Shown piece after piece: positions 1-64,000 of a stretch of DNA of 64,000 nucleotides. Source of the stretch: Raillietiella orientalis (taxonomy: Eukaryota); the NCBI GenBank assembly GCA_036172245.1, contig JAYWIR010000012.1, forward strand, positions 3,224,001 through 3,288,000. The letters run 5' to 3'. Every line of letters begins with the position of its first letter. Position 1 is the first letter of the stretch. Position numbers and translations under genes: made by a program. The notes beneath the pieces were generated by a model, which worked only from the letters and a program-made list of their open reading frames with translations, made no database searches and was not told the origin of the DNA.

Positions 1-99
1 AGGCATCCCGGAAACAAGGATGATGACCGGTGTGCCGCACCCTCCTAAAATGTGAACCTCCCGTCTTTCCAGTGCCTTCTCTCCCGCTGCCCCCCTTCC

Positions 100-2900
100 G
101 GAATCAGGGGACGCTCTTTCCGTCCTCGCTCTTCTAGGGTTCCCTTAGGCAAGGCTTCGTTAGACGGTTAGCCATACCTCACGCCCTTCGGGTCGCAAGC
201 TGCATCCGGCGTCGGCCTCGGCGGCGATGCCCGCCTCCGGGGAGTGGAGGTCTGGTATGAGTTGCATCTTTCTCGTGCTTCCTGGCGACCCAAGGAAGGT
301 TCTGAGGCCCTCTCCAGATCACCCGGAGGAGGCAGGAGGTCGGCCTCTCTTGCGGATGGGAGGAGCTATCGGAGAACACAGAGGCTTCTTGTCCCTCACG
401 CGAGCTTCCCCAGCCTCGCGAAGTGGGAGGGTAGCGCACCTCTAGAAAGGAGCGTGCCGGGTCCTGGATCTGTGACGTCCCCAAGGTACACCTTTCCATC
501 CCCCTTCCGTCTTTTCAAATAATATCTTCCTCTGTACTTCCTTCCGGCCCGTCTGCGCAATCGGCCTCCTCCCGGAGCCGGGACCAGCCAGGCGCCACCG
601 CCGTCTCTCCCGCCGTCTGAAGGACTCGGTTCCCTTCCCCGGGAGCTTCCCGGAAAACCAGGCTAGATCCCGCGAGAGACGAACACGATTATGATGGAGT
701 GGTCCTCCCGCAGACGGCGAGCCTGCTAATCCAGACGGATCGGGATCGGGGGTCCGTTCCTCCGGGAGGTAGGGAAGGGAGACCACGACACTTGACTCAC
801 CCCGGAGATGAGTCGCTTGAGCATGAGGAGAAATGCGAAGCCGAGGAGGCCCCTTGCCTTTCCCCCTTCCCTGAAAAAAGTCTTTCTGATCCAGTATCAG
901 GGACAGCCCTCCCGAACCCTCTATCTTCCCGGCGACTGGGACCTTCCGGAACCTCTGCGCGGGCTCCTTACAGGCCAGCCCTTCCCCCTCCTCTCCGAAA
1001 CCGGAAGAGAAGGAGAGGAGGGTTACCGTTGGTCGGCTTCCTCCACCTCTACGAGAGGGTTCTTTCCTCCCGGGAAAGGCGTACTCCTCCGTGCTGGACG
1101 TCGGGAGAAGCCGCCATCGTCCTGCCACCGCGCTGTTTTCGAGGAACGGGATTGGCGCCGGCGGCCGCGGTCCCGACGTCTGTAACCGTTCCTTCCTTCC
1201 GCTCCCACGCTTTTCTCCCGGACAGATTCCTGCTCCTTTCGGGAGGGGAAAGGCGCCTCGCCGTTGCGGTTTCTTCCGGGACCCGGCTCGTCCTTCCTTC
1301 CCAAAGAGGAGAGGGGAGAGTCGGTATTCTTGACAGCCGCCACGTCGGTCCGTCGGTTGCCCCCTCCCCTCCTCCTTCCCCTCATCCCGCGCTTCCACTG
1401 GAGGAGGAGATTCTTCACTGCTCTTTACCGGAACCCCGCGAGCATTCCCAGAAGCTCCGGGAGCCGGAGGAGGCCGGGAACTCCTGTGCTTCCTCCGGCC
1501 GACAGGAGAACACGGGGAGTGCATAGGTCGAGGAACGCGGGTCTGACAGACGAGCGATCCCTTCCCGGAGAGGGACGCCCGTCTTCTTTTCCCTGAGGCA
1601 GTTCCATCGTTCCCCCTGAAGTCTGGTCGCGCACTCCCTCCCCTACGATGCGCCCTCCACTATCCCAGAGCCTCTTCCTTAGCGAACTTGAGGGATCGGG
1701 AATGAAAAATACAGGGGGTAGAGTGCCAGTACCAAGGACAGGGAGAGGTCAAGACAAAGTTATCTGACGCGCAGACCAGGAGGTTTCCCCGAGACTGCTC
1801 GAAGGCTGCCAATCGGTCTCTTCCGGGCTACTGGAGGGCAACGCTAGACAGAGAAAGGGAGAGGGAGAACGTTCTCTTTGAATCTCCAGAAGTCTGAGGA
1901 CTGCCGAGATTCTAGAAATACTCTCGCTGCCTTCAGGAACTCCGCACGAAGGCAGTCGAGGGCAGGGAGGACGGAGCACGTGGTCCTCTTCGCAGTGCCC
2001 TCCGAGGTGCGATTCCCTCACGAAGGTCGCCACGGGGAGAACGAAGGGAGAGACTTCCAGGATGGACGCTTAAAGCTGAAGGAGGCGGCGGTGCTCCTCC
2101 CTGGATGGCATTCGGAATTGTCGTCAGGACGATCTGGAGGACGCGGAGACTTCCCGGAAACCACTCACTCCCGAAGACCTCGGTTAGACGGAATGTCCCA
2201 TCCGATCCCTCTCCCCCTCCCCACCGAAATACCAGAGAATGCTTCGAGAGAATCCGCCGCTTGCTTTTTGGGGGAAAGAGGGAGATACAGAGTTGAGCGC
2301 CCGAGAACTTTTTCAGAAAAGCGCTCCGTCCCCAGCTCCCCTTGAAGACCGGGTCACCGGAGGCAGACGGTCCTTCTAGAGGGCCTCTGGGAAACCCGTC
2401 CGAGGTCACTACGTCTACGTCTCCCGCCTCTCTGCCGAGCTGGGGAAAATTCCCTCTTCCCTCGCACCCTCCACCGATCCGGAAGGTCCCTTTTCCGCCT
2501 CTATGATTATAGGGTTCCCGACTCTTCGCTGGAAGGAATCCTCTACTGCTGCTACTTCATCCTGTTGCGAAGAGAAGCAAAAGGGAGGAAGGCTTAGAGG
2601 ATTCGAGTCGCACAGCCACCGACCGGAAGAGGTCCTCCAGGAACGAGGAGGAAATGCGTGCAATGAGGTGGTTCCGATAGGCCCGCCCCTCTTTTCTCCT
2701 TCCCCTCCTCATCTTCTTTTCTCTCCTCCTCCCGTTTATTCCTGGCTCTCGCGACGCCCTGGCAACGCCTCAGGGAGGAAGCTGCTACCCCTGCCGCCAA
2801 AACAACGGCCTGAACTCCTCACTATCGGAGTCATTTCCTTTCTGACCCCACCACACACACTATCACCCCCATCTACCACCACCCTCTTCTTTCCGAAGTC
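100..2900 (-). mobile_element. decayed L1/Tx1-type LINE
   Basis: SDGFP, LCISLF..KRRILSK (RPISL..KILxK), WFPGSLRVLQIV, TSWSARQ (LSxxGR), MELPQGKEDG (LPxxxGG), in order. Confidence 0.45.
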
Positions 2901-4699
2901 GAGAACTCGGAGGATCAGGGACCCCTACTGGTACGATGAAGTTATCGCCAGGATCCTCTGGGTCTAGAAAAAAGGGAAGGGGAGAAAAAGCAAGAAAAAA
3001 AAATCCGATCCCGGATTCACAGGCGGCGGCTCGTTCCTGGCGACGGCTTCCATAAATCATCGCCGCCATTCGGGATGACGCGTCCGGGAGCTGGGTCCAG
3101 TCCGGATGCGGACCGTCGTCTCCAGGAAACGGGGAAAGATGAAGCTGTTTGTGAAAAGCGCGCGGAGGGAACGGAGGACGCTTCCCCCGCCTCCGCCTCT
3201 CCCCTTTCTCCTCCCCCTCCTCCTTTTGCATCGCGGAAGAGGAGCCTCCATCCCAGCGGAGGACGCGCGCACGCTTTCACTTTCGGTCTTCTCGCCTCAG
3301 GAGCGCCAAGGGAACGAGGCAGGGAAAAGAAACCCGTGAGGGAAGGGATGCCAGCTCTCCAGGAATCCCTTTTGACTGCAAGAAAAGGACCCGCCACCTC
3401 CGCAGGAAGCCAACTCCATTGCGGACCGGGACTCTGCTTCTCGGACGCCTTGCCGCCCTCTTCCCCGTGTCTCCCTTCGGTCCTCGCTCTCCCGCAAGGA
3501 GCGCAGAGATCCTTCTCACGGTGGTGACCTCCTGGAGGGACGGGGGAAGGAATGACCGTATCGACACGCGGCGAGGAGATGGTGGACGGGAAAAGGAAGA
3601 GGGAGCGGCGCGGCAGCAAGGGTCGTAGTGGGGAGGAAGAGGAGACGCTTCGCTGCAGGGGTCAGTGTCCGTGCCTCTGGAAGGGGAAGTTCGAAGTGGG
3701 AGACGTTTAGCTCCCTCCCCCATCTGGAGAACCATGGGGCACCATCGTCTCTCCCTCTAGTTCCCTCCCCACCCCAGAAGGCCCTGGAATCTCTTTCAAA
3801 GAAGAGGAGCAGTAGTCCAATGAGAGAGGAGGAGGAGGAGGAGGAGGGTGGGGGGGAAGCGGACGAGAGGAGTCCCAGCGGTGGACGGCACGGAAGAAGC
3901 TGGGCGGCGAGGTTCACAGAAACGCGGGAGCTGACCCCACCACTACCCCTCTCCTTACTTAGGGACCTGCTATGGGTAGATGAGGAGTCTCCATCTCCAA
4001 GGTCTCGTGGGGCGTCCGTTCGCTTCTTCCTGCTGCCATTCAATCGTCCCATCCAGCGGGAGCTCCTGCTTCCCTCCCGTAGGAGGCACCCAGGGTGCGG
4101 AAAGGAAGTGGAGCTGGAAGTCATCTCCTCTTCTTCGCCCCCGTTCCCTCTACCGTTGCCCCTCATCTTCTCGATTCTCGCCCTCCCCCTTCCCCGACCG
4201 CTCCTCCTCCGGAAGCTCTGCTAACAGGTTCGGGCGCGCCGGTTGGGAGCGTCGCTTCCTCCGGCCTTCCCGGTCGGGGCACTCAATTATTCAGGGCTCC
4301 TCGTCCCGTGCGTGAATCGACCGTCCTTCCCCTGGGCGGACACACCCCGACTCCCGGACCCATCTCCGCGCCTTCCCGTCGCGTGCGGAGCGCTCGGACC
4401 CCTCTGGAAAACTTTCCATCTGCAGCCCGGAGCCCGGGAACGCAGGGGCCCGTGACCGGGAAGCACGGAAGCGTCGTTCCCAGAGTTCTCCTCCTCCCCG
4501 TGCGCTCCACTCCTCCAGGAAGAGGGAATGCGCTATGCCGGCTACAGGAATTCCCCTCCCCCACCCCCTTTCCCCATCCAGAAAGCCCCCAGGCTTCGCC
4601 TCTGGAGCTTCCTTCCCTCGCCGTTCCTCTCGACGGGCGGCGAGAGGGGGAGGGAGCTGGAAGGCGAAAAGGGCTGCAAAAGCGAGCGACAGGGAGGTG

Positions 4700-6300
4700 C
4701 AACGGAGAGCTGCGCCTCCCCGAGCGAGCTGACGGTTCCCCGGGAGACGCGCGGCAGATTGCTCGATAAAGGGGGTGAGGGCACTAGGATCGGCGAGGGA
4801 GACGACCGGCTCTGCATCCCACGCCCCCTCGGGACGCCACCTCGAACTCGTCAGCCGACCAGAGAGGGTGGCGTCCGGTTCCCTGCATCCTTTGTTCCAG
4901 AGGAGGCATGCTTGGCGCTCCAGAGTGGTCACCCCTCGTGGCTCCGCGAGTAGGAGCATTCCAAGTAATCATTCCTGAAGTTCCTGCACGGTAAGGAGCA
5001 GAGGGAAGACGCACAGGACCTAAGGGGGAACCCGCTGCGGTCAGCAGGATCTGGCTCTGAGGCCGCAGGCGCTTCCCGGCGTTCCCTGCTTCTCCCGGGG
5101 GATGCGGAGCCCGCCCCTTTCCATCTTAATAGCTATTCCGTGGAAGTAGAGCAGCTGCTTTCCCGTAGGAAGGAAGAGAAACTTCCCTCTCTTTCTCCTG
5201 GACCATCCTTCTCCCGACTGAACAAGAACGGGGAGCAACAGGCTCATGAAATCCTTCGTGCCGGCTCTACGGCGATCTTGTGCTACCGTCGCTCGCGCGC
5301 GCACCGCCATCTTCTCGATGGCGCGGCGATAGCTGACCCCCCGCAACCTTCCCCCCCCCCACCTCGCATGCGTCCTTGATAGCTAATCACGTCCTTGATG
5401 CCTCGGAAGACCCCCGCCTGAATCGGGAGAGCTCGGGCATCGAACGTGCTTCCTGGTCCACATCCCAAGTCTCCTGCCGCCTCCGTCCCCTCCTTCACCC
5501 GTTGTCTCCACTGCCCCCTGACCCTTCGTCTCCCGACCGCGTAGTTTTCACGCACATGGAGCTCCAATCGTTTTACCGGCAGATGAGAAAAGTCCGTTGG
5601 ATCTTCTGCAAGAAGCAGGTAAGAACCTCGAGAGAAAAGGAGGGGAGGACAACCGACTGGGGGCTCTCTGCCTTCCCGCTTCAGCTCAGAAGCACTCTCA
5701 CTCAAGGGAAAAAGGAAGGAGAGGAGGCTTGCGCAAACTCCCCTCATCTGAAGAGTGCAATCCATCTCGGCAGGCTCCTGCAAAGGGCACGGAATTTCCA
5801 TGGAGAGCTGCCAGGGGTTGCTTCCCAGCAGGGTAAGGAGCAGCGGCGGTGTCAGCAGCCGGAGGGGCAGTCGGCACTCGACCTCGCAAGCGCAGCTGTG
5901 GAAGGAAGCGAGGCGGTCGTGAGGCTGCCCTGCCGCCCCGCGGGGATCCACGAATCCTTCAGCAGCAACGCTTCTTATGGATCTTCCTCCCCTCTTCCGC
6001 GAGGCGCCTTCTGCAGCGGTCGACGGGGCTCGTCGTTCGGGAGTCCTGCCTCGAGGATCTCCGGACAAAGACGAAGGGCAGACTGGTGAGAGCCGACCCT
6101 CCCCTTTTCCGACTAGGTTCCTTTCCCCCGCTTGCGTCTCGACGTCCTCCGCCGCCGTGCCCTGCAGAAAGGCTTGGTAACGAGGGCTGTGGAGATCTGC
6201 ATTCCCCCCTCATTTCGCGGTTTTCACGACCGAGGAACCTTTCCTCCTGGGAGGATTTTTCCTGCCTGGAATCTCGATGGTCCACGAGAGAGCTTCAGCC
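4700..6300 (-). mobile_element. decayed L1/Tx1-type LINE RT/thumb
   Basis: VGCPPLLF, LLAEDPTDF (YADD-like), AVRARATV, MERGGLRIP (GGLxxP). Confidence 0.45.
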
Positions 6301-6909
6301 TTCGCCGCCGCGCTCTAGGGGCGGCAAGAATGGTCAGGAGACAGAAAAAGGGAAACGAGGGAGTGAGTAAGAGCGCTTCCGCCCACCCCCCCGTTTTGCA
6401 TCCCTTCCTTCTCCCCCTCTTTTTCTTTCTTTTCTGGAGTCCGGACGAGGAAATGAGCGAAAAAGCAGGGAGTCGTCCGCTTTCCGGCCACTCATGGGAG
6501 CCACCGGTGCAAGCGCTTTCACTCGGTCGCTCCTGATTGGCAGATTAGCCAGCGTCGGCCAGATCCTTGGCAACGGAGCGTGGACCGGCAGAAGGGGTCC
6601 CGGATACATGCACGCGCAGACGGAGCCAAGCAAAAGGCGCACCCGTCTCACTGCGCACGCGCTCGGAAAGCTTCCCCGAGCCGAGATGTTGCTGGTAAGA
6701 AGCACAGTAGCTGAAGAGCACCCCCTTTGTCCGGTCTCTTCTCTTGTCGCCCACGTGAGCCTTCAAAAGGTGGAGCCTTCCTCCGCTCCGCAGCTCGGCG
6801 CTCTCCACTCGGCAGAGAGCTCACAGGATTGACTCGTCCTCTTTTTTCCACGGTCCCCACGAGAGGAGTGTCTGGGACCACGCGAGAGGAAGGGTCCCTG
6901 GAGGCCATT

Positions 6910-6945
6910 CTACACTTTGATCTTAGCCAAAAGGCCGAGAACGAT
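6910..6945 (-). pseudogene. U2: 3'-truncated U2 snRNA fragment (about nt 1-37)
   Basis: Minus strand reads ATCG-TTCTCGGCCTTTTGGCTAAGATCAAAGTGTAG, the U2 5' end with one deleted base, ending at the branch-point recognition sequence; no further U2 sequence follows. Confidence 0.88.
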
Positions 6946-7035
6946 CCCTTGCCGTCTTCGCTGACTTGGCAGACGGAAGGATGGAGAGCACCCTAGTCCC
7001 GTCTGTCAGAGCAGCGGCTATCCCCGCCGGGCTCG

Positions 7036-7106
7036 ATGGCCTCATCTTTTTTTAAAAAAGGCCAGTAGCGACCCCGCGAGGAGATCGTTACTATGGCCTC
7101 ATCTTT
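7036..7106 (-). mobile_element. 43-bp retro-insertion (hairpin + T6 + short A tail) with 14-bp TSD
   Basis: ATGGCCTCATCTTT at 7036-7049 and 7093-7106. The insert on the minus strand is AGTAACGATCTCCTCGCGGGGTCGCTACTGGCCTTTTTTAAAA. Confidence 0.6.
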
Positions 7107-7920
7107 GGGAGGAGTCTGCGACTCGCTTCTCCTTACTGTCTTCCTCAGTCCGAACCTTTCCGAAAGCGCGCTGCTCGCGGAGCAGGTTCGCGTCGTTGTC
7201 CCGCCGCCTTCCCTCTCCAGCAGTGAGTGGCTGCGGCGAGGGAGGTGAGGGATGGCGTTTTCGGGGGAACCGAAATTTTTGTTTCTTCCTCCCACGATCA
7301 AGAGGAAACCGAGTCGGGGAACGCGTGCTTTTCCCTCAAGCATCTTCCCTCTTTTCTCATACTCACGCCAAAGGTTCCCCCGTCTTCCGACAGATTAAGC
7401 ATCCCGTCTTTCCTCCCTCGTCCCCTCCCCCCCCAACCGCCATTTCCCCTCCCCTCGCGCCCTTCCTCCTCTCTTCCCTCTCCAGAAGATGATCGCGTGC
7501 AACAGTGCGAGAGCGCCAGCGAGTTCGCTCGCATGCGTTCGCAAGGCAGAGCGCTTTTCGTCTGCGGGCTTGGATGCCCCTCATCAGATCAAACTGCTGA
7601 TTGGGATGCTGCTGCTCCGGGATCAGCTCTCTCTCCCAGAAGAAGAAGAAGAAAAGGCTCCGAGTAGAGGAAGCGCTCGTTATCGTCGAATGCTTTGGGA
7701 AGGAAGGGAGGGTGGAAGAGCACGCGGTGGCAACTGTCAAGGAGTGAAGCGTAGGAGGTGAGGCCGTGCACGTGCACAGAAAAACCGTGCGCTTCCATCC
7801 ATCCATCCATCCACTACGCAATCAGCGAATTCGAAAATGCGATTCCATCGTGAAATCAATGGGAATCGTCAGCTTCGCGAGACCGTAACGGAAACGGGAA
7901 GACAAGAAGAAAAAAGAAAC

Positions 7921-7966
7921 GCGCACACACGCACACGCACACATACACACACACACATACACACAC
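7921..7966. repeat. imperfect (CA)n microsatellite
   Basis: Direct reading of the sequence. Confidence 0.9.
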
Positions 7967-10409
7967 TATAGGAAGGAAAGGGTATTTTTCACATTTTATT
8001 CAGATTTTCAATTCCAGTCGTGTACCCGTTTTAAAGCGTCCCCCATTCAGGGAAAATGGGATAAATCGTTTTTACCCTCCAGAAACCATTTATCGTCCTT
8101 CCTTGATGAAAGTTATTTTTTCCAATTTTTCCACTTAAAGTGAAACGCGCTGGAAATCGCATCCATTACGAACTGTGACCTTATCGGATTTTCTAATGAC
8201 TTCTGACGAAGTATATTGAACCCAACTTTATTAGTTCTCCTCGAAAAGGAAGGAGAGCAACCTCGAACGCGCATGAAGGGGGGCTAGGAAAAAAAAAAAA
8301 GGAATGCAACTTTCTTCCTGGATTCCGTGAGACGTTTTTGATGGGGCCTGCTCCCGAGAAGGGTTCGCTCGCTGCCTTCTCAGCCTCCTTTTTTTCGTGG
8401 AACCATTTTCACGGAGAACCAAATTACCTCCCCCCTTGGCGCGGAAAGATATGCAAATCCAGGCCTTCCTCCTCCCCCGTCTCCCCCTTTCTCTCTCTCT
8501 CTCTCTCCCCCCCCTCTCTTTTCTTTCCTTTTTTCCCCAATTTTTTGATGGTTTGTCATCCGGGAGCATTTCATAAATTCATCGATTTCGTGTTTCCAGC
8601 TGATTGGTCACGCAATTCCCAACAATAGAAACATTTCCCGTTCTAATAATAGCACACCTAGCCTACGACAAGATTGCCAGTGCAGTTACACAATTAACCG
8701 GGATGTATCATGCCCGAGCGAAGAAGTGATTGCTAAATTTCTTCGGGTTTCCCGATTTTCTCGACGTTCCTCGATGGGAAAACAGGTACGTAGATGAGGG
8801 GAAACTCTCCGTGTCCTTGCCACGGTGCTTCGTCGCTGCCCCCAGGAAAAAAAAAAATTTCCTTCCCGAAACATTTTCATTTGCGTCATTACCTGCCGCT
8901 GCGCTCTCTGGAGCTCGTGGCCCCAAACGTCCGCTGGCCGCCGCCTATCCCTTCCACGGTTCACTTTGTATCGTTCTTTGACTCACACTGGTTTCAAGCC
9001 AGCCAAAACGTACCATGTTGCCCAAACAAAGTGAAAATCCACTCAGGATGGAACGTGTCCGTAACTTCCTAAGCCACACAGGAGGGAAACGGACGAGTCC
9101 CTTGCAACTTCCGTTTTCAAGGAAAACGTTAGGGATCTTGTGGAACTTTTTTTCTTTTTTGGAAGCTTGTTGTGAACTCCGTTTCAAAGGATTCGTTCCC
9201 AGGATGGTTTTCAACGGAATCTGATAGATTCACTTGGCACTATTTATAATGCGACATGGAAAATGATGTATACATCATTCATGCGTAAAGAGTAATGTCA
9301 GCGTATTAATGTTCATCCCTTCTTTTGCTTCCCCCTTTGTTTTTGTTTTCCCTCTCCCCCCGTTTTTCAAACTCTCAATCGGAATTTCGCCTTCGCAATG
9401 GAAATCTATAAATCCTTGAAGTGACTCTTCTCAAGCATGGCCAGTGAGGAATCTATAGTAGAGTGCCTTTCTGAATGAGAATTTTTTTCGCCATGTCTAT
9501 TGAATGAAGGCCTTTCACATGGGTCCTTTCAATAAATTCTGTGCATGGAAGGCAAACATTCAGAAAAGAAATGTTTAACACACTCCGGGAGTATTTCAGG
9601 AAAAACTGTGTAACATGCTGCAGGAAAATGGACGTAATGAGAGGGGAGGAGTGGAGGGAGAAGAGCGATTTTAATTTGTCATCCTTCCTACACGCTTGTA
9701 ACCGTGCCTTGTGCGAAATCGATACCTGACTATTAATTACGTCCCTGGTAACTTGTTGCGTACCATGGTAGCGAGCGTGTGCGTGTGCGTGTGTGTGTGC
9801 TTGCGCGCGTGTGATCCTTCTATTAGTCCACCACGCGATGATAATTGCTGATCAGCGGAATAAGCGAGAAGTTTTAGGGCAAAATGAGCCATGTGCTGGT
9901 TTCAAGGAACTTTCTGGGAGCAAAAGTAACAGACCTCTGGCGAGAAAAAAATCCCTCGTAAATTTATAACGAGTTGCACCATGGAAACGTGTCGAGAAAG
10001 AAGCGTTCCTCCCGTCCAAAAATCCTGCGGCAGGAGTGGTACGGAGTACTCTTCGCTCGTCCACCAAAATGGTTGTAGCAGACGCGTTCGTGGGAAAACG
10101 CAGGGCATTGAGGCGGTGAAGCCGATTCTCAAGCATTTTCTCTCGAAAGCGGCGAAATTCTCCGGCTGTATTCTGCAAAAGAGGCGCGAAGTCAGTGTAC
10201 AGAGAAGGAAGCCTCCCGCCGTTCAAACGCCACGGGATCATGCTAACAACAGATTCTTGTAGGACCAACCGAATGTACAAGCAGGCATCTTCCCGTATTT
10301 CGTGAATTTCGTAATGTCTGGAAAGAACAGCAGTAAGCGCGAGATCGCAAAAGTTTGTATCTGTAGGGATAAATAAACACACACGCACACGCACATCCGT
10401 ACACGTGAC

Positions 10410-11150
10410 AGAATCAGAAACAAAAGTCTAAATACCCTGGAGTCATGGCTCAAAATCAAAGATGGTGGCCTACCCAGCGTCTCTATCCGAATCGATTTGA
10501 ATTCTGTGTTCTGGACCTCACTTGCATTCGTATTGCAAAGATTATCGGACGATAAGATCACAGGGCTTATAAGTGGATGCAAAGTAAGAAATATTTCTCT
10601 CTCGACGCCACTAGGAATAACTGATTCGGACAAACATACTTAAAAAAGATAATAACTGTTAATGGGTCAGTAAAGTGCGTCAAATTAAGAAAAACATCCA
10701 AATGAAGTTTTGTTTCCTTCTTTATTTTTCGCTTTTAGAGCAAAAAATAAAAAAATAAAAAAGGATGCACGTACTGTTAATTGGGTCTCGTGATTCTGGA
10801 CTTCAAACCTTACACATTTCTCAAGATATTCTGGTACAGCTTTTCCGCTCTGATTTGTGGCTTCTGAGTACTCTGCCTTGAAAATGTTTCCATCCGTTTT
10901 GACTTGCTTGGTAACTTTGACTAAGAAGAGTTCGTCATATGCTGAGCAAAAACTATTTGTTAAGTACATCGCCATCTGATCTGACCGTTGGAGATGTTCC
11001 AGAAAAAAAATTCTTGCCCATGAAACGATTGCGATCTTCAGCATTTCCGTTTTCCACATCAGCATTTCTTCTGCCAGTACCAGTAAAAGCACAACCTTCC
11101 TATTTAGTCTGTCCTACTTTCGGCAAAGGAAAGTTCGGTCATCCGGTAAA
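10410..11150 (-). mobile_element. decayed MULE/Mutator-type transposase with FLYWCH finger
   Basis: Across stops and frameshifts: MTELSFAESR..FHGQEFFFWNISNGQIRWRCT..CSA (FLYWCH-like), KLYQNILRN, then KYFLL..STYK and TIFDFE (MULE DFE motif); AT-rich island. Confidence 0.55.
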
Positions 11151-11399
11151 ATTATGGCTCAATAAGTTAGGAAGAGCTCTGGAAATAAATATAAATAGAC
11201 GGAAAGCAACGCTTCTAAGCACGGGAAGAGAAAGTACCGAGAAGAAAAGGAAAAATACATTGTGAAATTTACAAATCTGGTTCCTGAAAGAATTCGTGAA
11301 GAACACATGCACTCATCTGATTTCTTGGAAATTGCCTCCCGCATTCTCTTTGAGAAAGCCATCTGAGGTTAGCACTGATTCCGTGAAGGGTTTCCTCTA

Positions 11400-12230
11400 C
11401 GCGTGGGGAAACCTATCTCCGGAACAAGTGCCTGTGTCGCGAATGTGGGCTGCTTTATAAATGACCGAAGGAAAATTTATGTACGGCATGCTTGCAGTGG
11501 TGTAATTTTAATCCGAAACACATCCCCAGGATTCGAAGCGAATGTTAATTCTCATCAAGGTTTGAAGACCAAAATGGAATCGTTGCGCAGCAACAGATCT
11601 TAATTATCTCGCACTTCCCCGTGCGGGACTGCCACCCCGTGTTCGATCCTTTTACTCATATGCGAGAGATAACAGAATAATGCAAATGGGAGAGGTTCCT
11701 GCAGGAACGAATTTCGGCTCGTTGTGTGCTCTCCCGTGGATACGTGCACAATCGAGCGTATGCAGAAGGGAGCATACGCTGTGCTTCTGAAGTAGCGCGG
11801 CGAGAGAGATGAAGAACTGTCCGAACGGTCCTCAGGACAGCTTGGAATTTTTGTCTTCACGGCTCGCAGGGAGTTGAAGCCGATTTTTTTTCCCGAACTC
11901 GAGAAAGCGTTTAAGAGAATTTGGGGAGCAGACAGGCACGGTGACTGGGAGGGCTGTGAAGCAGGAATTTTCGGTTGAGAAGCATTCTTGAAAGATGAAT
12001 CTAGCTGACCGAATGCAATCAGCTGTGCAACCATAGCCATGGAATTAACTGGATGCTCAGACTGGTTCGGTCCCTCTCTTCTTGAAGGGAGTTTGTCTCT
12101 GCCCTCACGGGTATCTCTCTCCATTAAATTGAGCATGATTTTCCTTGCTTTAACGCAAGGAGAAGACTATCGTTGGGAAATCTGGGAGAAAACAGATCCT
12201 GATCCGCACGACACCGAGCTCAAAACCATG
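11400..12230 (+). mobile_element. decayed LINE thumb-region fragment
   Basis: PSLLEGSLSLPS..YRW resembles LPxxEGGLxLP..W; single motif only. Confidence 0.25.
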
Positions 12231-13299
12231 ATCCTTGCAAAAAAAGAAAAAAAATAAATTCACCTTCCGGAAATCTCTCGGAACGATGACGCTCTTAGTT
12301 CGCGCCTGCTGCGTTTTTGCTTAGCGTTTTGGTTAGGCCGCTTCGACAGTCAGGGGCACTTCAGGTTCAATTCGTCTGCTGAGGTACTCGTCTTTTGCTT
12401 TTTGCGTTTACGACTTGCGAAAGAGGACCCAGAGCACAGCTCAGAACCAAACGTCGAAGAGGTGGAGATAGGGAAGCAGTAGAGATTTTTTTGCGATCCT
12501 AGGTTCGCACGCCTGCGCCATCAGCGGTTCCCACGGAAGGAAATGGGACGGCTTCGCGATGAGGGTTGCACAGAGAAACTGCTGACGAAGATGATGCCGC
12601 GCAGAAGGAGAGAAACGAAACCTGCCGGGACGGCTGTTCGGGGGAGAAGGGAGAGAATCCAACCCTACCTGCGTTTGCGGAAGCGAAGACCTGCGCCTTC
12701 CCCACCTGGCGGGTTCGACCCCAACAGAAATGGCCAGGGAGTGGCTTTTCGCATGTTCTGAACTACCGTTAGCCTCACGTATGTGAGACATTCCTCGCCG
12801 TCTTGTGCCTGAGAAGGCACGCGAGCCTCATTACAAGAAATCGAGGACAAGAGATGTACGAAGGATTCTGGCTAACTAGGCTGAAATCAGATAACAGAGC
12901 ACTCATCACGCAGAGAATTCTTCTGGGAAGCAGAGAAAGAGCTTTCCAGAGGTTTTTCCCGAAAAGGACGGAAAACGGGACGCTCTCCCGTTTTGAAGGG
13001 AAGAATGGAAACGAGATCATCTTAATGCTCTTGCAGAGGGAACAAGGGAATTTTTCACGCCGCGGATGCCTTGGAATGTGTCCATGAATGCGCTCAAGTT
13101 GAATGTGAAACCGTCAAAAACGTGAAATCGTCCTCCCTTCTAGTGAAACCTCTAGCACTCCAGGAACCGGACTACAAGAAGCAGATTCGGTTTCAGTGGA
13201 ACGAGAGCGAAGGCACATGTAAAAGGCAGATGGATGTGGTCCAAAGGCGTGGCCAGTTTCGCGTTCACTCGGTACTCCTATGAGTGCGAAAGCGGCTGG

Positions 13300-15900
13300 C
13301 TGTACGTGACTTTTCAGATGAAACCCCTTCCTCTGTTCTTGAAGACACCGGAGATCGCTTCGGGTTTCAAAGGTTCTGAAAGCGCCACACGGTGGAAGAG
13401 GAGCGTTGTGGACCGAGGTCGCTGGCAAACTGAGAGCAATGGCAATGCCTTCCGCTGGTGAATCCTAGCAAGATGATGTCTTGCAGACCGGCTTCGAAGA
13501 GGCAAACGCAGCTCCAGGGTTGAGGGAAGTGGGATGAAAGCTGTTCTGAAATCTGACCAGGGAAAGTTCTTGCTGGAGTTGGGAGTGGGGGGTTTCTGAC
13601 AAGGTTTTGAAAGACACGGTGTTGCCAGCATTTAGGAACAGGACGAGGGGATATCTCTCCGGGGTCGTGTCAAGCACTCAAACGCGCTTCGCAAATCCAA
13701 TGCACCGCTTCCACTGCTGTCGGCAAAAGCAGACGGCGAGAGCATCAAATATTCCGTGTCTGTGAACGTTCATTGGTTAGTTGGAGTGCATCAAAGATGT
13801 ACGCAAGAACTGTAGACCAAAACCGCTTTGTGGTACGGCAAGCAGGTTGTAAGGAGGGGCGCATCCTTGTAAATCCCGCAAGGAAACATCAAGCCCTGCT
13901 CTGCGTTGAAAACGACGAAAACACTGCCAAGCCGAGGCGAAAGAGGAATCCTAGATAGTGTCCGAGGGACTATCTCAATTAAGGTGGAGTTCCTCTTTTT
14001 TTTTCTTTTTGTGTGCGTAGAGGATGGAGTGAAGATGTCGGAGCACGTCAGGACAAAATGACTGGGTGCAGTAAAACGGAAGGAGAGATGCCGAAAGTTG
14101 CCTTCCCTCATGTCTTAAGTGCCCGTTTCTATCACAAACTTTTTTGTCTTATTTTTAATCTCAAAGAAGCTGGGCAGTCTTGGGTTTAGCAGCATTCTCG
14201 GCACGTATGCACAGTTCGTCTCCAATCTCGCTAATGGAAACCCCTCGCAACGCGACGGGTCATTTAAACTATGTTAACGGATTGCTGCAAACATTCCCAA
14301 TTGGTAGCTGACAGGAAAAGTCCTGCATGTCCTGCAGTCTGGAAAGTCGAGCCAGAGGACATGCTGAAACGCAGAAAATCTCGGCTGCTGCGCAGGCTTC
14401 GGGTATCCGAGCCTTCCCGAGTCGTTCTATTGTGGTCCCGTCAGGAAGCGAAAACTATCTCACGGGAATCTGGGAAGGGGGACGAGGTTCCTCATCCCTT
14501 ACTCGAGCAGTTTTCCCCTGCCTGGAATTGCCGAACGGACGCGTCCCGAAACCCTCTCTCGGCATCCGCTTTCGCGCACCGGAGAATCGGAAAGCTTCCA
14601 CTACCCCCGCCGCCACCTCCTCCTTCCCTTCTTCGAGGAACCGGGCTCCGATTTCCTGGAGGACCTTCTCTTCGGATGTTTCCATCTTTGCCGAGCGCTC
14701 GTTGATAGCACTTCAAGTCCGGGTAGCCATTCCAAACGAGAGGAGGAAGCACAGCAGGCCCTACGACAACGAAGATCAACGGCAACTTCTCTTCCCTACG
14801 TGTCGACGAACAACGAATTCGACAGCAGCAGTTTTTAAAAGGCAGCGAGGAGCTGCAGTCCATCGTGAGCTTCCTCTTCAGCGAAGAGGAGGGAACGTTG
14901 CAGAGCGTGAAGGTGGACGAGATGAGAATCTCTGTGGCGCTTTGTCATCTCGGAGGCAGCGCTCTTGAGAGCACATGCCGTTGCTCTCTCGCTCTCAAGA
15001 AGTTCTCAAGTCACTTCGAGAAACTTCCCCGAACTGGCCTCTCTCTCCAGAACAGATCGAGATGGGAAGACGAGGTTCCCCAGAGCGAAGCCAAAGCGGT
15101 CCTCGAGCTCCGCAGAACACGGCACTGCTCGGGGATTGGGGGGGAAGGAAGGGGGAGTATCCGAACAAAATAAAACAAAGCAGAGCGAAACGAAGAGGAG
15201 TGGTGGACCGTCTTCCCGAAGAACCTTTCCTTTCCCCGGATCGGGGCGAACGACGTTGTCCATCTGAGGGCGTATCCGTGTCGTCCGTTTTGCCTCATTG
15301 AAGAAGAAGGAAAATGCGGTGATGGAAGAGCCAAGCTCTAGGCAGAAGAACCTGTCGTTCGTGCTCATTCTCTGGAGGGGCACTGCTAGTCTTTAATCGC
15401 GGCGTGCTTCGCCCTCGAACGGCCTTAACAGAAATATCCACCGTTCTGTCGATGCTCTCCTTGCGGTGCATCCTCCAAGCAGCGAACGTGGACGCGAAGC
15501 GTTTGGCATCCTAACGAACCCATTTACCGGGCTAGTGAAGCGAGGCAAGGCACGGGAACCCTCTCTAGGAGGAAGGGGGAACGCGGAGGTGGGTCTACAG
15601 GGGAGAGAAAGACACGAGATTCGGTAGATCAAGACGGGACCCGGCGTTTGTTCCCCCCCCCCCTTCCCTCCCCCTTCGAAGAGTAGCGGCGGTGTAGGAG
15701 GAGGCCGACACAGAGGAAAGAACATGGAATGACCTAGAGAAGGACGTGAAAATCTCTCTCAGACTCTTCGAGTAGTTGAGAGGTCCTGCAAGAAGCTTGG
15801 ACCTTCTCCAGAGCTTCATGGGAAGGAACAGAGATTCTTCCTGCATCCTCTTACGGTCAAGAAATGTGAGGAACAAGAACTCGCAAAGGCAATTCTTTAG
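13300..15900 (-). mobile_element. decayed L1/Tx1-type LINE
   Basis: LEDRFGF, LVWNGYPDLKCYQRALGK, AFRFSGARKR (FxFxWxG-like), HLARIH..LSVCQRPRSTTLLF (C-terminal finger-like). Confidence 0.4.
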
Positions 15901-15920
15901 CGCTTTCGAGGCTACGAAAG

Positions 15921-15964
15921 TGATGATGATGGAGCTGGCAACAATGCCAGCTTCATCATCATCA
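15921..15964. repeat. 20-bp inverted repeat with 4-nt loop
   Basis: TGATGATGATGGAGCTGGCA-ACAA-TGCCAGCTTCATCATCATCA, one G.T mismatch. Confidence 0.9.
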
Positions 15965-17259
15965 GAGGAACATTCATGTCACCCCAGGGAATTCCATGCT
16001 CAGAAAGAACTTGACTATCTCATAATTGCTTTTCCCCGAAACTCTGGGTCACACTTGCGGGATGCAAGTTTCCGGTCTCCTTATGGGCGTCGGATGGAAT
16101 AGAGAGTTCAAGTCGCGGGATAAATAAGAAGGATGCGCGTGCTTTCCTCTACATAACCTCTACATAACGAAGAGGGGAAGGAGAGACGCTCGTTTCCCAG
16201 CGATCTGTCATCCACGTATACACGTGGCTGTGCAAACAGTTGTACCACGGATGGGTTTGCGGCTGGACGTGGGTAAGGAAGCCGCGTGATGGAAAAGCGG
16301 CCAGTTCTGACGTCATGCATGCATACGAGCTCGCTTGTTGAAACCGTCCGCTCCGCGTCCCACGGTGGAAGGCGGAGAGCACGCGGTGCGGGCGTGCCTG
16401 CGAGCTACGAAGGAAGCTCCTTGAATCTGAGATTGGTATTCCTGGTGTTACCCTCTCGAGAGAAACATTTCCGCGCCTTTCCAAGGAATGGCGTACGGCC
16501 CCAGTCCCTCCCGGATGCGGGGGTCCCCTAAAGCTGTTCGCTCCTTTCTTCCTGCAAGGCGGACCAACCAAAGCAACCCAAGCTCGTGGCTGTAGTTCGC
16601 TTCCCACGTGGACTGTAGTGGCTAGGCCCTGCCTGGAATTCCAAAAGACCCGCAGAGGCGTTCCCCATATGTGCAGGGGACTGTTCCACGCAGCCCGAAG
16701 ATGGAAACACCTGGAGACAATGGACCGGGAAGAGCTGGAGGCGATCATTTGCAGGACATCAGGCACAATGAAATCAGTAAACCGTCCTTCCCCTATTCCT
16801 CACTTTCCTGCCACAATAGGGATCCCCTGCAATGGATCCTCTGCTAGATTATGAGGTCAATGCATGTTTGTATGCGTGTGTGTGTGTGTAAATAAACGAC
16901 CTAGCGCCGCCGGGTGTGAATTCTCAACGGGTGGCATTTCTGTGCCTTGGTCGAGTGCTTCACACACACCACGTGCTGTCTAGGTTCTGGGGACAGAGGT
17001 TTTTCCGGTTGCCCATGGTAACGCTTAGGGAAGGGGAGAGGGGGGGGGGGTAGCAGTACAATGCTTCCAGACGAAACGGGCACATCGGGTAGTGGGCGAC
17101 AGCGCAGAAGAGTGGAGCATGGCTTGGGAATTCCGGTCCGACCTTCAGCTGCTGCAATCCGACCTTCCGAATCGCAGGATTTCAGAAAACGGGAGGGAAA
17201 GGGGGGCACTTTTTTTGCTTTTGGGGGGAGAGGGGAGGGGTATTCCCCCCCTCCTTTTA

Positions 17260-17690
17260 GTTTTAATCCTTCGTGTAAATGTCGATCACTTGTGCAGCCA
17301 CTGTAAATGGCTCCAATTCTGGCCCAGCAATCTCCCGAAAGTTTCATCAGCACGAAAGTGCTGGAATGCCAATCAAATGTCGCACTCGACCAAGTTTTAT
17401 CTTGAATCTTGGAGTTTTATTGGGTTGAAATGGAACATCCACCACTCGATGACTGACTTCGAATGAATTGGTAGCAATAACATTCTTTTCGAGGACTCCT
17501 TGAAAAGAATTGAATTTGGGAAGTTCGGATAAAATAGTCCATAAAATGGACACACGGGAATACTGTTGACACCGTTTGGAGATATAAAGTGCACATTATT
17601 GATAAAAGAAAACAGACACTTGAATAGGACTTGGGTCCACTCCGGATCGTAAATTTTTTCATAAGTTTATCAAAATGTGATAAAACCCCG
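17260..17690 (+). mobile_element. decayed MULE-type transposase fragment
   Basis: GLKWNIHHSMTDFE matches the MULE 'MTDFE' motif; AT-rich island with stops. Confidence 0.5.
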
Positions 17691-18105
17691 CGAGATAAAC
17701 AGCGGAGCCGCTTCCGGTTGCGCATCAAAAGTGAAGTGGTTGGCCATGGCAAGCTGCGTGCAATCCCGCCGAGCAGCGCCTTCGCACGGAGGAGCTGGTG
17801 GGTGGACTCAGGCGCCATGGATCAGGGAAGGGGAGGGGGAGGTCGGCTTCCAGGCTGGAAAACTCGCGCCACCTCAAGAAGTACGGTCTTCCAGAAGTAC
17901 CCAGCAATTTCCAGAATCCCCTGCTTATCAGATCGACCCTGGACCGTTGGAGTTCGTTTATGATGCATCTTGCCTTTCGAGCCAGCGTCAGCTGCTGCGG
18001 CCGCGCCCTCACAAAGTTGTCTGGAACTGCCCTTCGGTATCAGAAGCAGCAACAGGATTAAAACAGCTCTAAAAGTCCCTAAGATCTATTGGAATTAATA
18101 GCGGT

Positions 18106-18121
18106 GCGCGCGCGCGCGCGC
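18106..18121. repeat. (GC)8 alternating tract
   Basis: GCGCGCGCGCGCGCGC. Confidence 0.9.
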
Positions 18122-20699
18122 TCGCGTTTTTTTTACATGCACGAAGAGCTGGAATGACGTTGATCAGGAGGACTACGTCCTTCTTCGGCGGGGTGCTGTC
18201 CAACGCGGGACGAACTTCCTGGATGACTGACAAAGTTTCCTCCGGGTTTGCTCCTCTCCTGCCGCCGCCGCTTCTGAAGTCCGAAAGCACACCAGCGATC
18301 CAGATGGGGAGGAGCGTGCAAACAGAGGAAGAATTCGGGAAATCCTCGAATCTGTTCTCTCCCCCCTCGATTGGTCAAAGTAATGAAAGCGAGCACACCG
18401 AGTTAATGAGTTCTTGAGCAACCCGTTTACGCACTGGATGGAAGTCATTGAAACTGCATTCTAAAGGAGCAGTCCTTGCTCGATCATTGTGTTCCCTTTT
18501 AAATAAATTCCTTATCACTATTCCTTCTAATGCGATATCGATTACCGATTTGGTTACACGACTCCCGGTACCCGTTTTCCTAGATGTGCCGACTCCGGGA
18601 GGTTCGCTCCCTCGGTCCCATGTTTGCACAAGACAAAAAAGGAAAAGAAAAATCGCGACTGTTTTCTTCTCTTACGGTTCTCTCTCCGGCTCATCCTCGC
18701 ACTGGAGGCGACCCATTCGCATCTTTGCGTGGCTCTCACTTCTGTGGGGGCCAGCGTGTCCCCCGTCTTCGTCCCGCGTGAGCGCGGTCCCAGAGGCGGG
18801 GAAGACCCGGTCCCGAAATGCGTGTTTGCAGTGTCCCGGTTGGCTTGCTTCCCGTGTCCGCGCTGGAGTCGTGGGGCAGCCCCGACCGCAGTCTTCGCGC
18901 CATGGCAGTTCTTTTCCGCGAGAGTCATCGCGTTGCACCAAGACCGCGGAAACGGAAATCGATGCTGTTGCGGGTCAGGGGAAGGGAGGCTACCCTCTTT
19001 CCGATGTTTCACTGCCTTTCTGTGGGCCTTTGAAAACCATTACTCTCCGAATTCTCGGTTTGGCGATCAGCGGTCACGACGCGAACTTTCGCGGGCTGGA
19101 ATAAAAAAAAAAAGCCGTCTTTTTCTCCTTCCGCTCAGCCGCTCTGATAAAGTGGACTCCGGAGTTTCACTAGCTGTAGTGGACAACTCGGTTTCTTCCG
19201 AGACCAAGACGCGACCACCGGCGGCGAAACGAAAAACGCTGACGAAGAAGGGAGTGGCCCTGCGTGCGTCCATTTGTTTCTGACAGCAGCACGCACGGGT
19301 GGAGGCACCTGCTGCTGCTGCTGCTGGGGAGCATCAGAAGGAAACGACTGTACAGTGGGCTTCCTCCTCCTCCCCCTCCTATTGTAGGTCAGGTCGGGCG
19401 AGGCTGGAACGTTTCTGCTAATCAGAAAGATTTCAGGGAAGCATGGGGTGTTCAGAGTTGGGCTTCTTCTTGGGGGGACGGAGTAGGGACGGCACCCTTG
19501 ACTGGAACGGGGAGTGAGGCTCCGAACCTCCAGTTTTCGTCGTCCTCAGCATCTCGAGTGAAATCGGAACGACGACGACGACGAGATGAAATGACGGTAA
19601 ACGACTTCAGACGGAAGAGAACCAGGAATTTTCTTTTCTTTTCTTTTCTTTCCTCCTCCTCTTCCTCTTCTTTTTCATTATTGCTCCAGGATACTTCAGG
19701 ATGGAATGGAAAAATGATGTACGAGAAATATGGGAGTGGAACAAACGGATTCCCCAATCGATAAATACGGCAACCCAATCCACTCCTGGAGCCAAGAAAC
19801 ATCAAAGAGGCAATAAAAGATATTCCCGAAACCCACAGCTCGATAAATATCGCAATTGTAATTACTCTTCTTATTTCGAAATAATGACAGAATTTATGAG
19901 CAGGATACGTCCCGCTCGGAAGAAGAGAAGGATAGTCAGAGCGGATGTGCGGTGTGCTTCGCATCCTCCCGCCTCGTACGAGCTCCCCACTCGCTCCACG
20001 AAACCGTTCCAAGAGGGACTCTGAGCATGTGATTCCGATGCAAACCCAGAAAACAAAATACAATTAGAAGATTGACGTTACGAGGGCAGTTTTAAAACAG
20101 GAAGAAGAGCAAGAAGAAAAAAAAGGGGGAAGGAAAAAAAAAAAGGAGCGCGAAGTCACCATGGCAACAGAGAACAAATGAATTTGGATAATGATTGCTC
20201 ATTAGACACGATAGTCTTGCCACCATTATTGTTATTAGAATTTTTGATTACTGGCATGCGTGGTCAATCCGTGCGATGGCGAAATTTGTGGGAAACAGAA
20301 TGGCCCCGGAGCGTGGAACCTCGGTGGGAAGAAGGGGAGAAGAAAAAAACACCCGAGGCAGAAATTTTCGCTTCTCGAGAGCTGACAGTTGCCACACGAC
20401 ACACACCACGCGCGCGCTCAGCCGCCCATCAAGGAATGAGGGCGGAGAAAAAAGAGAAGGCGTTGGCGCGCGCGCGGTTTCTTCCCGACGTTTCCTCGCG
20501 CCGGAAGAGTTGCAACTTGATGAGCGCTGCTGCCAGCAGCCGGAGCAACGTCGCGAGGACGGGGGAACGCTAGCGGGGGCAATCACGTGACCGTCCCCGA
20601 TCGCGCGGGCTGCAGCCATGCACGTCAGAGGATGACGAAACTGCGAAATGCGGAAGAAACTGCAGCCATGCGATCCTTGGCGGGCGTCTGGCAGCGTCA

Positions 20700-22550
20700 C
20701 ATCCCTCCGTCTGGCCGCTGCAGCTCGCGTTCGTCGCTCCCAAAAGCTCAGCAAGGGTCCAGAAGATCAGGACTACTACGCGGCTCTCCAGAACGGGAAA
20801 CGAAAGGCTCGCGACACCTTCCCTTTCCTCCAGCCAGGATCGCTGGGGAAGTCGCTAATGGGGGATACTGAGGAAACTGGACCTTCAGCCAGTGAGTGGA
20901 GACAACTCCCGAAGGGCAGCATCTCGAGATATCGGCGAGCGCAAGACGCGGGCGCAACCACGACGGAACGGGGTATCCGCCAAAGGTGGCGCCCTCAGTC
21001 CGATGCTGTTTGCTATCCTCGTGGAGGCCACATCAGTCGCCGATCAGCAAGGAGAAGGAGAACCTTCAAGGAATCGATGGCGGCAGAGGATACCGGCAGA
21101 CGCAGGAGACTCTTCCGTGCCTCTGGTCAGGTCCACGGAGAAAAAGTTGGTGGTGGCAGGTTGGGTCTCCACATCGTTTCCATGGTTCCGGGAGCTCCCT
21201 CATGTCCCTCTCCTGGAGGCTCCTCCAGAGCCACCTCACTGTCCGAGAGAGCAACGGGACCTTGGAAGAGCGGCATAGGACCTTCCGGTAATCTATCTGT
21301 GCAGGAGAGCAACCGGTATCGGTGCTGAGAGGAAAAAAAAAAAACAAAAGACCCTCGCAACCATGGTAGCTCATGATGTCTCACAAGGCTGCCCCCTCGG
21401 GATGTGCTTGCCGAATTATGGAGGCTGCTCTTCGCTTTTCTCCCTGGAAAGACGGGCACTTTCTCCCCTTCGTTCTGGGCTCGCCCTCAAGTGCAGTGGG
21501 TTGTGGGAAAGGATGCGTCCCAACGCCAAAAACAAGAAGCATAGCTCATCTGCAGTCATGAGCATCCTTTGGTACACCTCTAAGCAGGTTCCTCCCCGCA
21601 GCAAAAGATCTCCCCCCTTCCATCCCCAAAATCCTCCGATAGGATGAAATGTTTCGATACTTCTTCGCTCTCTCGAGAGCATAAGCGCTTGGGAAGGTGG
21701 TGGGAGAAGCTTTTCCCGGAGGTCCAGGAAGAAACTGATGCTTCAGAGCAGCGGAAGCGTTCCAAATCCTACGAAACTTGCTCTTGAAGATTTCGAGAGG
21801 GTCCTATGCAGATGGAAGGAGGAAGGTGCGAGATATCGTCTCGGTTTTCCTGTTTCCCCTAGCCACAGGGACCTCCACGAAGTCCTGAGGCACGAACAAG
21901 ATCCTGGAACAAATAGAAGAAGCCCTGTTTGTCCTGCAGCACGCGATCTCAAGAACTGGGATGAGATCTCTCCGAAAGTGGGGCAGGCCGAAAGTCTCCT
22001 TGCCTGCAGCGAACCACTGCGTCGTCCACAATCTTCGAACATGCAGCCGGATCTCTTCCGCTTTCGTTAGGCACTACTGACTACGTGAACCTGCCAGCGG
22101 ATCAGGGGGCAGTGACGTCGGCATCACGGAACAAACCATCAGTGGCCTTTGGGAAAGGTCGAGCAGGTCGTCGTGCATGCAGACAAAGCTGGAACCAAGG
22201 TGATGAAGGAGACCTTTGCTGGTCTGTCCACGTTCTTCCACAGAGGGTTCATGTTGCGCATCCGGGGCACTCCTGGCCTCTCAGACAGCCCCACCCGCCT
22301 CCACGAAGACATTGGCGACGCCAAGACCTGGCTTGGAAAGTCAAGAAGAGCTCAGAAGCTCAAGACCGGAACGCTTCGATCCTGCAGCTTCTCCACCGGC
22401 GGATGGCGAACTCTAGAGGTGATGCAGAGTCATCAACCCTGCGGCAGCTAATGAAGAGGTCGAGCCGCCGGTGGTGTGCTGGCGTGGCGAAAGTCCCGAA
22501 TCTGTTTTCCGAGAAGGGACTTTGCATCGTGCGGCAATCCTGGACCTGAT
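20700..22550 (+). mobile_element. decayed L1/Tx1-type LINE (RT core to zf-RVT)
   Basis: In order, across frameshifts: KRKARDT (KAFD-like), RGIRQ/GGALSPMLFAILVEA (RGxRQGxPLSPLLF), AAEDT (YADD-like), FRASGQVHGEK, NLSVQE, RFSPWKDG, RRQDLAWK. Confidence 0.7.
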
Positions 22551-22599
22551 CGCAAAGTTCCTCTCAAGTTTGCTGCGGTTGCTCAACCCAGATCACTGC

Positions 22600-24050
22600 A
22601 GTATGTGTGCAGCTGAAGCGTGTGCCACTCTGTATATCCCCACGGACCGACCGCACTACCTGCAGACAGAGGCTATTAATGAGGCTTCCCAGGATGAGAC
22701 TTGCCCACCCAGACAATGGGAACCTTGCCTTAGCTCCCGGAACTCTACGAAATGGCATGGATGGCTCCCTGAGGGCTGTTGTCGTCTTCATGGTTCGGGA
22801 ATCTCTGTCGGACTCCGGTTAGCAGCACCTCTCGTGCTACTGTTGCTGCTGCGCGCTTACCAGTGCTGTACTGCCTTCGCGATCTTCCCAATCATCCGTC
22901 GGGGAGCGAACGAATCCTCAAGGTGGTCCATAGAAAATGACTTTTCCAGCTCCTCCGAGTGGGCTCGAGGAACGAGCGAGAAGGAAGCAAAGAAAGGCAG
23001 GATAAACAGCAATCATCAAGGGGAAGCACCAGTTTTGTCTTTCTTCCAAAAGAGATCAGCAGAAGCCATTCCGAATGGTTTCTCCTGTTTTGCAGAACTC
23101 TTCGAAATTGGGGATGACGCGAAACCCTTGCCAGGAACAGTTCTTTCCGGCTCCACGGGATGTGAGACAATCCTTGGCGGCGCGCCAAACGCGAGATCTG
23201 AGATGTGATAGAAATAAATGGAATTCACTACGTGGGGATGCGAGGAGTCTGCAGGAAAACCGAAAGCTGGAAACACTCGAAGTCAACAGACCTCTAAAGC
23301 TTGAAGGGGGAACCTCGCTCAGACGAGATGCAGGAGGAAAGCCATCCTGCGCCGCGAAAGGACCCCTGGAAGCGGAACACAGCGTCCTCAAGATTTCTGT
23401 GCGCGTTTGGTTTGCAAAGTGCTGAAGAACCGGTCTCCTCCTTAGGAGGGAAAGGGGGAAGTGGGGGTGAACGAAGATCTTTGACACCTTAGGATGAGGA
23501 GCTCACGAAGCTCTTTAGCGCTGTCTACGCCACTCGAGTATTCGTGTCAACTCTTCAAGTGAGGAGGGGCAACCCATCCTACGAATCCGGGAAGGCTCTG
23601 GAGGGTCTGTGAGCTTACAAGCAGGCTTCCTGGACTCAGTGATAGCATTCCTCCGCGGTCGTTCTCGGCCCGCCGTGATTTCCTTGAGCTCTGCGGACCC
23701 ATCCATCTGTGGCACAAGAGGCTTTCCGAGAGGGGGCTGATAAAAAGCTGCGAATGGCAGTCGTCGGAATGGAAGGGATGCCCTGTGCATCAGAGCAGTC
23801 ACAGCAGAAGGAAAACACACGCTGCCCTACAGCGTCTTCAGAGGTCGCTTCTGGGGGGCGCCCCAACGCGTTCTTCTACTTTGCATTTTCATCCACAGAT
23901 TGATCCTCGAAAGGGGAGCCATCCGATGCCCGAATGAGTTACGTGAATCTCGCAAACTATGGGTCTGGCAGCGCTTTAGCAAAGAGGACACTTCGTGGTC
24001 CCAGCAGCGGGGGATTTGACCTCTGAATTCGTTTCCCACCCGGTTTTGGC
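22600..24050 (-). mobile_element. decayed LINE (end of APE to start of RT)
   Basis: GFPADS..YFY region followed by EWLLLIS/KDK (WRPISL..DxK-like); heavily frameshifted. Confidence 0.35.
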
Positions 24051-24599
24051 CGGACATCTATTATTAAACAAAATGATAATGAAAGTTTAATGAAAATATT
24101 CAAGAGTGGTGGTAGAACACTCGTCTACACCACGTGCTCGTAACTTGCTGCGAGCGGTACGTGGACCAGTGAGGTTCGTTTCCACAGCAACGGGGAAGGA
24201 AAAACCGGGGAGGGGGGGAGAGGGGAGGATAATGGGAAGGAAACAAAGAAAAAGAGAAAGACGGGAGGAAAAGTTTCATTGGGACGGGGATCGGGAACGG
24301 GATCACACTTCGCTGGGAGACATCCTCTGCCTCCTGTTCAGGATGCCGGCAAGTTCCGTCCGAATAATGTGCAGGAGGGGCAAACTTCGAGGCGGTCTTT
24401 AGGAAGATCCGATGTCGTCCCTTCCATTTTGGCCTCTTATTCCCGCGTTCCAGTCCATCACCATCCCGCGAAGACCGCAGAGAACTGCGAGGGACGCACG
24501 CGGATGGCGGCAGTGCGGCACCACGCGCGAAGAGGCGTTTGCAAATGTCCCTGGGACGGCCCTCCGAGGTTCCTAGGATCGTCGCGAGCCCATCCCAAA

Positions 24600-26650
24600 C
24601 GGGTCGGAAAGTAACACAGTCCAACAGAAGGTGCGAGTCCAACAGAAGGTGCGAGAGGGTCTTCTTCTCCCCGAACACTTTGAGCGTCCACGCTCTCCCA
24701 TGCAACACCAGCAACGTAAACTCCCGCCACTCGAGGTGGAGGGCGTCGCTGTTTCATCATGCAGGCGATCACTTCGCCTCCTTCGGAGGCATCGCAAACA
24801 GATCGCCCCAGCGTAGTGGTCCTTCGTGATACTTGTGGGCAGCTCCACCTTCCCCTTGAAGTGTCAGGAGCCAATGCTGCTGGCGCTGCACTGGAGTCTC
24901 CCGGGCAACGTCCTCCGCCATCACTGGACCGGGAGGAGTGCGGATTCCTGAGAAACTCGGGGTCGCAGAGTTCCGTGAGCTGACGAGTTGTTGTCCACGC
25001 GCACAGAAGTTTCTTCCTGACTTGGATGCAGCAGGACACCTTCCACCTTGCCGGAAGATCGCTGGCCACCTCGGCATTCGTTCCTCGCAACCAGCTCATT
25101 CCAGGCCAGTTCGACAGCTGCCGGAGGAATCTCCGGTCGCACTGGCCTGGCCCTTCCCGGGGAGAGCGCAAGTCTGCCGGTGATCGCTGACGAGGCACCG
25201 GCGTACACTGCACGCGAGCGGCTGAGACGCGCGCTAGCGGTTCCCGGAGATCCATCGGATTCCTGGCAGCCCACCGCAAGACTTGTTGGCCGAGAAGGGC
25301 AGCTGAACGCTTCGCGGACGTGTGGAGTCACGATTCGGGAGGCTTTGCTTGCCGAGCCCTGCGCTTACTGGGGGAGGCGGCCCTGCGCGTGCTGGCACTT
25401 TCAAGACCTCTGTGATGCCGGACCTACATGGCCGCTTGGCGAGCGGCACTGTCGCCAATAGGCGGGGAGGAAGTGGTCTGAACCGTTCCGACAAACCTGC
25501 CTGGCTTGGTCAGGAGTCTCCTGGGCCGTGTCCTGCAACTCGAAAAATCGAGGTTTGGTGCGCAGAGGTACCGTCTTTCACGGAAGCAGCACCCTGCACC
25601 AGCGTCCGCGTCCCCTGCTCCACTGGGGGCGACTGCCGCCGGAAACTTTCGGACAACGGAAGGACTCCCGACTCGTGAAGGATCCCGAAAATTTCCGGAT
25701 CCTTAATCTTCCTGAGCGAAAAGTTGATCGAACGTAGCCAGAAGATTCCATCAAAGATGCCCGCCCAGTGCTAGGGATCGGCGGCTTGAGATAATGACTT
25801 CGATTTATCATCCGCGGGTTACGACTGGGGGGCATCAAGTTCGGGAGATGCAAAGAGCACCGAACTCGAATTCATGGCGATCGAATGGGCAGCTCTCGGG
25901 AGCCTCAGCTCTCCACTCTCTTTTCTGGCTCGCCAAGTGCTGAAGAACCTTTCGCATCCTTAAGAGGGGGGAGGCAGGTCTTTGGCGCCATCCGAGGGTG
26001 CGTGTGACTCTTCAAGATAGAGTAGATGACCCTGGAGAAGACCACCTTGTGAATCTAGGAAGGCTCCGGAGGGAGGAGTCCATTCCTCCCTCCGTCAGAG
26101 GGAAGACCGAAGAAAACCACCTTTTCCTCATTCTCTCCGGATGGGTCTGTTCCTCGTTTCTTGCCCAAAGGGAAAATCCGAAAAGGATCTGCTCCTGGAA
26201 TTCTCTCTCCGGAGGGGATCTGCAAGGGAACCACTCCCTGTTTCCACCTCTGAAGAGAACCCCGGAGGGACTCTCCCCATTTTCTCTGGAGGGTTTCGCT
26301 CCCCGAAGAGAACAGCATACTTCTTCTCAACACTCTGGAGAGGCAAACCCCAGGGGGGTATCAACCAGCTCCGTGGTACGCGATGGAGGGTCCCACCCCC
26401 CGAAGGGGAGGACGGCTCTATTTGCACAACCAGAGGGGAACCCCGAAGGAAATCGGCTCCCCAATTCCTGGAAGGACCCCGCAGAGTCAACTTTCAATTC
26501 TAGAAACTCAACCGGGGCATCCGGGGTACCGCACCTCAAGCTTTCAGGCCAGCCAGCGTCGTCGTTCCGGGGGACTCAGAACCCACGACGCACCCATTTC
26601 TCGGAGTCGATCCTTCCTGCGACTCCCGGAGCCGCGCGCGAAGACCACTG
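24600..26650 (-). mobile_element. decayed L1/Tx1-type LINE RT region
   Basis: In order: GTPDAPVEFL (PGxDGxPxEF), PWGLPLQSVEKKYAVLFGER..PPGF (WRPISLxxxDxK..GF), KVVFSRV (KAFDRV), PADDK (YADD-like). Confidence 0.55.
24618..24655. repeat. 18-bp tandem duplication
   Basis: AGTCCAACAGAAGGTGCG twice. Confidence 0.95.
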
Positions 26651-26713
26651 TCCTGCGGCTGCCAACACGGGCTTCGATAGCCTCGGCGAAAAAGCTTCGT
26701 TTGCTTCCGGTAG

Positions 26714-28350
26714 GGATGACACCCGGTTGCGCCGGAGCGTTTATTTATAAAAAATAAACACACAATTCAGTGGTAGGACGCTTGGTCCCATGGTCTCGTT
26801 CCCATGGTTACATTAGAAATGTAACCATGGGAACCTGCCGAGAACTGGCAGGCAGGCCGGCGAGGTTCGCCCGGCAGTAGAGGGGGAGGGAAGCAGAACA
26901 AACAAAAAGAAAAATAAAACAAAAAAATATATACAAAAAAAATTGGGGGGGGTTTGGGAAGGGATTTCTGTGTGCTGGAGGGTGTCTTCTGCATCCTTTG
27001 CAGGATTCCGGCAAGTTCCTGTTTCAAGATTCCTAGATCTTGACGCTGTCCTCATGATAGAGGACGGCAAAATAGGTCCCTGTCGTTCTGGCCTTCTCTA
27101 GCATTGCTTCATGCAGCCACGATTCCGCCGCGTAGGCAGCAAAGTGCTGTTAGGGGTGCGACCTGCCGGCATGAGGGCATTTCTCAGGAAGAGATGCTTC
27201 AGAAGGTCTCTGGCGTTGACCTCGAAGTTTACACGATAGTTTCCACAGGGGAATGAGGGCAACACAATCCAGGAGCAGGTGCGGGAAACTCTCTTTCGCT
27301 ACACCTGCTGCACTTGGCGATCGCATTCCCCTGGGTCCAATGACGTGGGCGGGCGTTGCACGGGAGGCCCCAATGCAACAGCAGAATCACCGACTCCCGC
27401 CACTTTAGGGAAAGGGCAGCAATGGACCAGAACGCTGGGGAGCACTTCACCTCCTCCGGAGTCATTTCCAGCAGCTCTCTCCAACGTAGCAATCCTTTTG
27501 GAAACACTCGGGGTGGTAGCATCCGGTCAACTCTGCCTAGGGATACTGCGGACCTATTCCTCCGTTCGCACGAGTGCACGCTTTTCTTCCATGTCTCAAA
27601 ATGCCCACCTGTGGGTGCTTTGGAAGCATCCCAGATGCATAACAGTGCACGCCTGGGTCCATGCAAGCAGCGAAAAGATCTAGGAAGGGCTCCGGGAGAA
27701 GGTGTTCCCTCTGACGCTCGGGAATTAGAACCGTCGCTCTGGCTGGCTCCGGAGGTACCTCGAGGAGAAAGCTGCACCACTGTTCCTTCTTTGAAGGGAA
27801 CCTAGGAAGGGTCCGTTCCTGGTTTCCTCCTCCGAAGACAACCCCGAAGGAACGCTTTCAAAGTCTTCACTCTCTTCGTGCTATGACGCGTAGAGAAGCA
27901 CGAGGAGGAGCAAACCTGCTGCCAGCACTTCGATGTGACCTCCCCAGTCCGGGCAGGGCAATGAAGCGGCGTGCAGCAGCACCAGAGGCCTTCCAGAGTT
28001 CGGCGTTCTTTTTGAAAAAAGGGGTCCCTCCTGCAGTACGTGGCAGAACTCAACTGCCGCTGTCGCCTCCGGGATGGGAGGGCTGAAAACCTCTACCGGG
28101 TCGCAGTTCCTGATCATAGCTACGAAGCGCAGGTGGGGCGAAGGATAGGTTCCGCTTCCAGTATTTCCAATTCCTTTCAAGAGGTGGTTCTTCGCTCCAG
28201 GAGATCCTGGAAGATCCCACGAAGAGTGCATGGGCAAGCAGACTCTCCCTCGCTGCCGCACTGCCCTTCCTTGGGGAACACATCGACAACAGTCTTACGG
28301 CTACATGGGAGGTTACTGTGGAAACCTCCGAAAGGAGGAAAGGACTCGGC
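26714..28350 (-). mobile_element. 5'-truncated L1/Tx1-type LINE (ORF2 thumb, zf-RVT, 3' UTR), copy A
   Basis: Frameshifted motifs SLPCPDWGG (LPxxxGGL-like) and LKWRESVILLLHWGLPCNARPRHW..KCSRCSERE (zf-RVT C-terminal finger), then a T-rich 3' UTR; clearly homologous to 28440-29150 on the opposite strand. Confidence 0.75.
26798..26834. repeat. perfect 17-bp inverted repeat with 3-nt loop
   Basis: GTTCCCATGGTTACATT-AGA-AATGTAACCATGGGAAC. Confidence 0.95.
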
Positions 28351-28439
28351 GAGAGGACGACAGGCCAGTTCACTGACTCTGTGACCCCGATTGCTCGACC
28401 CCATGGGCTTTTACGCAGGGGCGTGCTGCTAGATATTCC

Positions 28440-29150
28440 GGAGGAAGACCTTCAGTGGCCCCCGGCGCTCATGAACACCCGCACCCTCCCCTTGAAGTGG
28501 AAGTGGTCGGCATTGATGCTGCTGCACTGGGGCCTCCCGTGCAACGCCCGCCGGCATTATTGGACACGGGAGGGAGGGTGGACCCAAATTGTGCAAGGTG
28601 CGGGGAGCGAGAATCCCTCCCGTACCTACTAGTGACTGTTTTGCCCTCTGACTCCTGTGAAAGTGCTTTGCTGTGTCTGGGGAACCCTAAGGGCAACCCC
28701 AGAGACATTCCTGAGAAACGCCATCATGCTGCCCACATCCCCAGCAGCACTGCGCTGCCCACGCGGCGGGATCGTCGCTGCAACGTCAAAGGAGGCCAGA
28801 ACGACAGGGTCAATTTTGTTGTCCTCTTCATGAGAACAGCGTCAAGATGGCCCCATCTGGGAACCATAAAGCAGGTACTTGCCGGCATCCTTTCGAGGAT
28901 GCAGAGGACGCCCTCCAACACACAGTGATCCCTTTCCGAACCGCCTCATTTTTTTGACTATGTTTTTCTTTTTTTCTTTTTGTTTGTCTCCCCTTCCCCT
29001 ATGCTGACGAGGAGAACCCCGCTGGTCTGCGTGCCCGTTCCCGGCAGGTTTCTTCTCGTAGTTATAAGTAACGTGGCAGGATCAAACGTCCTGCCACAGA
29101 CGTGTATGTTTATGTTTTAAGTAAACGCTCCGGCGTGACCGGGTGTCAAC
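28440..29150 (+). mobile_element. 5'-truncated L1/Tx1-type LINE 3' end, copy B (diverged relative of copy A)
   Basis: LPLKWKWSALMLLHWGLPCNARRHYW..DPNCARCGERESLPYLL, the shared tail KQxLAGILxRMQxTPSxTQ, a T-rich UTR and a shared 27-nt terminus. Confidence 0.75.
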
Positions 29151-29199
29151 CAATTTTTTTCAAGAGGTGGTCCGCGTGCGTTGGGACGCTGCGGAAACG

Positions 29200-31250
29200 T
29201 CGGCAAATCCTCCGCGGTCATCGGAGGACGGCTCAACCATGGAGCGGGCGGGCGGCGCCGGGCGCGGACCTCGGGAAGTGGCAGCCGGTATTGCCGCCGC
29301 CTCCGCGAGCGGGCGCAGAGCCCAGCAGCCCCGATCCAGAGGTGCATCTTGCCGCCGGATGGCCGACGACGACGGATTTTGGGGTTTTATCCAGCATCCA
29401 CACCTGGCGGTAGGCACACAGCCACCCCAAACTCACCTCTTCCAGCCGTGCCTTACAAGAAGCGTCATCTTACGGGAGAATGCTCTGCGGTGGCGGAGGT
29501 TCTTGTGGTCACGTCCGGAGAGACCAGCATGGTAGTCCCTTGCATGGTGGTGCGAAGAGACTTCCCGCGGGGGAACCCGTGGCTCGAGTGGACGCTGAGA
29601 TTGGTGCTCCACCCGATCCACAGGACACGCCCCGTGAAAGGTGGCGACGAGCCACGGGACACATCCCGAGGGAGGTGGCGCCTCATGGACCGGGCGTCCC
29701 CCTGCTCTGGGGAAGGCTGCGGCCGCAGTCCCCACAAACACTGCCGGCAACTGCAGCGGTCTCCCTGGAAACCACTCTTCCCTCCCGAGGGAGTCAGCTC
29801 GGGAGGGGAAGCATTCCCGACGCCACGTGCTCTCCCTCCCGCTCGCCGCCGTCTTCCGGACAGCACTCGGCAGCCACCCCCTACGGCGTCCCCCTCGCCT
29901 CTCAGCGAATGTCCCGGCCCGCAGTGCTTCGAGTGTTGGGGGCTCTTGGCAGTTACCCCTCTCTCCAACCCCATCCAGCGAAGAGGCACTCGCCTTTTTG
30001 CCTTCCTCGGAAGGGAAAGCTCCGGATGGCGTCTCCCTGGAAACGGGACGCGCATCCTGGCATCTGAATCTCCTCCTCCCGTTCTGCGAGCGCGGGCTGC
30101 GGGAAAGGGTCGGCTGGAGATCCCGCGAGCCACCTCACCAAGGAGTGAGCGGTCCCCCTTGGTTGCCGGGAACCTCGGCTCGCTTCGGTAGCAGTCGACG
30201 TCTCCCTCGCTTCCCCCTCCCAACCGGGACGTCCCCTCCTCGTTTTTTTTTTTTTTTTTCGTATATCCCGGGACACGCCCGCCGGCGATCCTCCTCCCAA
30301 CTCGGAGGATCGGCGTCACAAAAGAGCAGTTTCTAACCTGTCTGACTTTGAAGGAAAATTCCTCACGGTGATTCCAGAATATAGAACAGGTTTAGTTTCA
30401 GATGACAAGGTACACAAAGCCATAATATGCAGTGGTAAAGTTTATTACGATATAATTGAAACATGTGAAAGACAAAAAATAAACGATATAGCAGTAATAC
30501 GTTTGGAACAGTTTTATCCATTTCCTGCTGATAAATTAAGTAATGCCGCCGAAGAAGGAAAGGAGAGGGCTTGGAAGAGCCGGGAACAAGAAGGCCCTCC
30601 GGCAGCGAGCGGCAACGGAGGGACCACCGCCTGACCACGGAGCATCCCTTCTTCCTACCTCCCAGGAGCGACAGTGAGATCCCGGGAGGACATGCCTTCC
30701 CGCTCGCTCACCGCGGCTTCCGCCCCTTTCCCGGAAGCGGCTCCCTTCCGTGGACCCCTCTAAGGACTTCGGTCGCGCGGGAAGGGGATGGAACCGGCTG
30801 GGAAAGAGGGAGGGGGAAGAGCAATCGGTCCTTCGGCACCTCCTCGTCACAGAAGGATCCCTCGAGGCTCCTGGACTTTTTGTCCTGGCTGCTGGCGCCC
30901 GCTCCAGGATCGCGTCCTCACGACCCCACTGCCCCCCCGTGCGGTCGCGTTTCCTCCTTCGCAATCCAGACCTTTCGTCCGACAGAGTCCGCTTGGGCAG
31001 ATGCAGGGAGAGGGGAGGGATCCGCCGCAGGGCAGCATCCGCCGCAGCGCCCCGCACGAGGTCGTCCCGACTCTCATTCGGCGCCGCAGTCGCAGGGATC
31101 GGTGGATGCGTGGAGAAAGGGGAGGGGGGGGGATCGGGAGTCGGCCCCAGGATCCCCTCGGCAGAAGAAGGGCAGCTTCCACTTACCCTCCCCTCCCCCC
31201 CACCTCTCCTCTTTCCCCCTCGGGGGATGTGAAGGAGGTCGCGCCAGCGG
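29200..31250 (-). mobile_element. decayed L1/Tx1-type LINE interrupted by the sucA fragment
   Basis: TLSDERSGL (IxxxQxGF-like) lies on the high-coordinate side of the insert; LRWMGL, HSLRGEG (LSLxGR) and LTPSGGKSG lie on the low-coordinate side, collinear. Confidence 0.45.
30314..30545 (+). pseudogene. sucA: bacterial (Wolbachia/Rickettsiales-like) 2-oxoglutarate dehydrogenase E1 fragment; nuclear endosymbiont insertion
   Basis: 232 bp at ~34% GC (counted) inside GC-rich flanks, with sharp edges. 77 stop-free codons: RHKRAVSNLSDFEGKFLTVIPEYRTGLVSDDKVHKAIICSGKVYYDIIETCERQKINDIAVIRLEQFYPFPADKLSN, containing the SucA C-terminal motifs CSGKVYYD and IRLEQFYPFP. Confidence 0.9.
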
Positions 31251-31673
31251 AACGGAAGACGGAGCGCGCGCGCGCGTCACGTGAGGGTGGCGACAGGAGG
31301 GAATGCAATCCACGGCATTTCTCCGCGCACATTCCCCGCATCGAGAGATAATCGAAAATACCAGCATTGATTAAGGAAAAATAATGGAATTTCTTAAGCA
31401 TTTCCGAGGAGGCATCGAGCAAACTGTCGGGCTGTGGGGAGAAAATGGCGGCGAGAGGCCGAAATAAACGGATTGTGTTCGTGGCGCGATTTATTCCGGT
31501 TTTCGGAATTATCCCGAGCGTTTTTAGAGCCCACGGCTTGGAGAGAACGAATCGAAAAGAGGGGAGAGGGGAGGAGGAGGAGGAGGAGGAGAAGAAAGAG
31601 AGGAAGAAAGCGGGGGAGCGAAAGGGGGGAGGAGGGGGAACAGAAAAGAAAACACACACATCCATGTATGTAT

Positions 31674-31700
31674 ACACACACACACACACACACACACACA
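31674..31700. repeat. (CA)n microsatellite
   Basis: Direct reading of the sequence. Confidence 0.95.
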
Positions 31701-32899
31701 GTTACCACTTTCGCGAGGGGGACTCTCTCGTTCCTGGATCCGGTCGAGCTGCCGAGAAATTTGCGAGGGAAGGGAAACGCAGCCGGTGCAGGAAGACGAG
31801 CAGTCGAATTTCCTTCACGGGTCGCCATGCTGGAGCACGTGACTCTCAGGGTTCGGTGACGTCACTCCGTAACCATTTCCGAGATAACTGCATATTGTTG
31901 ACGGCCGCCATTTTTCACTCGAAACCCGAAAGCGGATTAAAAAGCCATACGATGGAGAAGTGATATTACAGCACAGGAGTCCTCGATTTGCTCCGTTAAT
32001 TTTATTCGTCCAAGTGGAATACAGTACATGTTTTTTTTCTCCTTTCTTTTTTTTTGATTTACTTATATTTTTTGATCTGTGCATGCTTTCGTTTCTTTTT
32101 TTCTAATTACGTGTGTGTGCGGTGTGTGTGTGTTTTGCTGCTCCGAGGAAACAAGTTGTCTTCGTGTCACTCATGTGTGAGAGAGTATGTTGTCGTCTTA
32201 TTTATTTATGAGGACGAATGCATTTTCGCTTCCCCATGCCTTGACAACTCGTGCGAAACGTTTTATTTTACTAATTTAAATGAAACTGTGTGCTCCTGTT
32301 TTCTCTACTTCACGAGAGGAGTTGATCCTTATTTTATAAATTTATGTGCCACGCTGTGCTCCCATTTCACGAATTCGTTTGAAGCTTCGTACGAGAGTTT
32401 GGTTTTCGCCGGGAGGAAGAGGATGTGTGATAGCAGGGGCAAGGAGGGATGCATCCGGGGAGCACACAACGATTGCGTGTTTCGTAGATTTCCTCCCGAA
32501 CGGCGGCGGATGAGGGGGGTCTCTTGTCGCTTTTAGTTCTCGAAGCTGCCCTCCTTGGTCGACTTGCCCCCTTATGCACCTTCCCGGGAACCCGCGCGCG
32601 CGCACCCCGTGCTGTGTCACGGACCGAGCAAACGTCCGTTCACTTTCCCTCCGAGTCCACGCGCGTGCGTGAACAGGGGAGGAGCCGTCGAAGAGCTCGT
32701 CCCTCCTGCCTCCTCTCCTCCTCCGTAAAGCTCAAGGACCCCAGAGACTTCTCGTTTGGGCTCTCGGAGTTTCACTTTTTCGCCCAGCGTCAGAAGACTC
32801 TCCCGTACACAACGCGATTAAAGATCGATTGTGTTCGGGAACGAGCGGCAATAATGCGAATGGAACGCGTTACATAAAGTAGACAATGGGCTTCCCTCT

Positions 32900-35800
32900 T
32901 TATGGAGCCTCATCTGCAGTTAGCAGCTCTCCCGGACGGAAGGGCTGGAGCGTTCGTAATTGCAGCGGCGAAGGAGTCCCTCCGCGAGGAAAACGGGTCT
33001 CTCGCTACGTGGCGAGCGGACGTCGCTTCCCGGAAGCGACCCCTTCTCTCACTTGGATGGGGAGAACCCTCCCGGCCACCCGCAGATGCTCGCAGACTCT
33101 TCTCGGAAGGAGGGTGGGCCGATGGTGCGCGCCTGCAGAGGAGACGCTCGCGAGCGCAGCCACTGCGGCTGCTGCTCCTCCTCCTCATCCGTTCCGTTCA
33201 TCGGCTGGAACCAGAGCGGTGACCCAGCGATCCCATGGGGTAAGGCCGGGCGGTCGCCACAGCTTTCCCGTCCCTCTCTCCCCTTCTGCCTCGTAAGGGG
33301 GGAAGGCGCCCGGTACCGTTCGTTCTCTCCTTGAGCCTCATTCCTGGATAGCACTATCCCACCCCGCCCTCAACCCATTTCCCCTTCCGCTCTTCGCCAC
33401 GGTCGGCGTTCCTCGAAGGACCCACTCCCTCCCGCGCCGCAATCCCTTTCTGGCATCGACGCCGATTCTTGGCCGCGTGTGTCCCCCCCCCCTCTCTTTC
33501 TGTATCCCTCCCTTCCTGCACCCCCCCCCCTCCGCAGGAGGGGAGGCGTCATCCCTCGTGCCTCGCGGGGTCCGAAAGGGGGCGCACGATGCTGCTGTTC
33601 GCTCGCTCGCTCCGCGCCGCGCGCGTGGGGTCCGGAGGAGAGGAGCGTTCTCGCGGCTCCAGTTCGAAGACCGCTCCCCTTCCTTCCCCCGCACCCTCTT
33701 TCACTATTTCCGCTTCACAGAGACGATTTCCGGCTCCCCTCACTCCCACGTGCGCGGACGGAACCTGGAGAAAGTCCAGCGTCCATCCAGGGATCAGCGG
33801 CGCGGGAGGGACTGCGCGGAAAGAGATGTTCCCCGGGACGGGAGAGAGCTCGTGCCAGGGGCGAATTCCCGTTCTCTTCCGCGAAGTGTGATCGGAAGGG
33901 GGAAGGGACGGACCGTTCCCGGCGGAGTCGAGCAAAGGGAGGCGGGTCTCAAGCGCTCGGAAAGGGAAGTGGGCGCGGGTAGGCGCACCCCTTCCCTCTG
34001 ACGCTTTGAATCCTGTCCCCTCGCTCTTTCCCACCCGGGTTCCTGCGCGATCCAGGAAACTTGGGCGGAGTTGCGGGAAGACGACGAGGCACGCCATCGG
34101 AGGTGGGCGGGGTGGAAAAGAGGGCGGAAGTTCCCTCCTGCGGGGAGCGAAAGTGCGCATCGATCCCTCGTGAGGAAGGGGAAGGCAGGGGGCGCTCGTA
34201 GAAGAGGGGATCAACCGGGCATAACGAGGATCAAAGGGAGTAGGGAGACTCGGGCGATTCAGGAGAAATCGTTTTTCCCAGTAGGGGTGGGAGGAAGGGG
34301 CAGGAGATCGACGACAACCCTTGAGTCGACGGGGAGGCGCGGAAAGGAGAGAGGCTTCGGGATCGAGGGGAGGGTACCGAAGCTTCCCTTCTTTGCCAGG
34401 GGCCAAGAATCCCCTTCGTCTTCCCCGTACGACTTTTCTCGCGGGTTCCGCCCCCGGTGAATTCCATCCCCCCACCCCACCCCACCCAGGCGATTGGCAC
34501 CCCACACCGCGGACGAATCTATGCAGCTTCTGGTCCTTGGGAGGGCCTTCAAGTGAGGAGGGGGGAAGGACGTGCCCGTCCGTTCCCAGGAGGAGACCGG
34601 CTGCTCCCCACCGCCGGGCCGCACGCCCTCTCAAGCGGCCGACAGGAACCGGATCTGCCCCCGTTCTCTTCGCCCCCTCCAATCACACCCTTCCTCCTCC
34701 TCCTGAGACGCAGCCCGGGACGCGATCCGGCTCCAGGAGGAAAGACAAACCTCCCTCGCCCGCCCGGCTGGGTCCCCTCCCTCTCCTTTGCCTCTTTCGC
34801 ATCTACTCCCCTCGTTCTGCCCACCCGACTCCCTTCCCTTCAACGAAAGGGATCAGGAAAGAGCGCTCTGCTGCCTCCCACGGGAAGGAGCGCGTCCTCC
34901 TCCCGGAGGGGTTCCTCTCGTGCCGCCGCTAGGGCGGCGCTCGCGGCGGTGGTTCTCCTCCTTCCCCCGCGGAACGCTAATTGAAGTCCCTTCCTTCCCG
35001 CGGACTAATCTTCCTCCCGCGACCGGAAGGAGGACGCCCGCCGCATCAGCTCGTTACTTCAAACGGGATTAGTCGCTCGCCCTCCCGACTTATCATGCCG
35101 CGCTCGAACGGTCTCCAGGGAGCCGGCTAATAGGCAAGGAGGAAGCCGGGCGCTCCCCCGTCCCTGGCGGCGGCGGTCTCCGCCGCATCCCGCGGATGGA
35201 TGCATCCGGGAGGGAAGCGCGCTGGGCAGCGAGGGTCAGACCTACCTCCACCCCCACCCCTTCGCTGCACTTCTGCCCTACCATTTCGTCCCTTTTCCCC
35301 ACAGCATGGTGCCAGGAAGGTCTTGGTCCTTCCCTTCCCCTCCCTCCCGTTTTGACTCCGTCCTCCTTGGCTGTCCTTCGATGGGCTCCCACCGACCGCC
35401 TCCAGGCAGGTCGCGCTCCCCCGACTCCCTCCTCTCAGGCGGAGGAGGAGCGCGGTCTCCTTGGGTCACGGGACGTTCGTCGCTGCCACCGCATCCGCCG
35501 GAAGGACCTCCCGGGCCGGAAGGCGCTTCCGAGACTCTTCGCTCACCCCTGACCCACATGCCCCCTCTCCCCACGAGAGCTGCCGTCCACTCCCCGCCAG
35601 GCCCAGGAGCGCCCCCCGGAAGGATACATGGCTTTTCCTCTCCAGAGAATGACGGGGGTCCTCTCCCGGAAGAAGGCCACCGGGAAGAGGGCCGTCGCGT
35701 CCTCTGGGCAGGCTCGCCGAGGGAGGGGGGATGGAAAAGGAGCCCAGGACTGGGACTTCTGGGAAGCGGCAACGCCTCCCTAAGAGACGCTCTCCCGGAA

Positions 35801-36760
35801 ACCCGGAGCCGTTCCAGAATTCCCGCCATCTGTTTTCCCTTTCCAGGATCCCCGAACGCTCCCTCTGCCTGAGCTTCGCCCTTGCTCCTTCCTCTCCGCT
35901 CTCGCCTCTTTCTCGAAGGCCGCTCTTCCCGGAAGCCGCACCCGCGCGGGCAGAGAAGTTTCCCATCTTCCACAAGGAGAGCTGGCATCCGGGAGACAGC
36001 GAGTCCCACCAAGGTCGAAGAAAGGAAAGGTGGATGCTGCATGTTTTCCGGGATGAAAGCTGTGTGCGCGATGGAAGGGCCGCCTTCCGGTAGACGTCGG
36101 GAGACCCTTTTTTCCCCCGGGAAAGAGGTCCACACGCCCTCGTGTGTGTCTCGCTCGTTCTCAGCAGCCCTGCAAGGGAAGGCGGGGCGAGGGTTGCTGC
36201 ACCAGCAGGCCTCTAGGTGGCCGCCTTCTTCCGGAGCGCAATCCCTGCCTCGAAACGACACCCCCGACGGTTGGGCGCGCGCGGCCTCCCCAGTCCTTCC
36301 CCTGCGCGAGCCTCTCCTCTCTCCATCCGGGAGCGCTGACTCATCATCCCCTTCGTCTCCTCCTTATGGGAATGCTCGCCGGGTGGAGGCTGAGCGCCGG
36401 CGGAACTCGCGGGCGACGTCTCCTGGAGGGGGGAGCAGAGCTAGCGGCGACCTCCCGTCTCCACGGAAGAGCAATCGCTTGCTGTGCGGGGTCTCCTCTC
36501 GTCCCCTTACCCTCGTTCTTCCTTCCGCCGCAAAGGAAAGTCCCAAGGGAATGGAGATTCGGAGGATCCTTCCCCCCCCCTCCTTTTCTTCGCTTTCCGT
36601 ATTCCCGGAAATTCGCGTACTTCCGGGCAAGGACGCCGATTATCGATCCAGCGGACCTCATGAATAAAACATCCGCGCATTTCGCTGCTCCTCGAATCAA
36701 TTGATTCCCCCCCCCCTCCTTCTTCTTTCCTCTCCCCCCCCTTCCCCACCCCCACCGCCA
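32900..36760 (-). mobile_element. decayed L1/Tx1-type ORF2 (APE endonuclease to RT/thumb)
   Basis: ADVLF/IHEV (DxxxxQE), VWTSFPGEKR, PCGRWE (GxWKxN-like), LLLGTDGHVL..LHRFVRGVG (YADD region), CLPLPHEGSM (LPxxEGGL-like). Confidence 0.5.
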
Positions 36761-37099
36761 CCCCCCGAAACGATCCCTTAATAATGCAGAGCATAATCGA
36801 CGATTATCGCTTCCCGCGCGGCGCAAGCGGTTCCCGCTGCTGCCCTCCCTCCCTCTCCCCTCTCCGGGAGGATCTTTCAGGACGCGTCGCGCAGTCCCTT
36901 CGTCCGCGGGAGGAGGGGAATGAAGAGGGAAGAGGGGCAAGGAACAGCCCCCCTCGACCCCGTCCGGCCCACCGGCAAGAGGAAGGAAGGAAGGAAGGGC
37001 ATCGTCGAGTGGCCAATGCAGACCGCGCAGGATGGGGGGAAGGGGAGACGTGTCCGCCTAAGGTCAGCAGGCGTCCCTCTTGTCCTCCTCCTCGCCGCC

Positions 37100-38850
37100 T
37101 TCACAGTGGTCTCAGGGAAGAGACCGTACCTTCCGGGACGTTCCAGATTTCAGGAGGAGGAGCGCGGACAACACGCGCGCGTCCCTCCGGAGGGAACTAA
37201 GGTGAGGGGAGGGAGAGGACGCGTCCCACAAAGCACAGGAGTCGTCGCAGGGGTTCCCCTCCGGGGCGCGCGCGTGCGCACCTCGGCCGTTGCGACCCGA
37301 CCCCCGAGAAAGCCTCTGCCGTGTGCGCCCCCTTGCGCACAGCGCGCTCCTCCTCCATCCCCACCCCTCCCCTACCTCCAGCGCACTGCGCTGAGTGGGA
37401 AGGAGAGCCTGCGCCACTGGAGGGGAGAGGCACGCCGGAAAGAGGGGGGAGGGTCTTTCCGTGTCCACCCAACGGCCCTCTGGCCTTGAACCCCTTGGGG
37501 CATGTTCCCACCCATCGCGTCCGATCCAGTCGAAAAATCGGGAGGTGGGGGAAGTGAGGGGGCAGGGCGTCAACCTCACTCCTTCCTTGGGGATCCACCT
37601 GTCACCGCCTTTGGGAGCGAACTGCGGCGCTCACGCCTCCCTCTTCGTCCTCCATCCCCCTCCCCGCCACACTTCATCCTCGCGGTCCCCTTCACCGCGG
37701 GAGGACCCAAAGGAAGCGTCAGGATCGTCCACCATCGCGCTACCTCCCATTGCTGGTTTCGGCGGTTTCCCTGGAGGCGACCTCCCTCCCTCCTTCTGGC
37801 CTGCCGAACCACTGAGGATCCGAAGCGACGACGTTTCCCGGGGCAGAGGGGACCGCCTCAAAGCGTGGCGTCCGCGGGAGTTAGGGAAGGGGGATATCTT
37901 CCAGCCAGGTTCCCCCCCGCGAGGGAAGGAGCCCTTGAAAGGGGAAGCCCTCTCCGATGGGGCCTCCATGGCGCCACAAGGGGACCCCTCGAAACTCGTG
38001 GCTCCTGCGGGATGCGGCGTCTCCAGGCCCCTCTCTGCCTTCCGCTTGGAGGATTCTCGGGAAGCAGCGGGGCGGTGGCGGGTACTTCTCCTCCTCCTCC
38101 CCATGAATGCTCCCCTCTGCTCGGCAGGAACGAGCGGACGGAGGGAACGAAGGGTGAGGTCACGTGTGCTCCCCCATGGAGTCTACGAATTTCCGGCACG
38201 CCTCTTCCCGGGAGCGGGCAACCCCACAAGATGGCCGCCTGCTCTCAGAGGGGGGCCGGGCTCGAGCACTAAAGGAGGAGGGGAACGCGAGGGGTGATGG
38301 GAAGAAACGTGTATCCCGTACCCCCTCCTACTTCTACCTACGCTCAGATCCCCCGGAGGCTTTCCCGACCGCAAGTGCGGGCTACCCGTCGCCGGAGCTT
38401 CAGCCAGGAACCGTTTTTGTTTTGCCGCGAAGAAAGTGGGGGAGGGGGAGAGGGCGAGCCGTGGGAAAAAGGATTTGGGGAGAGGAGGGAGAGGGAAGGA
38501 GTTTCTGGCCCCTGCGCATCCCGCGGGGGTTCCTCCAGAGGAACTTCTTCAGGAGAAGGGTTTCCCTGAGGCGCTGGGGAGATCCCCCTTGCCCCCCCTT
38601 CTCGCAGCGGGATCCCGACGGGACTCCGCGAACGCGGGATTCGAAGGAACACCGGAAGTTTCGAGGGGGGATGGAAATCTTCCTCCCTCGGAACCCCTCC
38701 TCCTTCCGGTCCCCCCTCGCTCTCCTGGCTGCGCCACCGCCCCAGGGGAGAAAGGAGGAAGGAACGCGCCTATTCCCCCTCCCTCCCCCCACGGGAACCG
38801 AAAGAAGGGGAGCGGGGTTATGGCTCCTCCCTAGGCGACCCTCCTACGTC
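37100..38850 (+). mobile_element. decayed L1/Tx1-type LINE 3' part
   Basis: PIQSKN, SLGIHL (YLGI), IALPPIAGFGG (LPxxxGGLG), KEFLAPAHPAGVPPEELLQEKGF (zf-RVT-like). Confidence 0.5.
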
Positions 38851-39099
38851 GTTGGAGCCCGGGGAGAGGCGCGCCCTCCTCCCCTCCCTCCGGGGGCGCG
38901 AAGAGACTCTCCTGCCCGCTCGTCCACGGAGCAGTCGGAGGGGGAGAAACGGAGGAAAGGTGGCGGTCCCTAAGCAGCTCAAGACGGGGGAAGGTCGCGG
39001 CGTCGCGCCCCGAAGTCCTGATCCCTCTGTCACCTATCCACCGGAGAGCACGGAAGACCTTCCTGAAGCCCTCCTTCCCGGGACGGGCCTCCGTATGCA

Positions 39100-39950
39100 G
39101 GGCATCCAGCGAGTGCGCGCTTGTCTGTTTTTCCGGAATCCCCTTCGAAGGGCAGGGAGGACCTCAATGGCCCCCCACCACTGGCGGCGGCCAGCGATGG
39201 GGGACGCTCTCTTTCTGGGCGGGACGTCCCGCCTCTCGAGCGGTCCCTACAGGGGGGTGGTGCATCGTCCTGTGCAGCTCACGCGCCCCCAGCGCCGTCT
39301 GGTCGCGAGCCCGGGAGAGAGAACGAAGCGACCCGGGGGAAGACTCTCTCGCATGGTCTGTCCTCGAGAGGTCGAGGAGCCTACCCTGTGGACGGAGTTC
39401 CTGGCGGCTACGATGGACCCCAGCCCGCCTCCGAAGTGGAAGCTTGCCGAGCCCGGGCGTCAGCAGCTGCCCCGACCCTCTCTCGGGGCGCCACTGTTGC
39501 GTCAGACCAGTCGACGACGACGACCAGCCGGTGCAGACGCGAGCGCGCCTCGTCTCGGGAAGCGCTGACCTCGGGGCGCAGAGACCGGGACCGAGAGCGA
39601 GCAGCGCCGCGGCGACCAAGCTGACGGACGGAAGCGACGGGACCGACCGGCCGGCCGCTTGGACTCCGCCTAGGCGCGGGTCCCACTGCCAGGAGGGAGC
39701 GCTCAGCGCGGAAGGGAAGGCGGGGAGGAGGAGGCAGAGGACCGGGCTGCTTTTGGACGACGACAATCTCGAGGTGCCCCCTACGCCCTGTGGGGAATGC
39801 CGCCTTTGCAGACCACCCTTGCGAGTCCCCACGATTCCGTCTGGCTCTTCGGCATTGCGGAAGCCGCCGCGCTCGTTCCCACGTGGAAACGCGCTGACTG
39901 GCGGCGCAGGCGCGCCCTCGTGAGCCCTGGGCACGTGAGGGCGAAGACGT
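39100..39950 (-). mobile_element. possible decayed L1/Tx1 ORF1 remnant
   Basis: GLGSIVA..TMRESLP..GRVSCTGRCTT resembles the ORF1 pattern YGxV..MxxxxP..VxYxGQxxxC; weak. Confidence 0.25.
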
Positions 39951-40249
39951 TAGGGTAAGTGGGATGGGAGCAATGGACGAGCAGACAGGACTTCTGCTTT
40001 GCTCCTCAGGAAGCGCAGACGGAGCTCCGTTCTTGCTCGGAGAAGGACGTCGGAGGACCCCGAGCGCCTCCGACTTCGCCGCAGAGGGCACGCTGGGAAG
40101 AAGCGGCGGTTACCAGGCAATGCTGGGAGGAAGCCTTCGAGGAGCCACGCGGGAGATCCCGGAAAACAAAGTGGGGGAAGAGGAGAGGGAAACGCGCGCG
40201 CCAAGCCGGGACGCTGCTCCCGGTGCGCACGCGGTCGCTCTGGAGGCGG

Positions 40250-41600
40250 CCGGGGGACGCAGCACGAATTTCGCCGGGACTCATCTCCGGGCAAAGATTG
40301 TAAATCTCCGGGAGCTGGCCCTAAATCAAAGGGATGACGTGTCCTTCGTCGTTGCCGGGAGCCGGAGGGGACTCGTGGACGTGCGCTTGTTCCTCCTCCC
40401 TCCTCGGGAGAGCACTCCCTTGTTTCCAGGCTGACCGTAGGACACTTCGGGCTCCGGGGAACGTCGAAGGATGATGCGGGGGAGGGGCCGAAGAAGTGCG
40501 GAACCGTGGGAAAAGAGGGGGTGGGAGCTCATCGCCTCGTTCTCGGAGGTTTCCCATCAGATAACAGACCACCTTCTCCCTCTGCGGATGGTGGTCGGTC
40601 ACCCAGGTGGCCGCCACCTCCGGCATTCGCCTTTTGACGACCCGATTCCCCTCCTTCCCTCCCGTCCTCTGTTGGCTTGCCGAGCAGGCGGATCGCAAGA
40701 GAGGAACGCGCGCGCCAGCGCAGCCGCGGGGGGGGGCACCGACTTACGGAAACCCCCGCAGCAGTCGCTCCGTCGTGCGACCTCGTTGAAGCGGCAGCGG
40801 CGGCACCGGAAGAGGTGGTGCACCCCTGCGCCTCCTTCTCCAGCTCGGTCGCCCGCGGAGACTGCTCCCTCCCCGCTCTCCTGGTCGCTTCGGCGCGACT
40901 GCATTGACCGCACCCGGGTCTCCAGACCCTGAGGTCGGAAGCGACGGGGAATTCCCCGATTTCTCCCCAAGGGACGGCACGTGCCGCCACTCCTCATGAG
41001 CAGTCATGCCTCCGCCCTCGCAGCAGCCCCTGCGGTCCTCCGCCCACCTTTGGAGGGCAACCCGCGGAGTTTCGAGGCAGGTCGTCTTGGAGAAGCCCTG
41101 TCCAGACAAGCAGGGACAGTGACCTTTCCTCGAAAGACCCGGGTGTCGGCGCAGGCAATGCCCAGGGCGGAGCAGGGCCTCCCTCTCAGACGAGTGAAGG
41201 GAAGGAAGGTGTGCAGGTGGCACGGAGAGGGGGGTGAATCCCGAACGCTTCCCTGTGCCTCCAAGCGCGCTCCGCGGGGCTCTTCGCTTCCCGAGAGCCC
41301 TCCGTGCCCCGTTCCTGCCCTCGTGTGACGCGATCGGAGGGTACCTTGCAGCTTCCTGCAGCGGGTGGAGCACCCGAAGGGAGGGATGCTGGTGCCCGGG
41401 AGCAGCCGCCCAAGCGCGCTGCCGGAGGGGAGAGACAGACCAGGCGGGCGGAGGCCCCGAGGGGTTGCTGACGACCGTTTGCTGGAGAGGCACCTTCACC
41501 AAGGGGGAAGCTGAGAATTCCTTCCAGAGTCTCCCCTGCTCCAGAGGTCGGAGGGTCAACCACAGAGGGGCAGCCTTCCCTCCCAGGGACCCGCGGGCGG
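40250..41600 (-). mobile_element. decayed LINE APE endonuclease fragment
   Basis: GEIGEF (GGDFN-like) followed by TWVTDHHPQREKVVCY (DxWxxxHPxxxxxTY-like). Confidence 0.35.
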
Positions 41601-42071
41601 GCCGTCGAACGCCTCGAGTTCCCGCTGATCTCTCGGAAGATCCTCCTTCCCCTGATACCTCCTTCAGGAGGATGGGGGGGATCGCTTCTTCGTCTTCCCC
41701 GCCCCTAGTAGTCTCTTCTCAGCGCCCCTTCCCGCTCCCCGGTGGAATGGGAGAGTTTTTGCCCTCTGGTGCCCTCCCCCCCACGTGCAAGGACAAACAG
41801 CTGCACCCCTTCCCCAGTCTCTGCTCCCCACCCTCCCGCTCGTCCCCAAGTCTCATTTTCGCTCGGATCTGCCTCTTCCTGGAGGGAGTCTTCGGTTCCG
41901 CTCGAGCGGCGGTGGCGTCGCCGCCTCGGCAATAAGGACACGGGCTGCGGGAGGGGAGGAGGAAGCACAGAGAAGGGTCCCAGGAAAGGAAGTCTTGGCT
42001 TCCTTTCCCGAGACCAACCACCCCTTCCACCACCCTGAAAAGGGATTTTTTTTTTCTTTTTCTTTTTTTTT

Positions 42072-42244
42072 TTTATTTCGCAGGGCACATCACAGATGGC
42101 GCACGAATACAAAGGGGAGGGGCAACCTGGAGCCCTCCTGGGTCGACACAGAACCTACGCTATGACATCTCCGGCGCCCCGCGGGCCGGGCCCGTCGTTC
42201 CTTGTCGGGCCCCTTCCCGGCCGACCGCGGAGCTCCCGTTTATT
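42072..42244 (-). terminator. candidate scratch polyadenylation signals
   Basis: AATAAA on the minus strand at 42244-42239 and 42077-42072, about 700 and 870 nt after the stop codon; both are next to genomic A-tracts. Confidence 0.35.
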
Positions 42245-42942
42245 GCTTTGCATACCCGGCACCTCTCCTTCTTCCTTTTTCCCCCTTTTTTTCCCCCCTT
42301 TTTTTCGCTTTTTTTTTTTTTTTCTTCCTTTTTTTCGGCCCTCCTCCTCGCCCCAATGCCACCCGCTTAGCACGGGGGGCGCCGTGGGGGGCGGTGGGGG
42401 GCATGAGATCATCGTGAAGGCCGCTGGAGGCGAGCGCAAGGAGGCAGCAGCGGCGGGCGGAGGAGCGGGCAGGGGAGGAAAGGAGGCGCCCTCTTCGGGG
42501 AAGTGGGGGCGGGCGGAGGAAGCGGCTTTTCCCCGAGGCTGGGAGAACTGCCGCTGCAGGCTCTCTCAGGGAACGGGACGGGAAAAAGAGGGGAGGGAAG
42601 GGGACAGCTGCGCCGACCGGGAACCGCCCGTTCCATCCGTGGCGGTGGGGTCGACCCTCTGGAACGCCTCCCTCCTGAGAAGGGAGAGCGGCTGGAATCC
42701 CCTCGGCGGGGTTCGCTTCTCCCGGTTCCTCCGGGAGGATGGGGAGGGGAGTAGGTGGTTGGAATGGGAAGATGGCGCTCGCCTCCTCCCCCGCGCGGGT
42801 CCGCCGCAGCCGCCCAGGACGGAAGCGGGGCAGCTCGGCAGCAGCGCCCATGGCGCCGCCCTCTTCTCCCGGATCGAAGATGAAGATCGGCGTGTTCCCG
42901 CGGCGGGAGCACCCCGCGGTGCTGGGCGTCCCTTCCTCGCCC

Positions 42943-44210
42943 TCACTTGCAGCCCTGGTTCAGGGAGCGGGGTTTGGGCGCCCTGACGGCAGCGGGCGGC
43001 GGCGGAGGGGCGACGGAAGCGTGAGTGGCGTCCCGGAAGCAAGCGGACTCGTAGTGCTTGTTGAGGTACGCCTTGAGGGCGAAGGCCTTGTCGCAGCGGG
43101 CGCAGCGGTAGGCCTTCAGGGAGGAGTGGGTCTGCATGTGGGCGCGCAAGTTGGAGCGGTCGGCGAAGGCCTTTCCGCAGTGGGCGCAGCCGTAGGGTCT
43201 CTCTCCCGTATGGGAGCGCAGGTGCCCCTGAAGCAGCCAGGGCCTGGAGAAGGCCTTGCCGCACGTGTCGCAGCGGTGGCTGAGACTGTGGGTCAGCAGG
43301 TGCATGGACAGGGCCGGCATGGACACGTAGGTCTTGCCACACACGGGACACTTGCGGGCGGACTGGGAGTCCAGGGAGCGGTGAGTCTGCTTGTGCCGGG
43401 ACAGATTCGAAGAGGTGGCGTAGTGCTTCCCGCAGTCCGGGCATGAAAAGCGGCACCGCTGCTGCTGCTGCGGCGGCGGCTGCTGCCCAGGGGGCGCCGC
43501 CGCCGCCGCCGTCGCTTCCCCGCGGCGCTTCGAGCGCCCGTCGCTCACGAAGAAGCTCTCGTAGGTGTAGGCGACCGTCTTGCTCTTGGGGGGACGCTCA
43601 CCAGGTTTCCGCCGGGGCGAAGGAGGCGGCTTCCGGTGGTGGTGCGGTGGCGGCTGCAGCGCCCCGCCCTCCGAAGAGACGGGGAGGGTGGCGCAGGAAG
43701 GCGCCTCCAAAACTCCCAGCGCCACCGTCGCCACGTCCGTGGCGGCCGCAGTGGCGACCAGGCAGGAGGACGGAGGGATGCCCTTCAGGTAGTGCGCGCT
43801 GGCGCTCAAGTCCAGGATGGCGTGGGCGACGTCCTCCTCGACCCGCGTCTGCGGGTGGATCTCCGGTGGCGGTGGCGGCGGCGCCACCGGGGTCGCCGCC
43901 GCTAGCACCCCGCTGCCGTCTCCGAATGGGAAGTCCAACCGCCGGTTCCTGCGATGGAGGTGGTGGTGGTTGTGACTGTGGTGATGGTTGTGGTGGTGGT
44001 CCACGAGCAGCGTCTTCCCCAGCCTCGGACCCGCGTCCTGGTCATCGTCGTCGTGCTCCTCGCCCTCGTCTTCGGGGCACCTTCTCGGAGACGGGGACGG
44101 AGAGGGTGTCGGCGGGAATCCCAGAGGCTGGCAAAAGGTCGCGACACTGGTCAGCGAGGAGTACACGGCCTCATCCTGGAGACCCGGGTCGTCCCATCCT
44201 CGGAAGCATT
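42943..44210 (-). CDS. scrt: scratch-family transcriptional repressor, coding exon 2 (SCRATCH domain, 4 C2H2 + terminal C2HC zinc finger)
   Basis: Acceptor CCCTGAC(branch A at 44228)..CCCTTTCCTTCCAG|AATGC joins in frame (..QK-E-CFRGWDD). Contains the SCRATCH motif AYTYESFFVSDGRSKRR, an ILDLS CtBP-like motif, and fingers CPDCGKHYATSSNLSRHKQTH, CPVCGKTYVSMPALSMHLLTH, CDTCGKAFSRPWLLQGHLRSH, CAHCGKAFADRSNLRAHMQTH, CARCDKAFALKAYLNKHYESAC. Spliced CDS 1545 nt = 514 aa + stop. Confidence 0.95.
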
Positions 44211-44296
44211 CTGGAAGGAAAGGGCCGTCAGGGAGACAAAGACGAGAGGATCGGAGTGCCTGCCCCTCCGGGCGGCCTGTCCGTTCTGGAACATCC

Positions 44297-44437
44297 CAGC
44301 GAGAGAGGATCTTAGCCAAAAGGCCGAGAAACGGCCTTTTGGCTAAGATCGACAGAGCATCAGCCATAGCCCATCATTAAAAATGTAGTGTTGCAACCTT
44401 TTCATTAATAAAAATCTGTTCCTATCAGCGAGAGAGG
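44297..44437 (+). mobile_element. U2 snRNA-flanked short retro-insertion with 12-bp TSD and 5' inversion
   Basis: CAGCGAGAGAGG at 44297-44308 and 44426-44437. Inside: revcomp of TTCTCGGCCTTTTGGCTAAGATC (44308-44330), CGGCCTTTTGGCTAAGATC (44332-44350), 64 nt ending AATAAAAA (44351-44414), then TCTGTTCCTATCAGC (44415-44429; U2 reads TCTGTTCTTATCAG). Confidence 0.8.
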
Positions 44438-44449
44438 GAGAGGCCAGCT

Positions 44450-47200
44450 GCCGTGGCAGGCGAGCGAGGAGGCAACCAACCATGGAGATTCCGGCGTCGA
44501 AGGGAAGAGAAAGGAGGGGGGGAGCCGATGCTGCCACCAATGAGCCGATGAACCATGCTTGCCGCCCTCTCGGCATCATAAGGAACATTCCGGAAGCTGG
44601 CGATGCTGAACGAAAGGCGAGGCGATGGGCAGCGGCGCCCGCACTGGCTGCTCCGAAGGGTGGCAGCTTTCGGTCGCGCAGCCACCAGCCGGGTTCGAGA
44701 GGTTCCAGCAGAGGAAGGAGAAAGGGAATGGGGGCAACAGCGGATCCACCAGGAAGCGGGCGCGAGGCGCGTTCGCCCCCGGTGGCGACCGACCGCCTCC
44801 ACCTGACGAGCCACCATCCGCCTCCGAAACGAGCCTCCCCTCTTTCCGCGGCGGGACCTTGACCATCCAGGAGCGAACAGGGGAGGTTGTGAAAAAGGTG
44901 GGGGCAGTCTGGCATCGTGGAGGCCGGACAAACGAGCGCCAAAAGCGATGGTAGTGCAGAGCCCCTCGCGTACCCCGGAAGTTTACCGCACAACGGGAGC
45001 GGCGGAGGGAGACCAGAGGGAAGGCAGACGAGAACGACTCGGTATGCACCCTGGAACCCCTTTCTCCCCCCCCCTCCCTTCCCTCCAGAGAGGTCGATCC
45101 TCTCTCTGAAAAGAGCGAATGTCCCCGGGAGTAAATCCCTGACTAATTCCGCCAGTGAAGAGTTCCCCTGGACACGGAAGATTCGTAGCATCCCGCGGTA
45201 GTAGCAGTGGAGATGGTCGCGTCACTCCCTCGGGAAGAAGCCGGCAGAGACCGCTTCGCACTTTCCACGAGGCACCAGGACCCCTCTCCTTTCCTCCCCT
45301 CTGTCTTCTCTAGAGGGGCTCGATGCAAGGTGAGCCCAGCAGGAGCAAGTGAACCACCCCGCCCCAGCGAACAAGTCCCTGTTAGGAGGGTGGAAAGGGG
45401 GAGGTTGGCTATTCCCTGGGAACACTTCCGCTCGCTCGTCCGTCCGAGCTGTGCTGATAGACGAGTAGCGTCGCAACTGCCACCTTCCGGGCTGGCCTCG
45501 AAGGTGGCAAGGGAGGGAGCGCCGCCTGTGTTTCTCTGGCGACCGTTCGGCGACTTTCGATCCTCCCTACTGGTTCCCTCCCCTCGGGCCCGACGGTGGC
45601 GCCGCGGAGAAGCCGGGTCCCGCCTGCATGCATCCGAAGAGGGGCGGTCGGAAACGCTCAGGAGGGGAGGGAGAGTGGGGGGGAAGAGACCGCCCCTTGG
45701 GACGCTGCGAAGGCAGTGCGTCCTCGATGGGGGACTTCTTCCCGAGGATCTTCCTGCTGGGGTGCAGCCTCCCGTCTCCCTCGCCAAAGGTCCACAGGTC
45801 TCTGGGCGACCGATTGACCACCCTTGGTATCCCAGACGCTCTTCCCCCTTTGGTTCCGCTTTACCCTGGGTAGGGGAAGACCATTTCTGGAACCGCCGTC
45901 CTCCTCGCCAAGGTGGCGACGTCTCGGTCCTGGCGACGGGAGTCCCAAATCGGTCATCCCTCCTCCTGTCTTCCCCCTGAGCTGCCACCTTCCGAGGCCA
46001 CGCGCGAGCACCACCGCGAGAGCACAGAGCGATGTGCCTGGCGATTGACCAAAAGCGCGCGATCCCCTTCGGCATGCCATGTCCCTGGACGCCAGGAGGG
46101 GGAGGAAGGGGGAGGTCAGGAACTGAAAAGAAGCCCCGCCCTGGTCGATAGGGACTTCCGGAAGGAGGGGATGGGAAGGTTGAGGTCGAGGGACCGCGAA
46201 CTTCCCGGAGGAGGGACGCAGAGGGGCTCCTGGACCGCACTGAGAAGATGAAGGAGGGAGACAGGCTGGGCCACCAACCCCACACGCTAACGCGTGACCC
46301 CCACCGACCTCACACTTGCTCCTGCCCAAGAGCAGACCTTCGGGTCCCTTCACCTCCAGGATGCTCGCGGCGAAGTAGCGCCCGCCGCGTGCACGAGGGG
46401 GCATTGGCACGAGCACCCGCTGGGAGAAGGTAGGGCCACATGCCCTGCTGCTAGGGGAGAGGCCGAACCGCAGCATCGAGTTAGCTGCAGGGAGGGAGCG
46501 CCTCCTCCGCGAGGGTCGCAGCCACCGTCGCCGGCGGGACTCGCGCGAGGACACCGGGGCGTCAGTCGGGCACCTGGGTGGGGAAGGTCGCCCGGGAAGG
46601 GTCATTCGAGGGACGAGGAGGAGAACACTTCGTGGGTACGAGGCCGGCCCGGCTGGCTAGCGAAATCCCAAAGGAGAGCAAAAGGGTCTCCCTCCTTTTG
46701 GTGGTCACGTAGCACTCCCAGTCACCCCTTCTCTGTCTCCTTCGACCCAGGGAACGCCATTCTTCGGAGGCAAGGAACAGAGAGCGGACGGTTGCGCCTG
46801 GACGGAGGTCACACTTGCAGCTGACATCGCTCTGGCGCTGAAGGATTCCTCTGGCACAGGGCCTGCATGGTTGCGTGGGCGACTCGTTACCCTTCCACCT
46901 CTACAACCCGGCCCTATTGTCGCGCTGCACCCGTTCGCCCCTGCGTCAAAGACCACCGGGACGAAGGATGGGCGCACGCGGGGGGGCACACTCTTCCGCT
47001 CGCTCCCCCCCCCCGCCGCCGCCGCTGGCTAAGTCGCAGGACGGGAGGGAGCGGAGTGAGGTGATGAAGTCGCCTCAGGAGGTGTCACGGGACCTCCGAC
47101 TCCTGCACGACGTCGACGGTCCGGCGGCATTCCGAACGCGACTGCTCCCCCTTCGAAAAGTAAGGAATTCCAGCCTGGCTTTTCGAGCACCATCTTCCTC
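44450..47200 (-). mobile_element. decayed L1/Tx1-type LINE within the scratch intron
   Basis: GWSIGR (LSxxGR), CLRSVPRGGLFPP (LPxxxGGL), LPLCGK..SLLALVCPA (C-terminal finger), in order. Confidence 0.5.
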
Positions 47201-48802
47201 ATCCCCCTCTTTCCGTGTGAGAGAACGGGAGTAGGTCGCGAAGGCGCGAGACGCATGCCTCCGGCGGACCCTTGGGCGGCCGCCCCGGTCCGAAGATCTA
47301 CGCAGCCGGAACCGCTTTCGGCTCCATTTCGCTCCCTTTGGCCTGGCGCCGTCTCCAGTGCCAAGGGGAGCGGCAGAGACGCGACTTCATGGCTCCGCGG
47401 ACGGAACTCGATTTGCCTGTAGGGCATCCATCCATCATCCTGTCGCAAAGGCACGGTGCCGCAACGTACGTGGACGCTGGGTCGAGGAGGCCAGCGCACC
47501 GCGAGGAGGCGCACGTCTCCGGTGGCGGTTTGGTCGGAACTGGCGGCACGTCCGGGTGGCGACCGCCTCGGCCACACAGCGGCGCGGCGAGGACGGGAGC
47601 GAAAAAGTCCGCGCGGAAGGGCCCCGCCCCTCCTTCCGGGTCGCCAGAGGAAGGAGAGGGGGCGCTTCGTGTAATTCTCCGCCCTCCCCCATTTCCCTCG
47701 CCGAGCTCTCGCCTCGCAAAGAGTGAGGGAGGCGGGCAACGCCTGCGCGCACATAAGTCGCCGCCGTCAGGCCTGCGAGAACGGCTGGGGGGCTGTCTCC
47801 AGGTAACCAGGGACGTCCACGTAGGTAGACGAGGCTTCACTTTAAAAAAAAAGGACCATCTCTTTATCCTCCCCCCCCCCCTCTCCCTCCCTCCTCCCAG
47901 AAAAACAAAATTGGGTTTTGAGGGAGCGCGTGCGTGCGTGTCTTCCCAACTTCCGGGAAAATTGGCAGTCGCCCGGCATGGGTGAGGGAAGACCCGCACG
48001 CGCGCGCCCCTTTAGCCGGAGGTCGCCGCCGCCGGCCGAAGTCTCCGGAAGGCACGTCCAGGAGTGCGTCCACAAACGCCACGTGACGTGCACACCCCGC
48101 GCGCGCGGTCCACCAACGGCAGCACGTGGCGCAGGGGGCGACGCGACGCGCGGACCCCGTTTACGGGCGCCGCGGAAGACGATGAGGAGGGAGGAGGAGG
48201 ACGAGGAGGAGCCAGGAACCTGTCGCTATGGAAACTTCGCATGGGGAAAGAGAGGGAGGGGGGGAGGGAGAGAAGGAAAAAAAGAAAACGCTGCTGCCAG
48301 CGGGAACACGAGACGCGAGCGGCCTCGGTTCCAGAGGAGGTCCCGGAACAGAAGACGAGCTGTAGCTTTCCAAACATCTTCGCGGGGAAGGAAACGTTTT
48401 CTCTCCCCCCTCCCCTACCCCTCCCCTGCCCACGAAGCGCTCGCGCGTGCGCGAGGACGGCAGCGCGGCAGTCCGGGGCGCGCCATGTCGCAGCGCCGCC
48501 GCGCAATCCCGGCCGCTGTGCATCCCCGTGCGCACGGGGTGACGCAGGACGTGGCATTCGACCGGAGGTTACTGCCCTCCGGGGCTCTGGTCGGCGGACT
48601 GGCGGACTAGACATTCGCGGCCACCACGGAACGCGTCTGAAGAAGGAGAGGAGAGCGTCCCCCCACAGCGGACGGGGTCGGTGGGCCAAGCCTCCCCTTT
48701 CCTCCCGCAGGGGGTCGTCTGGGACGGGAGAAACAGGTCGAGAGATCCCTCCCCTCTCCTCCCCCCTTCGCCACACGCGTGCGCGCGCGCGACCTGCCTG
48801 AC

Positions 48803-49079
48803 CTTTCTGCAGGGCGGCGGTGGCTGCGGCCGCGGCGGCGGCCGCGGCGGCGGCTTCCACGGGTTTGACGAGCAGCTGGTGGTGGTGGTGGTGATGGTGG
48901 TGATGATGGTGGTCCACGTGGGCGCTGCTGGGTGCGGTCTCCGCCTCCGTGGGGCTCGAGGGAACGTAGCCGGAGGCGCTTCGGCTCCCCGGGCAGAAGG
49001 ACGGGATAACGATGGGCCTGTCCCGGGCGCCGGCCCCCTGCTCGTCGGCGACCTTCTTCACGACGAAGCACCGCGGCAT
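48803..49079 (-). CDS. scrt: scratch-family transcriptional repressor, coding exon 1 (SNAG domain, poly-His, poly-Ala)
   Basis: ATG at 49079 (AAGATGC) begins MPRCFVVKK, a SNAG motif. It is followed by an 11-His run and an Ala run. Donor AAG|GTCAGG at 48803/48802 leaves phase 1, matching the acceptor at 44211. An alternative phase-1 donor CAG|GTCGCG lies 9 nt further (48794/48793). Confidence 0.88.
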
Positions 49080-49124
49080 CTTCCCGCGGGCGGGTCCGCG
49101 GTACTGCGGCGGCGGCTCCGCGAG

Positions 49125-49166
49125 TCAGGCCCGGCGTCGCCGCCAGCAGGGACGGCGGCGGCCCAT
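49125..49166 (-). other. upstream ORF in the predicted scratch 5' UTR (MGRRRPCWRRRRA*)
   Basis: GCCATGG at 49166, TGA at 49127-49125; same frame as the main ATG and stopping 45 nt before it. Confidence 0.5.
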
Positions 49167-49219
49167 GGCTCCCGCGCTGCTCCCGCTCCTGTCCTGCGCG
49201 TGATCCCTGAGGACGGATG

Positions 49220-49257
49220 GAGAATGCATGCGGAGCATCCGGTGTTTTCCCTTATAG
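49220..49257 (-). promoter_or_regulatory. candidate scratch core promoter (TATA-like + Inr-like)
   Basis: Minus strand CTATAAGG, first T at 49256, exactly 31 nt upstream of the A (49225) in an Inr-like GCATTC. This gives a 146-nt 5' UTR. Confidence 0.5.
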
Positions 49258-50949
49258 AACATCACGGCAGGCTGCGCGCGCACCTTCCGCAATTGATCCC
49301 CAGCCCCACTTGTCGGGGTATTAAGGACGGGGACGGTGGCGGGAACCGTGATCGCTCCCTCCCCTTTCCTCCCTCCCCATCCCGGAAAGAGGGAAGAAGG
49401 GAGAGAGAGGGGAGAAGAAAAAAAAAAAAAAAAAGAAAACGAAGGAAATCGGGAGGGGAAAGGGGGAATCCCTCGGAGGGACGAGAGGTCGCCCGCTTTC
49501 GCCCTCCTCCATCCTGGCATGGGTGCGCGCGCGCGCGTGCCCACCCATCCCAGGGTGCCCAACACCGAAAGCGACCGACCCCCTTGCGCCATCCCCCACT
49601 TCTTCCACCGGGAGAGGGGAGGGAAGGAGAGGAGTAAAAAACAAAGGCAAAGAAGAGGAAAAACGCCGGCGGGTCGACTCGACCCAAGAGATGTCCAGCG
49701 TCAGGTCGCGTGTCCTTCCGTCCCAGGAGCCGAGTCCCTTCCGGCTGTGTCCCTTCGAGCCCCACGGAGGCGCATGTGGACCTCATCTTCCTCATTCCCC
49801 CCGCTTCTTCCCTCGATCGCCTCTTTGGCAAGGAAGGGTGTGAGGAGGGAAGAAGGGAGCTGCGCCCCTCGCCGAAAGAGCTGCGCACACGTGCCCTCAG
49901 GAGGAGGTGAGGAGAGAAAGGAGGAAGAAAAAACAAAAGAAAAAGAGGAAAGGTCACGTTCACTCCCTTTCTCCTTCCTCCCTTCCTTGCCGGGCAAATC
50001 TATGGAGCAGCTCCCTCCTTCCTCCTCCCCTCACCCTTTCCTCATCCCCCATTTTTTTTTCCTTTCTCGCTCTTCGTTGGTGATGGGGCGTCGGTGGGTC
50101 CGCGAGAGTGCCCGACGCTGCCGCTGCAAACTGGACAAGCCCTACTGTCGCCCCAGGGGCTCGTTTGGGGGAAAGAAGGCGGAATGGGGGGGGGGGGAAA
50201 CGAGCAACGGAAAAGACTGGCAGCGACAAAAGGGAGCGAAAGGAAGAGGAGGGAGAGCGGTGCGGTCTTGGGGAGCGTCATGCAGGCCCTCTCCGGCGTC
50301 AGGGGCCGACCCATCCCCGCTTCCTCCCCATCTCGCGATCAGTGGGGACCCTGAGGAGGTGCTCCAGGAATCCCGCCCGCCCTACCTCCGGATGAGAAAG
50401 CAAAGCTGCCCCCTCCCCTCCCCCTGCGCCCGCCCGGCTTTGCCTGCCCTCGTCTGGCGTGGCGCCGAGGTCGCCGCCGTGCAAGAAGGCCGTTGCGTGG
50501 TTACCGGCGGGCTTCGTCGATAGCCGGCATTTCCGGTTCCGGCGTGCCCTTCCTCGCGAGCCTTTCCTCGTGGAGGAGAGCCAGTGGCCCCTGCCCCTGG
50601 GAGAGCCCTTACGGAAGCGCGAGAATGGGGAAGGGAAGAAGACCGGGAGGGAAGTGCCAAAGAGGGGGAACAGCGTTCGCGTCCCCTCGGCCGCCCCTTT
50701 CGGCCCTTCCCTCCCTCCCGCAAGAGCCCGTGCTGGTCGCGCGAAGTCGACGCAGGAGACGAGAAAGGTCTCCGGAATCCCGGAGGAAAAAACGGGAGGG
50801 AAGAGCACTGGAAAAGGAAGGGTGAGAGGACTCCCACAACACTTCTGCTGCTGCTGCGCCGCAACATTCCGGCCGCGTCCGGCACCATCCCCGATGCGCT
50901 CGGGGAGGGAGGACGAAGAAATGTAGGGGACGGGGGGGGGAGGGGTAGG

Positions 50950-52150
50950 GAGAGAAGGAAGACGACGACGCTTCGCTCTTCCCTGCTTCCGCTGGTCCGA
51001 AGAATCCCTTCCGGCCAGAGGTCAACAGAAGAAAGAAGAGGTCGTGGGACCCGAAGTGGCACCCCACGAGAGAATAGGCGAGGATGCCTCGGGAGCGTTC
51101 CGGTGAGACCAGGCCGAACGAGGATCCCAGCTAGTGGAGGGCCACATCCCACTGGCATGCCCCGCTATCCCCCAGAGACGCTGCCACCGTGGCGTGCCTG
51201 TCTCTGAGCGCTTACCCGTGGTGCCGGTCGAGAAAACCCGGAAGGATGGAGGAGACCTAGTCAGTCCAGCGAACAACGTGCTCCCGCGGGAGGGAAGGAC
51301 GAGGAGGGACGGGAAAAGGAGAAGAGGAGGAGGAGGAGGAGGAGGAGGAGGAGGGAGAAGAAGAAGGAGAAGGCGAGGGGCCGCTTGGGATCGCGGACAC
51401 CTCCTGATCGGAGAGGAGATGCGTATCCCCCAGCATCCCTGGAAAAGCGGTGCTCGCGGGATGGCAGTTGCTCCCGCTGTCCCCAGAACAAAGGCACCAG
51501 CCCCCCGTGGGGGGTAGATGTGCACGAACGAATCCTCCTCCCCGCCTTCGCGCCACCCCATCCCACCCCCATCCGCAGATTATCTCTATCCTCTCCCTTT
51601 CTTCCCCTCTCCCTCTCCTACTCCCCTGAGTTGCGCTCGCCTCTTCCTGCAACCGCGCGCTCCCACTGGAAAGCTGCCGCACCAGACCAGGGCACCACAC
51701 CCAGGAACGAAGGCGCCGCACCAAAAGCCGGCTGGTCGAGCCCTCCGCAGCAGCTGCGCCACGGACCGGCCCTCGTTTCCTTGGGAACGTGGCGCCCATC
51801 CGAACGCACGCCGTCCTGTGCTCACCGGGTCTTTGGCGAGAAAACTGGCGGTAGTCTCAAGGAGGAGGAGGAGGGGAGCAAGAAGGGGAGGAAGGAGTCC
51901 TTTGAGGAATTCCTCGCGTCTTCCGAGAAGGGTCCCGTGCAGGTGACGGAGGCTACCACAGGGACCCGATTCTCCTCCCACTTTTCTTCCCCTTCGAGAG
52001 AGCACCTTCCGCAGCAGCCGTCCGCCCCGAGGATTCAGGAACGGCCCCTTCCCTGCCACTGATGCGGATGGCAGCGCCTACCGGCGGCGTGCCCTCCAAA
52101 CTGGGAGCGATGACGACGAACGACGTGCTTTTTCGCTGCGAGCACACGAA
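50950..52150 (+). mobile_element. decayed LINE APE endonuclease fragment upstream of scratch
   Basis: RGVPVSERL (GVAI-like), LLIGEEMR (IGGDFN-like), GVDVHER..IRRLSL (DxWR..RLD), SHWKA (GxWK). Confidence 0.4.
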
Positions 52151-55100
52151 CCCTCCTCCCCCGGGCTGCTACTGAAGGAAGCTGCTGTCAGGCGCGGCGA
52201 CAGCGCTGTATGGGGCGGAAAGGGGAACAGGAGAGAAGAGCGGCGGCCACGTTCGCCACCCTCTCGTCAGAACGGAGGAAGCTTCCGAAGCAGAGATGGC
52301 GCAAGGGGGCGGCAACAGTCCTCAAGCGCTTCAAGCAGTGGGGCGGCAGCTCTGGGCTGGTCGGCCCGTTATTCACTTCCAGCGCCGCCTGCCGAGGCAA
52401 AAGGGAAGACTAGGAAGAAGGAGGCACCTGCGCTCCTCCGCGGCGCCACCGCCACTTCTCACGCGTACCAATGGCCCTTCTTCCCAGGTTCGCTACGCCC
52501 GTCTGTTTCCTCTCCCTGCGCGGCGCCCTCCCCTGCCAGACGGCGCAGGAGGGCTCACCCCTGAATCGGAGTTGCAGGATCATCGGACGCCCTCCCCGTC
52601 CGCTTTTTGGAGAGCAGCGCGCCATGCAACGGCCGGGACGGCGACGCCGCCCGCGGCATGATGTCACCGCGCTCCAGCCTTCGCGGAAGGACCAGCCAGG
52701 AGACGCAGCGTTCCTTCCCTTCCTTTTTTTTTTTGCCTCTGTTTCGTGGACGTGCTTTTGGCGTGAGGAAACTTTGCCTGGTAACGATGGGAAACAGTGA
52801 TGGATGGCAAAGTGTCCGTGGCGAGGATGAAGCGGTGGTCATGAGCGACGGCGGTTACGGTAAACAGGCAGGAGGAGGAGGAGGAAAAGCTTCGTCGTCG
52901 GACTGAGGAGGAGGCAAAGAGGCCGAAAAACCCGGCAGGAGGATGGCAGAGCGGAAGAGGAAGGACGCCCCACTCGCTATGCGGCGCGCGCGAAGGGGGT
53001 GAGGAGAGGGGGCGCATGAGGGGGCGGCAGATCTTAATGCGCCTACCCCGAATCCTCGAAGGCAACAAGCAAGCAGCAGCTAACTCAGAAGTCGGTCCCG
53101 AGGATCCTTGGAACCGCCATCGGCGAGCGCGCGCGCGAGGGAGGCTGGATGTGAAGTCCCGCGGGCTTCCGACAGTGCATCCGCTCCCTGCGCGGTGCAG
53201 TGCGCGCCGATCGGATTCGGATGCGAGAAGGGAGAAGGACGAGGAGGAAGGGGGGGGGGGGGTAGCGGCGACCAAGAGTGGCAGCCTTCTCTGTTCGAGG
53301 GTCCTTCCGATGCCAGGCATCCCTCGCGGCATGCTTATCCGCTCTTCCTCCCCCTCTTCCACCGCCACAACACCGTGCAAGCGACAACCCCCCGAGAGAG
53401 AGATCTCTCCGCTTCTCCCGGTTGCACCAAGCGGCCAAGAGGGAGGAGGAGGACGCGCGCGAGCCACTCGATCGTCGCCGCATGGCTTGTCAGTTGCATG
53501 CGTGCCAGCGCCGCCGCCTGCCTGTCCGCCGCGGCTATGCGCGCTCTCCCCCCCCCCCCTCCCCTTCTCCTCTTTTCACGGAAGCTCGGCAGCGCGCGCG
53601 CTTCCACGGAGCGTCGTCGCCTTCCGTCCTGACCGGATGAAAACAGGACACGGAAAGCAATTTTCCCACGAGGACCCATGTGTCAGAGTCAAGGAGCAAT
53701 AGTACATCCTGTTCGGAATTCCCAGCGAGCGGCGCGCGTTTCTTCCTCAGACGGGTGACGTCACCTTCTCTTTTAGCTTGTTAAACAAGGAACTTTATTT
53801 GCTTAGATGAGTGCAGCCCAAAAATGCATCTCGTAGGAAGACGAGAGGAGGAAGGACAGTGGGAAAAGCGCGCGCCGGTCTTGGATGGATGCAGGCACCA
53901 TGTGCACGCACACACGTACACACACGTACACACACTCACGAGTGGATGCAGAGAAGGAGCGTGCGAGAGAGAGAAAGCGGGAGGGAGGCAGGCGGGAGTG
54001 GGAAAGGCGATGGAATCGAAACCTGAGGAAGCAGGAGTCCGTTGCCTGGAAATCGCTGCTGTTGGGTCAACAAGAACCGGAATCGTTAAGGACAAAGCGC
54101 ACTGCGAACCGCAGATCGATGTGAGTGCATCCGCAAAGATGCGGACGGAGAGCTGGCTGGCTGGCTGGTTGGCTGACTGTCTTTCGGCTCCCGCACTCCC
54201 CCAGACGTCGTCACAGCAAAACTCTTGAGGGTGACGAAGGGGACGCAGACGGGCAAGAGGGAATTTCGGGATCCCACGCCACCTCGCTGCTTGCCCTGGC
54301 GCTCGCGACGTAGATGCGTGGTGATCCCGTCTCAACCGGAGCGAAGGCATGTGGGGGGGAGAGGGTAAGGGGAGAGGAAGGCACCTCCGGTCCCTACAGC
54401 GCTTGCTCGGAGTCGCCCCCGAATGAAACCTCTCTTGAGCTCGCCAGACGGGGACGGCGCGCACTCCTGGCATCCCCCTTCACCGGCCCCAGGCGGACCG
54501 GTTTTCTCGCGCACGAGGCCGCGCCCCATGCGACGCATTTCCTCGCCTCGCAGCTAGGAAGGGAGGGACTCCCGAGCGCGTTCCCGTCCCGGAGCGCCTC
54601 CCTCTTCTTCCCTCCCTACTGCGAGGCGCTCTGCGCGCAGGCCACCTGTCGCTCTCTCGACCCGCGCGCGCACGCGGGGTTTGAGGCGGCCACCCCGAGA
54701 CGGATTGGCGGCGGTCGCCTTCCACCTGGCGGCATCGGTACCTACGCACTCCCACCTGGTCTCTGGCACCGCGGACAGCGTTAGGCGGGAGCACGCACGC
54801 GTAGACGATGTGGCCTTCCGTTTCGGGATCTGCTCAAGGGACAGCGGCCCTCCCGTCCGGTTCGCATACGCGGCAGGTGCGCTTTCCGGGGAACGCGCTC
54901 GTTCCGTCCTTCCGGGAGTCCCCCTAGGACGACTGGGAGCATGCCTGGATGAATGGGTCCCACTGCAAAGCGCTTCCGCGTTGTCTCTTCCCCCCAGGAG
55001 CCACACGGCGTCGCATCGCCTTTCCTCCCTGGCAGGTTTCCTGGGGATTTTTCCGTAAAATGCGGATGTGGGCGCTCCCCCCTCCATCCACACTCAAGAG

Positions 55101-57457
55101 GAGAGTGAGGAGGGGTACGCAGGAGGAAGGGGATCAGAGGGCACCCGGAAGACGCCGACCCTTCACCCCTCATCCCTGCTCTTCGCTTCGCCTCGTTGGT
55201 ATGGAGGGAAGCCCGACCGGAAAGCGACACGTCTGACGGGCTCCAAGAGCGAGTGACACGGCGCCTCCACCTGGTCGCGCCATCGATCCGCCGGTCGCCT
55301 GTCAGGAGCGGGAGGCAGCAGCAGCCTCGACCCTCCTTGCCGCCTTGGCGTCCGGAAAGCGCCCTCCTCCCCTTCCGAAATTCTTGCACGGGGACTCTCC
55401 TTTACGGCCGAACGATCTATCCGGGAATGATTACGGTGCCGTTACGCGGCGAGTCCCTGATGGCGCATTGATTGCGAGATTTTGGCTTCTCGGCGGATTT
55501 TTTTTCTTCTTTACCCTCCCCTCCTCCCCCCCCCCTCCCCAACTGCCGACTCGCAGCAACTCCCGCGTCGCTCCGGCGAGCGAATACTTTCGCGGACTTT
55601 AGCGGCGGCTGCGGCGACGGCGGCGGCGGTGGCGGCAGCAGCAGCAGCAGCCATCGTGCAAGAAAGTTCTCCGCCGCGGCGTATACCAAGTTCGTCTTCG
55701 TCAGCGCGTCGGCATCCGCGCTCCCTCCCATCCATCCAGCCAGCCAGCACAGCCCATATCAAGCAGCATGGGAAAGAATCATCCCGGAAGTCCAGGCAAT
55801 TTGCATAAACTCTCTTCCCGGACAGCGGCGACACCACTGGCCGAACGGAGGAGAATCCCCTCGCGAGGTGGATGCGCGAGCCGGGCTCTCCTGACGACGG
55901 GAGCACCCCAGCGCCCTTCGCTACGCAAGGAGTGCAGCAGCCGAGTCGCCTTTTTTCCATCCCGCCGTGACGCGTTGCCCGCGCACGTCGCCGGAATGAG
56001 GGGGGGAGAGGGAAGGTTACCACCGGTAACCCCTCCATCTTCCCCGGCCGCCTCGTACTGTCGTTCTCCCTCTCTTCCGGGAGGATGGACCGCTGTCGGA
56101 ACGCGGCTGCCCGCGGGGTCGTGCGCTTCCTCCCCTACTCACTCGGGAAGTGCAAACTGCTGAAAGTCTTCTCTAGTAATCAAGGATCGGCGAGCGAGCC
56201 TTTCCGGTAGTGGCACCACTGGCTCAACGCGCTTTCGTTGCGCGGGTCCACAACTGCCTCGCGCGCGGCCACGGGGTTCGGCCCTTCCTGCTCGCGAAAC
56301 TCCCATCCCTCCCTTGCTGCAATCGCGCGCGCCGCCTCCGAGTGGCACCGCCCGCGTCCCCCGAGGCAGGGGGACTCCGGTCCCGCGACGTGCGCGTGAC
56401 GGGGAGGGGGGGGGGAGAGAAGCCAGCTCGTCGCCCGCCGTGTCTCCTTCCTCCCGAACTGTCGTCGGACACACTCGAGTTCGCGAGGCGTAGTCGCGCG
56501 AGAGCCGGAGAACGGGAGGAGAAACACCCGGGCAGGGCCCACCCGTCGCGCACGCAACCACGGAAGAAGCGCCTCGGCGCTTGCGCCATCTTCGCTCGTT
56601 GGAGGGCTCCTCCTTCCCGCTCGGGCGAGGCCGCTTAAAAAGTAAAAACTGTTTCTTGGAAGATGGGAAGCGTTCCCGTGGCCTTGAAACTACGGAACCC
56701 AATTAAGGAAGGATGTGAAGCGTCTTCGCGCCCTCCCTCTTCCCGCTCTCTCTGCTTTTTTTTCTTTCTTCTATTCCGCAACTCTCTCTAACCTCCGCGA
56801 GTTCAAAGTTTCTCGCCCCGATTTTTAAAAAAATCTCGAGTGCACTCCGCAGTAAGGCTCGTCTTCATCTCACTTTCGTTGAGTCCGTGCTCCCTCTCCT
56901 GTCCTGTGCTCTGGATGCTGGAAATCGTCAGGAGGAGCAGCAGCAGGCACCGGGGCGTATAACTCGAGAAAGAGACGTTCCTCCTCCTCCTCCTCCTCTT
57001 GCTCCCCGCTCCTGGAAGCGCCTTATTCTTTTATTCCGTGTGCTTTGAAATGGAATGTAATCGAGATTTTAATTCCGTTGGAAAGTCACTTGATATACCA
57101 AGAATGGAGAGGAAGAACGAAAAGAAAGGGAAAGAAAGAAAGAAGAAAAAAAAAAAGGACTCAGGAAAAGAAAAGTCCGGCGCTGGAAATAAAATCGGCG
57201 CACTCCGCCGACATCCGAAGAGGCTGAACCGAATTTTTTTTTTTTTTTTTTTTTTTTTTAATCTCCCAAACTCACTCGGAAGGAATGCTCCGTGCTTTCG
57301 CGGAAGCAGTTCTTGATTAGTCGGACAAGAGGCGGTATTTTTCCTCTAAATTGTCCTTTCTTTCTTCCTGAGCATAGAAAACAATTTGCGACCTCATATG
57401 CTTGTTTCTTTCTTTCTTTTTATTCTTCTCCTTCCTTTCCTTTCCTTTTTATTCTCT

Positions 57458-57491
<34 letters not shown>

Positions 57492-57900
57492 GGCCGCTGT
57501 TTGTTGGAAACGCAAGCAGTAAGTACAGCAGCCTCCAGCAGGGACGTACAAGGATATTTCACGATATAACTCGATAATTTGCTTTCTTATCTCTTACAGG
57601 CATGTACAATCATGATTCTTGCGTTTCCTTTGTCTCTGAGGTTTCGTAAATTATTCCGTTTCTATTCCCACAGAGCCATATTATTGCTACTGAAGGTAAT
57701 TCGCTTTTATCTGTTGAATGCTATCTGGATCAGCTCGCGGATTACTTGTGCCAAAAATGAGAGAAACGGTGGATCCGTACACATACGTGTGTAAATAAAT
57801 CGTGTGCGAGCCCACACACGCATGGGTGCACCTAACGCACATTTACTTGATGCATCTGTGCATCACACATATCTATCTATGTGCGAAGCGGGAGCGCGTG

Positions 57901-57950
57901 CTGCTGCTGCTGCTGATGATGATGATGATCATGATGATGATGATGACGAT
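57901..57950. repeat. compound (CTG)n(ATG)n microsatellite
   Basis: Direct reading of the sequence. Confidence 0.9.
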
Positions 57951-58249
57951 GGCCGGTGAAGAAGAAAACGCGCGACCGAGAGAGCTGCGCTGAAAACGGC
58001 AAGAGTGATTTACACGGAAACCGCACCAAGGGTGCTCATCATTTTCAAATGCAAACTCGCGGGATTTATGCAAGCTGAATAATGAAACAAAATCGTTTAT
58101 GATCCCCAGAAAGCTACGTGTCTTCAGCTGATGAAGCAGTACTCTGCCAAACAAAGATTTTAATAACAGCGTTGACTTTTGTGTCTCATTTGTTAGGAAC
58201 CCATTTGCTGTGTCTCAGTGGGGATCACAGAACTTCAGATTACTGATTA

Positions 58250-58850
58250 TGACAGACTATGAGGAAAAGGAGGAGCAAAATTTATCACGCCGTTTTAGAA
58301 TTCGAAGCCCCTGATGATGTTGAAAATCGATGTTGCTTACTAGAAATTCGTGAGATGCAGATCCAGCGACTTCCAGATCCATCAGTTTTATTAGATAATC
58401 CATGTAAGATATTTTTGGCAAGGGAAGCTATTTTCACCGATGCATGTTATTTGCTTGTTCTGATGGTCGCTTTATCAAACCATTAGTAAGGTTGATCCCG
58501 TCTTGTATGATTAAACTCTCGGCAGTATAAAGTGAGACGTTTCGAAACACGCACATGGAATTAACTTCGAGTAAGAACGTCGCAGAGGAAAATTTTCATC
58601 AAAATATGTGCATCGGTCAGATGTATTTTGCTGGAAACCGAAATGCGTTTCTACAGCAGTGCAATAGCTCGCGAGCCTGGCAACGCTGAATCGGCATTTT
58701 TCTATTACCGAAAAATACCATCTGCATTGAGCTCATAAAGACCGTGCCCATCGTCACAGAGGCTTTTCTCCTGAAGAATGTCATCACCCTTGTAGTAAAG
58801 CTACAGCGGAGATGGTCAGCGATAAATTTATTATTCTCAATCATTTCGCT
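58250..58850 (-). mobile_element. possible decayed MULE-type transposase fragment
   Basis: LNADGIFR (DGTF-like) followed about 250 nt later by FDKA (DFExA-like); weak. Confidence 0.25.
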
Positions 58851-59499
58851 TCGGAGGGAGAGAAAAGTGGATTTCCCTTCCGTTTTCCTCGCATCTGTTA
58901 TCTTCGCATCTTACGAATATTTGTTCGCACTAATGCACTTCTGAGACTTCCAATTGGGATTTTCCACAGAATTTTTTCCTATCGAAACAATGCGGTGTCC
59001 CAAGTTTCTTTCGTTTTTTTTCCCTCCACCTCTCTTCCCTGTATGAATAAGGAAGGTTCCACGGTGTTAAAAAGCCATTATGAAATACTGATTCGCACAA
59101 AGAACTATCGCGAAGCTGCGACCGTGAAAATTAGCATACCCATGGAATGATTTGCGAATCGATGGTTTCTCGTGATGTAAAGATCCGAGAGAGTCCCGGC
59201 ACCGTTCCTCCAGGAAGCATCCGGTAAAGTTGCATCCGAGCACTGGTTATTGTGGCGGTTACACTGAGACCGTTTTCCCTTCTGAATTCATGTCACACAC
59301 TACCAGGTTTTGTTTTTTTTGTTGCTATTTTACATAAAGGCAAGCCTAGTCGTTGCTAGTAGACGCGTCGCCATAATTGCGTCGTCATTGTTGAAAGTCC
59401 AATCAGGAGCGTCTCGCAATCCCAACGGAAAGCAGAGCTCTGGTCTCGCAGAACACGCGGCAGGCAGTTGCGACGGCCATCCTGCCGCTTGTTTCAGGA

Positions 59500-61600
59500 A
59501 AGTGTCCTTCCGTGCCCCCCCCCCCTACCATCAGCATACGGGATGGTGGTCAGGTGCGCGACGAGGACGCAAGCAGAACCAATAATCCACCAGCTTGAGG
59601 GCCCTCCCGGACCCGAAGAGACCTGGCACCTTTGGACTGCGCTGAACTCCGCACGGGGCCAGGGCTGTGCTGCTTTCCCTCCCTCCAGGAGTGACTGCAC
59701 GCAAAATTCCTTCCCATTCCACGAGGCGAGAACCCAGGCTGCTTGGCGTGACGGTGCGGCCGTCCGGAGGAACCTTGGCGCCCCTCATTCCGCTGCCCTC
59801 TCCTGTTAACCTTTAGCCGGCGTAGGGAGAGGGTGAGAGGCGGGCATCCCTCAGGAAGAATCAGGGGAGGGCCCACGACGCGCCTGCCCTCGCTCCCGCG
59901 TGCGAGCTGCGTCCGGCGGATGCCCCTGCCGCAGCAGGGGCGGACGCTGTACTGCTAATTGGAAGCGAAGCTGCTCGGCTAAGGACCGCTTTCCTTCCCG
60001 GAGCAGCGGAGGCGAACGAATCGGTAGGGGGAGGAGGGAGAAGAGGGAAGAGTGCGGAGCACCCCATCCCGAGTGATGATGCTACGGGTCCCGGGACGAC
60101 CGCGTGCGTCCCGGATCGGAGCAGCGAAGGAGAACACGCTCCGTTCCCACGGCGACGCGCTAAACCTTCATCCCCAGGTGCGAGGAGCGGAGGGGGGGGG
60201 GGGGCAGGAGTCTCGCCCCTCCAGACGCACGTGAATTCCTCTCCCTCCTCCCCATCTCTGCGCTGAGAAGAATCGCGCCGGGCGAGGAGAGCGCGTGGCC
60301 CCCTCGCCGGGGAGCTGGGCTGCTCGTCGTACGCGCGAGCAGAATGGCGATGTGCCTCCCCTCCCTCCTGCGAAAGACCGCGTACAGGACGACTATCTGG
60401 GATCCAGAGGTCCCACCCACTCACTGGCTTTTTCTCTCTTAGCAGGAAGTGAGAGCGCACAAGAAGATGGGTCGCCATGGCGAAGGGGGGGCTGATGCGC
60501 TCGTGCATCTGTTGCCTCCCCAACCCCCTTCCCCTGACGACTTCCTGCGAAGCCTGGGAAGGCGGAGGACAAAGGGAGTTGGCGCAAGCCACAGGGTCCA
60601 TCCCTGGGCAACCGAAAAACCGCTCGGAGGAGGCCACGCGCGCAATGCCTCCGGCAAGGGCGTTGCATGTGAACTGCGGGTCTTCCGCGAGTGACGGGGC
60701 GCCAAGACTCGTTCGCGCGCTCTCAGCAAGGTCACACGGAGCAGATCGCGAGGAGGGAGAGACTGGTGGTGTCCAGCTGACCCGGATTGCCACAGCGCTT
60801 GCGAGGGACCCGTAGCCCCTCTCGCACCTTCCCCCCTGAACTGTTGCCAGGACTGAGAGGGCCCTCCCCGGCTTTGCGCGGCGTCGACGGGTTGCCATGG
60901 CTCCCAAGCGAATCGGACTCGCCCAGCAAGACGAAATCGCCTAGGTTCCTGCCCGCTAAGGTCTTTTCGTCCATCGGCGCTTGGTCTCCCTCCTGCAACG
61001 ACGAGGAGGGGGGGAGGGCCTCGGTTTGCCCTGTCAAGAGGCCCGGAAGCAGTAATGGTGGAGTCTTTCCGAAGGAATCCTTTCCAGCCGGCGTCATGGG
61101 CTGGAAAGCGGGAAAAAATTCGACCAGGACGGGGATTCCCCGCCGTTGATCCGGGTGGAGGCGGCCCCAGAGCTTTCCCTCCTCCTCGACAGCAGCAGCA
61201 GCTCCCTGTCCGTCGCGGAGGGGGGAGGAAGGCGAGAAGAGGAGCAGTGCTCGGTCACCGCGGAGGTCACGATGAGCGCGCGCGCGGTGCGGACACCATT
61301 CGTTCCGTTCCTCCGGGAAAGTCGCGGGAAAGCGCGAGACCTTCCCGTCTGCCCGACCTCTCCCGCGCCCGGTGGGGGAGGAGCACGAGATGGAGAAACC
61401 TTGCTGTCCCCCTCTTTTTTTTTTCTTCTTCATTCCCACGCGGCCGCCTCCGACGTCGGGGCCTGCCCGAGGTTTCGACCGCGTCCTCTTCGCCTCTGCC
61501 GAGCCGACCAAGGCAGGCAGGAGGAGGGAAGCTGCCTTTTTCCCGAGTGCGATCGATTCGCCATTTCCTCCCTCGTTCTTCCGTTTTCCTTCCTCCGTCC
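59500..61600 (-). mobile_element. decayed L1/Tx1-type LINE RT region
   Basis: RLHPDQRRGIP (IHxDQxGFxP), KDSFGKT (KAFD-like), SLGSHGNPSTP (GVRQGxPLSP), in the expected order. Confidence 0.55.
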
Positions 61601-62643
61601 TGATTTTATCTCAAGAGACTTATTATTTCCCTTATCCGGTTATTTCTCTTATCTGCCACTGGGGAGATGTTCATCTTTTGAATCGTCAGGTTCCCATTCC
61701 GCACATGAGGCTCTCCCTCCTTCGAAGAGGCATCCCGAATTTCCCGAGCGTTTCTTTTTCACGTGTGAGAGCGCGTGCAGGGGAGAGCGCGTCTGCGAAG
61801 CAGCAGCGCTTCGAGGTGCCTCTGCAACCGCCGCCGCCGCGTTCGGGAGGAGAAGCACCTTCGGCGAGGGCGTACCCGCAAGGCGGGCTGATACTGCGAA
61901 ACCTCTTCCCCCCTCCCTACTCCCGCGTCGCCATCACACGACGTCGTCCGGATCTTCGGGAAAGCGTGGAGGAGAAGAAGCTCTCAAATCACGCGGGAAC
62001 CATTCTTCGATCTCCTCCTCCAGTCGATCCCGACGTCCTCCTCGCCAGGCCAGAAGAGAAAGTCCTTCGCCGACAGGAGGCGGTTCCTCCTTCACGGCAC
62101 GCTCCCCCGGATGGGAAAAAGATGCTTCGTCGTCGTTCTTCGCCGAAGAACGCCGCTGCTTTTCGAAGCCTTCACGTTTCGGGGTGGCAGACTCCGCAGA
62201 GGACGGAAATTCCGGGAAATTTCGGTCTCGAAAAGTGTGCACGTGAAGTGCATTAAACCACGAATAAGAGGTTACCTAGGCAGAGAAAAAAAAAAAAAAA
62301 GAAGAGGAAGAAACGGAACTCGTCGGAACACTCACTGCTTTTAGACAGGCGTGGTCGCTCGCCAGCTCTTTCAAATTGAACAAACATGCTGAAATGAAAC
62401 CAAGTCGTTGTTCTTCCCAACTCGCAGAAAAATTACGATTCTACTAAAAGTCAAGGCCGACGATCACGCAACAACTGTCCCGGACAAAGGAACAAACTTC
62501 CTCGGATATCAACGAATAATCCTGATGAGAATTTCAATGCTGAAATCGGGTATCTCGCAACACGCAAAGCGGAACATGTGAAGATGCACAGAACTTCTGC
62601 CCGAGCCGAGAGCGTGTCTGCACTGTGAGCACTTTTTTTTTTT

Positions 62644-62683
<40 letters not shown>

Positions 62684-64000
62684 CCCTCCCCCCCCTTCCC
62701 CCTCCCCTCCCCCCGGATAAATTCTTGCCGGCTCCTAAAGTCTTTATTCTACAGAACTGACAAAAAAGTTATTCGAGTAAGTTTCTGCTTCGATGTTGGG
62801 CTTCTTTGACAGCGAAGATGAATTTCTCTAGCTTTGGATTTCTTTTTCTCTTGAAAGAAAAGAAGTGGAAGGAGGAGGAGGAGGAGGAGGAGGAGGAAAA
62901 AACCGGAATTCTGAATACTCGTCTCATTAACACTGCTCAATTACATCGAGACTCCATATTTAGGCTATTTATCGATCGCGCGATTCATTTCTTCTGTTGC
63001 GACGGATGCGAGCGCGAGAGCAATGCTTTTTGAAACAATGGGATCCTTTGTGCTTTGTTGACGCGCGAAGTTTCCTAATGGAAAAGAAAACCGGCGACCC
63101 TCTTGCCATCCTCGCCAGCATCCCTCGAAATCTTTCGGCTTATCTTTTATGCACCACCAGTTACTTTATTCGTTAAAAGGACAAAAAGGAAAAAGAAGAG
63201 GGAGAAGAAAATCCATATCCCGCTGCGAAATGTATCTTCTCAGTCAGTGGTATCTGTTGCTCGAAGATCGTTCGATCTTCGCCCTTAATACGAGCCACCA
63301 CCCTTTCCCGAGCACGTCTTTCGGCGGGGTACACTCGCGTCTACCAGCGGTCCCTGCGGAAGCTGTACGCCGATCCTCGAGAAATAGTCTCGGTGCCGGC
63401 AGATCGGATTTCTTTTTAGCATTCAAGAGTCGTTTTCGGCTGCGGTAGACAAATAGGACGCTAATCATAAATACAAATATGATTTAGCTCTCCGGAATCT
63501 TCGCTTCGCGAAGTATTACTTCTACTTCTTCAGCGTCATTTGCATTCAGCCCATCTGCATTCTAGATTTGCAAAATGCTTCGAAATTTTCTCCAAGATGT
63601 GTTCATGCAACCCATGCCAATCTCAAAACAGGAATCCTCGTGTGGATGTTTGTTTTTTTTTTGTTTTTGCAAAAAACACACACACACACATACAAAACGC
63701 ATTCCTTTGGGCTTTTCTTTTCCCCTCCCCGTTCCCCGTTCCCAACTCAATTTAATTTACGCAATTTTAAATTAAAAAAAAACAAAAACACAATGCGACA
63801 TTCCCTCTCCTGAAGCCGAAGCCGAAATTTAGCACCCCCCCCCCCAAAAAAAAAACAACAACAAATTCTTACTTTCGCTTAGCTTTCCCTCCCTCTTCCT
63901 CCTCTCCCTATGTTGAAGTACACACGTGGACACGCAACATATAACATGGCCTAACGAATGAGCGATTCAGTACCAGACAGCAAATATAAGTATTTATTGG

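Follow-up and report, generated by a model that had tools for sequence, protein, structure and literature searches.

The 64-kb stretch of DNA analysed here, the whole of which is meant wherever we refer to the window, carries on its minus strand a gene for scratch, a Snail-superfamily C2H2 zinc-finger protein, and in the first intron of this gene an insert of 117 bp in which pieces of U2 snRNA sequence, one of them inverted, are combined with 64 nt of non-U2 sequence. A second fragment of U2 is present elsewhere in the window. The features are as follows, with the evidence by which they were placed in brackets.

44297-44308, plus strand: left copy of the target-site duplication, CAGCGAGAGAGG (exact-match count against shuffles)
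44309-44333, minus strand: inverted U2 segment, the reverse complement of which is U2 nt 3-27 (Rfam numbering)
44332-44350, plus strand: direct U2 segment, nt 10-28 (motif search, inverted-repeat search and folding)
44351-44414, plus strand: non-U2 core of 64 nt, 34% GC, ending in AATAAAAA and standing in place of U2 nt 29-38
44415-44428, plus strand: U2 nt 39-52, TCTGTTCCTATCAG (motif search, Rfam numbering and published junction)
44426-44437, plus strand: right copy of the target-site duplication (exact-match count against shuffles)
42943-44210, minus strand: exon 2 of scratch (domains, homologues and splice model)
48803-49079, minus strand: exon 1 of scratch, MPRCFVVKK..., with a SNAG-type N-terminus (tblastn and splice model)
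6906-6945, minus strand: a further, independent orphan piece of the U2 5' end, covering nt 1 to about 39 (motif search, Rfam and alignment)

The scratch gene and the insert in its first intron

A minus-strand ORF at 42946-44373 carries C2H2 zinc fingers, and among named relatives the best are scratch proteins of arthropods; there were 2179 matches at E <= 0.001 among the 8000 candidates scored, and in an alignment of 10 sequences conservation extends from about EEDVAHAILDLSAS to the C-terminus. Comparison of 13 homologues with the window by tblastn placed a SNAG-type N-terminus (MPRCFVVKK...SPTEAETAPS) at 49079-48927 on the minus strand, albeit with weak E-values of 0.055 (P0013) and 6.3 (P0003). 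This first exon ends in a phase 1 donor, AAAG/GTCAGG, the last exonic base being 48803, and a pyrimidine-rich, frame-keeping acceptor, CCTTCCAG/AA, is predicted with its AG at 44212-44211; splicing of exon 1 to 44210 yields one open CDS of 514 codons. Third codon positions have a GC content of 0.88 in the first exon, and of 0.80 and 0.89 in the two portions of exon 2, whereas in the same frame upstream of the insert GC is flat across the three codon positions (0.63/0.70/0.62), as it is in the rest of the intron, and this contrast supports the two-exon model. Judged from the scratch gene, the host looks arthropod-like, in agreement with the preliminary description of this locus.

The insert lies in intron 1 of scratch in antisense orientation, 99 nt upstream of the predicted acceptor and outside the coding sequence; it is without evident function and is probably neutral. 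An in-frame ATG inside it (44367, minus strand) was taken by ORF calling as the start of the zinc-finger ORF. The true gene appears to begin with an exon 4.6 kb upstream that is spliced to the zinc-finger exon, so that the ATG in the insert misleads naive ORF callers. We also considered that the insert might interrupt a coding exon or represent an introner-like new intron, but we rejected this in view of the intron-like flat GC and the phase-compatible acceptor at 44211/44210; the open frame of 636 codons that results when the insert is removed in silico is an artefact of GC-richness.

The insert itself (44309-44425) is flanked by a perfect 12-bp direct repeat, CAGCGAGAGAGG, at 44297-44308 and 44426-44437. 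This sequence occurs exactly twice in the window, compared with a mean of 0.04 in shuffled sequences, and none of 100 shuffles contained two or more matches. In composition the insert is a foreign body, AT-rich relative to its surroundings, with 39% GC (34% in the 64-nt core) against 67% and 65% in the 500-bp flanks. The preliminary description had made out the 12-bp duplication, the 117 bp that it brackets, the inverted and forward pieces of U2, the 64 nt and the restart of U2, and all of these are indeed in place.

Towards its left end the insert contains an inverted repeat with arms of 19 nt (44308-44326 and 44332-44350) that are 100% complementary and separated by a gap of 5 nt, and when the insert is folded as RNA it reaches -37.7 kcal/mol (z = -6.57), a stability equalled by none of 200 shuffles. 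In U2 coordinates the inverted and direct arms overlap by 17-19 nt. A hairpin of the miRNA type was considered and rejected: canonical precursors are longer than this stem of 19 bp and its 5-nt loop, and Rfam gave no match. A DNA transposon or MITE was rejected as well, including Dada, a DNA transposon that targets small RNA genes: the ends of the insert (ATCTTAGCC... and ...CCTATCAG) are not mutual inverted repeats, and the only strong inverted repeat is the internal one at the left end.

Microhomology is present at all three junctions. At the 5' junction it amounts to 1 nt, G44308, the last base of the left duplication, which can also pair with C44350 (U2 nt 28); at the inversion junction the two arms have CG in common at 44332-44333, as had been pointed out previously; and at the 3' junction the last 3 nt of the U2 piece (CAG) overlap the right copy of the duplication. 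For the last of these an overlap of CAGC had been claimed, of which the CAG stands, and the overlap becomes 4 nt if the species' own U2 reads CAGC. The inverted arm ends at U2 nt 3, two bases short of the U2 5' end. The insert has no A-run at its 3' end; the one that it contains is internal and directly precedes U2 nt 39. No difference between copies was found at the approximately 30 duplicated positions (12 in the target duplication and 19 in the hairpin), an identity (P = 0.045 at 5% divergence per copy) which means that the event is young or that these positions have been lucky.

Since perfect hairpins can come from library artefacts, an error of assembly or sequencing, such as a chimeric or palindromic read, has to be weighed. 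Such an artefact would not, however, make a perfect 12-bp duplication around a structured three-part insert derived from U2, and the window does not contain a single N; we find this explanation scarcely credible.

U2 fragments in the window

The relationship of the arms to U2 is well defined. The 17-mer GGCCTTTTGGCTAAGAT, from stem-loop I of U2, has three matches in the window when up to two mismatches are allowed, all of which are exact, against an expectation of 0.00; two are the inverted pair within the insert, and the third is at 6920-6936 on the minus strand. Positions 7-26 of the Rfam U2 model (RF00004) align to 44329-44310 on the minus strand with 20 of 20 bases identical, although the score of 19.5 bits (E 0.11 in a 551-nt search) is well below the gathering score of 46. 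At gathering thresholds Rfam gives no match in the whole window, which bears out the earlier statement that the insert lies outside any U2 gene. The insert is a fragment of U2 and not a U2 gene, with nt 29-38 replaced and nothing beyond nt 52 of about 190.

The 3' piece requires somewhat more care. TCTGTTCCTATCAG is the only match in the window to a 14-mer U2 motif, with one mismatch, and a match at up to two mismatches is not rare in itself, given that 24 of 100 shuffles had at least one somewhere in the window. What gives it weight is that it has a single mismatch and follows the direct U2 arm on the same strand, some 65 nt further downstream; the probability of finding it by chance at such a position is of the order of 1e-5, by hand arithmetic that assumes uniform bases. 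An Rfam search with the 51-nt 3' piece alone gave no U2 match, as the piece is too short.

The U2-derived sequence, some 40 nt in all, departs twice from a near-invariant Rfam consensus, with T in place of C at nt 5 in the inverted segment and C at nt 46 in TCTGTTCCTATCAG, where U2 has U. Set against the approximately 30 duplicated positions that have remained unchanged, these departures suggest a variant or pseudogene-like source, and are a weak hint that the copy was degenerate, although both variants may be normal or specific for this lineage.

The fragment at 6906-6945 scores 30.5 bits with the Rfam U2 model (E = 4.3e-4 when 1 kb was searched and 0.0052 when 12 kb were searched). Its similarity to U2 ends at nt 38/39; next come about 59 nt of GC-rich, unrelated sequence and then A6. 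The sequence beyond it is unrelated to the 64-nt core of the insert, the U2 head alone being common to both. We found no target duplication for this fragment, there being only non-adjacent 7-9-mers in common between its two sides, no 3' half of U2 within 12 kb, and no reverse transcriptase (RT) nearby in a scan of ORFs in 1-9000. Its break is nevertheless a hint that it represents the complementary half of the same nt 38/39 interruption, in support of an interrupted U2.

The 64-nt core and the U2 insertion site

At the junction AATAAAAA/TCTGTTCCTATCAG (44407-44428) U2 restarts at nt 39 by both Rfam and published numbering, and this is the 3' junction used by the retrotransposons Utopia and Keno. 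As described by Kojima & Jurka (2015; PMC4640811), both have one precise 3' junction with a U2 flank from nt 39, and the downstream U2 fragment in their example begins TCTGTTC; insertion just before TCTGTT had been correctly stated in the preliminary description. In the same account Utopia has a restriction-like endonuclease and is related to NeSL, while Keno has an AP endonuclease and belongs to the Tx1 clade; the 5' junctions of both vary, and the arthropod Utopia insertions presented there are without target duplication in U2 and leave U2 nt 1-38 intact upstream. The insert resembles these elements in that its internal junction, AATAAAAA/TCTGTTC, coincides exactly with their 3' junction, and in that it lacks U2 nt 29-38, a variable or deleted 5' side being typical of them. 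It differs from them in being only 64 nt long between the U2 pieces, without an ORF for RT or endonuclease, and in its location outside a U2 gene; moreover, unlike arthropod Utopia, it has a 12-bp duplication, at a site that does not resemble U2.

Utopia is reported from 21 arthropod species in that survey, and Keno only from frogs, fish, lancelet and hydra (Kojima & Jurka, 2015; PMC4640811), which makes Keno an unlikely source and Utopia the arthropod candidate. The earlier proposal that the source was a U2-targeting element is supported in one respect, as U2 restarts at nt 39 and the second fragment breaks at the same point, and weakened in others, with Keno unlikely and the core unmatched.

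We propose that the core represents the 3' tail of a non-LTR element that is specific for the U2 site and has lost most of its 5' part. Only one copy of the core is present in the window, and no Pfam domain of an RT or endonuclease was detected among the 142 ORFs of at least 160 aa in the whole window, nor among those of 70-159 aa in two regions, 64 in 1-9000 and 113 in 36000-53000, out of 455 ORFs of this size in the window as a whole. A 19-mer spanning the junction of tail and U2 gave 28 loci in metagenomes, none of them a true match; they are chance matches, since the flanks are unrelated in 28 of 28 and U2 does not continue. One 24-mer of the core had no match in prokaryotic genome contigs, and another had none in viral contigs. 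An internal U2-like patch, AAATGTAGTGT (44381-44391), which would imply an element of 23 nt with the two flanks of the Utopia site on either side of it, was dismissed as not significant: there are 2 matches in the window against 2.6 expected, and its alignment to the other U2 fragment was equalled by 1408 of 5000 shuffles, that of a 14-nt sub-query by 349 of 5000.

A stretch of 16 nt in the core (44387-44402) is 88% complementary to the nearby exon at 44133-44148, which would be in keeping with an origin of the insert as filler, copied at the DNA level from a U2 locus during repair of a staggered double-strand break, whether by microhomology-mediated template switching or by hairpin capture, and with no RNA intermediate. 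The microhomologies at the junctions and the fold-back inverted duplication are likewise marks of microhomology-mediated repair. The complementarity to the exon was, however, judged to be a chance match, with E ~41 at the scale of the window, and its two mismatches would have to be explained by CpG decay when four other CpGs, in the duplication copies and hairpin arms, have not decayed. Repair normally copies nearby DNA and not a distant U2 locus, the end of the inverted arm at U2 nt 3 fits run-off at the 5' end of an RNA and not an arbitrary DNA template, and duplication of 12 bp of the target is what target-primed reverse transcription typically leaves. We therefore consider DNA-level filler very improbable.

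Proposed retroposition of U2 and origin of the insert

Three routes of snRNA retroposition are distinguished by Kojima (2015; PMC4494074), yielding 3'-truncated, tailless copies with a target duplication, template-switch chimeras, and A-tailed copies, respectively. Tailless retropseudogenes of tRNAs, snRNAs and other RNAs are known from work on mammals and L1 (Schmitz et al., 2004, as cited in PMC4494074 and PMC2912911), and any non-coding RNA is said to be able to yield tailless retrocopies in the summary of Kojima (2010; PMC2912911). The insert has the features of a tailless snRNA retropseudogene, namely a U2 sequence that is truncated at nt 52 on its 3' side, no terminal A-tail, a target duplication and 3-4 nt of microhomology at the 3' junction. 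It differs from such retropseudogenes in that the template was not a plain small RNA but a chimera of U2 with 64 foreign nt, in that its 5' end is inverted, and, in comparison with the mammalian L1 cases, in its arthropod-like host.

The inversion has a counterpart in twin-primed, 5'-inverted LINE-1 insertions, the original description of which is reportedly that of Ostertag and Kazazian in 2001. The insert, like these, consists of an inverted 5' and a direct 3' segment of one RNA within a duplication of normal length, and twin priming is the mechanism to which this arrangement points. Microhomologies are attributed to twin priming at the 5' junction, the 3' junction and the point of inversion in the summary of Kojima (2010; PMC2912911), and the insert has them at all three, which supports the earlier suggestion of twin priming with microhomology. 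Unlike twin-primed LINE-1 copies, the insert is only 117 bp long, has a small RNA as its template, and has arms with an overlap of 17-19 nt that pair in a perfect hairpin.

The reading that we favour, to which we would give about an even chance of being correct, is that the insert was retro-transcribed from the RNA of a U2 gene in which a tiny Utopia-like remnant was lodged, and that its synthesis was target-primed and microhomology-primed and was accompanied by a twin-priming inversion. The restart of U2 exactly at nt 39, following a foreign segment that ends in A residues, is the hallmark of a U2 gene broken by an element specific for this site. The putative source would be a U2 copy in which a U2-site-specific non-LTR retrotransposon, in an arthropod a Utopia-like one, had left a very short, A-tailed piece of its 3' end in place of nt 29-38, and this interrupted copy would have been transcribed from the normal U2 start site; an inverted arm that extends to U2 nt 3 is what a template RNA with the genuine U2 5' end would be expected to give.

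In such a scheme the target would be nicked on both strands, 12 bp apart, and the bottom-strand 3' end (...GCTG-3') would anneal to CAG(C) of the transcript, U2 nt 50-52(53). First-strand synthesis would thus be primed without poly(A), in 'tailless' fashion, and would proceed across the tail segment into U2, copying nt 28-10. The 3' end of the top strand (...GG-3') would serve as primer for another cDNA, starting at U2 nt 28 and stopping at nt 3, near the 5' end of the RNA, and the two cDNAs would be joined at the CG microhomology; this constitutes twin priming, although a snap-back of one cDNA would give an identical product. Between 12-bp duplications, the product would run from U2 nt 27-3 in inverted orientation through U2 nt 10-28 in direct orientation to the 64-nt tail and, finally, U2 nt 39-52. 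The RT could have been supplied in trans by any LINE, or it could have been the U2-specific element's own enzyme, acting off-target on a co-transcript. Several points count against this reading. The cDNAs of twin priming classically overlap little, and here they would overlap by 17-19 nt; the sequence past the fragment at 6906-6945 is unrelated to the core, and no RT or endonuclease was found in the ORFs scanned; and the absence of U2 nt 29-38, unlike the intact nt 1-38 upstream of arthropod Utopia, means that an extra deletion of the target must be assumed.

Chimeras of snRNAs and LINEs that arise by template switching, of the U6-L1 type, provide the basis for a different explanation (Buzdin, 2002; Garcia-Perez, 2007, as cited in PMC4494074). 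An RT at a staggered break could have copied nt 52-39 of a functional U2 snRNA, jumped to the A-rich end of an unrelated RNA for 64 nt, and returned to U2 nt 28-10 before the inversion, giving a patchwork without participation of a U2-specific retrotransposon, in which the break at nt 39 would be a coincidence or reflect stalling of the RT in the heavily modified 5' region of U2. Template switching onto snRNAs during LINE retrotransposition is established, U2 cases included, according to Kojima (2015; PMC4494074), every junction has microhomology, and the window has neither an RT element, among the ORFs scanned, nor a matching tail. The fragment at 6906-6945, with U2 nt 1 to about 39, 59 nt and A6, is itself best accommodated by the classical layout of an snRNA/poly(A)-RNA chimera. 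The insert, however, departs from one-jump chimeras, in which the 5' part of an snRNA is joined to the A-tailed 3' end of another RNA, in that U2 restarts after the A-run, and a patchwork would need three to four switches within 117 nt, which is a lot. It would also require that two independent U2 fragments both break within 1 nt of the published Utopia/Keno site; the A-run is exactly at the junction, as for the 3' end of an element; and the departures at nt 5 and nt 46 are not expected of a functional snRNA unless they are lineage-specific. On balance we think a patchwork of this kind unlikely.

The combination of a U2-derived head with non-U2 sequence is also reminiscent of SINEU, a group of crocodilian SINEs with heads derived from U1 or U2, of which SINEU-3 has two U2 fragments with an internal deletion (Kojima, 2015; PMC4494074); their restriction to crocodilians had been given correctly in the preliminary description. 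SINEU are mobilized by machinery of the LINE type, as the insert would have been, and in SINEU 5' snRNA sequences have been added recurrently by template switching. They are, however, multi-copy families with shared bodies, whereas a single copy of the insert is known, in an arthropod-like host and with an inverted head, and in it an A-ended tail precedes the 3' piece of U2, the two meeting at the Utopia/Keno site.

In a further reading the insert would be one member of a dispersed, multi-copy, U2-headed SINE-like family, derived from an interrupted U2 gene, consisting of a U2 head, a tail from the element and a short 3' flank of U2, and mobilized repeatedly by the U2-specific element or another LINE. 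U2-headed retroposons do exist, as SINEU demonstrate (Kojima, 2015; PMC4494074), and the insert has a small-RNA head and a target duplication, together with an A-ended tail that may be LINE-like. Two U2 fragments broken at nt 38/39 in 64 kb without a U2 gene are compatible with such a family and, from this one window, may hint at many U2 fragments in the genome. Against it, the core is single-copy in the window, the fragment at 6906-6945 has the U2 head in common with the insert but not the body, and the inversion of the 5' head suggests a mishap during a single integration and not a heritable master copy; furthermore, a U2 retrocopy would usually be transcriptionally dead because U2 genes have external promoters, an argument made by Kojima (2015; PMC4494074). 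We regard such a family as distinctly unlikely.

As far as could be tested within the 64-kb window, the insert is a single event, and it looks like a real, though probably one-off, by-product of retrotransposon activity. Returning to the interrupted-U2 reading, we see the insert as a well-preserved retro-insertion that would combine known processes, a tailless snRNA retropseudogene with a twin-priming inversion, on a template scarred by a U2-specific retrotransposon, an interpretation whose prospects of being right or wrong seem to us evenly matched. Read in this manner, the one event would document, in a non-mammalian animal, that transcription from the U2 start apparently persists in U2 copies broken at the Utopia/Keno site, and that poly(A)-independent 'tailless' priming occurs together with a 5' inversion of the twin-priming type, both of which have been described mainly for mammalian L1.

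It is decidedly doubtful that dispersed, non-autonomous, U2-headed retroposons arise from Utopia-interrupted U2 genes and are spread to non-U2 sites through microhomology by the machinery of the element. A literature search by title listing found no snRNA-headed SINEs in arthropods, and if such a dispersed family were real it would be the first snRNA-headed SINE-like family outside the crocodilians, extending retroposons of the SINEU type to arthropods, and would offer a route by which a strictly site-specific retrotransposon could leak from its target into the genome.

The scratch gene and its neighbourhood

The insert, a 117-bp rearranged copy of U2 (44309-44425), lies antisense within the first intron of scratch, a gene whose two exons are separated by 4.6 kb and each encode histidine runs.

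42943-44210 and 48803-49079, minus strand: the two exons of scratch (Snail superfamily)
30371-30490, plus strand: strongly AT-rich island (23-35% GC) within an ORF matching PF16870
26714-27416 versus 29151-28484: inverted repeat of about 700 bp (69% identity, E 1.5e-74)

In a plain ORF listing, the zinc-finger ORF of scratch begins at the ATG at 44367, inside the U2-derived insert, and automated annotation could therefore assign the scratch protein a false start at this codon. The ORF around the AT-rich island matches PF16870 (E 2.9e-19), the C-terminal domain of 2-oxoglutarate dehydrogenase, and the island's flanks are about 60% GC; it is an AT-rich exon amid GC-rich surroundings, the reverse of the scratch exons (GC3 0.8-0.9). 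Self-BLAST of the window gave the inverted repeat as its sole sizeable repeat.

Composition of the insert core

The 64-nt non-U2 core, or tail, of the insert (44351-44414) contains a short repetition.

44372-44384 and 44403-44415: imperfect 13-nt direct repeat, CATCATTAAAAAT / CATTAATAAAAAT (85% identity)

A weak patch resembling U2 nt 32-39 follows the first copy, and U2 from nt 40 on follows the second; the repeat may hint, albeit with no statistical support, at two tandem tail remnants. Sixteen nucleotides of the core (44387-44402) are also 88% complementary to a segment of scratch exon 2 (44133-44148) 240 bp away. Both mismatches are CpG-type transitions. With E about 41 at the scale of the window, we judge that the match is probably due to chance, but it may, less probably, derive from a template switch to the local transcript.

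U2 fragments without a U2 gene in the window

A further fragment of U2 is present near the start of the window.

6906-6945, minus strand: orphan piece from the 5' end of U2, spanning nt 1 to about 39 (RF00004, 30.5 bits)

It breaks at the Utopia/Keno site (U2 nt 38/39, the 3' junction common to these U2-specific retrotransposons), and is followed downstream, to about 6840, by some 59 nt of unrelated GC-rich sequence and then A6. A target duplication, a reverse transcriptase ORF and the 3' half of U2 were sought near this fragment, and none was found. The 64-kb window holds two orphan U2 fragments that break at the Utopia/Keno site and no U2 gene, which suggests that fragments of U2 may be numerous across the genome.
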